A stretch of 46,056 bases of DNA. Origin: Bradymonadaceae bacterium. GTDB lineage: Bacteria; Myxococcota_A; Bradymonadia; Bradymonadales; Bradymonadaceae. The stretch is from contig JBFIHF010000012.1 of assembly GCA_041601915.1 (NCBI GenBank), positions 1-46,056 of the forward strand, read 5' to 3'. The translations under genes were made by a program, and so were the position numbers. Shown in pieces: positions 1 through 46,056 of this stretch; the first letter of the stretch is position 1, and every line of letters starts with the position of its first letter. The notes beneath the pieces were generated by a model. That model was given only the letters and a program-made list of their open reading frames with translations. It did not search any database and was not told the origin of the DNA.

Positions 1-129
1 GGTGAGCATCGAACACTGATGAGCGAGGTTTCGGCGAGGGGTACACATGAGGGCCTCCAGGCAAATGGTCCACTCACGTAATCGGCCGTTCGGCCGTTCC
101 GTTGCGTACTTTTTTTCCGGCGCCTCGAT

Positions 130-530
130 CGCGGCGGTATTACTGGAGATGCACGTCCGTCGGACCGTGCGCGTTCTCGGCCGGACCGTGCGCGTTCTCG
201 GCCGTGCGGGAGATGCACGTCCGTCGGACCGTGCGCGTTCTCGGCCGGGACCGTGCGCGTTCTCGGCCGTGCGCGTTCTCGGCCGTGCGCGTTCTCGGCC
301 GGACCGTGCGCGTTCTCGGCCGGACCGTGCGCGTTCTCGGCTCGGACCGTGCGCGTTCTCGGCTGCTCGCGATCTACTTCCGTCGGTCGGTGCGGTCGGG
401 GGTGCCCCGGTGCGTTCGGGGGTGCCGGTCGCGGTGCGCGTTTCGAGGGGCGCGTGCGAACGTGGACCTGGTGGCGGCTGCGATCGCGGCGCCGCTGCTC
501 GCGATCTACTTCCGTCGGTCGGTGTCGCCG
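130..530. repeat. Complex tandem-repeat array, non-coding. About 9 copies of a GTGCGCGTTCTCGGCC core, mostly as a 21-nt unit GGACCGTGCGCGTTCTCGGCC (~155-365). There are 2 copies of a 37-nt GAGATGCACGTCCGTCGGACCGTGCGCGTTCTCGGCC unit, and 2 copies of the 31-nt GCTGCTCGCGATCTACTTCCGTCGGTCGGTG at 362-392 and 494-524.
   Basis: Direct reading of the sequence shows head-to-tail repeats with no intervening unique spacers. The array lies in the 3' flank of the minus-strand pspA gene, which ends at 556. Confidence 0.85.
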
Positions 531-555
531 CGGGGGCGCCAGGTGTCGCGGGGGG

Positions 556-1319
556 CTACTGGAATTTCTTCTTGAGGTCGGCGAGGTCGTCGTCGCCTTT
601 CTTCTTGCGCTCGAGCTTGTCGAAGATGTCCTCGAGTTGTCGGCGGCGCGGGTCGATGAGGGGGTCGTCATCGGCGAGGTCGTGCATCGCCTCGATGTCG
701 GCCTCCATGGCATTGATCTTTGACGACATGCGGTCGAACTCATCGAACGACCGGCGGGCGCCGAAGTCATCGACCATGTCGTCCAAGGGGTCCAGATGCT
801 GGGGTGATCTTGGGCGGTCGCGGTCGGGGCGGTGCTTGTCTTCGCCCATTCGGCGCCGCATCTCGGCGTCCCACGCGGACTCGTCGCGGGAAGCGTGCGA
901 CGTGGTGTGGGTGCCGTCCTGCGACGTCAGGCGTCCGCGGGCCCCCTCGAGCTTCATCTGCAGGGCTTCGAGGGCGCGTTCGATGTCCTGGATCTGGGCG
1001 CGGTAGTCATCGAGTTGATCGCGCAGACGCGCGGCCTGGTCCAGCGACTTGTTCTTCATGACGAGCGCCTCGCGGGCGAGTTCCTCGTCGCCGGCCTGCA
1101 GCGCCATCACGGCGCGGTCCTCCCAGCGGTTGGCGGTATCGCGCACCTCTCGAACCTGCTTGATGAGGCTGGCCTCGGACTGTCGGAGCTTGGCCTTCTG
1201 GAGCCGCGCGTCGCGCAAGGAGCTCTCCATGTCGGTCATCGCGTTCTTGAACGAGGAACCACGGCCGAGGTCGTTGAGTTCGCTTCGAATGAGAAGATTA
1301 AGCCGATCGAGAATGCTCA
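556..1319 (-). CDS. pspA: PspA/IM30 (Vipp1) family membrane-stress protein, ~254 aa with an acidic/basic C-terminal tail.
   Basis: The translation MSILDRLNLLIRSELNDL...AVMALQAGDEELAREALVMKNK matches the PspA coiled-coil family (compare E. coli [22 protein letters not shown]). The ATG at 1317-1319 overlaps the stop of the upstream gene (ATGA). The ORF track gives a longer N-terminal extension (to 1905) that is not supported. Confidence 0.85.
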
Positions 1320-2417
1320 TGGTTCGTCGCCGAAAAGGTTCAGGTTTTGGCCGGTGTTGGGCGATGGGCCGCGCGCGATGCCGGGTCCGATGAGATCTTG
1401 CGCAGTGGTCGGCGTTTCGACTTCCCAGCCCGCGGAGTTGGCGCCGCGGAACAAGATCCTGCCGCCGAGTCGTCGTCGGAAGTCGGTCCATGACTCGGGC
1501 GCTGCGGCGGACGTCGTCTCCCCTCGCTCCGCCGACAACATGTTCATCCGGCTGTCGATCATGTCGATCTGATGCAGCAGCAGCGCCTCCGGTGTCATCG
1601 GCTTGATGGGCGAGCCGTACTCCAACTCGCCGTGGTGAGACAGGACGAGGTGCTTGAGGTGCATCTGCAGATCGTCGGAAATGGGCGATTTCGCGCGCGC
1701 CGCAACACGGCCGACGTGTTCGGCGCCCATCGGAATGTGACCGACGAGTCGTCCCTGCGTGCTGTAGTCGAAGGCGCGGCGGTAACTCAGCTCCCAGACT
1801 TTGGCGAAGTCGTGGAGGACGACCCCGGCGAGCAAGAGATCGCGATTGATGAGGCCTGGATAGTAGGCGTCGTAGTGTTCGGCCAACCGCAGGGCGACTC
1901 CGCACATGGATAACACGTGTTCGATGAGCCCCCCCAGGTACGCATGGTGGTTGCTCATCGCGGCCGGTGCGGTCCGGAACTGCCGGGCCGTTTCCTCGTC
2001 CTCAAACAGCGCATCAAGGAAGGCGCGGATCTGTTCGCTTTCGACGTGCTCGCTGAGCAGGTCGCGCAGTTGGGCCCACAATGTCGCCGTCTCCCACCGC
2101 GACGTCGGGAAGTAGTCCGCGAGATCAACGGCATCGTCGGCGAGACGATCGAGATCCGCGACGTCGAGCTGCAGCGCATCGCCGTAACGTGTGACCTCAC
2201 CGCGCAACGCGACGAAATCATCGACTTCCAGGCGCGCCCCCAGAGCTTCGGGATCGGTCCACGCGCGTCCCTCGATGCGGCCGGAGCGATCCGCGAGCGT
2301 GAGTCGCAGGTACAACTCGCCGGTTCGCGACGGACGGATCGCCTTGTCCAAGACGAGGAACGTGCTCTGGACGAGATCTCCTTCGCTCAGCGCATCGACG
2401 TAGACCTTTTCACTCAT
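1317..2417 (-). CDS. OB-fold + HD-domain phosphohydrolase, a YhaM-like 3'-5' exonuclease family protein.
   Basis: There is an N-terminal OB-fold (MSEKVYVDAL...) and HD-domain motifs (NHHAYLGGLIEHVLSM, VLHDFAKV, LVLSHHG). The architecture is the same as B. subtilis YhaM. The gene is translationally coupled to pspA by an ATGA overlap. Confidence 0.75.
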   Translation of the reverse strand: MSEKVYVDALSEGDLVQSTFLVLDKAIRPSRTGELYLRLTLADRSGRIEGRAWTDPEALGARLEVDDFVALRGEVTRYGDALQLDVADLDRLADDAVDLADYFPTSRWETATLWAQLRDLLSEHVESEQIRAFLDALFEDEETARQFRTAPAAMSNHHAYLGGLIEHVLSMCGVALRLAEHYDAYYPGLINRDLLLAGVVLHDFAKVWELSYRRAFDYSTQGRLVGHIPMGAEHVGRVAARAKSPISDDLQMHLKHLVLSHHGELEYGSPIKPMTPEALLLHQIDMIDSRMNMLSAERGETTSAAAPESWTDFRRRLGGRILFRGANSAGWEVETPTTAQDLIGPGIARGPSPNTGQNLNLFGDEP

Positions 2418-2539
2418 GCGGGGAGCGTACCCAGCGTGTGCGATGGTGTCGAGCGGGAGGGCGGTCAGAAGCGACTGGAGGGAATCGGCACGACGGCGGT
2501 CGCGGTTCCAACGTTGAAATGCGCGCAACCCGTGGCACA

Positions 2540-4501
2540 ATGATGACGCCTCTCGCCTTCGGTACCCAACTCGATACTGTGTCTGACGACGTCGACCATA
2601 AGTTGTCCCACGACACGCCGACCTTGAGGTCGCTCGTGACGCCCGGCGACGAGGCGATCGGCGGGGACGATTCGCCCGATGCGCTGGTGATCAAGGTCTG
2701 CCGATCGTGCACGCGGTCCGCGCCCGACGACGCGGACTTTTGCCCGGAGTGCGGCGGCGACCTCGTCTCGATTCGGCGTGTCCCGGACATGTATCTGGAA
2801 GAGGTGATCGGCGGGAAGTACCGCATCGTCGAGAAGGTGGGCCAGGGCGGCATGGGTGTCGTGTACCTGGCGCGCAACGACGAGCTCGGCCAGAAAGTCG
2901 CGGTGAAGTTCCTGTCGCAGAAGTTCGCCGACGACGAGAATCTCGTCCTGCGGTTTCTCAACGAGGCGAAGAGTTACTGCCGGGTCAATCACCCCAACGC
3001 GGTGACCCTGCTCGACTACGGTCAACATGGTGACGGCGGGCCGCTGTTCATCATCACCGAGTTCATCGAAGGCAAGAACGTCACGGAGACGCTCAAGGAT
3101 CGCGGGCCGCTGCCGGCGGACACGGTGCTCGACCTCGGGTCGCAGATCGCCGAGGTGCTCTCCGCGGCGCACAGTCAGGGGGTGATCCACCGCGATCTGA
3201 AGCCCGACAACATCATGTTGATGCCGCTTTCGCGGGGCCGCTACGCGGTCAAGGTGCTCGATTTCGGGATCGCGAAGATCGTCGACGAAGAGGAGGGACC
3301 CAACACGGAGACCGGTTCGGTGTTCGGCACGCCGGAGTTCATGTCGCCCGAACAGGCCCGTGGCGACGAGGCCGACGGGCGATCGGACATCTACGCGCTG
3401 GGCGTGATCCTGTTCTACATGATCACCGGCAAGCTCCCGTTTCGGGGCAAGAACAAGCTGGTCGTGCTGAACATGCAGCTCAATGACCCGCCGCCGCGGC
3501 CGCGGGAAGTGCTGCCGACCACCGATCTGTCGGCCCGATTCGAGACGGTGATCATGAAGTGCCTCAACAAGGGGCCGAATCAGCGCTACGCGTCGGCCGA
3601 TGACCTGCTGGAGGCGTTTGAGGAGCTACGCGTGCCCAGCGGCAGCGCGACCTCGCGCGTGGGGACCGTGCGTGAAACCGCCGCCACACCTCGGCTGCTC
3701 GATAGCGCGGAGGGCCACTGGGAGGAGATTCACTCCCACGGTGAGACGCTTGCTTCCCTGGAGAACTCGGTCGTCGAGTGGGAAGTCGAGTCGATCGAGA
3801 TGGGTCGCCAGCACGACACGGGGCGAGCCCCGCCGCCCGATCGTGGCCCGGGAGCGGTGTCGATTGCGGTGTTGATCGTGGCGGTACTCGCCGTGGCGGC
3901 GCTGTTGTGGCTGGCGCTGGCCGATGATGCGCCTCCGGCCTCGCCCACCCCCAACGAGGCCGTTGAAGACGATCGCACGGAGCAGGTCGATGCCTCGCAC
4001 CGGGACGCGGTGATCGGGATCGTGCGCCGACTGATCGAAGACGGGAAGCTCGAGGACGCGCGCACGACCTATGACTACTCGCCCGTGAGCGATTCGGAGG
4101 CGCGCAAGACGTTGAACCGCGAGCTCACAGCGCTGGAGCGGGTCGGCCGCGATCTCGATGCCGCAATCGCCGCGAAAGATTGCGGGAAGGCCGCGGGGAT
4201 TGCCGCGAGCGTGGCGACCAAGGGTGTTCGCCTCAAGTTCGGCGAGCGTGTCACCGCGTGTCAGGCCGCGGTGAACCCGGTCGTTGCGCCGGCGCCGGCG
4301 CCAGACAAGCAGCCCGTGGTCGAACAACCTCCGGTTCCCGTGGTCCGCCCCAATCCTCAACCCAAACAGGATCCGAAGCCCACACCAGAGCTCGATCCAG
4401 AGCCGGATCCGCCCGTCGTCGAGGCTGAGACCAGCCCGAAACCTGCCAGCGAGAGCGTGCCCGACGACATGACGCTGCCGCCAAAAACACTCGACGATTA
4501 G
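2540..4501 (+). CDS. Membrane-spanning Ser/Thr protein kinase. It has an N-terminal Zn-ribbon, the kinase domain, one TM helix and an extracytoplasmic domain with a Pro-rich tail.
   Basis: The kinase motifs are canonical: GQGGMGVVY, VAVK, HRDLKPDNIM, DFGIAKI and APE-like SPEQ. The N-terminal Zn-ribbon is CRSCTRS...CPECGG. The TM segment is AVSIAVLIVAVLAVAALLWLALA. The start could instead be the in-frame ATG at 2516. Confidence 0.85.
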   Translation: MMTPLAFGTQLDTVSDDVDHKLSHDTPTLRSLVTPGDEAIGGDDSPDALVIKVCRSCTRSAPDDADFCPECGGDLVSIRRVPDMYLEEVIGGKYRIVEKVGQGGMGVVYLARNDELGQKVAVKFLSQKFADDENLVLRFLNEAKSYCRVNHPNAVTLLDYGQHGDGGPLFIITEFIEGKNVTETLKDRGPLPADTVLDLGSQIAEVLSAAHSQGVIHRDLKPDNIMLMPLSRGRYAVKVLDFGIAKIVDEEEGPNTETGSVFGTPEFMSPEQARGDEADGRSDIYALGVILFYMITGKLPFRGKNKLVVLNMQLNDPPPRPREVLPTTDLSARFETVIMKCLNKGPNQRYASADDLLEAFEELRVPSGSATSRVGTVRETAATPRLLDSAEGHWEEIHSHGETLASLENSVVEWEVESIEMGRQHDTGRAPPPDRGPGAVSIAVLIVAVLAVAALLWLALADDAPPASPTPNEAVEDDRTEQVDASHRDAVIGIVRRLIEDGKLEDARTTYDYSPVSDSEARKTLNRELTALERVGRDLDAAIAAKDCGKAAGIAASVATKGVRLKFGERVTACQAAVNPVVAPAPAPDKQPVVEQPPVPVVRPNPQPKQDPKPTPELDPEPDPPVVEAETSPKPASESVPDDMTLPPKTLDD

Positions 4502-4536
4502 GGCGCCCTCAAAGGTGATCACTTAAGGTGCCGCGA

Positions 4537-4865
4537 ATCCGCTGGTCTGCTCAATAATCCCCTATCCGCCGGTCCGCCGGTCCGCCGGTCCGCCGGTCCG
4601 CCGGTCCGCCGGTCCGCCGGTCCGCCGGTCCGCCGGTCCGCTGGTCTGCTGGTCGCCGGTCAAATTCAAACTAAGACCCACACTCGGTTCATGGAGCCAC
4701 CACGCGAAGCGTCGGAGCAACCTCGAGCCTGCTGGTGAACCGCGGCCTCGCCCGTGGAGCGCGAGTGCCTCGTGCGCTTCGCGTGGTGGTTCTGTAGTTG
4801 GTGCGTGGGTCTTAGTTTGAAATTGACCAGCAGACCAGCAGACCAGCGGACCAGCGGAGCGGAAC
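4537..4865. repeat. Long palindromic (hairpin) repeat element, copy A. Arms start GTTCCGCTGGTCTGCTGGTC...GGTCAAATTCAAACTAAGACCCAC and the inner stem is CCACCACGCGAAGCG/CGCTTCGCGTGGTGG. The left arm carries an expanded (CCGGTCCG)n octamer tract.
   Basis: Reverse-complementing the right arm (4801-4865) reproduces the left arm (4628-4683) almost base-for-base. A second copy of the same architecture is at 41207-41419. Confidence 0.8.
4562..4641. repeat. Octamer microsatellite (CCGGTCCG), about 9-10 units, embedded in the left arm of palindromic element A.
   Basis: Perfect tandem units are visible in the sequence. Copy B of the element has only 3 units of the related GCTGGTCT motif, so the tract appears expanded here. 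Confidence 0.9.
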
Positions 4866-4910
4866 ACTTGTGTTGAGTACGCCGTAAGATCCTACCTATT
4901 AGGGCGCCCG

Positions 4911-4948
4911 CCAAAAATGAAAGGCCCACGGGTCACCGTGAGCCTTTC
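4911..4948 (-). terminator. Rho-independent terminator for the minus-strand gene ending at 4984.
   Basis: On the minus strand the sequence reads GAAAGGCTCACGG-GTGAC-CCGTGGGCCTTTC, a ~12-bp stem with one mismatch, followed by ATTTTTGG. Confidence 0.6.
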
Positions 4949-4983
4949 GTCGTTCACCCTCTTCCAGGCCGTCAGAATCGCCG

Positions 4984-5487
4984 TCAGCGCAACACGATGA
5001 CGGTTTTCGCGAGCGCGCTCTGCCCGTACCCGCGGCTGAACACCATCAAGTACTTTCGGTTCGGCGCGAACTTGGATCCGAGCTCGGCGTGCCCATTGAG
5101 GATCTTCTCCGTGCGATCGGAAGGGTAGAAGGTGAAGGTGTCCACCAACTGCTGGGTGCCAGGATTCGTGACGTCGTAGAACGAAATCGCGGCCTGCAAG
5201 GACGCCACCGGCTTGGGCAGGAACGCCATGTACTCGAACTCCCACTTTCCCGATTCGTTGGCGGTGATCTCGTGGGTGTTGACGCTCTTCATGTGCTTGT
5301 ACATCTCATCGTCGCTGCCGAAGCGCGACGGGAAGCGTTTGGTGCTCACCACGATATCGCCGTTCAGCCTCGAAATCCCGCCCTTGGCCGACGCGGGGGA
5401 GCTGATGAGGACGAAGCTCAAGGTGAGCAACAGGCTGATCATGGTGGAAAAGGCGCGATTTTTCTGCAGCTGACGAGTTCGCAACAC
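4984..5487 (-). CDS. Small secreted protein of unknown function, 167 aa, with a predicted signal peptide.
   Basis: A GTG start at 5487 is preceded by AGGAG with a 6-nt spacer. The N-terminus has a positively charged n-region plus MISLLLTLSFVLISSPASA. No recognisable domain was found. The GC content is visibly lower than in neighbouring genes. Confidence 0.6.
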   Translation of the reverse strand: MLRTRQLQKNRAFSTMISLLLTLSFVLISSPASAKGGISRLNGDIVVSTKRFPSRFGSDDEMYKHMKSVNTHEITANESGKWEFEYMAFLPKPVASLQAAISFYDVTNPGTQQLVDTFTFYPSDRTEKILNGHAELGSKFAPNRKYLMVFSRGYGQSALAKTVIVLR

Positions 5488-5732
5488 GACGATCTCCTGG
5501 TGGGCGGTTCAGTGTGACGGCGCTGGCCGGAATGAGTATACGGGGCTGAGTCCCGAATTCTCAACCCAGACCGTGAGCTCTTTGGTGACGGCCGGTTCAG
5601 ACGGGCATGTTGGCGGCAAATTCAGTAGGATCTCATGTCCATTTGCGATGTTCGGGCGGTTGCGCGGTGCCCGGTGATCTGATAGTCAACCAACCGCTTC
5701 GCCGCGAGGTTCGGCGCCCTGAGGAGAACGGC

Positions 5733-7841
5733 GTGCTCTGTCATCAGTGTGGAAGTCCGGTCGACACGCGGGAAGGGGCGTGTGCGAATTGCGGTGCCGA
5801 ACTGAAGGGCGCGCGCCGCCTGAAGCTCACCGAGTCTCGGGGTCTGCGAATTTCGCAGGAGTTGAAGGCGATTCGACTCGAGGCGCAGCTGTTTCCGCCC
5901 GGCGAGGAAGTCGCGAAACGCTTCGTGCTCGGCGAAATGTTGGGCAAGGGTCCCTTCGGCGAAGTGTATCGGGCGCGCGATACCGCGATCGACGCCGAAG
6001 TAGCGGTCAAGATCTTCGCTGCCGAAGTGCTGAAGACCCCGCTGGACGAAGAGCGTTTTCTGCAAGCGACGCGGGCCGGTCGGCGGCTGACGCAGCAGAA
6101 CGTGGTGCGCCTTCACGACTCCGGCGTGCACAAGAGCCACCCCTGGGTGTCGATGCAGTTGCTCGAAGGATTGAGCCTGCGCAAAGTGCTCGACCTTCGA
6201 AAGTCGAAGAATGAGACGTTCACCCTCGCGGAGCTCGAGCCGGTGGTCACGCAGGTGACCCTGGCGCTTCAGCACGTGTCTCGGGATTTCCCGCACGGCG
6301 ATCTGAAGCCAGAGAACATCGTGTTCCTGCCGGAACTGATCAAGATGACGGATTCGTTCCTCCTGGCGGCGTTGCCGGCCAAGGCGATCATCCCGCGTTT
6401 GCGGGAGAATCCGTATTTTGCGCCGGAACTCCACGCCGAGAAGACCGATCCCACGCCGCGCGCCGACGTCTACAGCGTGGGTGTGATCATCGGTGAGATG
6501 ATGTTCGGGCCGGACTACACCCCGGGTTCGCGCAGCGGTGGCGAGCTGGGCGGGGTCGACGCGTTGGTCAAACGTGCGACCGCGTTTGATCCATCGGAGC
6601 GGTATCCGTCGGTGGAAGCGTTGAGTGAAGATCTCGCGACGCTCATCGATACGGGAAGCCTGCTGGAGAAGGGAGCGACGGGTCCGGCCGCGTTCAAGCC
6701 ACCGCCGCCTCCACCGCGAAAGGCCACGCCCACGTTGCCACCGGCGCCGCCGCCAGGCCCGGCGCCATCGGAGGCCTCGGAGGCCGAGGAAGTCGCCACG
6801 GTCGAGTACAATCGTGATCTGGCGAAGAAGCTGCAGGACGACATCTTGACCCGCGAAGTTGGGCGTACGGTGCCGGCGGGGACGAGTCGGACCGTCACGG
6901 CGGCGGTGCCCAAGCCGTCGGGCCCGATCCCCGCTCCGCGCCCCGTGCAGAGCGATGCGAGCCTGAAGACGGGATTGATCGTAGGCGTCGTGGTGTCCCT
7001 CCTCGTGGCGGGGGGCGTCCTGCTGCGCCCCAGCGGCGATGTCGAGCACATCGGCGAGCCACCGGTCGAGATCGGCGAATCGCCGAAGCCCCCGACCCCG
7101 GCGCCGGTCGAACCGGTGGTCGTGGCCGATGCCCCGTCGGTCGAGACCACCGCGCAGGTCGCGTTGGACAAGGTGGGTGTGGCTCAAGGCGCGGCCGTGG
7201 CCGCGCTGATCCCGCCGGTCGAGGCGGTGGACCCCACGCCAGAGCAGACCAACGGCACGACGACTCCAGATGTCGTCGAGCCGGTGCCGGTGAAGCCGGT
7301 GAAGCCCGACGCCGTCAAGACGGTCGAGACGCCGACGAAAGTGGAGAAGCCGGTCGCGACGGGCACCGACTGCGCGGGTGGAATGAAGCTCGTGAAGTCG
7401 TCCAAGATCGGCAACTACTGCATCGACGCCTACGAGTACCCGGGAAGCGGCAGCGTGCCGAAGACGGGCGTCACGTGGTTCCAAGCCAAGAAGTCCTGCG
7501 AGAGCGCCGGCAAGCGCCTGTGCGAGCTCAAGGAGTGGCGCGCCGCCTGCGGGTCGAAGTACCCCTACGGCACGCGCCACAAGCCGGATGGCTGTAACAC
7601 GGCGGACGAAGACGGGTTCGAACGTTCCGCCGCCAAGTCGGGCGCGTTCAAAGACTGCCGCAGTCGCAGCGGGACCTACGACATGGTCGGCAACGCGCAC
7701 GAGTGGGTCGAAGAGCAGCGCATCGCCGGCGGCGGCTACGAGTCGGACGAAGACGTGGGGTCCTGCCGGTATTCGTCCCCGAAATCACCGGGCTCGTCGG
7801 CGGCGTACATTGGCTTCCGCTGCTGCGCCAGCCCCAACTAA
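5733..7841 (+). CDS. Ser/Thr-kinase-like transmembrane protein with an N-terminal Zn-ribbon and a C-terminal periplasmic FGE-sulfatase (SUMF1/formylglycine-generating-enzyme-like) domain. Its catalytic motifs are atypical.
   Basis: A GTG at 5733 is preceded by GAGGAG with a 6-nt spacer. The Zn-ribbon is CHQCGSP...CANCG. The Gly-loop is GKGPFGEVY and the lysine motif VAVKIF, but the catalytic loop is HGDLKPEN (not HRD) and TDSF replaces DFG. There is a Pro-rich linker and a TM segment LIVGVVVSLLVAGGVLL (~6970-7026). The last ~190 aa (...NYCIDAYEYP...GTYDMVGNAHEWV...FRCC) match the FGE-sulfatase fold. Confidence 0.8.
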   Translation: MLCHQCGSPVDTREGACANCGAELKGARRLKLTESRGLRISQELKAIRLEAQLFPPGEEVAKRFVLGEMLGKGPFGEVYRARDTAIDAEVAVKIFAAEVLKTPLDEERFLQATRAGRRLTQQNVVRLHDSGVHKSHPWVSMQLLEGLSLRKVLDLRKSKNETFTLAELEPVVTQVTLALQHVSRDFPHGDLKPENIVFLPELIKMTDSFLLAALPAKAIIPRLRENPYFAPELHAEKTDPTPRADVYSVGVIIGEMMFGPDYTPGSRSGGELGGVDALVKRATAFDPSERYPSVEALSEDLATLIDTGSLLEKGATGPAAFKPPPPPPRKATPTLPPAPPPGPAPSEASEAEEVATVEYNRDLAKKLQDDILTREVGRTVPAGTSRTVTAAVPKPSGPIPAPRPVQSDASLKTGLIVGVVVSLLVAGGVLLRPSGDVEHIGEPPVEIGESPKPPTPAPVEPVVVADAPSVETTAQVALDKVGVAQGAAVAALIPPVEAVDPTPEQTNGTTTPDVVEPVPVKPVKPDAVKTVETPTKVEKPVATGTDCAGGMKLVKSSKIGNYCIDAYEYPGSGSVPKTGVTWFQAKKSCESAGKRLCELKEWRAACGSKYPYGTRHKPDGCNTADEDGFERSAAKSGAFKDCRSRSGTYDMVGNAHEWVEEQRIAGGGYESDEDVGSCRYSSPKSPGSSAAYIGFRCCASPN

Positions 7842-7860
7842 CTTCAAATCAGGAACTCCA

Positions 7861-9174
7861 ATGCTCGCGCGCTACGCCCGCCCCCAGATGACGGAGCTGT
7901 GGACTGAGGAGCACAAACTCGCGCTGTGGTTTGAGATCGAACTCGCCGCGGTGGAGGGATGGTCCGCGGAAGGGCTGGTCCCGGCCGAGGCCGCAGCGCA
8001 CATCCGCGAGCGGGCGGTGCTGGATGTGGCGCGGGTCCTGGAGATCGAGCAGGTCACGCGGCACGACGTCGCCGCGTTCGTGCAGTCGCTCGAAGAGAGC
8101 GTCGGCGCCGAGCACGGTCGCTGGATCCATTTCGGGATGACGTCGAGCGATGTGCTGGACACCGCGTTCGCGATCCAGTTGCGCGACGCGGGGGACTTGC
8201 TGCTCGCCGGTCTCGACGAGCTGCTCGGCGTGATCGAGACGCGTGCTCGGGAATTCGCGACGACCCCGAAGATCGGTCGGAGCCACGGGATTCATGCCGA
8301 GCCGACGACCTTCGGGCACACGCTGACGTCGTGGTACGCGGAGACGGCGCGGAATCGCGTGCGCCTCGCGGCGGCGCGGGAATCCGTCGCGTACGGAAAG
8401 ATCTCTGGTGCCGTGGGCACGTTTGCCAACGTGCCCCCGTCGGTGGAGGCGTTTGTCTGCGAGAAACTGGGGCTTTCGGCCGACCCGTGCTCGACGCAGG
8501 TCATCTCGCGCGATCGCCACGCCGAGTTCTTTCTGACGCTGGCGTTGATCGCGTCGAGTCTCGAGCGTTTCGCGATCGAGATCCGCCATATGCAGCGCAC
8601 CGAGGTGGGCGAAGCCGAGGAACGGTTCCACGTCGGGCAGAAGGGGTCGAGCGCGATGCCGCACAAGCGGAACCCGGTGCTCACCGAGAACATCACGGGT
8701 CTGGCGCGCACGGTGCGCTCCTACGCGATGGCCGCGATGGAGAACGTCGCGCTGTGGCACGAGCGCGACATCAGCCATTCGTCGGTCGAGCGCGTGATTG
8801 GTCCGGATGCGACGACATTGCTCGACTTCGCGCTGCACCGCATGATCGGGGTGGTCCGCGACCTCGTGGTCTACCCGGAACGGCTGCGCGCGAATCTCGA
8901 CCTGACCCGTGGCTTGCCGTTCAGTCAGGCGGTGCTGCTGGAACTGATCCGTGCCGGACTGTCTCGCGACGAGTCCTATCGGATGGTTCAGAAGGTCGCG
9001 ATGAACGCCTGGGAGAATGACCTGTCGTTCGAGACCGGCGCGCGCGCCGACACCGATATCGCCGGGCGTCTCAGCGCGGCGACTCTGGACAACTGTTTCG
9101 ACCTCGACCGCACGCTGTCGAGGTTGCCGGCCATCTACGACCGTGTCTTTCCCGCACCCCCGAGCGAGCAATGA
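7861..9174 (+). CDS. purB: Adenylosuccinate lyase.
   Basis: MLARYARPQMTELWTEEHKLALWFEIE... aligns along its whole length with B. subtilis PurB ([27 protein letters not shown]...). The fumarate-lyase signature GSSAMPHKRNP is present. The ORF-track start at 7588 is an unsupported N-terminal extension that overlaps the upstream gene. Confidence 0.9.
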   Translation: MLARYARPQMTELWTEEHKLALWFEIELAAVEGWSAEGLVPAEAAAHIRERAVLDVARVLEIEQVTRHDVAAFVQSLEESVGAEHGRWIHFGMTSSDVLDTAFAIQLRDAGDLLLAGLDELLGVIETRAREFATTPKIGRSHGIHAEPTTFGHTLTSWYAETARNRVRLAAARESVAYGKISGAVGTFANVPPSVEAFVCEKLGLSADPCSTQVISRDRHAEFFLTLALIASSLERFAIEIRHMQRTEVGEAEERFHVGQKGSSAMPHKRNPVLTENITGLARTVRSYAMAAMENVALWHERDISHSSVERVIGPDATTLLDFALHRMIGVVRDLVVYPERLRANLDLTRGLPFSQAVLLELIRAGLSRDESYRMVQKVAMNAWENDLSFETGARADTDIAGRLSAATLDNCFDLDRTLSRLPAIYDRVFPAPPSEQ

Positions 9175-9217
9175 AGCGAATCCTGGCGACCGATCACCCC
9201 CACACGAAGGTCTCGGT

Positions 9218-9466
9218 ATGAAGGCCCGCGTGTTGATCCGGAACAAGCGCGGGGTGTTCGATCCGCAAGGCAAGGTCGTGGAGGGCGGTTTGTTGCGCCT
9301 GGGGTACGACGCGGTGAAGTCCGTGCGCGTCGGCAAAGTCGTCGAGATCGAACTCGACGCCACCGACGAGGCGCAGGCGACGGCCCAGATCGACCAGATG
9401 TGCGCGCAGTTTCTGGTGAATCCAGTGATCGAGGAGTACTCGATCGAGTTCGAGGACCGGGCGTGA
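9218..9466 (+). CDS. purS: FGAM synthase PurS subunit.
   Basis: An 82-aa product [25 protein letters not shown]... typical of PurS. It sits directly upstream of purQ with a GTGA overlap. Confidence 0.85.
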
Positions 9467-10134
9467 AATTCGGAATCGTGGTGTTCCCGGGCTCGAACTG
9501 CGACCGCGACTGTCATCACGCCGTGACGCACGCGCTGGGCGAGGACGCCGAGTACGTGTGGCATCGCGAGACCACCGTTGACGGCTTTGACGCGCTCATC
9601 ATTCCGGGCGGCTTCTCCTATGGCGACTACCTGCGCTGCGGGGCGATCGCGAAGTTGAGTCCCGTGATGGACGCAGTGCGCGACTTTGCGGAGCGCGGCG
9701 GGCCGGTGGTCGGGATCTGCAACGGCTTTCAGATCCTGTTGGAGTGCGGACTGCTGCCGGGCGCGATGTTGCGCAATCGCTCGTTGCGCTTCATTTGCAA
9801 GCCGGTGCAGCTGCGCGTCGCCACGACGCGCACGGCGTTCACGTCGGCGTACTCCCTCGGACAGGTTGTGACGATCCCGATCGCGCACGCGGAGGGCAAC
9901 TACACGATCGACGCCGACGGACTCGCGCGACTGCGCGACGAGGATCGCGTCGTGCTCGAGTATCTCGACAACCCCAATGGCAGCGCGGGCGATATTGCCG
10001 GCATCTGTAACGGTCGCGGGAATGTCGTCGGGCTGATGCCACACCCGGAGCGCGCCGCGGAGGCGGCGCTGGGTAGCACGGACGGCCTCGCCCTGCTTCA
10101 GAGCGCGGCTTCGTGGGTGGGAGGTTCGCGATGA
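9463..10134 (+). CDS. purQ: FGAM synthase glutaminase subunit PurQ.
   Basis: [17 protein letters not shown]...GICNGFQIL is a class I glutamine amidotransferase with the catalytic Cys. The GTG start overlaps the purS stop, and the stop overlaps the purL ATG (ATGA). Confidence 0.85.
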
Positions 10135-12338
10135 CGGTGACGCGTGAGATGGTGCACGAACACGGCTTGACGGACCTCGAGTACGACCACGCGCTGAACG
10201 TCCTCGGCCGCACGCCGACGCTGACGGAGCTCGGCATCATCAGTGTGATGTGGTCGGAACACTGCTCCTACAAGTCCAGTCGGATTCACCTCGCGACGTT
10301 GCCCACCGACGGGCCGCAGGTCGTTCAGGGGCCCGGCGAGAACGCCGGTGCGGTCGATATCGGTGGCGGGCTCGCCGCGGTGTTCAAGATGGAGTCGCAC
10401 AACCATCCCAGTTTCATCGAGCCCTACCAGGGCGCGGCGACGGGCGTCGGCGGCATCCTGCGCGACGTGTTCACGATGGGCGCGCGCCCAATCGCGAACC
10501 TCAATAGCTTGCGGTTTGGTCGGATCGACCATCCGAAGACTCCGCACCTGTTCTGGGGCGTGGTGGGCGGCATCGCTGGGTATGGCAACTGCGTCGGCGT
10601 CCCGACGGTCGGCGGCGAGATCTACTTCGACAGCTGCTACGACGGGAACATCCTGGTCAACGCGTTCACGTTGGGGGTCTGTCCGACGGACGGGATCTTC
10701 AAGGGCATCGCCGCGGGCATCGGGAATCCGGTGTTCTACGTCGGGGCCGGGACGGGGCGCGACGGGATTCACGGGGCGACGATGGCGTCCGCGGAGTTCG
10801 ACGCGGACTCCGATGAGAAGCGCCCCACGGTGCAGGTCGGCGACCCCTTTCGCGAGAAGCTGCTCATCGAGGCGTGCCTCGAGTTGATGCAGACCGGCGC
10901 GATTGTCGGGATCCAGGACATGGGAGCGGCGGGCCTCACCAGTTCTTCGGTCGAGATGGCCGATCGCGGCAAGGTGGGGCTGCTGCTCGACATCGACCGC
11001 GTGCCGATGCGCGAGGACGGCATGACGGCCTACGAGGCGATGCTCTCCGAGTCCCAAGAGCGAATGCTGGTCGTCATCGAAGAGGGCCGTGAGGACGAGG
11101 TCCAGCGCGTGTTCCAGAAGTGGGAACTCGAGTGGGCGCAGGTCGGTGAAGTCATCGAGGAGCAAGTGCTTCGGGTGATGCAGCACGGTGAGGTACAGGC
11201 GGAGCTGCCAGTGGGGCTGCTCACGTCCGACGCCCCGCAGTACGATCGTCCGCGGTCGCGGCCGCGATACCTCGACGCGCTGTCTTCGCCGCCGATCGAC
11301 GCGCCGGTCTCCCTGGAGGCCGCGTTCATCGAGCTGCTGTCGAGCCCGAACATCGGATCGCGCGCGCCGGTTTGGGAACAATACGACCACATGGTGGGCG
11401 TGGGGACCGTCGTCAATCCGGGGCAGGCCGGCGCCGCGGTCCTTCGGATCCCGGGGACGGACCGCGCGGTGGCGCTCGCCGTGGATTGCAACAGCCGCAA
11501 GGTCTACGTCAACCCGCGCGAGGGCGCGCGCCATGCGGTCGCGGAGTGTTCACGCAACGTCGCATGCACGGGGGCACGACCGCTGGGCACGACCGATTGT
11601 CTGAACTTCGGCGACCCCACCGTTCCCGAAGTGATGTGGCAGCTCGTCGAGGCGATCGCGGGGCTCGGCGAAGCCTGTCGCGCGCTCGACGTGCCGATCG
11701 TCGGAGGCAATGTGAGCCTCTACAACACCACGGACGGCGTCAGCATCTACCCGACACCGACTGTTGCGGTCGTCGGTGCCTTCGAGCAGCCGATTGGCCG
11801 CGACGAGCGCGGCGACGTGGGCTTCGTGGCCGGGAGCTGCCAGGCCGCCCACGACGCGGTCGTGCTGCTGGGCGCCACGGATGCGAGCGACCTCGGCGCG
11901 TCCGAGTACTTGTTTCTGAGGACGGGCTCGATTGGCGCCTCGATTCCGCGCATCGACCTCGACGCGGAGGCGCGGCTGCAACAGCTCGTGCGGAGCCTCG
12001 TGGCGGCGCGCTCGATCCGCAGCGCACACGACTGCGCTGAGGGCGGCCTCGGGATCGCGTTGGTGGAGACTGTCCTGGGCACCCCGTTCGGTATCGAGCT
12101 GGAGCTCGAGCCGATCGACCGACCGGATCTGTGGCTGTTCAGCGAGTCACCCTCGCGGGTCATCGTCTCGACGCCCAGCGCTGATACGGTACTGGCGGCG
12201 GCGGCGGCGGCGGGCGTCCCGGCGACCGTGATCGGCACCGTCACCGATGTCGCGCTGCTTCGATGGCGGGGGTTGTTGGAGCTCGTGCTAGACGATGCGC
12301 GCGAGGCTCACGCCGGCGCGCTCGCCCGGCTCAGTTGA
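10131..12338 (+). CDS. purL: FGAM synthase subunit PurL.
   Basis: The N-terminus [50 protein letters not shown] is characteristic of PurL. The two AIRS-like halves are present. Confidence 0.9.
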
Positions 12339-14196
12339 GCCGGCGCTCGCAGTCGTAGGTCAGTTCGAGCGCCTTGAGACGCGGCGCGAACACGTTGTTG
12401 TTCGCATCGCGCACCGCCGTCAACTCGACCTCGATCTCGATGAACTGAACCCCTTGCAGCCCCGAGTCGATCACGAGCTGCTCGATGCTGATCGGTGAGG
12501 TCGCCGGCGGCACCGTGGCGACGAGGATCCATCCCGCCGTGGCGACCTCGGCGGGCGTGTTGCCGCCGCGGATCTGGATCGTGACCATCGATCCGCCCGG
12601 AGTCTCCACGTCGAATCGGAGCTCTTTGTATTCGGTCGGCAGGAAGTTGCCGTCCGTCGGGCAGCCCTCGAACAGGCGCCGATAGAACCCGCGCTGGTCG
12701 GTGGCGAAACGCAGCTGTGAGCCGGTCATGTCGGAGTAGGTGTACGGGCTGACCAGCTGTGGCACGACATTGGCGGTGACGGTGTTGTCGTTGAGCGTGG
12801 GACCCGGCACGACGACGGTCGCGTCGTTGTGACTGATGTTGATCGCCCAGACTTTGCCGTCGAGGTCGATCGCCATGCCTTTGGCCGAGGACTGCGTGCC
12901 TGGCACGTCGAGGTGCGACGCGGGATTCTCGGCGTCGTAACGGACGATACCGTTGCCCATCCCAGCGCCCCAGATGAAGCCCTTGTCGTCGGCCGCGATG
13001 CCGTGGATGAACGGGACGTCGGACACGGAGACGATCCGGCTTCCGACGGCCTGCGCCGGGTCGTATCGCAGCGTGGACTGGCCGCCGACCCAGACGCGCT
13101 GCTTGAAGTCGACGGTGATGCCGTAGGGGGTGTGTGTGATCGGAATGCGCTGCTTGATCGCGTCGTCGAAGGCCTCGCCGTCCATCGTGGGCACGTCGCA
13201 GTTGGCGGTCGTCGTGCAGCGCAGGGTGTCGATGCGGCCGAGGGCCCCGTCGGACCAACCCGAAATCCAGAGGTTGCCTTTGCCGTCCAGCGCGAAGCCG
13301 TAGCAGGAGACCGGGGACGGGGTCTGCACGAGGATCGCGCCGGTGTCGCCGTCGAGTTTCCAGACGACGCCGCTCCAGCCGCCGATCCAGACGGCGGGGC
13401 GTGCGGTGTCGTCGTTCACGCGTGCGTCCTGAGCCGCGACGCTACGAATGACGCCGCCGTCGGGCACCGGCACATTCCAGATGATGCAATCGTCCTGGCC
13501 CCACGGAAGGATGTCCGCGGGTCCCGAGGAGGTGGTGATCATCCCGTCGCCGTTGTTGTCGGCGCAGTCCGCGCCGAGCCCCGAGATCTTTGTCACGGTG
13601 CGTCCGCCACGGTTGCCGACGTAGACATCGCCGAACGTGTTGACGCTGGTCCGCGAGGGGTCGTTTCCGCCCGCCGCCGGTCCGGTCCAGTATCGCGCGG
13701 TTTCGGTGAAGGTGTCCGTGTCGACCTTGGAAATCGTGCCCTCGCCGGTGTTCGAGATCCAGATGAACTTGGCCTCGATGCGGCGGATGTCGATGGTGAC
13801 GGCGCCGTCGGCGTCGAGCACCACACCTTGGGAGTTCTCGGTGTCCGTGTTGTCGATCCCGAACGGATTGGGGGTGCCGGGCCCGGCCTCTTCGAGTTGG
13901 CAGAACGCGTCGCAGTTGCCACACACGCCGGGCGTCTCGCAATCTCCGTTGTTCGCCGATGCTTTACAGGTGCCGCCCTCGCAGATGCCGGAGGGGCAGT
14001 CCGTGCCGACGACGCAGGTCCCCGGATTTGCGTTCGGGGTGTTGTTCGGCGTGACGTTGTTGGCGATCGTGTCGTCGTTGGGTTCGGTAATCGTGGATTC
14101 AGTGCAGCCACCACACGATGCAAAGATCGCGATCGAGATGCCCGCGAGTGACCGGGCCAGTATCTGAGAGGGATTCATGGTCGCTGCCTGTGTCAT
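12331..14196 (-). CDS. Secreted lipoprotein with an N-terminal Cys-rich module and a beta-propeller body (NHL/SMP-30/LVIVD-like repeats).
   Basis: There is a signal peptide with a lipobox (IAIFASCGG). The Cys-rich stretch is [20 protein letters not shown]...CGNCDAFC. Repeated ...GxxxxWxG/...GNLWIS... blades are visible. The stop overlaps the purL stop by 8 bp (convergent). Confidence 0.6.
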
Positions 14197-14229
14197 CGTT
14201 CAACAATTTCGACTAGCATAGCACCAGCG

Positions 14230-15255
14230 TTGAGTACCATCAAAAGGTCCGGTCCCCAAATGTCCTCATACCCGCAGTTCATCGCGCGAATCGGACTTCT
14301 GAGCCTCGTCTGGTCGACGGTCGGTTGTGGTCAACCGAACCCGAACAACGAGCCCTCCGATCTGGGACGACCCTCCGACACGCGAGAACCCGATGTCGGC
14401 GAGGACGTCGTGGACGCTCGTCCGGCGGCGCGGCTGAAGGTCGCGACGTTCAACGTCGGTCGCCTCTTCGACACGGTGTGTGATTCGAACAACTGCGGGG
14501 ACAGCAACGATTTCGAGCGCCAGTACAGCCCGCCGGAGTTCGACTTCAAGATCGGTCAGATTGGGGGGGCGCTGGAGGAGTTGGACGCCGACATCGTGGC
14601 GTTGGAGGAGGTCGAGAACCAAGCGTGTCTGGATGCGCTGGTCGCCGAGCGGCCCGAGTACGACTTTGCGGTGCTCGGAGAGATCGGCGGAAGCGCCTCG
14701 CTGGACGTCGCGGTGATCGGGCGCGGGCTGATCCATCTGGAGACCCGGAAACATCGGGCCGACACCCAGCTGATGTTGATCGACGGGCGAACGAAGAGCT
14801 TCGCCCGGGAGTTGCTGGAGGTTCACTTCGAGCTGCAGGGCAAGCGCGTCGTCGTGTTTGCCGCTCACTTCAAGGCGCAGCGCAACGACGATCCGGAGTG
14901 GCGGCTCGGGGAGGCGACGGTCGCACGTGAGATCGCCGAAGCGACCCAGGCGGAGTTTCCCGCCGCGTTTGTGTACCTCAGCGGCGATCTCAATGATGAG
15001 CCCGGCACGCCGCCGCTGGACGCGATCACCGGAAGCGGGGGGCTCGTCTCGGTGACGGAGGGGCTGCCGAAAGAAGACATCTGGACCTACGGCTTCATCA
15101 ACACTCGCATCGCGATCGACCACATCCTGTATGTGCCGGCCGAGGCCGCGGAGCTGGTCGCGGGCACCGCGGAGGTGGTCCGCGACGCGTCGGGTGCGTT
15201 CGGTGGCTCCGATCACGCCGCGCTGCGGGCCGAGTTCAACGTCTTCACGGACTGA
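14230..15255 (+). CDS. Lipoprotein of the endonuclease/exonuclease/phosphatase (EEP, DNase I-like) family.
   Basis: The lipobox is LVWSTVGCG. EEP motifs are LKVATFNVGRLFD, DADIVALEEVEN and the C-terminal SDHAALRAEF. The true start may be the second ATG at ~14260. Confidence 0.7.
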   Translation: MSTIKRSGPQMSSYPQFIARIGLLSLVWSTVGCGQPNPNNEPSDLGRPSDTREPDVGEDVVDARPAARLKVATFNVGRLFDTVCDSNNCGDSNDFERQYSPPEFDFKIGQIGGALEELDADIVALEEVENQACLDALVAERPEYDFAVLGEIGGSASLDVAVIGRGLIHLETRKHRADTQLMLIDGRTKSFARELLEVHFELQGKRVVVFAAHFKAQRNDDPEWRLGEATVAREIAEATQAEFPAAFVYLSGDLNDEPGTPPLDAITGSGGLVSVTEGLPKEDIWTYGFINTRIAIDHILYVPAEAAELVAGTAEVVRDASGAFGGSDHAALRAEFNVFTD

Positions 15256-15286
15256 GGGCGTCAAACTTGGCCGAGCGGGTTGCGGC

Positions 15287-15316
15287 GTTGCCTCGTGGGC
15301 CGAGCGCGTGGTAATA
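15287..15316 (+). promoter_or_regulatory. Candidate sigma70-type promoter, TTGCCT-18-TGgTAATAC (extended -10), upstream of the HEAT-repeat gene.
   Basis: This is a sequence match only. High-GC promoters are poorly predicted by eye. Confidence 0.25.
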
Positions 15317-15346
15317 CTGGTGCATCCCGGGGTGTTTGGAATTTCG

Positions 15347-17050
15347 ATGGATCGTCAAAAGGTCGCCCAACTGGTCGACGCGCTGGACCATCCCGATTCG
15401 GGGTTCCAGCGCGACATCATGGATCAGCTCATCGCAGAGGGCGGGGCGATCCTCGACCCCCTCGTGGCTAATCTGAACCAGGCCGAGCCACGCGCGCGCA
15501 GCTGCATCGTGCGGGTCCTCGGCGAGATCGGCGATCCCGAGGCGTTGCTTCCCTTGATGCGCTTCGTGTTCGATCGCCGCGGCTCGATTCCGGACAGCGA
15601 TGCCCGTGGGTTGGCGATGAAAGCGATCGCCGACCTCGCTCACGGCGATGAGATCGCGCCGAAAATGTTCCAGTTTCTGCTCGAAGTGTATCAGGACGAT
15701 GACGCGTTCGTGCGCGGCTACGCGATGACGTTGCTGGGGCGCTTCGGCGATCGGCGGGCGATGCCGATCGTACAAGAGGCGCTCGTCGACGACACCGACT
15801 TCGTCCAGGAGCGCGCGCGTGCGGCCGTCAAAGCGCTGGAGCAAAAGATCGCCGACGCGCCGAACGAGAGCGTGGACGACGAGGCGCTGCTGCAGGCGAT
15901 TCGCAGTAAGCAGGGGGCCGAACGCCAGTACTACCTGAATGAGCTGCGCGCTCGGCCCAATGCGTTCGAGTTGTGTGAGCAGCTCATCGCCGAGGGAGGG
16001 CGCGGGGTGATCGCGGGGCTCGAGTTCATGCTCGCCACCGACGATCCGAGAGCCCGCGGCGTCGCGCGACGCCAGGCGATGGGGACGGAGACGAGTTCGG
16101 AACTCGCGATCTGCCTACGGATTCTGAACCAGTTTCTGGAAGCTGACGCGACCGACGACGAGCTCGCCACGATCCGCGGGGCGCTGTATCACGAGGACAA
16201 CTTCGTGAAACTCGCCGCGATCGAAGCGGCTGGCCGCTCCGGTGACGCGACGCTGATCGAGCGCGCCGTGGACGCGACGCGCGACCACGATATGGAACGG
16301 CGTCACGCCGCCGCACGCGGGTTGTCATTTGGGCTGAGCCCCTCATTCCGCAAAGTTCTGCCGGACCTCATGCACGCGTTCGGGCTCGCCAATGCGCGCC
16401 GGCTCGCGGTCACGACGGACGACACGGTCCGTATCGAGGCCTATATCGTGCGCGCGATCCGGCTGATTGTTCAAGAAGGTGGGTTCGGCACGACGCAGGC
16501 TCAGGAAGTGGCGCTGACGGCTCTGGAGGGCGCGCTCGATTGCAAACCGCTGCTGGTGACGTCGTTGGAGCTTCTCGACGTCACGACTCCCCAGGAAGGG
16601 TTTCCCAAGGACCGGCGCTGGGAAGCGGAGCTGGCGCGCAACCTCGTCGAGTTGCTACAGCACCCCGACGACGCGGTGCGGGATCGGGTGCTGACCCTGT
16701 TGATGCGGGGCGCGCCACCGATGCGCTCGATGTACCACGCCCTGTCGCGCATTGTGTTCGACAAGGGGGCCGACATCGTCGGCAAAGTCATCCCGCTCAT
16801 CGAGTCGATCGGCGATGACCGCAGCAAGAAGCTGCTGCAAGATCTGGCCGAAGAGAAGGACGAGGCGATCCGCGTCGCGGCGGGCGCCGCTCTGACTCGA
16901 CTGCGCAACACCGAGGACGTCATCGACGCGGAGTTCGAAACGGCGCAGTACGGTCGTGGTGGTCCCGCGATGCAGACGGGAGACGAGCCCCGGAAGGCCG
17001 AATCCGAGGCGGATGTGGCGGACGCCGAATTCGACGACGAAGAATTCTAG
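15347..17050 (+). CDS. HEAT/PBS-lyase-like repeat protein, ~567 aa.
   Basis: HEAT-like units such as VRVLGEIGDPEALLPL and VRGYAMTLLGRFGDRRAMPIV recur along the protein. It ends in an acidic tail. The ORF-track start at 15131 is an upstream extension; the ATG at 15347 matches the onset of the repeats. Confidence 0.65.
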   Translation: MDRQKVAQLVDALDHPDSGFQRDIMDQLIAEGGAILDPLVANLNQAEPRARSCIVRVLGEIGDPEALLPLMRFVFDRRGSIPDSDARGLAMKAIADLAHGDEIAPKMFQFLLEVYQDDDAFVRGYAMTLLGRFGDRRAMPIVQEALVDDTDFVQERARAAVKALEQKIADAPNESVDDEALLQAIRSKQGAERQYYLNELRARPNAFELCEQLIAEGGRGVIAGLEFMLATDDPRARGVARRQAMGTETSSELAICLRILNQFLEADATDDELATIRGALYHEDNFVKLAAIEAAGRSGDATLIERAVDATRDHDMERRHAAARGLSFGLSPSFRKVLPDLMHAFGLANARRLAVTTDDTVRIEAYIVRAIRLIVQEGGFGTTQAQEVALTALEGALDCKPLLVTSLELLDVTTPQEGFPKDRRWEAELARNLVELLQHPDDAVRDRVLTLLMRGAPPMRSMYHALSRIVFDKGADIVGKVIPLIESIGDDRSKKLLQDLAEEKDEAIRVAAGAALTRLRNTEDVIDAEFETAQYGRGGPAMQTGDEPRKAESEADVADAEFDDEEF

Positions 17051-17058
17051 GCCCTAGC

Positions 17059-17973
17059 TCACGCCCAGCGAAATGATTCCATGCACTGCACTTCGTCGTA
17101 CTGATGCGTCCACCCGCTGGCGTCGCGAAACGCCTTGGCGTCGATGACCACGGGATACTTCACATGGTTGACGGCGCCCTTGGGCAGCGGCGGTAGGCCA
17201 AACCGGCCGAGGGCGAACTTGAAGACGCTCTCCGGGACGGCGATGCGTTGGCGTCCCGTGACGCGGATGAGCAGGGACAGTGGGATCGGCTGTGGTCCGC
17301 AGACATTGAAGACGCCGTTGAGCTTCGACTCGAGCGCCGTGCAGATCGCGCCGACGACGTCTTCTTCGTGCATGAACTGAAACAGTGGATCGAAGCCGAG
17401 GATGGTCGGCACTCGCGGCCCGCGCACGAAGCTCGCCAGCGTGCCGGATTTCGTCGGACCGAGCCGGTAGGTGAAGCGCAGCACGGCGGTCGTCATCTCC
17501 CGATATCGCCACAGCGCGGACCCTGCGAAGAGGTCTGCGGCGACGAGGTCGCTGAGCTCGGGAAACGTCGTCATCGCCATCGGGGGTTCGTTTTCGGTGT
17601 GATACATCGGCGAATCGGGCGCGGCGCCGTAGTAGGTGTGGCGCCCGACGAAGATGCAGTGCTTCACCCCGTACTTGCTGGCGTGGTCGAACACGGCCTG
17701 GGTGCCGCCGAGGTTGATGCGGTAGCGGTCCTCGGTCCGTTTCGCGGTCAAATGGGTCACGGTCGCCATATGGATCACGGCGTCGGGCTTCTTGGTCCGG
17801 AAGACGTCTTCGGCCGGTCGTTTGCGGATGTCGGCGCGAAACATCGTGACCTTCTTCGGCGCATCGGGCCACGGTCGTCGGTCGACGCCGTACACCGTGT
17901 GACCGGTCGCGACGAGTTTCTGCGCGACCCGTCGACCGAGGGGCCCCGAGATGCCGGTGATGAGGACCTTCAT
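17059..17973 (-). CDS. NAD-dependent epimerase/dehydratase family protein.
   Basis: Rossmann N-terminus [20 protein letters not shown]. The ATG overlaps the stop of the upstream acyltransferase gene (ATGA). Confidence 0.75.
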
Positions 17974-18824
17974 TCGTCGGCTCCGAGTTCCACGTAGGGC
18001 AGCGCTTCGGGTACTTCGAGGTTGTTGGACCGGCGGCGCTCAACGCCAAAGTCGATCAGCGAGCGGATCTGGCGTTTCACGAGCTCGACGTTGTCGGTAA
18101 TCACTTCGTCGGCCTCATTGCCCGAGCCTTCGAACGTGCGCGCTTCGCCGAAGTAGAGCTGGCAATCCACGGGGCGGGGCACCGGCAGCAGCCACGGGGT
18201 GAACGGCACGTAGGGCACGCCCACGAGCCGTCCGAGCAGCTCGCTGTTGTGGACGGTGGGTATCGCCTCACCGCCGCCGACGAACGCGAACGGCACGATC
18301 GGGGCTTTGGCCTGCATCGCGATGCGCATGAAGCCGGTGCCGAAGCGGACCAGCGAGTTGCGGTCCTTGTACAGCTTCGCGGTGCCGCGGGCTCCCTCGG
18401 GGAACACCATCAGCATCCGATCGTCCTCGAGCAGTCGCACGGCGTGCTCGGGCAGGCCGGTGAGGTGCCCCATGCGGCTGGTCCAGAGTGAGGCGATCGG
18501 GGTGGCGTTGAGGAAGTACTCCGCCATCCCCTGGGCGAGGCGCGGTGGCTCCATCTCCATGAAGGTCGCCGCGATCGTCATCATGCCGTCGAGCGCGACG
18601 CCGCCGGAGTGGTTTCCGACCAGCATCACGCGCCCGCGATCGGGGATGTTGTGAATGCCGTAGGAGCGCACGTTGAGGTAGCGTTCGTAGACCCACGCGA
18701 GGCCGGTCAGCGCGGTGGCGACGTGTTCCTGGGAGATGCCGTAGGGGTCGAGGCCATACCGATTGAACGGGACCTCGAGCCGACGCACGCGATCCCAGAT
18801 GCGCTGACTGGCGAACATCTTCAT
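17970..18824 (-). CDS. PlsC-family lysophospholipid/glycerol-phosphate acyltransferase.
   Basis: Acyltransferase motifs are [11 protein letters not shown] (NHxxxxD) and VFPEGARG (FPEGxR). The start MKMFASQ at 18822-18824 overlaps the upstream lipoprotein stop (ATGA). The ORF-track version extends to 19454 and is not supported. Confidence 0.75.
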
Positions 18825-20578
18825 GGTTTGGGCTTCGGCGCGGGCATCGCCATGTCGACATGCATGAAGATTGCGGTCTCGCGCGGTTCGACGATCAACT
18901 CGGTGCGTCCCAGCGCGAACGCCTCGATCACGGGGCTCGCCGGCATCCCGGCCTCCGCGAACATGCCCCACGCCTTCTTGAGGTCGTAGGCGACGGTGAG
19001 GAAGGACGGCTGCGTCGGCACGGCGGAGACGATCCGTGCGGCCTCGTCGGCGATGCCCAACCCGGAGGTCACGGCCAGTGCGGACGGGGTCAGCACAACA
19101 TGCGGGTCGTCGAGGATGGCGAGCATTTCGGACGGTGGCAGCGCCAGCGGGATGCCGCCCGGATCCGGGGTCACGTTCTGGAACTCGGGCGCCAGTGTTC
19201 GCAGCCACGCGAGCAGCGCGGCGGGCGCCGTGGAATTGACGAGCGCGATGCCCTCGATCTTGAGGGAGGGACCCATCCCGAGGCCGCCGTTCGGCGGCCC
19301 CTGCGGGTTCATGGACGGTGGCGGCGTCGGCGCGGTACGGACGTTTTGAACGACCAGGGCGCCTCCGCGCAGGTTGGTGATCATCGCGGGGACGAACGCG
19401 GACTTCGCCGTGAACTCGTTGGCGAAGCCGTTGATGTCGCGGTACCACGCGCATTCATAGGGCCGCTGTTGGACCGCGAACAGCTCAGCGTTGACGACGT
19501 CGAGCAGCTTGCTGACGTCGAAGCCGAATGCCGCCACGAATGGTGCCTGCCCCGCGAGCTCCGAGTTGACGAGCGGCGCGTGGGTCGTCGTCTCGGCGAG
19601 CCGTCCGGCGATCCCGGTGGTGAGCTCGATGCCGACGCCAATGCGAGCGCGGGTGCCGGTCCACTCCTCATAGCCGAAGACCATCCGAGGCACCTGCTCG
19701 ACGAGGCGCTTGGTCTCGGCGAGACACTCCGGCGGGGTCGGGTCCCGCATGTCGCCGATCAGCAGCTGGATCTGGTCGTTGAGCCCGGTGCCCGGCTCGA
19801 GCACGATCTGAGCGACTCGCGCGAAGTCGATGAAGCCAGCGCCGAACTTCTTGAACCCGTGCTTTTCGGCGACCGGCGAGATGCGGTTGTCGTTCGCCAT
19901 CGACTTTTCGGGCAGCTTCGCGCCGAGCAGGTAGGTCGTGTACAGCTCGGCGGACACCTGTGGCGTGACGCCCCAGACGAGCTGCCGGTTGATGATCGAC
20001 ATCACGATGAGGTCGCCACCGTCGAACTTGTACGTCCAGAAGTCGGTGGTGCCGAGCACCTCACGCTGCGACGCGAAGCCGGAACGCTTCTCGACGCGCT
20101 GGACGAGCGCCCGAAACGCATCGGGGTCGTCGAGGTCCATGCGGAAGGCCGGCAAGAATCCGATGCCGTGTACCGCGAAGCGCGGGCTCGTACTGAGTCC
20201 CAGTTTCTTGAAGCCTTCGACGGAGTAGTTCCCGGACATCTCCGAGACCACGGCGTAGACGAGCTTGGTACGGGGATCGATGTACTCGTCGGCGAGCATG
20301 TCGTCGATGTTGGGGAGCATCGCCTCAATCGAGGAGGCCCAGCCCTGGATCCACGCCAGCATCGGGCCAATTGGCATCGGCTCGACGGCGACGTAGGCAT
20401 AGGGGGTGTCCGCCGGGATCGTGGCGAGGAATCCGCGCACGGGATCCTTGTCCGAGACGAGGTCCGAATCGGCCCGCTTGTTCTTGCCGCTGCACCCGGC
20501 GAGCGCCACACATACACAGATCAGCATCGCCCCGGCGGACCAAGCGGCGCGCGCGAAGGGAGTGGGGAGATTTCTCAT
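18821..20578 (-). CDS. Lipoprotein of unknown function, ~585 aa. It is the first gene of a three-gene minus-strand operon.
   Basis: Signal peptide plus lipobox MRNLPTPFARAAWSAGAMLICVCVALAGCSG. No recognisable catalytic motifs were found. Confidence 0.6.
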   Translation of the reverse strand: MRNLPTPFARAAWSAGAMLICVCVALAGCSGKNKRADSDLVSDKDPVRGFLATIPADTPYAYVAVEPMPIGPMLAWIQGWASSIEAMLPNIDDMLADEYIDPRTKLVYAVVSEMSGNYSVEGFKKLGLSTSPRFAVHGIGFLPAFRMDLDDPDAFRALVQRVEKRSGFASQREVLGTTDFWTYKFDGGDLIVMSIINRQLVWGVTPQVSAELYTTYLLGAKLPEKSMANDNRISPVAEKHGFKKFGAGFIDFARVAQIVLEPGTGLNDQIQLLIGDMRDPTPPECLAETKRLVEQVPRMVFGYEEWTGTRARIGVGIELTTGIAGRLAETTTHAPLVNSELAGQAPFVAAFGFDVSKLLDVVNAELFAVQQRPYECAWYRDINGFANEFTAKSAFVPAMITNLRGGALVVQNVRTAPTPPPSMNPQGPPNGGLGMGPSLKIEGIALVNSTAPAALLAWLRTLAPEFQNVTPDPGGIPLALPPSEMLAILDDPHVVLTPSALAVTSGLGIADEAARIVSAVPTQPSFLTVAYDLKKAWGMFAEAGMPASPVIEAFALGRTELIVEPRETAIFMHVDMAMPAPKPKP

Positions 20579-20695
20579 GGTCGTCGTCCGCAGGAGTGAG
20601 TCGCCATGCTGTACTCGATGAGCGGCGTAGTTCGCAAGGTAGTTGGCCTTTGTACGTGACTCGGAGCACCCGCGGGAAACAGCATGCCACCGGGG

Positions 20696-20724
20696 TTGAG
20701 CAATTCGGGGCGGCGGTCGATAAT
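20696..20724 (+). promoter_or_regulatory. Candidate sigma70 promoter TTGAGC-17-GATAAT, ~27 nt upstream of the giant TPR gene start.
   Basis: Near-consensus -35 and -10 hexamers with 17-nt spacing lie in the divergent intergenic region 20579-20750. Confidence 0.4.
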
Positions 20725-20750
20725 GCTCGCCACTTCGTGATGAAGAGTGG

Positions 20751-23700
20751 ATGTCCAAAGACCAAGACAAGCGCCATAACATCGACCAGACGTCCCCCGA
20801 TCTCGGTCCTGCTTTCGAGCCGGACGGGACGTTCCTGGAGGACTGGTCGATGGCGGAAGACCTCGCGGAGGGCCGCGACGGCGGCTACGCCCCGACCCGC
20901 GATCCGTCTCCTCGCAATGTCGATGACGTGCATCGGTCGGCATGGATCGATCTGGACGAAGTCGCCGACGCGGCGAGTTCCGTAATCCTGGAGCTGCTCG
21001 ATGACGAGTTCCTGGAGATCAGCAGCGGCCGAGATTTCGGCGAGGGGACGATCGACGAACTTCAGCGTGTGATGTCGCAGCCGCTCGGTGAGGCGCCGGA
21101 GCCCGAGATCCCCCGAGTGGATACGCAGGAGATCGAGATTTTCGCCGACGACGAGTCGGCGGACCCGTTTGACGCGACCGGGATTCAGATCATCGACGTC
21201 GACACCGGGGAGGTGATGCCGACGCTGGACTCGGGCTTCCTGCTGATCGACGACAACGAGTCGTCGAAGCGGAACCTCGCGATGACGCTGGACGGCGTGT
21301 CCGCGCAGATCGACCTGCCACGGCCGTGGGGTGCGTATCTGGGTGAGCTTCGCGACGAGATCGTCGCGCAATCGGACCCGAGGACGCGCGCGGCGTACAT
21401 CTTCATCTTCGGTGAGCTCATCCGGACGCTGGGCGCCTCGACGTCGAGTCGCCCCCCCGACGTCGACATCTCCGCGATCGCGGGGACGATGACGCGCCCC
21501 GATCTGCTGGAGCGGCTGTCGGCGCAGTGGGCCTCTCCGCGGTCGAGCTTCTTCGAGCTGCTCGCTCGGCTGGAGCGGCTCGACGAGCCGGAGGAAGGGG
21601 CGGTCGCGACCGTCCGGCGCTCATCGATCGTGCGCGAGCGGTTGCTCGACGGGGGGCTCGATGACGCGACGCGTCTGCGACTGCGCGAGCTACTCACTCC
21701 GCCGGAGAGCTTTCACGCGCTGGTGGTCAAGGCCGTCGATGCCCATGCGGCGGGCGAAACCGCGGTGGCGATCGGGGCATGGGAGGGGCTGAGCCAGTAC
21801 ACCAAAGGCGAGCTCGCGACGGCGTGCATCGCGCTCACGGGATGGCTGCTGCAAGGGACCCGCGGTTTGCTCGAGGTGGGCAACGCCCAGCTCGATGTCG
21901 GCCGGAACTCGCGACCGCTGCTGCTGATGATGCAGCGCGAAGCGGTGCGCTTTGCGGACCGGCTTCAGGAGGCGCGCGTGCTCAAGCGCCTGGTCGGCCT
22001 CGATGTGCACCTCGGCAAGCGGCTGCCCGACGAGGCCGGGGCCCGGTCGCGGCTCAAGGCTGAAACGGCCGCGCGCCTGTTCCGGTTGTCCACGATCATC
22101 GAGGGGATCTCCGAGACCGAGATCGCGAGCTCCGACGTCGCGGGCATGACGAGCTACTCGGTGCTGCTGGACGCGATTTCGCTGAGCGCGAAGAACCCGT
22201 TGTTTCTGCGGCGGCTCGAGGTGCAGGCGCGGCGGCGCGGCGACCAGGCGATGCTGGAGAAGGCGCTGATCTCGTTGGCGGCGGTCGTTGGCGAACCCCA
22301 CGTGCGCGCCGTGATTTGGGAGCGCATCGCCGATCTTGCGCGCCGCAGCGGCGCATCGCCGGAGATCGTCCGCGATCACCTGGAGCGGTCGTTGGACGCC
22401 GCCCCGGACTGTCTGCCGGCCTTGATCTCGATGGGACAACATCTCATCCGGACCGGCAGCTTCGAAGCGATGGTCAACCTGCGCGGCGGTCCGTCCACGG
22501 AGGAGTCGGCGGACCTGAACCTCGCGTGGCGCCGGGCGGAGCTGCTGGAACGCACCGGCGGCGACCCGGTCGAGATTCTGTCGCTGTATCGCGACGCGCG
22601 CGATGATCATCCGGCCAGCGTGCACTTGTTCTTCTGCGTCGAGCGCGCGTTGGCGCGGCTTGCCGACTGGCGCGGGCTGCGGACGTTGTACGAATCGGCG
22701 GTCGCGCCGGACAGTGGGCTCGCGGAGAACTTGCGGGCCAGTCGATTCAACGCCGAGCAGTACCGACTGGCGGTCGAGGCGTTCCTTGAGGACGCGTCCG
22801 GTGACCTGTCCGACGCGATGGTCCGGCACCTCGATCGGCCCGGCACCGCGACGGCGCAGGACGACACCGACGAACTTCGCATCGATCAAAACGTGCTCTG
22901 GCGCGTCGTCGCCGAAGAGATCGACCAGGACCCGGGGCGCACGCTGGGTCGACTCGAGGTGCTGCTGCAGACCTCGCGCGGCAAGTCGCCTGCGTGGCGA
23001 CTGCGCGCGCTGATCTGGTATGCGCACCTCGTCGAGGATGTGATGGGGGAGGCCGAGCGCGCGCTGCCCGCCTATCGTGAGGTCTTCGATCGCGCGCAGG
23101 GTGGCTTCCTGCGCCGGTGGGCGGTCCGCGGACTGCTGCGGACCGGCGACGCATCGTGGGTCGCGGAGCATCTCGCCGAGGGCGGGGGCCCCGCGTGGGT
23201 GGACCGCGACGGCGACCACGTCAGCTTCCGGCGCCGCATGGCCGCGGAGTTGATGGGGATGTCGGCCGATGCGGGCCAGGCGCTGGACATCCTCGAGGAG
23301 ATCGAGACGGACGACGATGTCGCGCTGGCCGAGCTCGCGGAGCGCGCCACCGTGCTGGCGATCCGGTCTCGGCAATGGGTTCGCGCGATCCCGTGGATGT
23401 TTCGCTGCTACCCCGAGCACTCTCGCGGCGCGCTCGCCGAGATTGCGCGCCACTTCGGTGCGGCGTTCGACGACGCCGATGAGGCCCTGCGCTACATCGA
23501 CGCGGCGCAGACGCGCACTCCGTTGGACCCCTATGTCATCTTGTGCGAACTGGAGCTCGCGTACCGCGCGCGGGATTGGGGGCGCGCGCTGGACCTGATT
23601 CAGGACGGACTCGGCACCATTGCGGCGGGCTCGATCGACTTTCGGGCGTTCTTGCTCGAGCAGGCGATCCTCGTGGCAGAGTGGGGCGAGCGCAGCGACG

Positions 23701-26700
23701 AACGCGCCCTGACGTTCCTCGAAGATCTGTGGAGCTTGCAGGCGACGGTGGGGTCGTCCCCGATTTTCGGCGCGGCGGCGTTCCTGCGCACCTACGCGCG
23801 CATGAAGCGCGGAGCCGAGCTGTCCGAGCACACCGAATACGTGCGCGCGAACTTCACGCCGTCGGTTGCCGAAGCGCTGCTCGGCGAGTCGCTCGTCTAC
23901 GAGGAGGCGTCGTCGGGAGCGGAAGCCGGGGCGTGGTACACGTCGCGCCTCGACAGCGTGCCGACCCCGCTGATCCCGTACTACCGGTTCATGGCGGCCG
24001 TGGTCGGCTGGATGTTCGGCGATCGCGACCGCACGGCGGTCCAAGACCTCGCCGACGCCACCGCGGCGAGTGACCCGACCCATCGCGTGGGCCCGTTTCT
24101 GTTGGCGATCGCGTATCGGCACGCCGACATGTACGCGTCGTGCGAGCGCCAACTGACGGCGCTGCGCACCCCGGGCCACAGCCGGCCGGTGCAGGACTGG
24201 GTGCTGGTGCGCCAACTGTTCCATCTGGCGGTGACACAGAACCAGACGCAAGAAGCGTTGGAGATGCTTCGTCAGGACGAGGCGTTCGGGCAGTTCGCCT
24301 GGTATTCGATCGCCGAGGAACTCTTCGCGCGAGCGCTGCGCGATCCGAGCGTGGTACCGGCGCTGGCCGAGCGCGCGAAGACGTCCGCCGGATCGCGGAA
24401 CCTGCATCTCGAGATCGCGGAGATTACCGGGGACCGCGAAGCGCTCGTCGCGCTGGCCGAGGACGAACTCCCCGAAGCGGTCGGCCAGGCGGAGATGCTC
24501 GCGGCACAAGGCGTCGCGGTATCGTTGCCGCGTTGGGACATCACCGACCGGCACGCCGCGCTGCTCACCAGCATCCGGGAGTCGTCGGCCGACGTCGCCG
24601 AACAGGTGGTCGACTATTTCAGCGACGTCGACGAAGAGCTGTTGGGCTCGCCGTGGTGTCCGCTTCGCGCCGTGAACGGGGATCTGCACCGGTTCGGTTT
24701 GAGCCGTGCGCAGCAGGACGCGTTGAGGCGACGCTGCGGCGAGTTCTCCGAGGTGGAGATGGGTGCGGAGGCGCGCCTGGTCTTGGCCCGGCAGCTACTG
24801 CGGTCTGGTCGGCGCGATGATGCGACGGCCTTGATGCCGCAGGGGCCAAGCTGGCACCTCGTCTCGGTCGCATGGTCGCTGTTCAACTTCGCCGTCGATC
24901 CGTTCAACCGAGATGCGAAGACGACGCACTGGGTGCTCGACCTGTGGGATCGCCGTCAAGGGATGTCTCGGAGCACCCTCGATTCGGAACTCGAGTACGA
25001 GATCGGGCGGTACCTGGAGCTCGTCGGCCAGCACGGCGAGGCGATCGACGCGATGCGCCGCGCGCTGAAGTCGTCCCCGCGGTTTCTGCCGGCGCAGGTC
25101 GCGGCGGGCCGGATGCTGATCGTCGCCGAGGACTGGCACGGCCTCGCCTCGCTGTGGGAAGCGGAGATGGAGTTCACCGAGGACGTGCAGGCGCTGGCGA
25201 GCGTCGCGTTCCGGCTCGGGTATCTGTGGGAACGCCGACTTCACGATCTTCCCGACGCGCGCCGCCACGCCGAGGACGCGTATCGACGCGTCTTGCGCGT
25301 GCGTCCGAACCACTTCCCTACGCTGCACGCGTTGCTGGGGATGGCGTATGACGCCCAGGACTGGGCCGCGGCCGCCGAACACCTCGAGGCGATCGCGACC
25401 TCGTGTCCGGATGCCGCGCTGCGCTCGTCGTATCTGTGCGAGCTCGCCGCCACGCGGGAGACGCATCTGGAGGACCTGCCGGGCGCGTGTGCCGCGTACC
25501 GCGGGGCGTTCCAGATCAGCCCGGAGTCCGTCGACGCGTTGTTTGGCGTGTTGCGCACCGACACGGACTCCCACGTCACCGTCGACGTGATTCGCGCGCG
25601 GCTGCGCCACGGCGTGACGCAGCGTGAGTTGCGCGAGCTCTGTCACCATTTGTTTGCCGCGACGCGCACCGACGCCGCGGCGGACGACCTGCTGTCCGAT
25701 GCGATGCCGACTCACTATGCGTGGCTGACCTCGAAGCTCATCCGCGGTGCGGAGGCCGGCAAGTTCGACGAGTCCGCGGCGGAGGCACTCAGCGACCATT
25801 ACGGCGAGGAGCCGACGCGGTTCATGATCGAGGCGTTCCGGCGCCGGATGGAGCCGCAGACCGTCGCAGGGATGAACAACCTCGTCGAGCTGTCACGTGG
25901 AATTGGCACGCATCCGCTCGCCGAGGGCCAGCTCGTGCGATGCATGCACTACGCGCGGCGGACAGGTGACCTCGAGGCGCTCGGCACTCTGGCGGGCGTG
26001 CGCGCACGCCGTTCGGCGACCGAGTTGGTACGTGCTGCGGAGCTGACGTGGCTCGCGGTGACGCTGATGCTGCGCGAGGAATGGGACGACGCACTGGAGA
26101 TCACCCAGCAGCTCCTCGAACAGGTGCCCAACTTTCTGCCCGCCGTGAAGACGGCGAAATACGCCGCGGACGTCGCCCAGGACTGGGAAGCGGTGGTGCG
26201 CTGGTTCGAGGCGGACGCGGTGCTGACGCTGGTGCCTGAGATCGCGTCTCGCGATCGGCTGTACGCATCCGAAGTCCAGCAACGCCACCTCGGTGACTTC
26301 GACGCCGCGCTCACTCAGCTGCGCACGGTGCTGCTGTCCAAGCCGACGCACCCCGAAGCGTTCACGAAGCTTCGCGACATCCTGCTCACGAAGCGCCAGT
26401 ATGTCGAACTACTGGAGGCCTACGAAAGTCGTGTCGCGCACACGACGTCCGAAGAGGAGCGGTCGGAGCTGCTCAACCAGATGGGCGATATCGCGCTCAA
26501 TCACGTGCGCGATCGGCCGCTGTCGATCGGGTTCTACAGCCGCTCCCTCGAGTTGCGACCGCGTCAACTCCGCCGGTTGCGCGTGCTGTCCGAGCTCTAC
26601 GAGGCCGAGCAGCGCTGGGACCGCGCGGTGGTGTGTCATCGCGCCTCCGCGGAGCTCATCGGCGATACGATCGTGCTCGGACGTCTGTGGTGCCACATCG

Positions 26701-28052
26701 GGATGTTGTACGAGACGAAGCTGCTCGACCTGAAGAAGGCCAAGAACGCGTACGCGCAGGCGCTCAAGATCGACTCGGACGCCACCGAAGTGCTGCTCGC
26801 GCTGGCGCGGGTGTGCGAGCGCCTCGAAGACTACGCGGACGCGGCGGCGCTGCAGAGCAAGGTCGTGATGATCTCCCGGGACGCCAAAGTGCTGCTCGAT
26901 GCTCGCATCGGCATCGCGCGACTGCAGCAGCGCCTCGGGGCGTCGCCGGCCGAGGTGCTGGGCGCGATCCGGAACGTCCTGTTGCACCACCCCGGCCACG
27001 GGCCGTCGATCGACGCGGCGAAGAAGGCGCTCGCCCGCACCGGGCTCCCGGGCGACACCGAAGACTTCTTCCAGGACCTGTCGCACGCGATCATCACGCA
27101 GCACGGGGCGGCGGCGTTGCCGTCGACTTACGAGATGGCGATGAATCTGGGTCACCGCGACCGCGCCTACTGCATCGCGTCGATCGCCCGCGAGCTCAAC
27201 GTGGCGTCGCCCCCGATGCAACAGATTCTGCAGGAGCTGTCGACGCAGCGCCGCTGGCCGGTGCGACCGCTGCCGCCGGAATTGACGGGGGCGGTGCTCC
27301 CCGAAGGGCTCGTCGCCCCGTTCGTCGAGCTGCTGCGCCGCAGCCGTGACGCGATCTTCGAGGGGATGGACTCGATGCCCGCCCAGCAGATGGTCAAGAA
27401 GGGGAGCCGACTGCGCGAGCCAAAGAACAAGGCGACGCAGCTGGCGTTCCAGTGGCCGGGCTTGTTTGGCCTCGAGCTGCGTGACGTCCACACGCTCAAA
27501 GGCGTCCCGGGCGGCTGTGCGGTGCACTTTGATGGCGGCGTGCGACTCGTCCTCGACGAGCGCTGGCTGGAGGTCAAGGAGCCCACGGCGCTGCTCGTCT
27601 CGCTGGGCGAACACCTCGCGGCGTGGTCGATGGGCATTGGTCCGTGGGCGTTGTTGGACCCCGACGCCCAGCAGTCGCTCTTCATCGCGATCGTCTCGAA
27701 CTACGTGCGCGGCTGGGCTCACGCGGAGCGAGCCCATCTGCCGAAGACGATCGTCTACCCACGGATCCAGCGCTGGCTGGAGCGCAAGGGCCAGAAAGTG
27801 GCGCCGTATGCGCTCGAGATCTCCGGTCGCTTTGGTGCCGCCGCGATTCGTCAGCAATTCGAGCTGTTGCACGAAGCGGAGAAACGCCTCGCATGCCTGT
27901 TGATCGACGACCCCGGCAGTGCGCTCAACGCGACGGGGCTCTTGCGCAAACCGCAAGCGGGCGAGCGGCCGGCGTGGCTGTTCATGCTCGGCGCGCCGGC
28001 CGCCCGGTTGCGCAAGGCCGTCGGGGTCACGGTGGGTGAGCCCCGGGCGTGA
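20751..28052 (+). CDS. Giant (2433 aa) cytoplasmic TPR-rich all-helical protein with an acidic disordered N-terminus.
   Basis: A single ORF uninterrupted over 7.3 kb. The N-terminal ~200 aa are D/E-rich. There are multiple TPR-like units, e.g. ...FRLGYLWERRLHDLPDARRHAEDAYRRVLRVRPNHFPTLHALLGMAYDAQDW... and ...IGMLYETKLLDLKKAKNAYAQALKIDSDATEVLLALARVCERLEDYADAA.... No signal peptide is present. Confidence 0.75.
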   Translation: MSKDQDKRHNIDQTSPDLGPAFEPDGTFLEDWSMAEDLAEGRDGGYAPTRDPSPRNVDDVHRSAWIDLDEVADAASSVILELLDDEFLEISSGRDFGEGTIDELQRVMSQPLGEAPEPEIPRVDTQEIEIFADDESADPFDATGIQIIDVDTGEVMPTLDSGFLLIDDNESSKRNLAMTLDGVSAQIDLPRPWGAYLGELRDEIVAQSDPRTRAAYIFIFGELIRTLGASTSSRPPDVDISAIAGTMTRPDLLERLSAQWASPRSSFFELLARLERLDEPEEGAVATVRRSSIVRERLLDGGLDDATRLRLRELLTPPESFHALVVKAVDAHAAGETAVAIGAWEGLSQYTKGELATACIALTGWLLQGTRGLLEVGNAQLDVGRNSRPLLLMMQREAVRFADRLQEARVLKRLVGLDVHLGKRLPDEAGARSRLKAETAARLFRLSTIIEGISETEIASSDVAGMTSYSVLLDAISLSAKNPLFLRRLEVQARRRGDQAMLEKALISLAAVVGEPHVRAVIWERIADLARRSGASPEIVRDHLERSLDAAPDCLPALISMGQHLIRTGSFEAMVNLRGGPSTEESADLNLAWRRAELLERTGGDPVEILSLYRDARDDHPASVHLFFCVERALARLADWRGLRTLYESAVAPDSGLAENLRASRFNAEQYRLAVEAFLEDASGDLSDAMVRHLDRPGTATAQDDTDELRIDQNVLWRVVAEEIDQDPGRTLGRLEVLLQTSRGKSPAWRLRALIWYAHLVEDVMGEAERALPAYREVFDRAQGGFLRRWAVRGLLRTGDASWVAEHLAEGGGPAWVDRDGDHVSFRRRMAAELMGMSADAGQALDILEEIETDDDVALAELAERATVLAIRSRQWVRAIPWMFRCYPEHSRGALAEIARHFGAAFDDADEALRYIDAAQTRTPLDPYVILCELELAYRARDWGRALDLIQDGLGTIAAGSIDFRAFLLEQAILVAEWGERSDERALTFLEDLWSLQATVGSSPIFGAAAFLRTYARMKRGAELSEHTEYVRANFTPSVAEALLGESLVYEEASSGAEAGAWYTSRLDSVPTPLIPYYRFMAAVVGWMFGDRDRTAVQDLADATAASDPTHRVGPFLLAIAYRHADMYASCERQLTALRTPGHSRPVQDWVLVRQLFHLAVTQNQTQEALEMLRQDEAFGQFAWYSIAEELFARALRDPSVVPALAERAKTSAGSRNLHLEIAEITGDREALVALAEDELPEAVGQAEMLAAQGVAVSLPRWDITDRHAALLTSIRESSADVAEQVVDYFSDVDEELLGSPWCPLRAVNGDLHRFGLSRAQQDALRRRCGEFSEVEMGAEARLVLARQLLRSGRRDDATALMPQGPSWHLVSVAWSLFNFAVDPFNRDAKTTHWVLDLWDRRQGMSRSTLDSELEYEIGRYLELVGQHGEAIDAMRRALKSSPRFLPAQVAAGRMLIVAEDWHGLASLWEAEMEFTEDVQALASVAFRLGYLWERRLHDLPDARRHAEDAYRRVLRVRPNHFPTLHALLGMAYDAQDWAAAAEHLEAIATSCPDAALRSSYLCELAATRETHLEDLPGACAAYRGAFQISPESVDALFGVLRTDTDSHVTVDVIRARLRHGVTQRELRELCHHLFAATRTDAAADDLLSDAMPTHYAWLTSKLIRGAEAGKFDESAAEALSDHYGEEPTRFMIEAFRRRMEPQTVAGMNNLVELSRGIGTHPLAEGQLVRCMHYARRTGDLEALGTLAGVRARRSATELVRAAELTWLAVTLMLREEWDDALEITQQLLEQVPNFLPAVKTAKYAADVAQDWEAVVRWFEADAVLTLVPEIASRDRLYASEVQQRHLGDFDAALTQLRTVLLSKPTHPEAFTKLRDILLTKRQYVELLEAYESRVAHTTSEEERSELLNQMGDIALNHVRDRPLSIGFYSRSLELRPRQLRRLRVLSELYEAEQRWDRAVVCHRASAELIGDTIVLGRLWCHIGMLYETKLLDLKKAKNAYAQALKIDSDATEVLLALARVCERLEDYADAAALQSKVVMISRDAKVLLDARIGIARLQQRLGASPAEVLGAIRNVLLHHPGHGPSIDAAKKALARTGLPGDTEDFFQDLSHAIITQHGAAALPSTYEMAMNLGHRDRAYCIASIARELNVASPPMQQILQELSTQRRWPVRPLPPELTGAVLPEGLVAPFVELLRRSRDAIFEGMDSMPAQQMVKKGSRLREPKNKATQLAFQWPGLFGLELRDVHTLKGVPGGCAVHFDGGVRLVLDERWLEVKEPTALLVSLGEHLAAWSMGIGPWALLDPDAQQSLFIAIVSNYVRGWAHAERAHLPKTIVYPRIQRWLERKGQKVAPYALEISGRFGAAAIRQQFELLHEAEKRLACLLIDDPGSALNATGLLRKPQAGERPAWLFMLGAPAARLRKAVGVTVGEPRA

Positions 28053-28801
28053 CCCTTCACGTCCACCGTTTCGGGACCGGCGAGCAACACCACTACCTCG
28101 GAATCCATGGATGGGGTGGCGGGTGGCGCACGTTCGAGCCACTGGCGCCGTTCGTGCCCGAGGACGCGACGCTGTGGAGCGTCGACCTGCCGGGCTACGG
28201 CAGCTCGGCCCCGCTACGCGAGTGGCGGTGGGAGCAGCTCACCGACCGCATTGTCGAGACACTCGAGGCAATCGACGCGCCGCGATTTCAGCTCGTCGGA
28301 AACTGTAGCGGCGCCGCCTTTGGACTCGCGGCCGCGTTGCGCCGCCCCGATCAGTTCGAACGGCTGGTCCTGATCGACCTGTTCGCGTACTTCCCGTGGT
28401 ACTTCGAGCTACTCGTCGCGCCCGCCGTCGGACGCATGTTCTACGCGACCGCGTTTCAGAATCCGGTCGGCCGGTGGATCACCGATCGGGGCCTCGCTGA
28501 TCACCGGGCCGAGGATTCGGACCTGACCGCTTCGTTCGAGGCGCTGGACCATGACGTCGTGCACCAGTATCTGCGGATGTTGCACCAGTTGCCTGCGGTG
28601 GCGACATTTGCCGGCCTGCAGCAGCCGATCGTGCTGGTGTACGGCGAGCATACGTTCGGCGCGGTACGCGAATCGGTGCGGCGCTGCTCGCGGATCTGGC
28701 CCCACGCGCGGGCCGTCGAACTCGCCGGCGCGGGCCACCTGCCCATCCAGGAGGCGACCTCCACGCTCGCGGCGCAGATCTTCGCCGGCACGATGCAATG
28801 A
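28049..28801 (+). CDS. Alpha/beta-hydrolase-fold protein with Cys at the nucleophile-elbow position (GNCSG).
   Basis: A GTG start overlaps the TPR gene stop (GTGA). There is an HG oxyanion motif (IHGWGGG), an elbow VGNCSGAAFG and a C-terminal GAGHLP histidine. Confidence 0.65.
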   Translation: MTLHVHRFGTGEQHHYLGIHGWGGGWRTFEPLAPFVPEDATLWSVDLPGYGSSAPLREWRWEQLTDRIVETLEAIDAPRFQLVGNCSGAAFGLAAALRRPDQFERLVLIDLFAYFPWYFELLVAPAVGRMFYATAFQNPVGRWITDRGLADHRAEDSDLTASFEALDHDVVHQYLRMLHQLPAVATFAGLQQPIVLVYGEHTFGAVRESVRRCSRIWPHARAVELAGAGHLPIQEATSTLAAQIFAGTMQ

Positions 28802-28965
28802 GTTCTTGAGCCGGCCCCGTGCGTTCGTTATGCTCTAGAAACTTGGGAAAGACTGGAGGGGGATTGCAACCTACCTCGCCACTCGCGATGCTCGGCGAGT
28901 GCGGGGGCGTTGTGTTTTGGGCGTGATCGCGCAGGGTCACGACCCCAAGGACCGGCTGTGGTAGA

Positions 28966-30074
<1,109 letters not shown>

Positions 30075-30078
<4 letters not shown>

Positions 30079-39310: not shown

Positions 39311-40696
39311 ATGGAGATCGCGTCCGACACCTGCTACGCCGCACTATCCGCCCGCGACCGACGGTTCGACGGCTTGTTCTACGTCGGCGTCACGACGACC
39401 GGTGTGTATTGTCGGCCGATCTGTCCGGCGCGGCTGCCCCGGGCGGATCGCTGTGAGTTCTACGGCACCGCCGCAGCGGCCGAGATCGCGGGCTACCGCG
39501 CGTGTCTGCGTTGCCGACCGGAGCTTGCGCCCGGCGACGCGTCGGTCGACGCCGCATCGTCGATCGCGCGGAGCGCCGCCCGTCGCATCCAACGCGGCGC
39601 GCTGAACACCGGTTCGATCGACGACCTCGCCGCGTCGATCGGCGTGACGGCGCGCCATCTGCGGCGCACGTTTCAGGCGGAGCTCGGTGTGTCGCCCGTC
39701 GAATTCGCGCAGACCTGTCGGTTGGGTGCGGCGAAGCGCCTCCTGCAGGACACCGCGTTGCCGATGTCCACGGTCGCGTACGCGGCGGGCTACGGCAGCG
39801 TGCGCCGCTTCAACGCCGCGTTCCGCGCGAAGTTCGCGCGCTCGCCGACCGACGTGCGGCGCGCCAGGGCAAGCACCGATGGCGCCGTGGTGGTGCGGCT
39901 CGACTTCCGGCCGCCGCTTGAGTGGGCCGCGCTGCTGACGTTTCTGAGCGGTCGCGCGGTGCCAGGCGTCGAGGCCGCGGGTGACGGGACGTACCGCCGC
40001 ACGCTGCGCATCGGCGAGGCGTTTGGCACCGTCGACGTGCGCCGCGCCAGCGAATCGACGCTGTCCGCGCGCGTGTCCGTGGAACTCGCGCCGCACCTGA
40101 TGGACGTCATCGCCCGACTGCGGGCGCTGTTCGACCTCGACGCGCGGCCCGCCGTGATCTCGGACTTCTTCGCCGGTGACGAAACACTGGGCGAACTCGT
40201 GGCCGAGCGGCCCGGGCTGCGCGTGCCAGGCACGGCCGATGGGTTCGAGACCGCGGTCCGCACGATCCTCGGTCAACAGGTATCCGTGGCCGGCGCGACG
40301 ACGATCGCCGGTCGGTTCGCGGCGCGCTTTGGCACGCAGAAGGGCGCCGAACTCTACTTTCCGACGCGCGCGGCGCTCGCGGCTGCCGCGCCAGCCGACG
40401 TGCAGGCCGTGGGCATGCCCGCGCGCCGCGCGCAGACGCTCATCGACCTCGCCGCCTCGGACGTCGAGCTCGCACCGGGTGCGGACCACGCGCAGACCGT
40501 TCACGACTTGCAGGCGATTAGCGGGATTGGTCCGTGGACCGCAAACTACATCGCGATGCGCGTGCTGCGGTGGCCGGACGCGTATCCGGTCGGGGACCTC
40601 GTCCTCGAGCGACGCGGCGGATCGGCCTCGAACGCCGAAGCCTGGCGCCCCTGGCGGTCCTACGCCGCGATGTACCTCTGGAGCAAAGGAGACTGA
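39311..40696 (+). CDS. Ada-N (Zn methylphosphotriester acceptor) + AraC-HTH + AlkA (DNA-3-methyladenine glycosylase II, HhH-GPD) fusion protein.
   Basis: The Ada Zn site is VYCRPICPAR...C. An AraC-type HTH is present. The AlkA-like C-terminus WRPWRSYAAMYLW parallels E. coli AlkA WKPWRSYALLHIW. Confidence 0.8.
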   Translation: MEIASDTCYAALSARDRRFDGLFYVGVTTTGVYCRPICPARLPRADRCEFYGTAAAAEIAGYRACLRCRPELAPGDASVDAASSIARSAARRIQRGALNTGSIDDLAASIGVTARHLRRTFQAELGVSPVEFAQTCRLGAAKRLLQDTALPMSTVAYAAGYGSVRRFNAAFRAKFARSPTDVRRARASTDGAVVVRLDFRPPLEWAALLTFLSGRAVPGVEAAGDGTYRRTLRIGEAFGTVDVRRASESTLSARVSVELAPHLMDVIARLRALFDLDARPAVISDFFAGDETLGELVAERPGLRVPGTADGFETAVRTILGQQVSVAGATTIAGRFAARFGTQKGAELYFPTRAALAAAAPADVQAVGMPARRAQTLIDLAASDVELAPGADHAQTVHDLQAISGIGPWTANYIAMRVLRWPDAYPVGDLVLERRGGSASNAEAWRPWRSYAAMYLWSKGD

Positions 40697-40697
40697 G

Positions 40698-41186
40698 ATG
40701 CTGATCACACGAGTCATTTCGACACCTGTAGGCGACCTTCGCCTCGTCGGCACCGCAACTACGCTGCGAGAACTCGAGCTTCCGCCGCTGACCGGCGTGT
40801 CCGCCGACGACGCGACGCCGTCTCCGGCGCTCGACGAGGCCGAGCGTCAGCTCCGCGAGTACTTCGCCGGCGACCGGAAGACCTTCGATCTGCCGCTGGA
40901 GCTCGTCGGCACCGACTTCCAGAAAGAGGTCTGGCAGGCGCTCCTGACGATTCCGTACGGCCAAACCTGCAGCTACGTCGACCTCGCCCGCAAGATTGGA
41001 CGACCCAAGGCGAGCCGCGCGGTCGGCGGCGCCAATGGCCGCAACCCGATCTCGATCATCGTGCCGTGCCACCGCGTGATCGCGGCCGACGGCACGCTCG
41101 GCGGCTACGGCGGCGGACTCGCCATGAAGGCTCGGCTGCTCGCTCACGAGGGCTGCGCGCACCACGCGCAACAGGAGCTGGTGTAG
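40698..41186 (+). CDS. ogt: Methylated-DNA--protein-cysteine methyltransferase.
   Basis: The active site is IPCHRVI. AAGGAG lies upstream of the ATG at 40698. The ORF track's 40176 start is an artefact of fusing an out-of-gene frame. Confidence 0.85.
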   Translation: MLITRVISTPVGDLRLVGTATTLRELELPPLTGVSADDATPSPALDEAERQLREYFAGDRKTFDLPLELVGTDFQKEVWQALLTIPYGQTCSYVDLARKIGRPKASRAVGGANGRNPISIIVPCHRVIAADGTLGGYGGGLAMKARLLAHEGCAHHAQQELV

Positions 41187-41206
41187 TCTGACCAGCCTGC
41201 CGTCGT

Positions 41207-41419
41207 GTTCCGCTGGTCTGCTGGTCTGCTGGTCTGCTGGTCAACCTCAAACTCAAACTGGAGCCGCGCTCAAACCCCGGAGCCACCACGCGAAGCGCCA
41301 AGCCCAGCCGTGGAGACGAGCTGCTCGACGCGTCGCGTGGTGGCATTCCGGCCGTAGTGCGGGTCCAGTTTGAGTTTGAAGTTGACCAGCAGACCAGCAG
41401 ACCCGCGGACCAGCGGAAC
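41207..41419. repeat. Long palindromic (hairpin) repeat element, copy B. It has the same termini (GTTCCGCTGGTCTGCTGGTC...) and inner core (GGAGCCACCACGCGAAGCG...CGCGTGGTGG) as copy A.
   Basis: The left arm at 41207-41270 and the reverse complement of 41355-41419 are near-identical. It lies between the convergent ogt and kinase genes. Confidence 0.8.
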
Positions 41420-41430
41420 AGAACGGCCCG

Positions 41431-44400
41431 CTAGTTCTCGATCAGGAGCTGCGCGACGTTGAGGATCTTGCGGTTCAAGGGCTTTGCCAGGTAGGTCCGG
41501 CGCAGCTCCTCGTCGTTGATCTTGTCGCGTCGATGGATGACCACCTCGCGAGCCCGTGTGATCGCCTGGCGGCGCTCGTCTTCGAACTCCGGGCCGTCCG
41601 GCAAGATCTGGGTATGGTGGTAGAGAATGTCCTCCAGCGAGAACACCTCACCCTCGTTGACCAACTCCAGCGCGAGGTTCGAGTGTTCGATGGCGCGCTC
41701 GCGTTTGCCCAGAATCTTGTGCGCGCGCGCCATGAGGCTGTGCGCGTACCCCATACCCCACTTCATGTCCGCTTGCTCGGAGCGCTCCAGCGCATCCTCG
41801 GCCTGCATCAGCGCGATGCGCGCGGTGTCGGTCGTCGCGGCGGCCAGATGGACCTGGGCGAGCTGGAGCGTGGCGTGAACGGACAGGTAGACGTTGGGGA
41901 TCGAGTCCGCGAGCCGTAGCCCTTCATGCAGCGACGACTCCGCCTTCTTGTGATCGCCTTCCTCGATGTGCAGCGAGCCCATCGAGATGAGACCGTCGGC
42001 GAGGTTCTGAATCGAGCCGCCGCGGCGCGCGAGGTAGATGCCGCGGCGCACCGATGTCTGCGCCTTGTCGTACTCGCCGCGCAGCAGATGGCAGTGACCG
42101 ATGTTGACGAGCAGCGTCGCCTCTTCCCCGCGATGGCCGAGCTGGCGGACGCGGGTCAGCGCGTCCTCGTAGCGGGCGAGCGCTTCGGAGAATTCGCCGA
42201 GGTAGGCGAGGGCGAGGCCGGCGTTGTTGAGCAGGTAGCGACGCCACTTTCGCAGGTCGAGTGATTCGGCGTACCCGAGCGCGTCCTGGTAGGCCTGCAG
42301 CGCCTCGTGATGGCGCCCGGCCTGGCGGTGCGTGATGCCGATCAGATTAAGCGCTCGCACGAGGCCCTCGGACCCCGCCGGGCCGTCTTGCGTGAACGTC
42401 TCGACGGCGCGTCGCCCAAGCTCGATCGCCTCGTCGCGTTTTCCCTCGTTCAGGAAGATCATCGCCTCCACGAGCGAGGCATGCGCGAGGTTCCCCGCGT
42501 CATCGTTGGCTTTGGCGATGTCGCGAGCGCGATGGGAGTACTCGCGCGCGCGCCGCAATTGCGATTGTTCGAACGCGAAGCGCGCCTGCTGGATCAGCGT
42601 ATCTGCTTGCTCACGCGCATCGCCGCGCTCGGTGGCGAGTCGTTCGAGCTCATCGAGCGCGGCGCGGCATTCGTCGCGCTGGCCCAGTTCGCCCAATGCG
42701 CGCGCGCGGATCTTGAGCGCTTCGTAGTGGAACTCGTCGCCCGGCGCCACGCGCTCGAGGACCTTGTCGATCAGGCGCAGCGACTCCGCCGCGCCGTACT
42801 GCTCCAGCGCGTCATCGGCGGCCTGAAAATAGAACGCCACGGAGCGATCCTTCTCGCCCGCGCCGTCGAAGTGACGCGCGATCAGAGCAGACCGGCTATG
42901 GGTGCCGCTCGCGTTCTCCAGCAGGTGGTCGGCGAGGCGGCGATGCAGCATCGCGGCCTCTTCGGGCAGCAGCCCGGCGGCTGCGACGTCCTGCGTCAGC
43001 GCGTTACAGAACGCAAACTCACGGGAGTGCGGCGCCGTCTGGTTCGGATCGAACGTGTCCACCTGCATGCCGTCGGTGCGATCGATGCGTTCGAGCAGCC
43101 CGAGCGTCACCAACTCCGCTAGCTCGATGAAAGGCTCGTCGGGCAGCACGAGACCCAGATCGGCGCCTTTGAACGGCGACCACAGGAACGCGACGCGCTG
43201 CAGTACGACCTTGAGGTGCAGCGGCAGCCGGTCGATGCGCCCGCCGATCAGCCCTTCGACGCTGGATGGCAACCACTGCGGCGCCTTCGTGCGATCCTTG
43301 AGCGAGCGCCGCTCACCGGTGTCACCCTTGAGCATCCCGCGGTCGCGCAGAACCTCGACGACCTCCTTGATGTATAGCGGGTTGCCGCCGGCGCGGCGCA
43401 GGATCTCGGTGGCGAACGAGTCGTCCTGAATGCGGTGCAGCCGCAGCAGATCGAGGACCAGCGCCGCGCTCTCCTGCTCCCCGAGCTCGTTGAGCCGCTC
43501 CACCGTGACGTGCTTGGCTTCGAGCAACGCCTCCCAGTGCGGCTCGCCGGCGTGGCCCGCGGTGTCGTCCGCGGTAAACAGCACCATCGCCGGGGCGGGG
43601 CGCGACGTGGAGAAGAACTGCGTAATGAACTGCAGCGTCATCGTGTCGATGTGGTGCGCATCGTCGAGGGCCAGGATCATCGGCTTCTTCTCGGCGAAGC
43701 GCGTCAGCACCTTCTGCAGCGACAGGAATATGCGGTCGCGCCGCTCGTCGCCCCCGAAGTCGTCGAGCGCCGCATCCGGCCACTTGATGTGGAACAGCGC
43801 GCCGAGGCTCTGCAACAACAGCGTGCGTTCGGCGTCGTCCTCCTCGGGAAACAGCGCCGAGACGCGCGTCATCAGCGTCGACCGTACGAGGCGCAGGTCG
43901 TCGCGATGTTCGAGCCGCAGGATGTCGGCGAGGAAGGTCGCCATCGAACTCAGCGGGACGTCGCGGTGATGCACGCCGACGACGCCACGCACGATCCGCA
44001 CGTTGCGCTGATCGAGGCCGCGCAAGAACTCCTCTACCAGCGTCGACTTTCCAATCCCCTGGCGGCCGACCACGAGCACCATCTGCGCGGTCTGCCCAAG
44101 GATCGTCTCGCGGTAGGTCTCGCGTAGCAGCTTCAGCGGGATCTCGCGGCCGTGAAACCGACTGTAGCTGCGCCGAAGCTCGACCAGCGCGTCTTCGCCG
44201 CTCTTGGGGCCGGTGAGCAGGTAGGCCTGCACCGCCTGGGAGTGGTCATCGTCGGGGTGCTCGACGCGATCGACGGTCTCGGCGTCGTAACGCCTGCGGA
44301 TCCGCCGGTAGACCTGCCCGCCGATCAGGACTTCGCGCGCCATCCCTGCGTGGGCGAGCCGCTCCGCGAGCTCGTTGCCACTGCCGAAGAACGACCACGA

Positions 44401-45837
44401 AAAGCGGCGCCCGGTCTTGTCGACCTCCTGCTCCAGCACGACGTCCCCGATCGCGATCCCGGCCGACAGGTTGATCGGGTACTCGAGGCTGTGGTTGATG
44501 CCCGCGACCGCCTCGTGCAGGTCGAGGGTCACGCGCACGGCGAGCTCGGCGTCGTTCTCCGACGAGACGGGGATGCCGAACAGCAGCACGAAGCCGTCTT
44601 CGTTCACGCGATGCACGACGGCGTCGCTCTTGAATGCGATGGAGTCCACGATGCGGGTGTAGGCCTGCAGCACTTGCAACCAGCGGTCCTGGCCGACCGC
44701 AGCCCGCATGTCGAACAGGCCTTGAAGCTCGCCCGCCACGATCACGACTTCCTTTCGTTCGCGGGAGTGGACCTCGAGGCGCGGGTCCATCTCGTCGACG
44801 ATCTTCGTGACGGGCGTGTTGGTACTGATCTCCATCGTTCCGCCCGTCACGGTGCGGATCATCGAGGTGTGGGCGCGCGTCGCCGATCCGGTGGCCGCGT
44901 ATCCGCCATGGGCGGCCGGGTCGATGCTGGACTCGATGCGCCGGAAGTAGGCGGACAGCGTGCCGGAGTCGTGCACCTGCTCTTGCGCGTACAGGATGCG
45001 CATCAGCTCGTGCTGCAGCTCACGCGCCGATTCGGGGCGGTCCGCCGGGTCGCGCGACAGCACCCGATAGACGAGCTCGATCAGCGTCTCCGAGATGTCG
45101 GCGTTGAGGCTCTTGATGTCCGGCACCACCGCGGACTTCACGAGGCTCATGATCTCGTCCTGCGAGCCGGCCTTGAACAGCGGGCGCCCACACAGCATCT
45201 CGAACAGCACGACACCGAGACTGAAGACGTCGCTGCGCTGGTCGACGGGCGTGCCCGACGCTTGCTCGGGGCTCATGTAGGCGAACTTGCCCTTCACCGT
45301 GTTCGGGTGGTGGTCGGCGACGAGGGTTGCCTTGGCGATCCCGAAGTCGACGATCTTGACGCTGCCATCCGTCGAGACGAGCACGTTCTGTGGGCTCACG
45401 TCGCGGTGCACGATGTTGAGCGCGCCGCCGTGTCGGTCCACCTTGGTGTGCGCGTAGTGCAGCCCCTTGGCCATCTCGGCCGCGATGAACACCGCATCGC
45501 CCACCGAAAAGCGGACCCCGGACTTCGCCGACGCGCTCATCAGGTGTCCGAGATCGGCGCCATCCACGTACTCCATCGCCAGGTAGTACGTGCCTTCGTG
45601 CTTCCCGAAGTCGTAGATCTGCACGATGTTGGGGTGGTTGAGGTCGACCGCGATCTTGGCTTCGGAGATGAACATCTCCACGAAACGCTGGTTCTCCGAG
45701 AACTCGGGCAAGATGCGCTTGATGACGAGAATCTTCTCCAGACCCTCGGCGCCAAAGCTCTTCGCGAGGAAGACCTCCGCCATGCCGCCGGTGCCGATCT
45801 TCTCGACGAGCTCGTATTTTCCGAAATCGCGCGCCAC
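41431..45837 (-). CDS. Multidomain Ser/Thr kinase, 1468 aa. Domain order is N-terminal active kinase, a class-III cyclase-homology domain (probably degenerate), a STAND/AAA P-loop NTPase and C-terminal TPR repeats.
   Basis: The GTG start is at 45835-45837. Kinase motifs are GTGGMAEVF, VIKRI, HRDVSPQNVLV and DFGIAKA. The cyclase-homology-like segment is ...VVHRVNEDGFVLLFGIPV...LSAGIAIGDVVL.... The P-loop is VVGRQGIGKST. The C-terminal ~500 aa are TPR-like. Confidence 0.8.
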   Translation of the reverse strand: MARDFGKYELVEKIGTGGMAEVFLAKSFGAEGLEKILVIKRILPEFSENQRFVEMFISEAKIAVDLNHPNIVQIYDFGKHEGTYYLAMEYVDGADLGHLMSASAKSGVRFSVGDAVFIAAEMAKGLHYAHTKVDRHGGALNIVHRDVSPQNVLVSTDGSVKIVDFGIAKATLVADHHPNTVKGKFAYMSPEQASGTPVDQRSDVFSLGVVLFEMLCGRPLFKAGSQDEIMSLVKSAVVPDIKSLNADISETLIELVYRVLSRDPADRPESARELQHELMRILYAQEQVHDSGTLSAYFRRIESSIDPAAHGGYAATGSATRAHTSMIRTVTGGTMEISTNTPVTKIVDEMDPRLEVHSRERKEVVIVAGELQGLFDMRAAVGQDRWLQVLQAYTRIVDSIAFKSDAVVHRVNEDGFVLLFGIPVSSENDAELAVRVTLDLHEAVAGINHSLEYPINLSAGIAIGDVVLEQEVDKTGRRFSWSFFGSGNELAERLAHAGMAREVLIGGQVYRRIRRRYDAETVDRVEHPDDDHSQAVQAYLLTGPKSGEDALVELRRSYSRFHGREIPLKLLRETYRETILGQTAQMVLVVGRQGIGKSTLVEEFLRGLDQRNVRIVRGVVGVHHRDVPLSSMATFLADILRLEHRDDLRLVRSTLMTRVSALFPEEDDAERTLLLQSLGALFHIKWPDAALDDFGGDERRDRIFLSLQKVLTRFAEKKPMILALDDAHHIDTMTLQFITQFFSTSRPAPAMVLFTADDTAGHAGEPHWEALLEAKHVTVERLNELGEQESAALVLDLLRLHRIQDDSFATEILRRAGGNPLYIKEVVEVLRDRGMLKGDTGERRSLKDRTKAPQWLPSSVEGLIGGRIDRLPLHLKVVLQRVAFLWSPFKGADLGLVLPDEPFIELAELVTLGLLERIDRTDGMQVDTFDPNQTAPHSREFAFCNALTQDVAAAGLLPEEAAMLHRRLADHLLENASGTHSRSALIARHFDGAGEKDRSVAFYFQAADDALEQYGAAESLRLIDKVLERVAPGDEFHYEALKIRARALGELGQRDECRAALDELERLATERGDAREQADTLIQQARFAFEQSQLRRAREYSHRARDIAKANDDAGNLAHASLVEAMIFLNEGKRDEAIELGRRAVETFTQDGPAGSEGLVRALNLIGITHRQAGRHHEALQAYQDALGYAESLDLRKWRRYLLNNAGLALAYLGEFSEALARYEDALTRVRQLGHRGEEATLLVNIGHCHLLRGEYDKAQTSVRRGIYLARRGGSIQNLADGLISMGSLHIEEGDHKKAESSLHEGLRLADSIPNVYLSVHATLQLAQVHLAAATTDTARIALMQAEDALERSEQADMKWGMGYAHSLMARAHKILGKRERAIEHSNLALELVNEGEVFSLEDILYHHTQILPDGPEFEDERRQAITRAREVVIHRRDKINDEELRRTYLAKPLNRKILNVAQLLIEN

Positions 45838-45897
45838 GTGCCCACACTATCGCGAAGCGGGCCCCGCGCGAAACGCACTTCTCAGGTATTGACCGCT

Positions 45898-46056
45898 GTC
45901 AGACTACCCGAGTCGAGCCTCGACCGCGTAATGGTCCGCCAACACGGGGGTGTGCATCCGAGTACGTCGCGCGCCGCGGCCGATGATGACGGGCGGCTGC
46001 TCCTGCTCGGGCCGCGCCGTCGGGTATTCGAACGCCACGAGGTGGTCATCGACGAC
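45898..46056 (-). CDS. C-terminal fragment of a gene running off the window end (unknown function).
   Basis: There is an open frame on the minus strand ending at TAG 45898-45900 (...HLVAFEYPTARPEQEQPPVIIGRG...). It is too short to identify. Confidence 0.3.

Follow-up and report, generated by a model that had tools for sequence, protein, structure and literature searches.

A YhaM-family nuclease gene paired with a divergent pspA paralogue in Bradymonadales-type genomes

INTRODUCTION

PspA, Vipp1 (IM30), and LiaH are bacterial ESCRT-III proteins. In Escherichia coli, PspA keeps the hexameric PspF bound and inhibited, and membrane stress sets PspF free. The classical genomic settings of the family are the Psp (PspF-ABC) and Lia (LiaIH-GFSR) systems, and a CesT/Tir-PspA dyad has been described among yjfJ-type PspA contexts by Ravi et al. 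2024 (PMC11237479).

YhaM of Bacillus subtilis is a hexameric 3'-5' exonuclease of ssDNA and RNA that acts as an ssDNA 3'-deoxyribonuclease and is LexA-regulated, and the authors of a recent structural study proposed that an unidentified partner controls disassembly of the hexamer (PMC12107432). A literature search for PspA with YhaM returned pSpac-vector false positives and papers on B. subtilis RNases, with no link between the two proteins. B. subtilis yhaM is not known to have pspA as a neighbour. The terms HD domain, OB-fold, nuclease, and exoribonuclease do not occur in the main text of two comparative-genomics surveys of the PSP system, in line with an earlier note on this DNA that regarded such a partner as non-classical for PspA.

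Here we describe a gene pair joining these two families in an uncultured bacterium related to the Bradymonadales, which are predatory Myxococcota. The window, meaning the whole stretch of DNA that was analysed, comprises 46,056 nucleotides of contig JBFIHF010000012.1 (assembly GCA_041601915.1).

RESULTS

Gene structure of the pair

The pair consists of a gene for an OB-fold/HD-domain protein (HD/OB) followed by a pspA paralogue (pspA1):

1317..2417, minus strand: HD/OB gene, encoding a YhaM-family OB+HD nuclease of 366 aa (ATG at 2417, TGA at 1319-1317; stop included in the coordinates)
556..1320, minus strand: pspA1, encoding a divergent PspA/IM30 paralogue of 254 aa (stop at 558-556; stop included in the coordinates)
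1317..1320, minus strand: ATGA stop/start overlap, read directly from the sequence and present also in L001, L110/L111, and L112

The HD/OB stop codon and the pspA1 start codon (ATG, 1320-1318) share four nucleotides, which appear as tcat on the plus strand. Independent gene calls in a second assembly of identical sequence (L107) gave the same 366-aa and 254-aa products and the same overlap, confirming what the earlier note had reported. ATGA is the commonest stop/start overlap class among co-directional bacterial genes, so its presence here is real but unremarkable by itself. Since the two genes are co-directional and overlapping, their co-expression, also proposed earlier, is very likely in this genome on sequence grounds.

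The HD/OB protein

Two domains and a short C-terminal motif were delineated in the nuclease:

2142..2375, minus strand: N-terminal OB fold, aa 15-92 (PF01336; beta barrel in the AF2 model; Foldseek matches to SSB/RPA-type OB folds)
1554..1925, minus strand: HD domain, aa 165-288, with an intact extended metal-binding motif
1332..1346, minus strand: NLNLF motif, aa 358-362, within the flexible last ~16 residues

By sequence, the HD/OB protein belongs among the ordinary members of the YhaM family, and its metal ligands are intact. Pfam searches identified the HD domain (2.8e-9) and the OB fold (tRNA_anti-codon, 1e-6; 29 bits vs a cutoff of 27, aa 28-89). The NCBIfam YhaM model (PRK13480) aligned over 279 of its 314 profile positions (E = 1.3e-53), scoring 182 bits vs an equivalog cutoff of 460, and a profile search of the PDB matched the YhaM structures 9h3f and 9o7t (E = 1.6e-76). 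These matches place the protein in the family and leave it a candidate orthologue of the Firmicute enzyme. The AF2 model had a pLDDT of 94.9, and Foldseek aligned its HD domain to the YhaM cryo-EM structure 9h3f_A with a target-normalised TM score of 0.88 at 32% identity. H167, H202-D203, H261-H262, D285, and D288 showed no variation across 94 homologues, and the ligand-bearing stretches of the domain align with those of Staphylococcus aureus YhaM/Cbf1. By inspection, the conserved residues probably correspond to the B. subtilis metal ligands H163, H193, D194, H250, H251, and D274 (PMC12107432).

Hydrolysis of (p)ppGpp or cyclic nucleotides, which had been suggested for this protein, is unsupported. 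It aligns with YhaM nucleases from end to end, through the OB fold as well, and gave no score to any family of the HD-GYP or RelA/SpoT type; a role as a second-messenger phosphodiesterase was therefore rejected. A PADLOC scan matched the protein to no defence family.

The region around the NLNLF motif had a pLDDT of about 60, compared with more than 90 elsewhere in the model. The motif is kept in all PspA-linked relatives of the nuclease, and homologues without a PspA neighbour share it too, in Geobacter/Desulfuromonadales (as NLDLF) and in Desulfobulbales (as QQSLF). The pattern [N/T/S/Q]xxLF is kept across several deltaproteobacterial orders, and the rest of the tails are variable. The peptide may be a tether to the beta sliding clamp.

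The PspA1 protein

PspA1 is a divergent paralogue with a predicted Vipp1/PspA-like (ESCRT-III-like) fold. It matched Pfam PF04012 (PspA_IM30) at 4.8e-19 (69.3 bits vs a cutoff of 33.9) and fell below the NCBIfam equivalog cutoffs for PspA and LiaH; a PDB profile search returned Vipp1/PspA at about 2e-25. The AF2 model (pLDDT 80 overall, >90 in the hairpin) comprises helix a0 (3-17), a hairpin (21-137), an extra helix (146-161), a disordered segment (162-187), and three C-terminal helices. The top 16 Foldseek matches of this model in the PDB were Vipp1/PspA, with polymers of these proteins as the best, followed by Snf7. Two conserved motifs are specific to the subfamily, WDAEMRRR in the inserted helix and DDDLADLKKKF at the C terminus. 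At the C-terminal end one feature was delineated:

559..594, minus strand: C-terminal DDDLADLKKKFQ motif of PspA1, aa 243-254, nearly invariant in 113 subfamily members

The sole PADLOC match of PspA1 was to LmuB, a coiled-coil similarity that stayed below threshold (E = 9.6e-4) and came with no stretch; it gives no membership in a defence system.

Divergent kinase and intergenic region

Upstream of the HD/OB gene lie a divergent kinase gene and the region between them:

2579..4501, plus strand: Hanks-type Ser/Thr kinase, membrane-spanning, with a zinc ribbon, one TM segment, and an extracytoplasmic C-terminal region
2418..2578, no strand assigned: divergent intergenic region between the HD/OB and kinase genes, which must hold the HD/OB-pspA1 promoter
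2514..2541, plus strand: sigma-70-like promoter toward the kinase, TTGAAA-N16-CACAAT with a TG extension, found by scan

Pfam identified a Pkinase domain (4.9e-49), and the zinc ribbon is N-terminal. The earlier note had placed a divergent membrane Ser/Thr kinase at 2540-4501; the kinase and its divergence hold and it is a conserved neighbour of HD/OB, but the start is revised. The ATG at 2540 falls within the -10 box of the conserved promoter, so the GTG at 2579, favoured also by alignment of the N terminus, is the likelier start. The promoter layout (TTGAAA/TTGAAT/TTGATA/TTGCAA, N16, (C/A)ACAAT) recurs in L001, L003, L004, L082, L110, and L112. When 13 orthologous upstream regions were compared by their 7-mers, this kinase promoter emerged and no promoter or operator for HD/OB-pspA1, and no LexA-type or ECF-type element was found by eye upstream of HD/OB. 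PADLOC matched the kinase to generic Ser/Thr kinase models.

Distribution and synteny of the pair

The pair is conserved beyond this genome: HD/OB and pspA1 occur in the same order and on the same strand in 12 distinct Bradymonadales-type loci. Translational coupling, as proposed earlier, is not kept across these relatives. The junction ranges from -4 to +75 nt (-4, +1, +2, +26, +52, and +75), with the ATGA overlap in four lineages and either the overlap or a +1/+2 gap in six. In one locus (L084) the genes are adjacent with pspA1 inverted, so that the pair is convergent. In another (L086) HD/OB is not nearby, and the gene overlapping the true orthologue of PspA1 encodes an NTP-transferase. The longest contig was equally long in a PspA1 cluster for 52 of the 90 top HD/OB clusters, vs none for ranks 91-120.

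Outside this group, no PspA lay within about 6 kb of HD/OB in any of 75 loci from other phyla, or in three loci of nearer HD/OB relatives (L017, L108, and L109). A PspA HMM for the subfamily gave no PspA match in 76 loci (L005-L080), even with its filters switched off and E values as high as 10 allowed; its sensitivity is adequate, as it finds a 27%-identical paralogue, PspA2, at 1e-25. On the earlier note's own terms, this goes part of the way to refuting its proposal: the protein is an ordinary YhaM member that stands elsewhere without PspA, although the pair does recur outside this genome.

About ten neighbouring genes are syntenic in the clade, housekeeping pur genes among them. The block runs purQ/purS/purB, a kinase with FGE, a small secreted protein, the kinase, HD/OB, PspA1, a lipoprotein, an NTP-transferase, PspA2, CesT, and a cNMP-binding protein. 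PspA2 lies outside the window because the window ends 555 bp past pspA1. The ~540-aa convergent neighbour, also outside the window, was considered as a membrane anchor for PspA and rejected; its product is a lipoprotein rich in Gly that matches no Pfam family. Because the entire neighbourhood is syntenic, conservation of the pair is inseparable from inherited gene order and is no proof of a functional link. Insertions occur in the block, namely a 359-aa gene between the kinase and HD/OB (L081/L089), an ABG transporter (L110-112), and an extra kinase (L004). None falls between the pair, which hints at selection keeping it together. PspA1 and HD/OB (41%-59% identity) evolve faster than PspA2 (75%-82%) and purB (about 70%), which would fit co-evolution.

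DISCUSSION

The locus is best explained as an operon of two genes, specific to this lineage, each gene being an ordinary member of a known family; its likeliest meaning is shared regulation and not an obligate complex, and we assign this reading a probability of roughly 0.55. Gene structure, family membership, fold, intact catalytic residues, and the phyletic pattern of the pair are established here, whereas co-transcription, coupling, enzyme activity, co-regulation, and the binding of membrane and clamp are inferred. One mRNA starting in 2418-2513 would carry both genes in this genome, and ribosomes ending the nuclease gene could restart on pspA1 at the ATGA overlap. By analogy with B. subtilis YhaM, the OB fold would bind ssDNA or RNA and the two-metal HD site would trim single-stranded 3' ends, most likely in a ring hexamer that the NLNLF tail may hold at the clamp. 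The fast-evolving PspA1, with its ESCRT-III fold and N-terminal amphipathic helix, would be expected to bind and polymerise on the stressed inner membrane. The adjacency of the pair would have been inherited along with the conserved neighbourhood.

A closer relationship, in which PspA1 regulates the hexameric nuclease or serves as its membrane scaffold and membrane damage or DNA entry activates or relocates the exonuclease, is suggested by analogy with E. coli PspA and PspF but is unlikely. Insertions elsewhere in the block never split the pair and the overlap recurs in four lineages, but the adjacent genes of L084 are convergent, which indicates that co-translation is not required. The rapid evolution of both proteins relative to their neighbours is consistent with a partnership, as are the WDAEMRRR and DDDLADLKKKF motifs as possible partner-binding sites and the hexamer-disassembly partner postulated for YhaM (PMC12107432). 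However, the bona fide PspA1 of L086 is coupled to an NTP-transferase with no nearby HD/OB, PspA is missing from L017 and L108 although their HD/OB homologues are close, and the C-terminal motif of the nuclease occurs also where PspA is not a neighbour. The specific proposal that PspA1 is an ESCRT-III-type partner, holding a YhaM-type hexamer inactive or at the inner membrane until membrane perturbation (e.g., prey contact or DNA entry) releases or activates it, is a long shot. If true, it would tie membrane state directly to ssDNA/RNA 3'-end processing and supply the postulated "missing partner" of YhaM.

The kinase offers another explanation, in which it senses an extracytoplasmic signal and controls HD/OB-pspA1 or phosphorylates the products as an envelope-stress unit of the kind suggested in the earlier note. 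In most clade loci the gene divergent to HD/OB is the orthologous kinase, which also stays beside HD/OB where PspA is missing, divergently in L108 and convergently in L017. This persistence also counts against the proposal, since a kinase-HD/OB link that outlasts the PspA link is no argument for a Psp-type response. In addition, a strongly conserved sigma-70-like promoter serves the kinase itself, the unit encodes no transcription factor, the 359-aa gene separates kinase from HD/OB in L081 and L089, and these genomes are very rich in Ser/Thr kinases (two more lie in the window); we consider such a unit distinctly unlikely. It is very improbable that the genes have no relationship at all, the adjacency being a neutral remnant of gene order with independent expression despite the overlap. 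The synteny of the whole region, pur genes included, and the tolerated inversion in L084 and separation in L086 are what a neutral remnant would predict, but in six lineages the genes overlap by 4 nt or are separated by +1/+2 nt, too close for a terminator and a promoter to fit in between, and read-through transcription is hard to avoid there.

At present, the finding is a clade-specific arrangement of two well-known families that aids annotation of Bradymonadia, a modest lead and not a discovery. If the link is functional, the partners known for ESCRT-III/PspA proteins in bacteria would come to include a nucleic-acid enzyme, and the arrangement would hint at how YhaM-type ring nucleases are controlled, a point left open by the recent structural study. 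A by-product that may be easier to test is the clamp-like tail of YhaM homologues in Gram-negative bacteria, as it points to a DNA role over an RNA role. The beta-clamp consensus is QLxLF (PMC4549789), and the nuclease pentapeptide NLNLF is similar to it but begins with N in place of Q.

Compared with YhaM/Cbf1 of B. subtilis and S. aureus (COG3481-type OB+HD), the HD/OB protein has the same two-domain layout over the whole YhaM length and shares the extended metal-ligand set (H, HD, HH, D) at about 30% identity. It differs from Firmicute YhaM in having an extra ~50-residue structured C-terminal extension and the flexible NLNLF tail, and its genomic context differs from that of the LexA-regulated B. 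subtilis yhaM (PMC12107432). PspA1 shares the amphipathic a0 and the long a1-a2/3 hairpin with PspA, Vipp1, and LiaH, and departs from them in the inserted WDAEMRRR helix, the disordered linker, and the DDDLADLKKKF motif peculiar to its C terminus. No PspB, PspC, PspF, LiaI, LiaF, or LiaRS was found among the called genes and Pfam families around the pair in L081, L082, and L110-L112. Relatives do carry the CesT/Tir-PspA dyad, with PspA2, CesT_Tir, an NTP-transferase, and a cNMP-binding protein 3-5 kb beyond pspA1, but this dyad uses the paralogue PspA2 (27% identical to PspA1) and not PspA1. The E. coli PspA-PspF system is comparable by analogy only: a PspA-family protein is encoded beside an expected hexameric ring, as here, but PspF is an AAA+ sigma-54 activator whereas the partner of PspA1 would be a nuclease.

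Arrangement and conservation of the gene pair

Two minus-strand genes, coding for an OB-fold/HD-domain protein (HD/OB) and a PspA/IM30 paralogue (PspA1), meet in a 4-nt ATGA overlap, read directly as plus-strand 'tcat' at 1317-1320:

1317-2417, minus: HD/OB ORF, ATG 2417 to TGA 1319-1317, 366 aa
556-1320, minus: pspA1 ORF, ATG 1320-1318 to stop 558-556, 254 aa

The sequence and an independent assembly of it (L107), with identical gene calls and overlap, confirm the earlier note's claim that the HD/OB stop overlaps the pspA ATG, at the right coordinates. Stop/start overlaps of 4 nt are common among bacteria, so this one is unremarkable taken alone.

Both proteins have their nearest named homologues in Lujinxingia, Persicimonas and Bradymonadaceae (about 50% identity), with adjacent locus tags in L. 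litoralis (DL240_05620 and DL240_05615). For 52 of the 90 best HD/OB clusters, the longest contig equals in size that of a cluster among the top 120 for PspA1; for clusters ranked 91-120 there were none. On direct inspection, 12 separate loci have HD/OB followed by pspA1 on one strand, namely the window, L001-L004, L081 (Persicimonas caeni), L082, L085, L089, L090/L111, L110 and L112. The pair is conserved beyond this genome, with exceptions. Its junction varies: the window shares the stop/start overlap (-4 nt) with L001, L110/L111 and L112, and gaps are present in others (+1 in L082, +2 in L003, +26 in L004, +52 in L085 and +75 in L081).

The exceptions take several forms. pspA1 is inverted in L084, where the genes are still adjacent but convergent across a 128-nt gap. 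In L086, a lower-GC metagenome contig, a clear PspA1 orthologue shares the subfamily motifs and the C-terminus, and no HD/OB gene lies within 3-5 kb; there (3031-4901) pspA1 overlaps, by ATGA, a mannose-1-P guanylyltransferase-like NTP-transferase gene, and PspA-NTP-transferase may be the older pairing. No PspA was found at the nearest non-linked HD/OB homologues (L017, a Bradymonadales MAG, L108 and L109), nor within about 6 kb at 75 more loci from Acidobacteriota, Planctomycetota, Desulfuromonadales, Desulfobulbales and others (HMMER, filters off, E ≤ 10). The HMM found PspA2, a 27%-identical paralogue, at 1e-25.

Predicted products

The HD/OB protein combines an HD domain with an OB fold; its match to NCBIfam YhaM (1.3e-53) scores 182 bits, under the equivalog cutoff of 460. 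Its family profile matched two solved YhaM/Cbf1 structures (E 1.6e-76 and 2.7e-73). AF2 models the protein with very high confidence (pLDDT 94.9, pTM 0.90), and the HD domain of the model aligns with the YhaM cryo-EM structure at a target-normalised TM of 0.88. Residues H167, H202/D203, H261/H262 and D285/D288 are invariant in 94 homologues; by inspection, we equate them with the metal ligands of Bacillus subtilis YhaM (H163, H193, D194, H250, H251 and D274), a metal-dependent hexameric 3'-5' exonuclease. A recent study (PMC12107432) reports this enzyme to be an ssDNA-specific 3'-deoxyribonuclease, under LexA control and required for transformation. The HD/OB protein is an ordinary member of the well-studied YhaM family. 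Nothing points to the second-messenger hydrolysis raised in the earlier note; the protein aligns along its whole length with YhaM.

At its C-terminus the nuclease has a flexible stretch (pLDDT about 60) with the pentapeptide NLNLF (1332-1346, minus). C-termini were compared for the window, L001-L004, L010, L011, L017, L023, L032, L034, L037, L049, L069, L070 and L075. The form [N/T/S/Q]xxLF, at the extreme C-terminus after a variable tail, is kept throughout the PspA-linked clade and spans several deltaproteobacterial orders whether or not PspA is adjacent. Among homologues without a PspA neighbour, it occurs in Geobacter/Desulfuromonadales (NLDLF, NLELF), in Desulfobulbales (QQSLF, QQRLF), and in L010, L011, L017 and P0120, which argues against a PspA-specific docking site. 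Acidobacterial homologues have another motif, [ST]LF[GA][ED]KLxxAL, and the planctomycete C-termini compared have no tail motif. NLNLF resembles the beta-clamp-binding consensus QLxLF (PMC4549789), and this clamp-like tail, with the ssDNA activity of YhaM, suggests a DNA-linked role as a lead.

PspA1 exceeds the Pfam PspA_IM30 threshold (69 vs 33.9 bits), lies under the NCBIfam PspA and LiaH equivalog cutoffs, and is a divergent paralogue, an ordinary member of the well-studied PspA family. Its AF2 model (pLDDT 80) has helix a0 at 3-17, a long hairpin at 21-137, an extra helix at 146-161, a disordered linker and three C-terminal helices, the last with a nearly subfamily-invariant end. Foldseek ranked Vipp1 and PspA polymers best, then Snf7. 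Two nearly invariant motifs, particular to the PspA1 subfamily, stand out in alignments A2 and A3:

~841-888, minus: WDAEMRRR helix (aa ~145-160), inserted after the hairpin
559-594, minus: DDDLADLKKKF C-terminal motif

The latter loosely recalls ESCRT-III MIM-type tails, and both are candidate partner-binding sites.

Genomic neighbourhood

Within the clade, the pair is embedded in a larger syntenic block that includes purQ, purS and purB, then a kinase carrying an FGE-sulfatase domain, a small secreted protein, a zinc-ribbon kinase, HD/OB and PspA1. Beyond PspA1 are a convergent Gly-rich lipoprotein, optional inserts, an NTP-transferase, PspA2, a CesT/Tir-like protein and a cNMP-binding protein. 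Most clade loci with sufficient flank carry the kinase-FGE gene, and most but not all have the small secreted protein. Window features around the pair are:

145-363: 21-bp tandem repeat CGGACCGTGCGCGTTCTCGGC, ten copies, immediately past the 3' side of pspA1, where the contig ends
361-392 and 495-527: ~30-bp direct repeat GCTGCTCGCGATCTACTTCCGTCGGTCGGTG
2514-2541, plus: sigma-70-like promoter TTGAAA-N16-(TG)nCACAAT, facing the kinase
4565-4661: intergenic 8-bp tandem array TCCGCCGG x12
4825-4855: intergenic 8-bp tandem array GACCAGCA x3.9
4984-5487, minus: small secreted protein without Pfam family, adjoining the first-kinase region
5607-7841, plus: second Ser/Thr kinase, fused to an FGE-sulfatase-type domain
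20751-28052, plus: very large ORF, 2433 aa
41212-41242: intergenic 8-bp tandem array GCTGGTCT x3.9, complement of GACCAGCA
41431-45837, minus: very large ORF, 1468 aa, with a Ser/Thr-kinase-like region (BLAST match to the locus kinases)

Repeats CGGACCGTGCGCGTTCTCGGC and GCTGCTCGCGATCTACTTCCGTCGGTCGGTG probably explain why the assembly stops before the relatives' lipoprotein and PspA2 cluster. The PspA2 cluster, outside the window, lies at 11734-15410 in L081, with equivalents in L085, L089 and L110-L112; PspA2 is 3-5 kb past pspA1 and much better conserved (75-82% identity). Two or three PspA paralogues (PspA2-like, 32-47% identity) are arrayed in tandem on the unrelated metagenome contigs L095, L097, L098, L099, L102 and L103.

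The divergent membrane Ser/Thr kinase of the earlier note is present and is Hanks-type, carrying a zinc ribbon at the N-terminus and a single TM segment. Conservation of its promoter extends to at least six relatives (L001, L003, L004, L082, L110 and L112). Because the annotated ATG at 2540 falls inside the -10 box, the start is more likely GTG 2579 (MSDDVDHK…), which N-terminal alignment also favours.

Interpretation of the pairing

We consider a bicistronic operon with coupled translation, family-typical products and shared regulation the most likely reading (probability roughly 0.55). HD/OB and pspA1 would be transcribed in this genome from the 2418-2513 interval, and pspA1 translated by ribosomes terminating at the overlapping TGA. 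The first product would be a 3'-end exonuclease of the YhaM type and the second an ESCRT-III-like polymer that binds membrane; common regulation, not an obligate complex, would connect them. Neutral adjacency without co-expression is improbable, being hard to square with junctions of -4 to +2 nt in six lineages.

A real partnership, in which PspA1 might regulate or anchor the ring nuclease by analogy with PspA and hexameric PspF, is possible but rather unlikely. Insertions occur at several block sites and never between HD/OB and pspA1, and both genes (41-59% identity) evolve faster than their neighbours, which leans slightly against gene-order retention and towards a partnership. However, housekeeping genes are syntenic too, so conservation of the pair is indistinguishable from general gene-order retention, and the clade is not deeply diverged (purB about 70% identity, and PspA2 as given). 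The natural exceptions (L084, L086, L017, L108 and L109) and the tail motif's presence without a PspA neighbour also argue against it. The kinase-centred envelope-stress unit of the earlier note is more doubtful, as the kinase adjoins HD/OB even where PspA is absent (L108 and L017) and has its own conserved promoter. The case for a functional link goes no further than adjacency in a broadly syntenic region, and there are natural exceptions.

As the earlier note held, an HD/OB partner for PspA is non-classical: the main texts of Ravi et al. 2024 (PMC11237479) and Popp et al. 2022 mention no HD, OB or nuclease partner. The relatives' PspA2 cluster is of the CesT/Tir-PspA dyad type, a context that Ravi et al. 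described earlier, and beside it HD/OB-pspA1 constitutes a clade-specific PspA context variant additional to those in the two main texts.

Follow-up and report, generated by a model that had tools for sequence, protein, structure and literature searches.

A 12-bp direct repeat bracketing a foldback-like palindromic element is a probable insertion footprint in an uncultured Bradymonadales-like bacterium

In the 46,056-bp stretch of DNA analysed here (the window), a Ser/Thr protein kinase gene on the plus strand (2540..4501; 653 aa as called in the public record, where the protein is 100% identical, with the reading frame open from 2438) converges with a minus-strand gene encoding a 167-aa protein (4984..5487). 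The latter has no Pfam match, and its orthologues in the related loci L001 and L002 are 74–79% identical. An intrinsic-terminator-like hairpin on the minus strand (4910..4948), with a 13-bp stem at 4919-4948 and a T-run at 4910-4918, serves the 167-aa gene. An analogous hairpin lies in the spacer of L001, and the two convergent genes probably shared the hairpin described here as their ancestral terminator.

The 12-mer ATTAGGGCGCCC occurs on the plus strand at 4497..4508 and again at 4898..4909, as the original prediction had stated, and a search tolerating one mismatch revealed no other site in the 46,056-bp window. The TAG stop codon (4499-4501) of the kinase ORF, which ends at 4501, lies within the first copy, so that the last 5 nt of the kinase CDS (ATTAG, stop included) are part of the repeat. 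The second copy abuts the T-run of the terminator hairpin. The segment between the two copies, predicted to span about 390 bp and to contain a hairpin element, was found to measure exactly 389 bp (4509-4897), with the hairpin element inside it. Two sequencing runs, assembled independently in Logan (L022 and L023), both contain the second repeat copy together with its surroundings; therefore, the right-hand side of the repeat is not an artefact of a single assembly.

The expected frequency of such repeats was estimated from paired 60-nt windows placed 330 nt apart at 60,000 random positions of the contig outside both elements and the tandem arrays. Of these pairs, 0.035% contained an exact direct match of at least 12 nt (~3.5e-4 per site); the figure was 0.18% when the real site was included in the same test. 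For the two sites examined, the chance of a 12-nt repeat is ~7e-4. The duplication is real and unlikely to have arisen by chance. The repeat contains the host stop codon and the two bases preceding it, and is therefore target sequence rather than element sequence.

A property absent from the original prediction is that 8 of the 12 repeat bases (GGGCGCCC) are self-complementary. The two repeat copies can therefore also pair with each other, forming the base of a hairpin of ~410 nt. This palindrome is not at the centre of the 12-bp repeat, and the 8-mer is not over-represented, with three occurrences in the window (two of them being the repeat itself) against 2.7 expected. The direct repeat can be extended to 16 nt, with 14 of 16 positions matching and both insert ends beginning with AGGT; this extension has no statistical support.

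The insert is non-coding and contains a palindrome that is nearly complete and has 8-nt tandem repeats in each arm. On the plus strand it opens with a left outer segment (4509..4528; TCAAAGGTGATCACTTAAGG; 40% GC) that is unique in the window and is not common to the second copy of the element, copy B. This is followed by a left terminus homologous to that of copy B (4529..4552; TGCCG-CGAATCCGCTGGTCTGCT versus TGCCGTCGTGTTCCGCTGGTCTGCT) and by an AT-rich 13-nt insertion found in copy A only and unique in the window (4552..4564; CAATAATCCCCTA). The left-arm array of 8-nt units (4565..4661; TCCGCCGG) leads into the left inner arm (4655..4711), which includes GGTCAAATTCAAAC and the 19-mer GGAGCCACCACGCGAAGCG, the latter identical in copy B. 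The central loop region (4712..4774, with no strand assigned) measures 63 nt in copy A, against ~33 nt in copy B, and the two versions can be aligned only in part. The right inner arm (4775..4831, plus strand) is 79% complementary to 4655-4711. It is followed, on the same strand, by the right-arm array (4825..4855; GACCAGCA/GACCAGCG), by a right terminus homologous to copy B that is interrupted by an 11-nt segment present in copy A only (4856..4884, interruption at 4869-4879), and by a right outer segment (4885..4897; TAAGATCCTACCT; 38% GC), again unique in the window and not common to copy B. The left-arm array of copy A is expanded, comprising ~12 units versus ~4 each in the right arm and in copy B.

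The termini of the element read AGGTGATCAC... or TGCCGTCGTGTTCC..., and the ends of the insert read TCAAAGG... and ...CCTACCT (the reverse complement of the right end being AGGTAGG...). The ends bounded by the direct repeat (4509-4533 versus 4869-4897) are not significantly complementary (p 0.2–0.35), and the outer flanks of copy A were accordingly rejected as terminal inverted repeats. These outer segments place the repeats 20 and 13 nt outside the region common to copies A and B. With a GC content of 38–40% in a contig of 66% GC, they look imported or intergenic rather than derived from local coding sequence. Folding was about equally good for the two strands of either copy and so does not reveal which strand is transcribed. 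The terminator scan found no intrinsic terminator formed by the element itself, and this role was rejected. The octamer GCTGGTCY was considered as a Chi-like or over-represented word and discarded (8 matches outside the elements versus ~3.5 expected overall); it showed no strand bias worth pursuing.

Copy B (41197..41429, with no strand assigned) lies 36 kb from copy A and fills the gap between two convergent stop codons. Upstream of it, an O6-methylguanine-DNA methyltransferase gene on the plus strand (40698..41186) ends 10 nt before the element, and a minus-strand gene encoding a 1468-aa kinase/AAA/TPR protein (41431..45837), whose C-terminus is conserved in orthologues, converges on it with its stop 1–2 nt away. 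Both copies are located between convergent genes, within 2–28 nt of adjacent stop codons. Copy B is 233 bp long (both copies staying below the ~600 bp taken as the upper limit for a MITE). Its two arms show 88% complementarity across 80 nt, and its identity to copy A is 82% when aligned positions are counted. In the core common to both copies, the palindrome runs all the way to the ends, and it has been preserved between the copies by two compensatory pair changes and by indels that match in the two arms.

No flanking duplication was detected at copy B, in agreement with the original prediction; the best flanking repeat there is 9 nt long (p ~0.035). This repeat (CAGGAGCTG, at 41172 and 41443) was rejected as a duplication, being at chance level and located, at both sites, within C-terminal codons of the neighbouring genes that are conserved in orthologues. 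Copy B also has no room for outer segments of 20 and 13 nt such as those of copy A. The two closest relatives carry an extra gene at the position of copy B.

In four syntenic loci from relatives (L001–L004), the same convergent genes are separated by 77, 13, 25 and 3 bp, respectively, and the element is absent. When the insert and one repeat copy are removed from the copy A site, an 81-bp spacer is left, consisting of the stop codon, 7 nt, an A-run and the terminator hairpin, and this layout is that of the 77-bp spacer in the nearest relative, L001. The predicted empty allele of the site would read ...CTCGACGATTAGGGCGCCCGCCAAAAATGAAAGGCCC..., and a site with a single 12-mer would read ...GATTAGGGCGCCCGCCAAAAATG.... 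Judged by spacer layout, the element-free relatives and the reconstructed site support a putative insertion with target duplication. The original prediction had proposed looking for empty-site alleles in related genomes. The element is indeed missing from these four loci; however, their kinases are only 54–64% identical at the amino acid level, which makes them too distant to provide a nucleotide-exact empty site. At the nucleotide level, the match between the reconstructed site and L001 was not significant (p = 0.33), and L001 was matched about equally well by the sequence that really follows the first repeat copy. A nucleotide-level empty site from L001 was therefore rejected, although the best local match fell at the junction between the second repeat copy and the terminator. 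An nhmmer search with copies A and B of ~150 kb of fetched relatives' loci revealed no copy; the sole match was the end of L008, which represents the same locus as copy B.

Wider searches yielded no further copies. An exact search for the pattern GTTTGANNTTGACCAGCAGACC in GTDB representative genomes, among which the source genome is evidently not included, returned one chance match in a coding region of a member of Chloroflexia. JGI metagenomes scanned with a two-arm pattern yielded two chance matches, identical to each other and in coding DNA, a blastn search of plasmids gave one 36-nt chance match, and scans of viral contigs found nothing real. Six-frame translations of both copies, compared with 5.8 billion proteins on the grounds that other copies might carry mis-called ORFs, had 0 matches. 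Rfam contained no matching family, the one sub-threshold hit, a microRNA against the octamer array, being spurious. The Logan contigs of the two runs end inside the arms, which is compatible with additional copies but does not prove them; the known copies number two, both within 46 kb. Domain checks of all large ORFs found no transposase and no RAYT (Y1-transposase domain) encoded in the 46-kb contig. A literature search on MITEs in Myxococcus and intergenic repeats in Bradymonadales found nothing relevant.

We consider it about an even chance (probability roughly 0.5) that the 12-bp repeat is a genuine duplication produced by insertion of the 389-bp non-coding segment behind the kinase gene. 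The locus is probably the footprint left by the insertion of a foldback-like mobile repeat, not described before, in an uncultured Bradymonadales-like bacterium; two copies of this repeat are known. The original prediction interpreted it as a MITE-like footprint of transposase-mobilised insertion. A rare duplication of host sequence, a dispersed repeat and element-free relatives all speak for that interpretation. Against it stand the position of the repeats off the shared core, with outer segments beyond the homology of copies A and B, as well as insert ends without significant inverted repetition, the self-complementarity of 8 of the 12 repeat bases, the bare copy B, the lack of a transposase in the contig and the failure of the collections searched to yield a further copy.

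From these observations we infer the following putative order of events. A segment of 389 bp, carrying a dispersed foldback-type palindromic repeat with long inverted arms, partly made of 8-nt tandem repeats, and a short variable centre, would have entered 7 nt past the kinase stop codon, immediately before the shared terminator of the convergent pair. Integration of transposase type would have involved a staggered cut of about one helical turn (12 nt) spanning the last 5 nt of the CDS, and repair synthesis would have duplicated ATTAGGGCGCCC; by virtue of this duplication, the kinase gene would have kept its stop codon. After insertion, the left-arm array may have grown by slippage from ~4 to ~12 units while small indels accumulated. 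Copy B, at which no duplication can be detected, would then be an older copy or a truncated one. Transcripts of the flanking genes probably run into the element and so carry a very stable hairpin at their 3' ends, which might in turn influence termination or mRNA stability. More tentatively, and with the odds against it, the two copies could be read as an undescribed bacterial foldback-type family, so far seen in a single uncultured Bradymonadales-like lineage, with 8-nt microsatellite arms that expand and contract, integration behind the stops of convergent genes with a 12-bp (~one helical turn) duplication, and a transposase acting in trans.

Several other origins of the arrangement have to be weighed. 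A double-strand break behind the kinase gene may have been repaired, without any transposase, by copying the element together with 20 and 13 nt of its donor flanks, the 12-bp repeat stemming from staggered-break fill-in or template switching. Such templated or ectopic insertion explains the unique AT-rich segments outside the A/B homology, insert ends that are not inverted repeats and a copy B without duplication, and it fits a contig without a transposase; nevertheless, we regard it as unlikely, as a dispersed family with maintained palindromy points to regular mobility, and microhomologies in break-repair insertions are usually a few nucleotides long, not 12. Pure coincidence between the 12-mer match and the arrival of the element is less probable again and, among the explanations considered, the one we credit least. 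The repeat is present at only one of the two copies, its units do not abut the shared core, and the first reading of the sequence had searched specifically for such repeats, all of which is compatible with coincidence; yet the empirical probabilities given above (~3.5e-4 per site and ~7e-4 for two sites), the lack of any further 12-mer even with one mismatch and the ordinary frequency of GGGCGCCC in the window argue against it.

The self-complementarity of the repeat allows another scenario, in which a ~355-bp core (4529-4884) landed in the loop of an ancestral GGGCGCCC...GGGCGCCC stem-loop behind the kinase gene, and the apparent direct repeat is just the base of that stem, which is self-complementary, with an ATTA matching by chance. 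Some IS elements target hairpin loops of REP-type elements, the two repeat copies, with 8 of 12 bases self-complementary, pair in every fold, the flanks pair weakly (AGGTG/TACCT and CTTA/TAAG), and TAAG lies near the core on both sides. However, outside GGGCGCCC the flanks are not significantly complementary, and the scenario needs both a palindromic stem arm (~1/256) and a same-side ATTA match (~1e-3 in GC-rich DNA). A duplicated 12-mer would be expected to hold an 8-nt self-complementary block ~2% of the time, whereas a pre-existing palindromic-arm hairpin sharing the same-side ATTA should be far rarer. In addition, an ancestral spacer of ~128 bp is implied, which exceeds those of all four relatives (3–77 bp), none of which has a second hairpin (0/4). 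We therefore consider the scenario improbable, if somewhat less so than coincidence.

Insertion with target duplication invites comparison with known small mobile repeats. Bacterial MITEs such as Correia of Neisseria, ERIC/IRU of enterobacteria and RUP of Streptococcus are 100–170 bp long, have short terminal inverted repeats and generate duplications of 2 bp (TA) or otherwise short ones. Like them, the element described here is small, non-coding, dispersed (as two copies within 46 kb), intergenic near gene ends and predicted to form a stable hairpin if transcribed; it is absent at the orthologous sites of the four relatives, and copy A is flanked by a putative direct target duplication. Unlike Correia, ERIC and RUP, it measures 230–390 bp, is palindromic nearly throughout, contains 8-nt arrays in its arms and is associated with a 12-bp repeat. 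REP units (20–40 nt) and REPINs (~100 nt) produce no target duplications and depend on a RAYT (Y1) gene. The present element resembles REP/BIME sequences in being palindromic, in lying between convergent genes after their stops and in plausibly acting on transcript 3' ends, and it differs from REP, BIME and REPIN in its length (233–389 bp), its 12-bp flanking repeat and the lack of a RAYT gene in the window. Eukaryotic foldback (FB-type) transposons are usually kilobases long, some with coding capacity, and generate target duplications of ~7–9 bp or more. The likeness to them is one of architecture only: long arms of tandem sub-repeats, with unit numbers varying by arm and copy, around a short non-repetitive centre, to which the putative target duplication of copy A adds a further parallel.

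Elements of the IS4 family generate target duplications of ~10 bp, about one helical turn, with a known range of ~10–13 bp (PMC2266710). The 12-bp repeat of copy A is long, as the original prediction had remarked, but it falls within this range and is comparable to the ~10 bp of the family, including non-autonomous derivatives such as MIC231 of the Bacillus cereus group (PMC2266710). For IS231, target-site specificity has been documented (PMC2266710). Unlike the IS231 and ISH8 subgroups, the insert does not have the conserved 5'-CAT ends, and unlike the IS4 family in general, it is accompanied by no IS4-type transposase in the contig and by a repeat that is not centred on GGGCGCCC.

If the 12-mer is not a target duplication, what remains is a palindromic intergenic repeat whose 12-mer is coincidental or structural, and the interest is purely local. 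If it is a true target-site duplication, the element would be an unusual small bacterial mobile element, almost entirely palindromic, with microsatellite-built arms like those of eukaryotic foldback elements and a long 12-bp duplication, and it would open a way into genome plasticity among the predatory Bradymonadales, a poorly sampled group. Given its position, the element should become part of the transcript 3' ends of regulatory kinase genes, and it would provide a natural system for asking how termination and mRNA stability are affected by very large hairpins that lie between convergent genes.

The 12-mer ATTAGGGCGCCC was located by motif search on the forward strand at 4497–4508 and 4898–4909. 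As originally predicted, the repeat is exact and its first copy shares bases with the TAG stop codon (4499–4501) of a Ser/Thr kinase gene (653 aa in the public record, whose complete 46,056-bp contig is the window); no third site was found in the window with one mismatch allowed. The bracketed segment, predicted at about 390 bp and to hold a hairpin, measured exactly 389 bp (4509–4897) and contains a near-complete palindrome, copy A of the element. The suggestion that the repeat might be due to chance is unlikely: across 60,000 random positions in the contig (paired 60-nt windows, 330 nt apart, repeat regions excluded), an exact direct match of at least 12 nt occurred in only 0.035% of trials, confirming that the pair is real and above chance level. 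Within the repeat, GGGCGCCC is self-complementary, so the two 12-mers can also pair as the base of a hairpin. This motif occurs three times in the window versus 2.7 expected, two of the three being the direct repeat itself. Adding 4509–4512 and 4910–4913 gives a 16-nt version (ATTAGGGCGCCCTCAA and ATTAGGGCGCCCGCCA, two mismatches), symmetric around the GGGCGCCC palindrome, with the remaining insert beginning with AGGT at both ends; taken alone, this extension is not supported statistically.

The region spanning the insert (4490–4915, 426 nt) folded as DNA at −136.7 kcal/mol (z = −11) and as RNA at about −255 kcal/mol on either strand. The element has termini of the form TGCCG..TCCGCTGG, followed inward by 8-nt tandem arrays, TCCGCCGG in the left arm (4565–4661, ~12 units) and GACCAGCA in the right arm (4825–4855, ~4 units). 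Inside the arrays lie a GGTCAA..TCAAAC motif, an inner stem including GGAGCCACCACGCGAAGCG and a 63-nt centre. The units of the expanded left-arm array belong to a variant (TCCGCCGG) that has lost perfect pairing with the right arm, and the unequal arrays look like microsatellite expansion after the palindrome had formed. The outermost 20 nt on the left (4509–4528) and 13 nt on the right (4885–4897) of the insert are AT-rich, with 38–40% GC versus 66% for the contig. Both outer segments are unique in the window, and their complementarity as inverted repeats was not significant. A terminator-like hairpin with a T-run (4910–4948, reverse strand) directly adjoins the right 12-mer.

The terminator, right 12-mer and right flank were identical in two Logan assemblies made independently from separate runs, the sole difference on the right side of copy A being a homopolymer (T7 versus T5) in one assembly. 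This T7, in contig L023, lies in the terminator tail adjoining the second repeat copy, and shows that a near-identical strain with the site occupied is present in a second sample. Logan contigs L022 (3932) and L023 (2426), covering the right side of copy A, and L008 (5067), at copy B, all break off within the octamer arrays in the arms of the element (runs SRR29257386 and SRR29257383); for L022 and L023 the last base is the same. Breaks inside the arrays of both copies are compatible with repeat- or heterogeneity-induced assembly breaks and do not prove further copies.

Copy B (41197–41429; arms 88% complementary over 80 nt) had an RNA fold of about −195 to −200 kcal/mol (z −17 to −18) and matches copy A at 82% of aligned positions. 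Among the differences are compensatory changes at two pairs and indels that correspond in the two arms, which indicates that the palindrome itself is maintained. The 12-mers sit 20 and 13 nt beyond the limits of this homology, and copy B lacks the outer segments. It also lacks a flanking duplication, as the original prediction had noted. The best direct repeat around copy B, 9 nt long (p about 0.035), was rejected as a target duplication since it falls in C-terminal codons conserved in orthologues.

Going by named homologues of the kinases at the two sites, the lineage is an uncultured member or relative of Bradymonadales (Myxococcota). Both copies lie between convergent genes, near stop codons: copy A between the kinase gene (+) and a conserved 167-aa gene (−), and copy B between ogt (+) and a 1468-aa kinase/AAA/TPR gene (−), where it fills the spacer almost fully (10 nt and 1–2 nt left over). 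In the two closest relatives at site B (L009 and L010, 81–82% identity for the large kinase), a His_Phos_1 histidine-phosphatase gene lies between the large kinase and ogt (14366–14924 and 8212–8742, respectively). Exactly this place in the window (41187–41430) is taken by copy B, and the gene is missing. Neighbours differ again in more distant relatives, so copy B marks a synteny breakpoint. A gene with major-vault-protein domains (MVP_shoulder, Vault_3) lies at 31568–33874, and a similar one at the edge of the syntenic L009 contig.

Other repeats in the window include a 21-nt tandem array (145–363, ~10 copies, 77% match; a 64-nt period is also readable) at the contig start, inside an ORF (47..1006) with no Pfam match; it may be the cause of the contig end there. 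Four copies of the 12-nt unit AACTTCCCCGGT (36823–36871) lie just upstream of the C-terminal domain in a Schlafen/AlbA_2–Fic-like_C gene (36589..38292, −) and presumably encode a 4-residue linker repeat. A 92-nt direct repeat (35894–35985 and 36119–36210; 77% identity, spacing 225 nt) falls within one ORF, where both copies encode Cys-rich segments, and is thus an internal domain duplication.

At site A, the closest relatives available were four metagenomic contigs (54–64% identity at the kinase), which keep the gene order kinase, 167/170-aa gene, FGE-sulfatase kinase and pur genes; the 167-aa protein is 74–79% identical in the two compared, L001 and L002. The spacer between the kinase and its neighbour is 77, 13, 25 and 3 bp in these relatives versus 482 bp in the window, and none of the four carries the element. 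Without the 389-bp segment and one of the 12-mers, the spacer would be 81 bp long, made up of the stop codon, 7 nt, an A-run and a hairpin; it shares this layout with the 77-bp spacer of L001, as is expected for an insertion. Of the predicted empty site, the relatives show the absence of the element and no single-12-mer junction. They are too diverged to reveal an empty site exact to the nucleotide, and the reconstructed junction had no significant local similarity to L001.

We consider it about an even bet (probability roughly 0.5) that the 12-mer is a target duplication left by a transposase-type insertion of the 389 bp behind the kinase. Its statistical rarity argues for this, as do its unmistakable host sequence (the end of a coding region with its stop codon), the sensible reconstructed empty site and the dispersed nature of the repeat. 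Its length, originally regarded as unusually long, also counts in favour, since IS4-family transposases duplicate about one helical turn (PMC2266710). Counting against a target duplication are the self-complementary GGGCGCCC, through which the 12-mers pair at the hairpin base, their position outside the A/B homology, the unique outer segments without significant inverted repeats, and the state of copy B. Pairing of the 12-mers could also mean that the core was inserted in the loop of a pre-existing hairpin. This is much more demanding than duplication, as it needs a self-palindromic stem arm plus an additional ATTA match on the same side and implies an ancestral spacer exceeding that of every relative, whereas a duplication happening to hold an 8-nt palindrome requires, by our estimate, only what ~2% of random 12-mers offer. 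A serious rival, though we consider it rather unlikely, is templated insertion without a transposase, in which the element was copied along with a little donor flank; this would account for the unique outer segments.

The element shares with bacterial MITEs its small, non-coding, palindromic and intergenic character, absence from orthologous sites and one copy with a flanking duplication. The match is doubtful for further defining features: the ends of the repeat-bounded insert show no significant terminal inverted repeats, the duplication, among only two copies, is 12 bp at copy A and none at copy B, and the contig offers no candidate for a cognate transposase. The original reading, in which a transposase mobilised a MITE and left a target-site duplication of 12 bp, is only partly supported. 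Ends of the kind conserved in IS231- and ISH8-type IS4 elements are missing, and the element is too large for REP/REPIN sequences, a family that the flanking repeat does not suit either. No transposase, integrase or RAYT domain was found in any ORF of the contig, and there was no Rfam match. Further copies were found neither by exact-pattern scans of GTDB representative genomes and JGI metagenomes, nor by scans of viral contigs, a plasmid search, six-frame translations compared with proteins (aimed at mis-called ORFs on other copies) or nhmmer applied to roughly 150 kb of sequence from relatives. In architecture the element comes closest to the eukaryotic foldback transposon, whose long inverted arms consist of short tandem repeats in unequal numbers, a resemblance rather than membership. 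With both routes of insertion taken together, the direct repeat is probably an insertion footprint, left when a palindromic repeat of an undescribed family arrived downstream of the kinase gene.

What the first reader, a model, noticed from the sequence alone, without database searches (positions are those of the whole stretch)
4537..4865. Dispersed long-palindrome repeat family (two copies in 46 kb) with compensatory stem changes
The elements at 4537-4865 and 41207-41419 share their termini (GTTCCGCTGGTCTGCTGGTC...GGTCAA..TCAAACT) and an inner conserved stem (GGAGCCACCACGCGAAGCG ... CGC(T/G)TCGCGTGGTGG). The intermediate stem segments differ: CAAACTAAGACCCACAC/GTGGGTCTTAGTTTG in copy A versus CAAACTCAAACTGGAGCCGCGC/GTGCGGGTCCAGTTTGAGTTTG in copy B. 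Pairing is still preserved within each copy. That pattern is expected for a structured RNA or for a palindromic element whose hairpin is under selection, such as a REP/MITE-like element or a bidirectional terminator. Both copies sit exactly in convergent gene gaps: STPK and small secreted gene for copy A, ogt and the large kinase for copy B.
Basis: seen in the sequence. Interest (0 to 1): 0.6.

Follow-up and report, generated by a model that had tools for sequence, protein, structure and literature searches.

The report
Two-copy palindromic intergenic repeat, likely mobile
Two related, non-coding, roughly 215-330 bp hairpin-forming DNA palindromes sit in the gaps between convergent genes of an uncultured myxobacterium-like organism; they look like an undescribed but ordinary kind of small selfish repeat (MITE/REPIN-like), not a proven structured RNA.

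Summary
4535-4868 and 41191-41435 are two related imperfect palindromes. They share termini (TGTTCCGCT), inward-pointing octamer arrays (GCTGGTCT)n, a GGTCAA..TCAAACT junction and an inner stem GCCACCACGCGAAGCG. They fold far better than shuffles (z -14 and -19) and are the two largest inverted repeats in the contig.

The "compensatory" evidence is thin: 2-3 paired substitutions and one matched 5-6 nt indel in both arms of copy B.

Both strands fold equally well. There is no U-tract and no Rfam match. The gene next to copy A has its own canonical terminator between its stop codon and the element.

In four syntenic relatives the same STPK/small-gene gap is 5-25 nt, against 482 nt here, so copy A is a lineage-specific gain. 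No other family member turned up in GTDB representative genomes, JGI metagenomes, IMG/VR, plasmids, phages or about 1.8-5.8 billion predicted proteins. The other contigs of the source MAG could not be reached.

Best reading (about 0.6): a new family of non-autonomous foldback-type palindromic repeats (MITE/REPIN-like) tolerated in 3'-3' gaps. Mobility, partner enzyme and copy number are inferred, not shown. This is a new member of a known kind, of modest interest.

The parts
4535..4868 (.). Copy A, family-shared extent, from the degenerate left terminus GAATCCGCT to the right terminus AGCGGAACA(CT)
   Evidence: nhmmer arms 4625-4711 and 4775-4865, E 1e-22 to 1e-25
4552..4564 (.). Copy A: 13-nt AT-rich insert CAATAATCCCCTA that interrupts the left arm
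4565..4661 (.). Copy A: one-sided octamer microsatellite, (TCCGCCGG)x9 grading into TCCGCTGG TCTGCTGG; the right arm has no counterpart
   Evidence: (period 8, 12.2 copies, 93% matches)
4655..4683 (.). Copy A left junction GCCGGTCAAATTCAAACT plus intermediate stem AAGACCCACAC; pairs with 4803-4828
4696..4711 (.). Copy A inner core stem, left half GCCACCACGCGAAGCG
4712..4774 (.). Copy A central 63-nt spacer; shares CCGTGGAG..CGAG.TGC.CTCG with copy B in the same orientation
4775..4790 (.). Copy A inner core stem, right half CGCTTCGCGTGGTGGT
4803..4868 (.). Copy A right arm: intermediate stem, AGTTTGAAATTGACC junction, (GACCAGCR)x4 and terminus GAGCGGAACA
4497..4534 (.). Copy A left outer flank: 12-nt direct repeat ATTAGGGCGCCC (4497-4508, contains the STPK stop codon) and copy-specific sequence that pairs with 4869-4909
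   Evidence: D3, I7; P about 6e-4 for a 12-nt flanking direct repeat
4869..4909 (.). Copy A right outer flank: copy-specific inverted-repeat partner and second ATTAGGGCGCCC (4898-4909)
4919..4948 (-). Context, not part of the element: canonical hairpin+T5 terminator of the 167-aa gene, lying between that gene's stop and copy A
41191..41435 (.). Copy B, full palindrome; family-shared part 41206-41420 (TGTTCCGCT ... AGCGGAACA). It fills the whole ogt/kinase gap and overlaps the kinase stop codon by 5 nt
   Evidence: nhmmer E 1e-27
41212..41242 (.). Copy B left octamer array (GCTGGTCT)x3.9
   Evidence: (100% matches)
41239..41270 (.). Copy B left junction GGTCAACCTCAAACTCAAACT (hexamer TCAAAC duplicated relative to A) plus intermediate stem GGAGCCGCGCT; pairs with 41356-41387
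41282..41297 (.). Copy B inner core stem, left half GCCACCACGCGAAGCG
41298..41328 (.). Copy B central 31-nt spacer
41329..41344 (.). Copy B inner core stem, right half CGCGTCGCGTGGTGGC
41384..41414 (.). Copy B right octamer array (GACCAGCA-type x3.9)

Best explanation
The two loci are copies of one family of non-coding, full-length imperfect DNA palindromes. This is a foldback-type, non-autonomous repeat of the MITE/REPIN kind.

Anatomy of each arm, from outside to centre:
- a 5'-TGTTCCGCT terminus, so the element reads TG...CA end to end;
- three to four inward-pointing octamers GCTGGTCY;
- a GGTCAA-NN-TCAAACT junction;
- a variable stem;
- a non-conserved internal loop;
- a 16-bp conserved core stem.
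A 31-63 nt spacer lies between the arms.

What I infer happened:
- The element entered the very short 3'-3' gaps between convergent genes. Insertion there breaks neither a coding sequence nor a promoter, so it is tolerated.
- Arm symmetry is maintained at the DNA level. Either the mobilising enzyme needs a hairpin or long inverted ends, or imperfect palindromes are corrected by template switching. It is not maintained by selection on a strand-specific RNA.
- The octamer arrays are slippage-prone, as shown by the one-sided expansion to about 12 units in copy A. They may also serve as reiterated protein-binding sites.
- If transcription reads in from either flanking gene, the RNA would carry a hairpin with roughly 80 base pairs. 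That hairpin could impede 3' exonucleases or polymerase, or be cut by RNase III. This would be a side effect.

Shown: the anatomy, the relatedness, the statistical significance, the lack of coding or Rfam identity, the equal folding of both strands, and the absence of the element at the orthologous site in relatives.

Inferred: mobility, mechanism, and any effect on transcripts.
For: - Four arms are mutually 83-91% identical. A profile of them hits only these four places in 843 kb of held DNA.
- The elements are the largest palindromes in the contig and fold with z -14 to -19 as RNA or DNA.
- Both strands fold equally well.
- No Pfam domain is found in the ORFs that cross them.
- No homologue of any of the six reading frames is found among 5.8 billion clusters.
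- An exhaustive phmmer of one open frame against 1.84 billion representatives gave two weak hits (28% identity, to 1531- and 2760-aa proteins) that I did not inspect and take to be noise, and one hit shown to be an unrelated tandem repeat.
- Filled against empty site: orthologous STPK and small-protein genes (54-80% identity, intact C-termini) are separated by 13, 25, 5 and 8 nt in relatives L053, L054, L074 and L075, against 482 nt in the window.
- Those relatives carry no element motifs and no inverted repeat of 28 nt or more in 76 kb.
- Both copies lie in convergent gaps.
- Copy A is bracketed by a 12-nt direct repeat (empirical P about 6e-4).
- Both arms of B carry the same 5-6 nt insertion (a TCAAAC duplication) relative to both arms of A. 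This is easier to explain by DNA-templated symmetry, or by descent from different palindromic master copies, than by independent RNA-compensating mutations.
- Published MITE criteria match in part: size up to about 400 bp, inverted ends, no transposase, very stable predicted stem-loops, filled/empty sites (Delihas 2011, PMC3184786). REPIN behaviour also matches in part: extragenic hairpins with frequent compensatory changes (PMC3116915).
Against: - Only two copies are known, and the rest of the source MAG could not be searched.
- No transposase or RAYT-type gene was found in the Pfam scans, which covered the large ORFs but not every ORF. No longer element with the same ends is known.
- There is no clean target-site duplication abutting the conserved termini.
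- The 12-nt repeat at A lies 26-29 nt outside the termini, and 8 of its 12 bases are a self-palindrome.
- The 9-nt repeat at B (P about 0.02) lies in native coding sequence of both genes. Removing one copy would leave both genes without stop codons, so it is probably chance (reading, comparison with L072).
- The nearest relative with an empty site is only 86% identical in PurL. The comparison therefore shows gain or loss on a long branch, not a recent precise insertion.
- Within-copy arm identity (83-87%) is not higher than between-copy identity (84-91%).
Confidence: 0.6

Rival explanations
1. Structured RNA element: a 3'-UTR hairpin acting as a factor-independent or bidirectional terminator, an insulator between convergent transcription units, or an mRNA-stabilising 3' cap. 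Under this reading, selection on RNA pairing explains the arm symmetry.
For: - Predicted RNA folds are extremely stable.
- Both copies start 4-35 nt after a stop codon in convergent gaps.
- The STPK at locus A and both genes at locus B have no other recognisable terminator.
- There are 2 double-sided pair changes and a matched indel.
Against: - There is no U-tract after either arm on either strand.
- Folding is equal on both strands and G.U bias is not clear.
- Loops and bulges are not conserved, while stems are conserved in sequence.
- There is no Rfam hit, even at E up to 10.
- The small gene at locus A has its own canonical terminator upstream of the element.
- Four relatives with the same gene pair manage with 5-25 nt gaps and no hairpin.
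- The one-sided octamer expansion in A is not compensated.
- A near-perfect duplex of roughly 80 base pairs is atypical of selected RNA structures (general knowledge).
Confidence: 0.15
2. Host-used DNA site: the inverted octamer arrays and the conserved core are reiterated binding sites for a DNA-binding protein, such as a nucleoid-associated, recombination, replication-fork or Chi-like factor. A cruciform-forming palindrome placed between convergent genes could also absorb supercoiling.
For: - There are three to four tandem octamers per arm, all pointing inward, in all four arms.
- GCTGGTCT shares 6 of 8 bases with E. coli Chi GCTGGTGG (my own recollection of Chi).
- The DNA-level fold has z -18.
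- Folding is symmetric between strands.
Against: - The octamer is not over-represented outside the two elements in the contig: 0 further copies on + and 1 on -.
- An 8-bp period does not match the helical repeat.
- The element is absent from relatives.
- No candidate binding protein is known.
- The idea is purely speculative.
Confidence: 0.1
3. Not a family at all: two independent local inverted duplications, or foldback chimeras produced by amplification or assembly of the MAG.
For: The window is a whole MAG contig. Microsatellite copy number in A could be mis-assembled.
Against: - The two loci share about 85-90% identical arms over about 95 nt, including non-repetitive junction and core segments.
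- The arms are imperfect (79-89%), unlike artefactual foldbacks.
- Both sit precisely between intact gene ends.
Confidence: 0.03

Closest known systems
Bacterial MITEs with very stable stem-loops, e.g. Chunjie of Geobacter uraniireducens (178-235 bp, 21-bp TIRs, 9-bp direct repeats, dG about -98 to -130 kcal/mol) and Nezha of Anabaena/Nostoc (PMC3184786)
   Same: - Small and non-coding, with inverted ends.
- Intergenic.
- Folds into a long, very stable hairpin.
- Filled against empty orthologous sites.
- Size range 215-330 bp.
   Different: - The whole element is palindromic, not only short TIRs.
- It is G+C-rich.
- The arms contain tandem octamer arrays.
- No direct repeats abut the termini.
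- No parent IS with the same ends is known.
- Copy number is unknown (2 seen).
- No sequence similarity to any held sequence.
REPINs (REP doublets forming hairpins) mobilised by RAYT transposases (PMC3116915)
   Same: - Extragenic, symmetric hairpin built of two inverted conserved ends and a less conserved spacer.
- Compensatory changes between arms.
- No target-site duplication.
- Plausibly acts as an ssDNA hairpin.
   Different: - In one search the one size given for a REPIN is 71 bp between the first residues of its two invariant 16-mers (GI doublet of SBW25). This element is 215-245 bp (A: 334 bp).
- No consistent GTAG/CGTC-type tag at the ends (my reading against the abstract of PMC3733652).
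- No RAYT gene in the 46-kb contig.
- Abundance is unknown.
Eukaryotic Foldback (FB) transposons, whose long inverted termini are built from short tandem repeats (my own knowledge, not tested)
   Same: Long inverted arms containing arrays of short tandem subrepeats whose number varies between arms and copies.
   Different: - Eukaryotic and kilobase-scale.
- No evolutionary link is implied; the resemblance is architectural only.
Intrinsic (Rho-independent) bidirectional terminators between convergent genes
   Same: A G+C-rich hairpin placed immediately after stop codons in a 3'-3' gap.
   Different: - No U/A tracts flank the stem.
- The stem is about ten times longer than usual.
- A genuine hairpin+T5 terminator sits next to copy A.

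Membership tests
MITE (bacterial miniature inverted-repeat transposable element) | Small (less than about 400-500 bp) and lacking a transposase or any coding capacity | tested here: met
   Sizes are 334 nt (A, family-shared extent 4535-4868; about 409 nt with the outer inverted repeat) and 215-245 nt (B). No Pfam hit on crossing ORFs. No protein homologues in any frame; of three weak hits, one proved to be an unrelated repeat and two were not inspected.
MITE (bacterial miniature inverted-repeat transposable element) | Terminal inverted repeats | tested here: met
   TGTTCCGCTGGTC... / ...GACCAGCGGAACA in three of four ends, degenerate in A-left. The arms are 79-89% complementary.
MITE (bacterial miniature inverted-repeat transposable element) | Target-site duplication directly flanking the ends | tested here: inconclusive
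   No 2-9 nt duplication abuts the conserved termini (reading). A has a 12-nt direct repeat 26-29 nt outside the termini (P about 6e-4). B has a 9-nt repeat inside native coding sequence (P about 0.02) that is probably chance.
MITE (bacterial miniature inverted-repeat transposable element) | Multiple dispersed copies in the genome, and filled/empty sites | tested here: inconclusive
   Two copies lie 36 kb apart in one 46-kb contig. The orthologous site of A is empty in four relatives.
MITE (bacterial miniature inverted-repeat transposable element) | Ends shared with an autonomous IS or transposon | not testable with these tools
   No transposase domain turned up in the Pfam scans of the large ORFs of the window. 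Pattern scans with the junction motif, the junction+core motif, the octamer array or the core found only chance matches in GTDB representatives, JGI metagenomes and IMG/VR; the terminus itself was searched only in the window and four related loci.
REP/REPIN-RAYT system | Two inverted REP units plus spacer forming an extragenic hairpin | tested here: met
   Architecture. The unit is much longer than the GI REPIN described (71 bp between the first residues of its two invariant 16-mers).
REP/REPIN-RAYT system | An associated RAYT (Y1 transposase) gene in the genome, usually flanked by REPs | not testable with these tools
   No such domain in the Pfam scans of the window's large ORFs. Other contigs of the MAG are unreachable.
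REP/REPIN-RAYT system | High copy number (tens to hundreds per genome) | not testable with these tools
   Only this contig is available.
Any curated RNA family (Rfam 15) | Covariance-model score at or above the gathering threshold | tested here: not met
   0 hits at gathering threshold on the whole window. Only noise at E up to 10 on the two loci.
Intrinsic terminator | G+C-rich hairpin followed by a U-tract | tested here: not met
   The scan finds no terminator-like site formed by the element's long arms. It does find the neighbouring 4919-4948(-) terminator, and two weak 5-6-bp matches at locus B, one of them a short internal hairpin at 41260-41278(-) inside the element.

The most novel reading that the evidence does not exclude
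The elements could be the first sighting of an undescribed foldback-type transposon family confined to an uncultured Bradymonadia-like myxobacterial lineage. In that case its TG...CA ends and inward-pointing octamer arrays would be reiterated binding sites for a dedicated DDE-type transposase, or a hairpin-recognising ssDNA transposase. Alternatively they could be a domesticated convergent-gene insulator acting as a DNA cruciform or a long RNA hairpin.
Probability: 0.12. Interest if true: 0.45.

Novelty: new member of a known kind. Interest (0 to 1): 0.27.

Why it matters
If it is a mobile palindromic repeat, it adds an uncatalogued family with an unusual architecture: a full-length palindrome with octamer arrays in the arms. 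It comes from a poorly sampled lineage related to Bradymonadales. It would also give markers for strain typing and for finding the partner transposase. It affects annotation too, because spurious ORFs cross both copies. It is not a result that changes how we think about bacterial repeats. Long, stable, symmetric intergenic hairpins with compensatory arm changes are already well documented for MITEs and REPINs.

Tried and rejected
1. GTDB-representative genome scan with CTGCTGGTCAANNTCAAACT gave 51 single hits in unrelated taxa. None carries the core or the octamers, so they are chance, and the source genome is not in that set.
2. JGI metagenome scan with junction+core gave one chance hit without a palindrome.
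3. IMG/VR scans:
   - The octamer array gave only one-orientation microsatellites.
   - The core 16-mer gave 22 single hits with no inverted partner.
   - Junction+core gave 0.
4. blastn against plasmids and phages gave one 36-nt chance hit and nothing, respectively.
5. Protein-space trick, translating all six frames of both copies to catch spurious ORFs on other copies:
   - No hit among 5.8 billion clusters.
   - An exhaustive phmmer of one open frame gave three weak hits. P0241 and P0242 (28% identity, proteins of 2760 and 1531 aa) were not inspected and are taken as noise. P0243/L076 proved to be an unrelated tandem repeat of about 35 nt.
6. Fetching the source contig, or other contigs of the same MAG, by exact protein: not on record.
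7. Orthologous site of copy B: the closest ogt homologues are not syntenic, so filled/empty status of locus B is unknown.
8. Composite-transposon idea (two same-orientation copies bracketing 36 kb): rejected. The interval is core genome (the pur operon and neighbours) and is syntenic in relatives.
9. Chi-like genome-wide octamer: not over-represented outside the elements.
10. Target-site duplication at copy B: removing one repeat copy leaves both genes without stops, and the ogt C-terminus is native.
11. R-scape-type covariation: not meaningful with two sequences. RNAalifold counts are reported instead.

Full report
**What is there**

The window is a complete 46,056-nt contig of an NCBI MAG. 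Its PurL protein is in the protein collection at 100% identity, on a contig of exactly this length. PurL is 64-70% identical to proteins named Bradymonadaceae, Persicimonas and Myxococcota, so the organism is a distant relative of Bradymonadales. G+C is 66%.

Copy B is a near-complete palindrome, with arms 41191-41270 and 41356-41435 (80 nt, 88% complementary). Copy A has arms 4655-4711 / 4775-4831 (57 nt, 79%) and terminal octamer arms 4617-4654 / 4825-4862 (38 nt, 89%).

Each arm, read from outside to centre, contains:
- a terminus TGTTCCGCT, so the whole element reads TG...CA;
- three to four octamers GCTGGTCY;
- a junction GGTCAA-NN-TCAAACT;
- a variable stem;
- a non-conserved loop of about 11 nt;
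- a 16-bp core, GCCACCACGCGAAGCG.

A 63-nt spacer (A) or 31-nt spacer (B) joins the arms. The spacers share a short motif in the same orientation.

Copy A's left arm is damaged. Its terminus reads GAATCCGCT. A 13-nt AT-rich insert and a one-sided (TCCGCCGG)n array (period 8, 12.2 copies, 4565-4661) separate that terminus from the rest of the arm.

**Is it more than chance?**

Yes.
- The core 16-mer occurs 4 times against 0.18 expected.
- The double octamer occurs 11 times against 0.21 expected.
- Folding z-scores are -14.3 (A) and -19.3 (B) as RNA, and -18.4 (B) as DNA. No shuffle does as well.
- The two elements are the largest inverted repeats in the contig.
- A profile of the four arms finds only these four places in 843 kb of held sequence with a full-length match.

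**How strong is the "compensatory" evidence?**

It is weak.
- RNAalifold on A against B predicts 60 pairs. Only 2 have both sides changed, and 4 have one side changed.
- In a four-arm alignment, 3 substitution columns and one 4-5-column indel are symmetric within copies. Against these stand 1 side-specific column, 2 cross columns and 13 singletons.
- Within-copy arm identity (83% for A, 87% for B) is no higher than between-copy identity (84-91%).

The one telling feature is the matched indel. Both arms of B carry a duplicated TCAAAC that both arms of A lack. Two independent, exactly complementary insertions are unlikely. DNA-templated symmetry fits better, whether through template-switch correction of quasi-palindromes (established in E. 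coli, from my own knowledge) or through descent from two different palindromic master copies. Symmetric changes are also described as common in REPIN DNA hairpins (PMC3116915). They therefore do not indicate an RNA.

**RNA or DNA?**

Several results argue against a selected, strand-specific RNA.
- The two strands fold equally well: B -192.0 against -199.8 kcal/mol, A -216.6 against -220.2 kcal/mol.
- Non-Watson-Crick positions show no clear strand bias. Five are G.U on the + strand, two would be G.U on the - strand, and eight are other mismatches.
- No U-tract follows any arm. The scan finds no terminator-like site made by the long arms; at locus B it returns only two weak 5-6-bp matches, one of them a short internal hairpin at 41260-41278(-).
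- The 167-aa gene beside copy A has its own canonical hairpin+T5 terminator at 4919-4948(-), between its stop codon and the element.
- Rfam gives nothing at gathering thresholds and only noise at E up to 10.
- Stems are conserved in sequence while loops are not. This is the opposite of what most functional RNAs show.

**Context and comparative evidence**

Copy A lies between a Ser/Thr kinase (stop 4499-4501) and a 167-aa protein with a signal-peptide-like N-terminus (stop 4984-4986). Copy B lies between ogt (stop 41184-41186) and a 1468-aa kinase/cyclase/AAA/TPR protein (stop 41431-41433). Copy B fills the whole 244-nt gap.

Four syntenic relatives were retrieved through PurL homologues.

| Locus | PurL identity | Source | STPK/small-gene gap |
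|---|---|---|---|
| L053 | 86% | ENA | 13 nt |
| L054 | 80% | ENA | 25 nt |
| L074 | 70% | GCA_964411125.1 | 5 nt |
| L075 | 70% | GCA_964384605.1 | 8 nt |
| window | - | - | 482 nt |

The small proteins are orthologous (54-80% identity) and their C-termini are intact. The STPK C-terminus is also conserved. The relatives contain none of the element's motifs and no inverted repeat of 28 nt or more in 76 kb.

Copy A, together with the neighbouring terminator, is therefore a gain specific to the window's lineage. The branch is long, so this is not proof of a recent precise insertion.

For locus B no syntenic relative could be found.

**Ends and flanking repeats**

No short duplication abuts the conserved termini.

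Copy A is bracketed by a 12-nt direct repeat, ATTAGGGCGCCC (4497-4508 and 4898-4909). Its empirical P is about 6e-4 against random places in the contig. However, it lies 26-29 nt outside the termini, and 8 of its 12 bases are a self-palindrome. The intervening copy-specific flanks are themselves partly inverted repeats. Deleting 4509-4909 would restore a compact 81-nt gap with the terminator, which is a plausible ancestral state.

Copy B has a 9-nt repeat, CAGGAGCTG (P about 0.02). It lies in native coding sequence of both genes, and removing one copy would leave both genes without stops. I therefore treat it as chance.

Why the copy-specific flanks are partly palindromic remains unexplained. 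One possibility is insertion into a pre-existing hairpin. Another is outward growth of the palindrome.

**Distribution**

No other member was found in any of these searches:
- GTDB representative genomes;
- JGI metagenomes;
- IMG/VR;
- plasmids and phages;
- six-frame translations against 5.8 billion protein clusters;
- one open frame against 1.84 billion representatives, which gave three weak hits: two at 28% identity to large proteins, not inspected and taken as noise, and one that is an unrelated tandem repeat.

The source MAG itself is not in the searchable DNA collections. Genome-wide copy number is therefore unknown.

No transposase or RAYT domain was found in the Pfam scans of the contig's large ORFs. 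The octamer is not enriched outside the elements.

The 36-kb interval between the copies is syntenic core genome, so the two copies do not form a composite transposon.

**Interpretation**

The best-supported reading (about 0.6) is a new family of non-autonomous, foldback-type palindromic repeats of the MITE/REPIN kind. These would be retained in 3'-3' gaps because insertion there is harmless. Arm symmetry would be maintained at the DNA level, and any terminator, insulator or stabiliser effect on read-through transcripts would be a by-product.

The rivals are:
- a selected RNA hairpin or terminator (about 0.15);
- a host-used protein-binding or cruciform DNA site (about 0.1);
- an artefact or independent duplications (about 0.03).

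Compared with published bacterial MITEs such as Chunjie (178-235 bp, very stable folds; PMC3184786) and with REPINs, this element shares size class, lack of coding capacity, inverted ends, extragenic hairpin and filled/empty sites. It differs in being palindromic along its full length, in its octamer arrays, and in lacking an abutting target duplication or a known partner enzyme.

Membership in either family cannot be settled without the rest of the genome.

**Verdict**

The "compensatory" support is thin. The RNA interpretation is unsupported. The element is most likely an ordinary, uncatalogued small palindromic repeat: a new member of a known kind, of modest interest.

Noticed in passing
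window 145-540: Intergenic tandem array downstream of a PspA-like gene (556-1905, - strand). It has a 21-nt unit CGGACCGTGCGCGTTCTCGGC repeated about 10 times, nested 64-nt and 16-nt periods, and a 47-nt direct repeat at 362-408 / 494-540.
   Followed up: no
window 28966-33874: A radical-SAM + Memo + AMMECR1 gene trio is followed by a 768-aa protein with Major Vault Protein shoulder and repeat domains, i.e. a bacterial MVP-like protein.
   Followed up: no
window 20751-28052: A giant 2433-aa TPR-rich ORF. A 2492-aa counterpart begins at the same syntenic position in relative L075.
   Followed up: no
window 36823-36871: A 12-nt tandem repeat AACTTCCCCGGT x4 lies inside the 3' part of a Schlafen-AlbA2 / HATPase_c_4 / Fic-like-C ORF (36589-38292, - strand).
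   Followed up: no
window 4501-4534 and 4869-4909; 41191-41205 and 41421-41435: Sequence outside the family-shared termini is not shared between the two copies. Within each copy it is still partly an inverted repeat; in A it runs out to GGGCGCCC on both sides. This is unexplained. Possible causes are insertion into a pre-existing hairpin or outward growth of the palindrome.
   Followed up: partly
L060-L071 (IMG/VR contigs): The same octamer, as (GCTGGTCT)n / (CAGCAGAC)n microsatellites of 3-8 units, occurs in about a dozen unrelated viral contigs. It is always in one orientation and never part of a palindrome.
   Followed up: partly
L076 1-703: An ENA contig made entirely of tandem repeats of about 35 nt, with a spurious 178-aa ORF. 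It was only a chance protein-level hit to the element's translation.
   Followed up: yes
window 12331-12338 and 17051-17058: Other convergent gene junctions in the contig overlap or are only 8 nt long. The lineage normally packs 3'-3' junctions very tightly, and the two element-bearing gaps stand out.
   Followed up: no

Follow-up and report, generated by a model that had tools for sequence, protein, structure and literature searches.

A single-pass receptor of the Bradymonadales with a degenerate kinase-like domain and a non-enzymatic FGE-fold ectodomain: a probable pseudokinase, perhaps acting with an adjoining kinase

Receptor kinases that join a Pkinase domain to an FGE-sulfatase domain occur in Myxococcota, Cyanobacteria, and Proteobacteria and are listed as the 'Proteo1' architecture in an atlas of bacterial STKs (bioRxiv 10.1101/2025.01.12.632604). 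Bacterial pseudokinases have barely been explored; the 2025 atlas and a review list seven families (CP1, DYD, DLHK, GLW, and ActPs1-3), and substitutions of the VAIK lysine occur in all seven (bioRxiv 10.1101/2025.01.12.632604). In Mycobacterium tuberculosis, PknB phosphorylates the tail of a member of ActPs3, the MviN protein (Rv3910), after which MviN recruits FhaA, an FHA protein (PMC12599244). For PknI, the title of a 2017 FEBS J paper speaks of an 'inactive, pseudokinase-like conformation'. Our literature search found no functional studies of FGE-sulfatase kinases or of Bradymonadales kinases. HER3, which has lost the αC glutamate, and the JH2 domain of JAK, which reads HGN, retain their ATP-binding residues and act beside a canonical kinase.

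The gene described here lies at positions 5733-7841 of the window, by which we mean the whole 46,056-nt stretch of DNA that was analysed. Its 702-aa product matches database protein P0001, from the same 46,056-nt contig, at 100%. This product is a sensor receptor that spans the membrane once and whose family is restricted to Bradymonadia and other Myxococcota. From the N-terminus, the protein consists of a Zn-ribbon, a Hanks-type kinase-like domain, a Pro-rich linker, a transmembrane (TM) helix, a second linker, and a domain with the FGE/C-type-lectin fold. A Shine-Dalgarno-like GAGGAG precedes the GTG start at 5733, which is preferred over an upstream ATG at 5607, because the orthologues share an N-terminus of the form MLCxxCG. 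The features of the gene and of its surroundings are as follows.

5733-7841, + strand: whole gene, 702 aa, defined from the ORF list, the GTG start, and the Pfam domains
5733-5804, + strand: N-terminal four-Cys Zn-ribbon (C3, C6, C17, C20; CxxC-x10-CxxC)
5910-6662, + strand: Hanks-type kinase-like domain (aa 60-310; Pkinase E 2.4e-25)
5943-5960, + strand: Gly-rich loop GKGPFG (aa 71-76), retained
6009-6011, + strand: β3 lysine K93 (VAVK), retained
6066-6068, + strand: Ala112 at the αC-Glu position, by alignment to StkP
6294-6317, + strand: catalytic loop HGDLKPEN (aa 188-195), non-RD, with Asp190 and Asn195 present
6351-6359, + strand: D-S-F in place of DFG; Asp207 kept, Phe replaced, an aromatic residue instead of Gly
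6795-6866, + strand: two T-x-[ED]-[YVF]-x-R copies (ATVEYNR, aa 355-361; LTREVGR, aa 372-378)
6969-7025, + strand: single TM helix (aa 413-431)
7368-7838, + strand: minimal, extracytoplasmic FGE-sulfatase/C-type-lectin-fold domain (157 aa; 10 invariant Cys)
2540-4501, + strand: canonical Zn-ribbon Ser/Thr kinase, candidate partner (Pkinase E 4.9e-49)
4984-5487, - strand: small secreted protein between the two kinase genes, family unassigned

The TM segment is the sole strong hydropathy peak of the protein (Kyte-Doolittle mean 2.49), and its 14 Cys residues fall entirely into the ribbon (four) and the C-terminal domain (10). The Pfam Zn_ribbon_3 match is weak and below threshold; the AF2 pLDDT of the ribbon is ~87, and all four of its Cys are present in each of the 51 clade-1 orthologues whose gene model covers the N-terminus. 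The initial annotation, made from the sequence alone, had described a membrane-anchored kinase-like receptor with a periplasmic FGE/SUMF1-type domain, an architecture it attributed to myxobacterial kinomes. This agrees with the one strong hydrophobic segment, with the Pfam FGE-sulfatase match (E 5e-13) of the part outside the cell, and with the occurrence of relatives of the same architecture in Bradymonadales and other Myxococcota, the closer of which are 50-70% identical. Proteo1-type kinases are laid out in the same way, with a Hanks-type domain in the cytoplasm, one TM helix, and, outside the membrane, an FGE-sulfatase fold that does not carry out FGE chemistry. Compared with them, however, the lineage of the window protein adds the N-terminal Zn-ribbon and has a shortened ectodomain rich in Cys; it also lacks the RD arginine, its catalytic Asp appears evolutionarily dispensable, and its clade 1 has neither the αC-Glu nor the Phe-Gly of DFG. 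Among the matches listed, the distant kinase-FGE loci L033, L047, and L080 keep both HRD and the αC-Glu.

The kinase-like domain belongs to the Hanks-type superfamily (PF00069; score 89.9 bits, cutoff 31.7). It is modelled with very high confidence (AF2 pLDDT ~97), with a helical activation segment, and its best Foldseek matches are PknA, PknI, and PknB (E 1e-15 to 1e-17), which makes the aforementioned PknI a structural neighbour. The motif readings of the initial annotation, i.e. an intact Gly-loop and VAVK lysine, a non-RD catalytic loop, and a DFG triplet replaced by D-S-F, were upheld by alignment. With phmmer against StkP/PknB, HGDLKPEN falls in register with HRDLKPQN, as does KMTDSF (aa 204-209) with KVTDFG. 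Together with the family alignment, this confirms the placement of the activation segment and rejects the idea that a canonical HRD or DFG had been missed through mis-registration. The loss of the αC glutamate had escaped that annotation. As Ala112 occupies the position, the canonical salt-bridge partner of the β3 lysine is lost. The domain also contains an APE motif (aa 230-232), and its activation segment lacks any Thr, its sole Ser being that of the DSF. Thus, all ATP/Mg ligands are present (Gly-loop, Lys93, Asn195, and Asp207), and the features lost relative to a canonical kinase are the RD arginine, the αC glutamate, and the Phe-Gly of DFG. A pseudokinase is defined operationally by the absence of at least one of VAIK-Lys, HRD-Asp, and DFG-Asp. 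Since the full triad of Lys93, Asp190, and Asp207 is retained, as is Asn195, the window protein is not a pseudokinase by this usual three-residue rule, and with Asp190 in place it may have weak kinase activity.

The family gives a different picture. In a census of 96 relatives from Bradymonadales and other Myxococcota, 77 of them in clade 1, the N-terminal 400 aa were aligned with MAFFT and residue changes were counted on an NJ tree. The β3 lysine and the catalytic-loop Asn are each present in 95 of the 96 relatives (one change each), the DFG-Asp is present in all 96 (no change), and G73 and G76 of the Gly-loop are near-invariant. The position of the HRD-Asp, by comparison, is occupied by Asp in 43 relatives, by Asn in 42, and by other residues in 11, and has changed at least 33 times; within the 77 clade-1 sequences alone, Asp has been lost or regained at least 21 times, and some of these sequences carry T, A, F, G, L, or S. 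Because they lack this Asp, 53 of the 96 members are pseudokinases by definition. The RD arginine was found in none of the 96 relatives and the αC-Glu in none of the 77 clade-1 sequences. Five residues upstream of Ala112, however, lies a conserved E107, with E or D in 74/77 clade-1 sequences. The residue after the DFG-Asp is S, H, G, or T, with Phe in only two of the 77, and the next one is Y or F in all 77. The catalytic base has flipped freely between Asp and Asn, which argues that selection does not maintain phosphotransfer, and the family-level pattern is the signature of a nucleotide-binding pseudokinase. The initial annotation had posed the alternative of a pseudokinase or a kinase with an unusual activation mechanism; this was the right question, and the family data favour the pseudokinase-like side.

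This kind of degradation differs from that of the catalogued bacterial pseudokinases and recalls HER3 (ErbB3) and JAK JH2: the ATP/Mg ligands hardly vary, whereas Asp and Asn have repeatedly replaced each other at the catalytic base, giving HGN in half of the family, and the αC-Glu is lost. There is no homology to HER3 and JAK JH2 beyond the kinase superfamily, however, the window protein itself retains the Asp, and its presumed partner is a separate gene product. Like the seven catalogued families, the lineage consists of bacterial proteins, often membrane-associated, whose Hanks-type domain is degenerate, and as in CP1 only a fraction of the members lack the HRD-Asp. CP1, however, has no TM segment and carries COG3899, and the near-universal lysine of the window family contrasts with the VAIK-Lys substitution of all seven, none of which is described with a Zn-ribbon, an FGE-fold domain, or an origin in Myxococcota. 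Judged by the published descriptions, from which it is set apart by having no COG3899, no activation-loop deletion, and no GLW motif, the lineage appears to lie outside these families.

The ectodomain shows a strong fold match to FGE. Its Pfam match is not full-length, covering profile positions 87-191 of 255; the first ~85 positions are missing, and the C-terminal strand is also present. Four of the 10 Cys are counterparts of the two structural disulfides of FGE, with C678 aligning to human C346 and C697 to C365. The catalytic, copper-binding pair (human C336 and C341) has no equivalent, as no Cys lies between C642 and C678. The ectodomain is therefore not an FGE, and the check proposed in the initial annotation, which had asked whether the pair was kept, points to a binding-only variant. 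In line with this, the best structural matches (TvpA, SUMF2, PorK, and ToxD) are non-catalytic or differently catalytic members of the fold, and the top matches also include Mtd and TaqVP, variable proteins of diversity-generating retroelements (DGRs). Compared with SUMF2/pFGE, TvpA, Mtd, PorK/GldK, and PvdO, which comprise 260-290 aa, the window ectodomain is much smaller, is predicted to form three more disulfides, belongs to a membrane protein with a kinase-like domain, and, unlike others in this set, shows no sign of DGR diversification in the window. It most likely serves as a disulfide-locked binding module; judging by the ligands of this fold in other proteins, it could plausibly bind a glycan, a peptide, or some component of the envelope. 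Most of the mini FGE domains among the matches listed in a contig profile search with the ectodomain, all of them distant relatives, have no detectable upstream kinase-like region.

The product of 2540-4501 has the canonical motifs throughout (GxGxxG, VAVK, αC-Glu, HRDLKPDN, and DFG) and carries an N-terminal ribbon with the same CxxC-x10-CxxC spacing as the 5733-7841 protein. At all seven loci reached via orthologues of the 5733-7841 gene (~50-60% identity to the window protein), such a Zn-ribbon kinase lies directly upstream, and its motifs are canonical in 7/7. This conserved adjacency points to a functional pairing or to an old tandem arrangement of the two genes. In the window, 1.2 kb separates them, and as this interval holds a gene on the opposite strand, they do not form one operon. 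Moreover, one clade-2 relative has no partner kinase adjoining, and the 5733-7841 gene is absent from two loci reached via the partner kinase (L088 of Bradymonas sediminis, and L089). The initial annotation had noted the shared ribbon and suggested paralogy. A recent duplication is unsupported, because identity between the two kinase domains is just 25% and the 2540-4501 kinase matches another kinase of the window, the third one, better (E 8e-36) than it matches the 5733-7841 protein (E 3.5e-13).

The Pro-rich cytoplasmic linker of the receptor is variable apart from the T-x-[ED]-[YVF]-x-R copies. A regex census found one to three copies in ~74 of 78 clade-1 proteins and none at the same position in clade 2. 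These motifs are candidate phospho-Thr or docking sites. A degenerate kinase-like domain combined with a non-enzymatic ectodomain makes pseudokinase signalling probable, perhaps with the adjoining kinase. On balance, we think that the receptor probably is a nucleotide-bound pseudokinase that, much like HER3 or JAK JH2, acts as a scaffold or switches between conformations. The ectodomain would bind a ligand outside the membrane, the kinase-like domain would hold ATP and Mg without reliable catalysis, and the receptor would signal together with the canonical Zn-ribbon kinase, for which, and for its effectors, the T-x-E-[YV]-x-R motifs would serve as phospho-acceptor or docking sites. The best functional analogy for such a pairing and for a role of the Thr motifs is MviN, which likewise sits in the membrane by a TM helix, with a pseudokinase domain inside the cell and a binding domain outside. 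None of the catalytic motifs is left in MviN, however, and it does not bind ATP, whereas all ATP/Mg ligands are conserved in the window family. The two also differ in ectodomain fold, in phylum, and in the Zn-ribbon, leaving only the kinase fold in common.

The main competitor of the pseudokinase reading is an active, atypical non-RD receptor kinase, which would dimerise upon ligand binding and phosphorylate substrates without activation-loop phosphorylation. Glu107 or another residue would stand in for the αC-Glu, and the aromatic residue after D-S would take the spine position of the DFG-Phe. The conservation of Glu107 and of the DFG+2 aromatic looks compensated rather than decayed, the Thr-less activation segment would suit a non-RD kinase that does not need loop phosphorylation, and the closest relatives (P0002-P0008) keep Lys93, Asp190, Asn195, and Asp207 like the window protein. 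Active non-RD kinases exist, among them Bub1 (HGD) and Mps1 (HSD), as does the active haspin with an altered DFG, and Asp-to-Asn kinases such as HER3 can keep weak activity. Against this stand the repeated switches of the catalytic base within clade 1, some of them to residues other than Asn, and a Pkinase score about half that of the neighbour (90 vs 168 bits). We therefore regard an active kinase as possible but distinctly less probable than a pseudokinase. The same degraded catalytic and regulatory motifs and the low score might also be expected if the gene were a decaying duplicate of the neighbouring kinase without a function of its own. This is very improbable given the intact ORF with a GC3 of 0.81, similar to other genes in the window, the relatives of the same architecture at 50-70% identity with many invariant positions, including the 10 Cys and the ATP ligands, and the very high AF2 confidence of kinase-like domain and ectodomain alike.

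Two further explanations concern the ectodomain. Two relatives (P0090 and P0093) are named by NCBI 'bifunctional serine/threonine-protein kinase/formylglycine-generating enzyme family protein', and the Pfam and fold matches would fit a receptor that also oxidises Cys to formylglycine in periplasmic sulfatases. The missing copper-binding Cys pair refutes FGE activity at the sequence level, and the partial coverage of the profile, the nature of the best structural matches, and the absence of a sulfatase among the window ORFs scanned against Pfam make the bifunctional reading scarcely credible. Equally hard to believe is an ectodomain hypervariable through DGR activity, as the likeness to TvpA, Mtd, and TaqVP might suggest. 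For the window, this was rejected: no template-repeat copy of 7350-7841 was found anywhere in it, its scanned ORFs include no reverse transcriptase, and the C-terminal segment (SCRYSS.K.PGSS..IGFRCC), the part on which DGRs act, is one of the best-conserved stretches in the family.

If the pseudokinase reading holds, this gene, which sits beside a canonical kinase in a lineage of predatory bacteria, would make it possible to study allosteric signalling between a pseudokinase receptor and a kinase in a tractable bacterial system. The 'bifunctional' names of relatives, which for the clade are probably wrong on both halves, would then be corrected. If the protein is active instead, it would be one more atypical non-RD receptor kinase.

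A more elaborate version of the pseudokinase reading, a bacterial counterpart of the HER3/EGFR-type pair, appears rather unlikely. Here the receptor would sense a ligand via its lectin-fold ectodomain and allosterically control the upstream kinase, which in turn would phosphorylate the duplicated T-x-E-[YV]-x-R motifs. As pT-x-x-hydrophobic fits FHA-domain recognition, the linker sites could then recruit effectors. More speculatively, the FGE-fold domain, lacking the catalytic Cys, might accommodate the tail of the partner as a pseudo-substrate. The extracellular C-terminal tail of the 2540-4501 kinase (TLPPKTLDD, 4472-4498) carries a motif that a tail census found conserved, [A/G/S/T]-L-P-P-[K/R]-x-[L/I], and is similar to x-x-P-x-R, the core of the sulfatase motif to which true FGEs bind. 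This version draws on the gene adjacency and the motif conservation and is weakened by genomes that have the partner and its tail without the 5733-7841 gene at the locus. For the same reason, the LPP[KR] tail is a weakened candidate for a dedicated ligand of the window ectodomain.

The peptide DDMTLPPKTLDD is a candidate binding peptide for the window ectodomain. The small secreted protein encoded at 4984-5487 may or may not be part of the module. Its gene is conserved in four of the seven loci, on either strand, has promoter-like and terminator-like sites of its own, and also adjoins the partner kinase where the 5733-7841 gene is absent. The family comprises 68 proteins and has no Pfam domain, and its few source-named members are all from Bradymonadales. 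No FHA domain was found among the window ORFs scanned against Pfam; FHA genes flank the partner kinase in B. sediminis, at the locus without the 5733-7841 gene.

The studied gene occupies a long forward-strand frame (5733-7841) that ends at 7841 in the ORF list. Its GTG start at 5733 has GAGGAG upstream, and its 702-aa product is identical to a database protein and shares an MLCxxCG N-terminus with its orthologues; the GC content of the window is about 66%. In Pfam searches the product matches Pkinase (E 2.4e-25) and, partially, FGE-sulfatase (E 5e-13, profile positions 87-191 of 255), and its N-terminal Zn-ribbon match is sub-threshold. One hydrophobic segment (aa 413-431) divides the protein into two halves, and all 14 cysteines lie within either the N-terminal CxxC-x10-CxxC ribbon or the C-terminal domain (all motif coordinates were confirmed by re-translation). 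The single segment and the FGE-sulfatase match support the initial annotation of a membrane anchor with a C-terminal FGE-type domain outside. The topology is type I-like, with the Zn-ribbon and kinase-like domain inside and the lectin-fold domain outside. A protein search recovered about 95 proteins of the same architecture. Clade 1 comprises 77 close orthologues with the kinase-like domain (E below 1e-118), whose source-named members are Bradymonadales (Lujinxingia, Persicimonas, Bradymonadaceae), and clade 2 comprises about 19 remoter proteins from other Myxococcota, in keeping with the supposed occurrence of this architecture in myxobacterial lineages. Some relatives bear NCBI names such as 'bifunctional serine/threonine-protein kinase/formylglycine-generating enzyme family protein' or 'SUMF1/EgtB/PvdO family nonheme iron enzyme'.

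In phmmer alignments against solved structures, HGDLKPEN of the studied protein is matched to StkP HRDLKPQN, and KMTDSF to KVTDFG. Therefore, the motif register first proposed is right; the alignment does not show the mis-registered activation segment with canonical DFG/HRD that would have refuted it. GKGPFG and the VAVK lysine (K93) are present, as already noticed, and N195, D207, and APE are kept as well. A further substitution had been overlooked: phmmer places Ala112 at the αC-Glu position (FLQATRA versus RFQREARA). Residues were counted at each catalytic position in 96 aligned kinase-like domains, and changes were reconstructed by Fitch parsimony on a neighbour-joining tree:

Gly-loop: kept in the family; changes not counted
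β3-Lys: 95/96; one change on the tree
Catalytic-loop Asn: 95/96; one change on the tree
DFG-Asp: 96/96; no changes on the tree
HRD-Arg: absent from all 96; Gly in most
HRD-Asp (catalytic base): Asp in 43, Asn in 42, others (T, A, F, G, L, S) in 11 of 96
αC-Glu: 0/77 in clade 1 (Ala in 52); retained in 8/19 of clade 2
DFG-Phe: S, H, G, or T instead in clade 1
DFG-Gly: Tyr or Phe instead in 77/77 clade 1 sequences

The studied protein might be an active, atypical non-RD kinase. Because Asp190 is still kept in it and in its nearest relatives (P0002-P0008), the usual triad rule does not formally class it as a pseudokinase. Thr is missing from its activation segment (207-232), and the sole Ser is that of DSF; this composition fits a non-RD domain whose state does not depend on loop phosphorylation. 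A relocated salt-bridge partner might be Glu107, which precedes the canonical αC-Glu position by five residues and is conserved as E or D in 74 of the 77 clade 1 sequences. Across the family, however, the nearly fixed ATP- and Mg-binding positions contrast sharply with the catalytic and regulatory ones, which are lost or drifting. For the catalytic-base position the tree requires at least 33 changes, including a minimum of 21 switches between Asp and non-Asp inside clade 1. Together with the fixed ATP and Mg ligands, these changes indicate that selection keeps nucleotide and metal binding, not the catalytic base. HER3 (Asp to Asn, αC-Glu lost) and JAK JH2 (HGN), both ATP-binding pseudokinases, are examples of this pattern. 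Catalysis by an unusual kinase thus appears rather unlikely, and a non-catalytic role of the domain is on balance probable. Mere decay was ruled out by the 50-70% identity of the domain among closer relatives and by its AF2 prediction (pLDDT about 97, helical activation segment included). Its structural neighbours are PknA, PknB, and PknI; the title of a 2017 paper on PknI contains the phrase 'inactive, pseudokinase-like conformation'.

The C-terminal domain (aa 540-702) is predicted with a pLDDT of 95 (AF2, 72-sequence alignment). A phmmer alignment with human FGE pairs four of its cysteines with those of the two structural disulfides of that enzyme, which link C218 to C365 and C235 to C346:

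C589: human FGE C218
C606: human FGE C235
C678: human FGE C346
C697: human FGE C365

No Cys lies between C642 and C678 of the studied protein, where the copper-binding catalytic pair C336/C341 would fall. The question whether this pair is retained is thereby answered, and the ectodomain is a binding-only variant, as is SUMF2. Ten Cys are invariant in the 72-sequence alignment; thus, five disulfides are expected, which fits an extracytoplasmic site. A role of the ectodomain as a DGR target was rejected, since its C-terminal strand shows strong conservation and a template repeat is absent from the window. As judged from sequence, the receptor combines a catalytically degenerate kinase-like domain with an intact ATP site and a disulfide-rich, non-enzymatic ectodomain.

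The kinase-FGE architecture itself is already known. An atlas of bacterial STKs mentions it only for the Proteo1 family and describes seven pseudokinase families, in each of which substitution of the VAIK-Lys is stated to occur (bioRxiv 10.1101/2025.01.12.632604); FGE, Zn-ribbons, and Myxococcota all go unmentioned in its companion review. In the studied lineage, by contrast, this Lys is kept in 95/96 and the catalytic base drifts. The lineage does not fit any of the seven families as published. Remoter kinase-FGE loci differ from the studied protein in keeping HRD and αC-Glu.

In the window and six orthologous loci (L001, L002, L004, L085, L086, L087), pspA-like and HD/OB-fold genes (-) are followed by a canonical Pkinase gene (+; 2540-4501 in the window) and the studied gene (+). 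The upstream kinases of these seven loci are highly conserved and fully canonical (GxGxxG, VAVK, FLNEA, HRDLKPDN, DFG), and six carry a CxxC-x10-CxxC ribbon as in the studied protein. This shared ribbon had suggested paralogy. The ribbon stands, but recent paralogy is not supported: identity between the kinase domains is a mere 25%, and the partner kinase is nearer to a third kinase of the window (E 8e-36) than to the studied protein (E 3.5e-13). What is conserved is the adjacency of the two genes. The pairing is not universal, as one clade 2 locus has no kinase upstream and the studied gene is absent from two loci reached via the partner kinase (L088, Bradymonas sediminis, and L089). In the window, 1.2 kb separates the two genes, an interval that contains an opposite-strand gene and a palindromic repeat; the pair therefore does not form one operon. 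The intervening gene is:

4984-5487 (-): small protein of 167 aa with a signal-peptide-like N-terminus

It has its own promoter-like (5564-5535) and terminator-like (4948-4919) sites, and its product matches no Pfam or NCBIfam family. The 68 proteins of its family include few source-named members, all Bradymonadales; the gene lies between the two kinase genes in 4/7 loci, on either strand, and also adjoins the partner kinase at the B. sediminis locus, which lacks the studied gene.

Conservation is poor in the Pro-rich cytoplasmic linker, save for two T-x-[ED]-[YVF]-x-R copies:

aa 355-361: ATVEYNR, first copy
aa 372-378: LTREVGR, second copy

About 74 of 78 clade 1 proteins have between one and three copies, and clade 2 has none at this position. 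The motif has an invariant Thr and a hydrophobic residue at +3, an arrangement read by FHA domains once the Thr is phosphorylated; the motifs as FHA-read phospho-sites are a lead, not a result. In the proposed mechanism, the ectodomain would bind a ligand, and the cytoplasmic domain would act as a nucleotide-bound switch or scaffold, not as an enzyme. Its partner would be the canonical kinase encoded next to it, for which the Thr motifs near the membrane may be phosphorylation targets. Among bacterial systems, Mtb MviN is the nearest functional precedent: PknB phosphorylates the tail of this pseudokinase, which thereupon recruits FhaA (PMC12599244). ATP binding is lost in MviN, whereas it appears conserved in the studied family.

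In B. sediminis (L088, 3110-9954), the partner-kinase orthologue is divergently adjacent to genes for an FHA-FHA protein and an FHA-T2SSE ATPase, a hint of partner-kinase signalling via FHA proteins; the small secreted protein gene follows this kinase, and a kinase-FGE gene is missing. The partner kinase ends in TLPPKTLDD (4472-4498), a conserved extracellular tail ([A/G/S/T]-L-P-P-[K/R]-x-[L/I]) after a long acidic, Pro-rich tether. Exact xLPP[KR] occurs within the last 20 residues of 77 of the 120 best matches to this kinase, and about a dozen more have close variants (LPPSEI, MPPK, EPPK); the clearly non-orthologous kinases among these matches lack it. There is a loose similarity between the tail and x-x-P-x-R, the core of the sulfatase motif bound by FGEs.

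Downstream, purB starts 20 nt past the stop of the studied gene, with no terminator-like site between them, and is followed by purS, purQ, and purL (7861-12338, +). purC, found between purB and purS in L002, L004, and L085, is missing from the window, and a remote clade 2 relative also has the link to purB. The palindromic intergenic element, which looks REP- or MITE-like, is long and imperfect and has two copies (4531-4862 and 41191-41435). It contains octamer arrays (TCCGCCGG/TCTGCTGG); one array of about 11 tandem copies (4549-4660) is opposed by its reverse complement at 4825-4862, with a 57-nt inverted repeat on the inside, and the second element has 80-nt arms that are 88% complementary. 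The third kinase (41431-45837, -; 1468 aa) lacks an N-terminal Zn-ribbon; its canonical Pkinase is followed by a nucleotide cyclase domain, AAA_16, and TPR repeats. At 126-540, just past the 3' end of the pspA-like gene, lies a block of degenerate, tandem-like repeats with a unit of about 21-22 nt (CGGACCGTGCGCGTTCTCGGC and variants). A 92-nt direct repeat at 35894-36210 (77% identical, 225-nt spacing, rich in TGC (Cys) codons) is spanned by two overlapping + strand ORFs, one of which (34873-36297) has no Pfam match. Radical SAM, Memo-like, and AMMECR1 genes stand in a row at 28966-31437 (+), and a 768-aa ORF at 31568-33874 (+) that has the shoulder (MVP_shoulder, E 4.8e-15) and repeat (Vault_3, E 1.5e-8) domains of the Major Vault Protein is a vault-protein-like gene in a bacterium.

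Follow-up and report, generated by a model that had tools for sequence, protein, structure and literature searches.

Does the exceptionally long repeat protein encoded in the middle of the window (the whole 46,056-nucleotide stretch of Bradymonadaceae DNA analysed here) act together with the AmmeMemoRadiSam and MVP-like genes that follow it, or does it represent something of its own? Few products of bacterial genomes are as poorly understood as giant repeat proteins, and the Bradymonadales, described as predatory, are studied as bacterial predators.

The gene of this giant protein occupies positions 20751..28052 of the forward strand, including the stop codon, and encodes 2433 aa. In the stop-to-stop frame 20724-28052 the GC content by codon position is 0.71/0.47/0.86, and at the third position it stays at 0.82-0.93 in each 300-nt window from 21200 to 27800; the codon-position GC typical of coding sequences thus persists along the entire ORF. 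An independent Logan assembly (P0162) holds the identical 2433-aa protein. The giant aligns over its entire length to ten orthologues (2389-2456 aa; 41-76% identity), with conservation from end to end and a common N-terminal Met. Neither the coding signal nor these comparisons gave any sign of a frameshift or an assembly error, which the preliminary description had named as a finding that would refute its single 7.3-kb ORF. The giant ORF is a real, intact gene.

The best promoter-like match of the window had also been placed ahead of the giant. This site, TTGAGC(20696)-17-GATAAT(20724) (20696..20724, forward strand), is indeed present and ends 27 nt before the ATG. No other sigma-70-like match was seen in 14001-34000, but with 1.5 +/- 1.2 per 20 kb expected by chance, a lone match does not exceed chance. 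However, alignments read by eye revealed TTGnnn-17-GATAATG at an equal distance from the ATG in three related loci (L001, L002 and L005) and TTGACA-18-GATACT further upstream in a fourth (L004). Support for the site comes from this conservation in orthologous upstream regions, and not from the match itself.

Judging from composition, pLDDT and conserved short motifs, the protein begins with an acidic tail (aa 1-189; 20751..21317, forward strand). Asp and Glu make up 24.5% of residues 1-200, with a net charge of -36, and the AlphaFold pLDDT is below 50 across residues 1-196; the model suggests that the tail of ~190 aa is probably disordered. An acidic N-terminus is also found in most distant family members. 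While the acidic and probably disordered character first ascribed to this region stands, its supposed low complexity does not: the entropy of 40-residue windows is 3.5-3.9 bits versus a protein mean of 3.62, and the tail carries conserved motifs. One of these is DPFDATGIQIIDVDTGEV at aa 138-155; T143, G144, V150, T152 and G153 are invariant in the orthologue alignment. A regular expression for this motif matched 4 of the 21 members checked, all 4 of them full-length orthologues. In agreement with the first reading, no TM-like hydrophobic segment was found in the giant (Kyte-Doolittle over 19 residues, maximum 1.35), and since it has none, the protein is probably cytoplasmic.

Beyond the tail, TPR/HAT-like helical hairpins make up ~1,900 aa. 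The N-terminal module (aa ~190-580; 21318..22490, forward strand) is all-helical in the model and common to shorter (~1,600-aa) forms of the protein: in tblastn searches, aa 134-580 of the giant align to a 1671-aa protein (L012), and aa 175-561 to a 1631-aa protein (L014). Next comes a central alpha-solenoid expansion of ~840 aa (aa ~581-1420; 22491..25010, forward strand), present in the long form only and missing from the short relatives. Finally, Pfam TPR models delimit a canonical TPR array (aa ~1421-2084; 25011..27002, forward strand). Above-gathering scores (cut-offs in brackets) were obtained for TPR_19 at 37.6 bits (25), TPR_8 at 36.8 (25.7), TPR_2 at 34.2 (27), TPR_1 at 28.4 (27.8), TPR_11 at 27.3 (26.8) and TPR_6 at 27.9 (26.3), all within aa 1416-2040. 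The giant thus shows both the helix-turn-helix hairpins stacked as a solenoid that characterise TPR-repeat proteins and TPR-clan matches above curated thresholds. Searches of Pfam, NCBIfam and PADLOC with the entire protein and its sub-regions returned TPRs only, with no match in aa 1-1400 or 2085-2433; between residues 190 and 1200, the predicted TPR/HAT-like solenoid is shown only by the structure model. Since self-BLAST revealed no internal repeats at E up to 0.01, these are old and diverged repeats. The preliminary description had let the repeats run to the C-terminus and suggested structure prediction to define their classes. The protein is mostly alpha-solenoid, of TPR/HAT-like hairpins in the model, but its repeats end near residue 2085, where a separate, non-repeat alpha+beta domain takes over.

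The closest downstream neighbour of the giant is a 250-aa alpha/beta hydrolase (28049..28801, forward strand); its GTG start and the TGA stop of the giant overlap (GTGA), as had been described. The same 4-nt overlap of the two genes was found in L004, L007, L008 and L010, so that the arrangement recurs in relatives only 41-44% identical. Taking any downstream gene into account, a GTGA or ATGA overlap occurs in the window, in these four loci and in L018; in some relatives the overlapping gene is Endo_dU, followed by the hydrolase, and no Endo_dU was found in the window. L002 and L005 have the hydrolase displaced or inverted, L001 lacks it within 10 kb, and it is also missing from the available sequence downstream of the short forms (~6 kb in L012, <1 kb in L014). 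Its nucleophile elbow reads GNCSG, with Cys replacing Ser: in the alignment with PDB 7dq9, Cys86 falls on the Ser of GHSMG. GNCSG does not vary among the Bradymonadales orthologues, and GNCSGA is found in 114 of 120 database homologues. No PADLOC family of known anti-phage defence was assigned to the giant or the hydrolase.

Upstream, a HEAT-repeat protein is encoded at 15347..17050 (forward strand; Pfam HEAT_2, 76.5 bits), its probable start being M73 of an ORF that opens at 15131. Orthologues of this gene adjoin the giant in L002, L004, L007, L008, L009, L018 and L019, and adjoin the short forms in L012 and L014 (33% identity). To judge from gene order, no other neighbour of the giant family is conserved as widely. 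Between the HEAT-repeat gene and the giant there is a block on the reverse strand (17059..20578), transcribed away from the giant and consisting of an NAD-dependent epimerase (17059-17973) and a PlsC-type acyltransferase (17970-18800), both assigned by Pfam, and a 585-aa lipoprotein (18821-20578; lipobox ...ALAGC, read from the N-terminus by eye). The block is also found in L002, L004, L005, L007-L009, L018 and L019, in some of them inverted, and we consider it probably to be genomic context only. Since the genomes compared are fairly close relatives, much of the synteny may reflect common ancestry.

In such surroundings, the giant might have a role in lipid or pigment ester metabolism by organising the Cys-nucleophile hydrolase, and perhaps the acyltransferase and the epimerase, at a cytoplasmic or membrane-proximal site. 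The stop/start overlap with the hydrolase is kept across both clades, and the acyltransferase, epimerase and lipoprotein are conserved upstream neighbours. Moreover, hydrolase homologues with 47-49% identity lie inside carotenoid clusters of a Blastocatellia genome (L015) and of a JGI metagenome contig with no assigned taxon (L016), together with genes for phytoene synthase, CrtI-like desaturases, a glycosyltransferase, Caroten_synth and a CarH-like regulator. However, no carotenoid genes were found in the window, nothing in the giant hints at lipid or pigment binding, and the inconstant position of the hydrolase and the upstream block's divergent transcription and inversion in some genomes also speak against such a role, which we regard as improbable. 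A literature search on the carotenoid-cluster hydrolase returned nothing relevant. Judged by its homologues, the hydrolase family is widespread outside the Bradymonadales lineage, in carotenoid clusters there, and is not a dedicated partner of the giant.

How far does the family of the giant itself extend? All genome matches with a taxon name belong to the Bradymonadales: the six genome matches comprise Bradymonadales, Bradymonadaceae or Microvenator MAGs and one MAG named only 'bacterium'. No member outside the Bradymonadales was identified among the named genome matches, and the other members, the short forms included, are metagenome contigs without an assigned taxon. By these matches, the giant is a member of a small uncharacterised family, with long (~2,400-aa) and short (~1,600-aa) forms, that is so far restricted to Bradymonadales genomes and unassigned metagenome contigs. 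A literature search on Bradymonadales tetratricopeptide or giant proteins returned nothing relevant. We also considered that the giant might be a shortened member, with the same role, of the family of ~3,700-aa TPR giants common in Polyangia, among them a protein of 3737 aa in Sandaracinus amylolyticus. The giant matches over 100 of these Polyangia proteins with E-values of 1e-68 to 1e-20, and the TPR unit is of an equal kind in both. Yet these matches cover 5-29% of the giant and fall in repeat regions only (aa 474-662 and 1423-2089), its C-terminal domain finds no counterpart (best E 0.95), and the lengths differ by ~1,300 aa. Likewise, the Sandaracinus gene adjoins an aminotransferase and a Peptidase_MA_2 gene, with neither a HEAT-repeat gene nor an alpha/beta hydrolase beside it. 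With similarity at the level of repeats only, and neither homology outside the repeats nor agreement in length and architecture, we rejected a common family; that the Bradymonadales giant is a shortened Polyangia giant is very unlikely.

Let us now return to the block downstream. In the window, the AmmeMemoRadiSam triad (TIGR04335/04336/04337) and then an MVP-like gene follow the giant, all on the forward strand and within 13 kb, the MVP-like gene being 3.5 kb downstream of the giant. The preliminary description was thus right that the giant lies on the same strand directly upstream of this block, and since no terminator-like site was seen in between, co-transcription might occur in this genome. 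Such an arrangement could suggest that the giant is an accessory scaffold of a vault-like/AmmeMemoRadiSam system, comparable to the large minor vault proteins of eukaryotes and co-expressed with the radical SAM, Memo, AMMECR1 and MVP-like genes. Gene calls and tblastn located AmmeMemoRadiSam genes within 10 kb of the giant in four relatives (L001, L002, L005 and L019) and possibly in a fifth, L018, whose contig ends before they would come into view; the relatives with such genes nearby are 56-67% identical to the giant. However, the triad lies on the opposite strand in L001, L005 and L019, and is split and interleaved with other genes in L002; its spacing from the giant varies as well. In the clade with 41-44% identity (L004, L007, L008, L009 and L010) there is no triad within 10 kb, nor is there one beside the short forms in the available sequence of L012 and L014. 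The MVP-like protein had no tblastn match in any of the 19 related loci (L001-L019), and Pfam revealed no TROVE, NACHT, WD40, PARP or vWA domain in the giant. Thus, we saw neither the conserved operonic linkage expected of an AmmeMemoRadiSam component nor the co-occurrence with an MVP gene, or the TEP1/vPARP domains, expected of a vault partner. Synteny largely refutes this reading, which we hold to be highly improbable, and with it falls the functional tie implied at first. We infer that the giant is not a conserved component of the AmmeMemoRadiSam/MVP-like block. Literature on major vault protein with AmmeMemoRadiSam yielded nothing relevant. A tempting link is hereby removed, and those who study this block should not count the giant in it.

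The C-terminal alpha+beta domain (aa 2085-2433; 27003..28049, forward strand) deserves separate attention. Its 349 residues were modelled as a separate globular unit with a pLDDT of 88.6 and a pTM of 0.88. The domain is marked by the signature LGxxLAxWSMGIGPW and by conserved DRA, RRWP, LVAP and SGRF motifs; it was found in 42 cluster representatives among 1.84 billion proteins, in a C-terminal position in every one, and comes after TPRs in 5/5 members scanned. By two methods, its best structural matches were zincin proteases (HtpX, ZMPSTE24/Ste24, projannalysin, BepA, MATCAP and BlaR1), and the predicted fold resembles M48/zincin proteases weakly but consistently. At the sequence level, Pfam gave no family for aa 2085-2433 at E up to 5, peptidases such as Peptidase_M48 included, no NCBIfam match was found, and a PDB sequence search with the family profile returned no match at E up to 1; in other words, neither a peptidase model nor a solved peptidase could be matched. 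The HExxH motif, which with a third ligand makes up the zinc site of M48/zincin proteases, is missing as well. The helix after the three-stranded sheet, which is the HExxH site in zincins, reads LGxxLAxWSMG in the giant family; HExxH is absent there in 32/32 members aligned, the most distant included, and the would-be His/Glu/His ligand positions are variable or Ala/Gly. That the giant is an active TPR-guided metalloprotease, i.e., a cytoplasmic giant analogue of BepA whose M48-like domain would cleave TPR-captured substrates, draws on the structural matches and on the position of the domain after the TPR array, M48 and TPRs being joined in BepA too, but the missing metal site and the failed peptidase and PDB searches leave it hardly any probability. 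Because many invariant charged residues are kept (D2137, R2138, E2193, D2245, D2261, D2269, E2356, D2386 and D2387), the domain may still possess a catalytic activity of a so far unrecognised type.

Overall, the initial observation was partly confirmed and its interpretation partly supported, 'likely scaffold' still being the best functional guess. We lean, if only slightly, towards the view that the giant is a non-catalytic, lineage-specific interaction scaffold, built of an acidic tail, a solenoid and a zincin-like end domain, and standing outside the AmmeMemoRadiSam/MVP block. It should be kept in mind that any long TPR protein would by default be read as a 'scaffold'. As such a scaffold, the giant would bind partner proteins or peptides in its solenoid grooves, the protease-like end domain might serve as a peptide- or partner-binding pseudo-enzyme, and the acidic tail could either bring in partners or fold back on the solenoid. 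As stoichiometric partners, the co-translated hydrolase and the HEAT-repeat protein would be the best candidates. Going further, we might speculate, as an unlikely extension, that the giant, its HEAT-repeat neighbour and the Cys-nucleophile hydrolase form a large cytoplasmic, lineage-specific assembly in which a zincin fold devoid of its metal site was re-used for docking substrates or partners; if true, such a pseudo-protease scaffold would be of a new kind, without a counterpart in other bacteria. In any case, the giant family is now defined by its domain boundaries, long and short forms, unannotated C-terminal domain, small conserved operon and conserved HEAT-repeat neighbour, and these features supply definite candidates for testing interactions in cultured Bradymonadales.

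Finally, we would like to compare the giant with known systems. Eukaryotic HAT/TPR scaffolds (SART3, RNA14/CstF77, TTC21B/IFT139 and Get4) show a generic solenoid similarity to it at 9-12% identity, and this likeness gives no evidence of common function or ancestry. The minor vault proteins TEP1 and vPARP, large partners of MVP, are very large, like the giant with its MVP-like gene downstream, but have no domain in common with it, and the giant-MVP linkage is not conserved. The Polyangia/Myxococcota TPR giants (e.g., Sandaracinus amylolyticus, P0027) are likewise very long, uncharacterised and built from like TPR units, whereas the C-terminal domain is not common to both, and lengths, gene neighbourhoods and lineages differ. 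In structure, the C-terminal domain comes closest to HtpX, Ste24 (ZMPSTE24) and minigluzincins such as projannalysin, through a backing helix, a three-stranded sheet and then a long helix. BepA/YfgC of the E. coli periplasm, which joins an M48 zinc protease and a TPR domain, has no sequence similarity to the giant by Pfam or PDB sequence search. It is small (<500 aa) and secreted, its protease part precedes the TPRs and its HExxH is intact, whereas the giant has 2433 aa, no TM-like segment and a protease-like domain at the C-terminal end, without HExxH.

The gene of the giant TPR/helical-repeat protein occupies positions 20751–28052 of the forward strand (2433 codons and a stop). Since the region has a G+C content of about 66%, long spurious ORFs are common in it; a 999-aa ORF lies inside the giant ORF on the opposite strand. 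Among these overlapping frames, GC by codon position identifies the giant ORF as the real one: each 300-nt window between 21200 and 27800 has 0.82–0.93 at the third position, ~0.4–0.5 at the second and ~0.7 at the first, and the stop-to-stop frame 20724–28052 gives 0.71/0.47/0.86. An identical protein came from an independent Logan read-set assembly, and ten orthologues (2389–2456 aa, 41–76% identity) align end to end from a common Met1, conservation being even along the length (mean column identity 64%). The single ORF of exceptional length reported in the preliminary description is thus borne out, and the gene is real, unsplit by any frameshift or assembly error. When 185,579 species-representative genomes were scanned, six giant loci emerged, five in MAGs assigned to Bradymonadales, Bradymonadaceae or Microvenator and one in an organism named only ‘bacterium’. 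The peptide patterns used were taken from the central region of the long form, so carriers of short forms would have been missed. To date, the giant is known only from Bradymonadales and from metagenome contigs without an assigned taxon. Synteny and identity make it likely that the organism of the window belongs to Bradymonadales as well.

The N-terminus was initially described as acidic and of low complexity. The first holds, as residues 1–200 contain 24.5% D+E with a net charge of −36; the second does not, because the sequence entropy of the tail equals that of the remainder of the protein and motifs such as ASSVILELLD and DPFDATGIxIVDVDTGEV are kept among orthologues. AlphaFold modelled residues 1–196 with pLDDT below 50. 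No part of the protein resembled a TM segment in a hydrophobicity scan, as originally proposed. Pfam TPR matches are confined to residues 1416–2040, and neither residues 1–1400 nor the last 349 residues gave any match, even at E up to 5. For short family members (1631 and 1671 aa), alignment to the giant is limited to its residues ~134–580 and 1422–2426, which indicates that the long form carries a central solenoid expansion of ~840 aa. Self-BLAST revealed no internal repeats, so the solenoid array is ancient and diverged.

Contrary to what had been thought, the repeats do not run to the C-terminus: residues 2085–2433 form a separate alpha+beta domain, modelled with confidence (pLDDT 88.6, pTM 0.88) as a helix, a three-stranded sheet and a long helix. 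In two independent structure searches, its top matches were zinc proteases of the M48/zincin type, with weak scores (Foldseek: ZMPSTE24 at E 0.035, then MATCAP, BlaR1, a putative zinc peptidase, SprT and HtpX). No sequence-level support for this likeness was detected. The helix at the place of the zincin HExxH reads LGxxLAxWSMGIGPW, and the positions where ligands would be expected carry variable or small residues in every orthologue and in the 32 aligned representatives of at least 330 aa, the most distant included. With HExxH lacking, the domain is no metalloprotease of known type, which leaves a pseudo-zincin or a convergent fold. When 1.84 billion cluster representatives were searched exhaustively with an HMM, no more than 42 proteins proved to carry the domain, in each case at the C-terminus, and they fall into length classes of ~2,240–2,565 and ~1,450–1,710 aa; TPRs precede it in all five members scanned with Pfam.

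Upstream, the promoter-like TTGAGC-17-GATAAT (20696–20724) is indeed present, although as the sole match in 20 kb it falls within chance expectation (1.5 ± 1.2). Its weight comes from conservation: TTGnnn-17-GATAATG stands at an equal distance from the ATG in four orthologous upstream regions, and a fifth has TTGACA-18-GATACT. The gene upstream is on the reverse strand, which makes the giant the first gene of a transcription unit. That divergent gene (18821–20578, reverse strand) encodes a 585-aa protein beginning MRNLPT...VALAGC, a sequence that resembles a lipoprotein signal including a lipobox; Pfam and NCBIfam gave no match. In most relatives it has the acyltransferase and epimerase genes beside it, and locus L002 holds it in duplicate. 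The whole upstream block (lipoprotein, acyltransferase, epimerase and HEAT-repeat genes) recurs in most loci, inverted in the window and L018 relative to L002.

Using gene calls and tblastn with the window proteins, we compared the neighbourhoods in 14 related loci. Orthologues of the HEAT-repeat gene at 15347–17050 adjoin the giant in L002, L004, L007, L008, L009, L018 and L019, and also adjoin the L012 and L014 short forms (33% identity); the giant is usually encoded beside a HEAT-repeat protein. The HEAT-repeat ORF spans 15131–17050 (forward strand) with a probable start at M73 (nt 15347); the 72 residues before this start are rich in Arg, Ser and Pro, and alignments with orthologues begin only at about residue 70. 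Downstream, the GTGA overlap of the giant stop with the start of a 250-aa alpha/beta hydrolase gene (28049–28801, forward strand) is present as described and recurs in L008 and L010, as ATGA in L007 and over 4 nt in L004. L002 and L005 carry the hydrolase at a displaced position, and L001 lacks it within 10 kb. In L018, an Endo_dU (PF01949) gene overlaps the giant (ATGA) and is in turn overlapped by the hydrolase. Endo_dU, absent from the window, immediately follows the giant in several relatives (L018 12741–13328; L019 12862–13452; L012 8029–8613; L005 11555–12142). Overall, the giant opens a small conserved operon; what is conserved at its locus is the promoter, the overlap with the gene downstream and the neighbouring HEAT-repeat gene.

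The nucleophile elbow of the hydrolase is GNCSG, in which Cys takes the place of the catalytic Ser in alignments with solved homologues. The Bradymonadales orthologues have this motif without exception, and 114 of 120 database homologues contain GNCSGA. The family is widespread, with named homologues from Blastocatellia, other Acidobacteria and Zixibacteria. In the two loci examined outside Bradymonadales (L015 8001–8786; L016 8001–8795), its gene is part of a carotenoid biosynthesis cluster, flanked by a CrtI-like desaturase gene on one side and that of a glycosyltransferase or polyprenyl synthase on the other, under control of a CarH-like regulator; the protein may represent an unrecognised carotenoid-modifying acyl-transferase or hydrolase. 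The hydrolase therefore has no dedicated partnership with the giant, and the window holds no carotenoid genes. These observations lend support only to an improbable idea, in which ester-lipid or pigment chemistry is organised by the giant.

A tie of the giant to the AmmeMemoRadiSam/MVP block, suggested earlier, did not survive the comparison. The AmmeMemoRadiSam genes lie within 10 kb of the giant only in relatives of at least 56% identity. L001, L005 and L019 have them on the opposite strand and L002 has them split, whereas the 41–44% identity clade and the short-form loci lack them. The 768-aa MVP-like protein (31568–33874, forward strand; MVP_shoulder 56 bits, Vault_3 35 bits), whose gene directly follows the triad and precedes that of an ABC1 kinase, is without a counterpart in all of the related loci. 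The link therefore reflects a chance local arrangement of genes. Band_7/SPFH genes adjoin the HEAT-repeat and giant pair in the short-form loci (L012 32–1288; L014 5872–8616); the MVP shoulder domain is described in the literature as structurally SPFH-like, and no sequence link of these genes to the window MVP-like protein was detectable. Elsewhere in the window, a 1468-aa ORF (41431–45837, reverse strand) has a strong coding signal and may be the same gene as that of the 1467–1480-aa Pkinase/AAA_16/TPR protein found a few genes from the giant in L002, L012 and L019. A 567-aa protein (36589–38292, reverse strand) with Schlafen AlbA_2, HATPase_c_4 and Fic-like_C domains matched PADLOC models of pAgo-associated and SIR2-PNTD proteins (best E 3.8e-20), and its gene may be defence-related.

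Our results demonstrate that the giant is a genuine, intact and uncharacterised TPR/HAT-type protein with a new C-terminal domain, protease-like without a metal site. Its most likely role, which is inferred, would be that of a non-catalytic interaction platform. The protein offers a useful lead for Bradymonadales biology, though not a very surprising one. We found no literature on its family. It contains TPR repeats; it lacks the marks of a vault partner and of an AmmeMemoRadiSam component, and PADLOC did not recognise it as a known defence protein. The missing HExxH and sequence match speak against an M48/zincin peptidase. The ~3,700-aa TPR giants of Polyangia resemble it in their repeats only, whereas its C-terminal domain is missing there and the neighbours differ, which speaks against membership of that family. 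In the region of Sandaracinus amylolyticus examined (CP011125.1, bases 4637387–4664600), the gene of the 3737-aa giant has an Aminotran_4 gene directly 3' and a Peptidase_MA_2 gene nearby. In one relative (P0057) the Aminotran_4 domain is fused, which hints that this family has a different conserved partnership.
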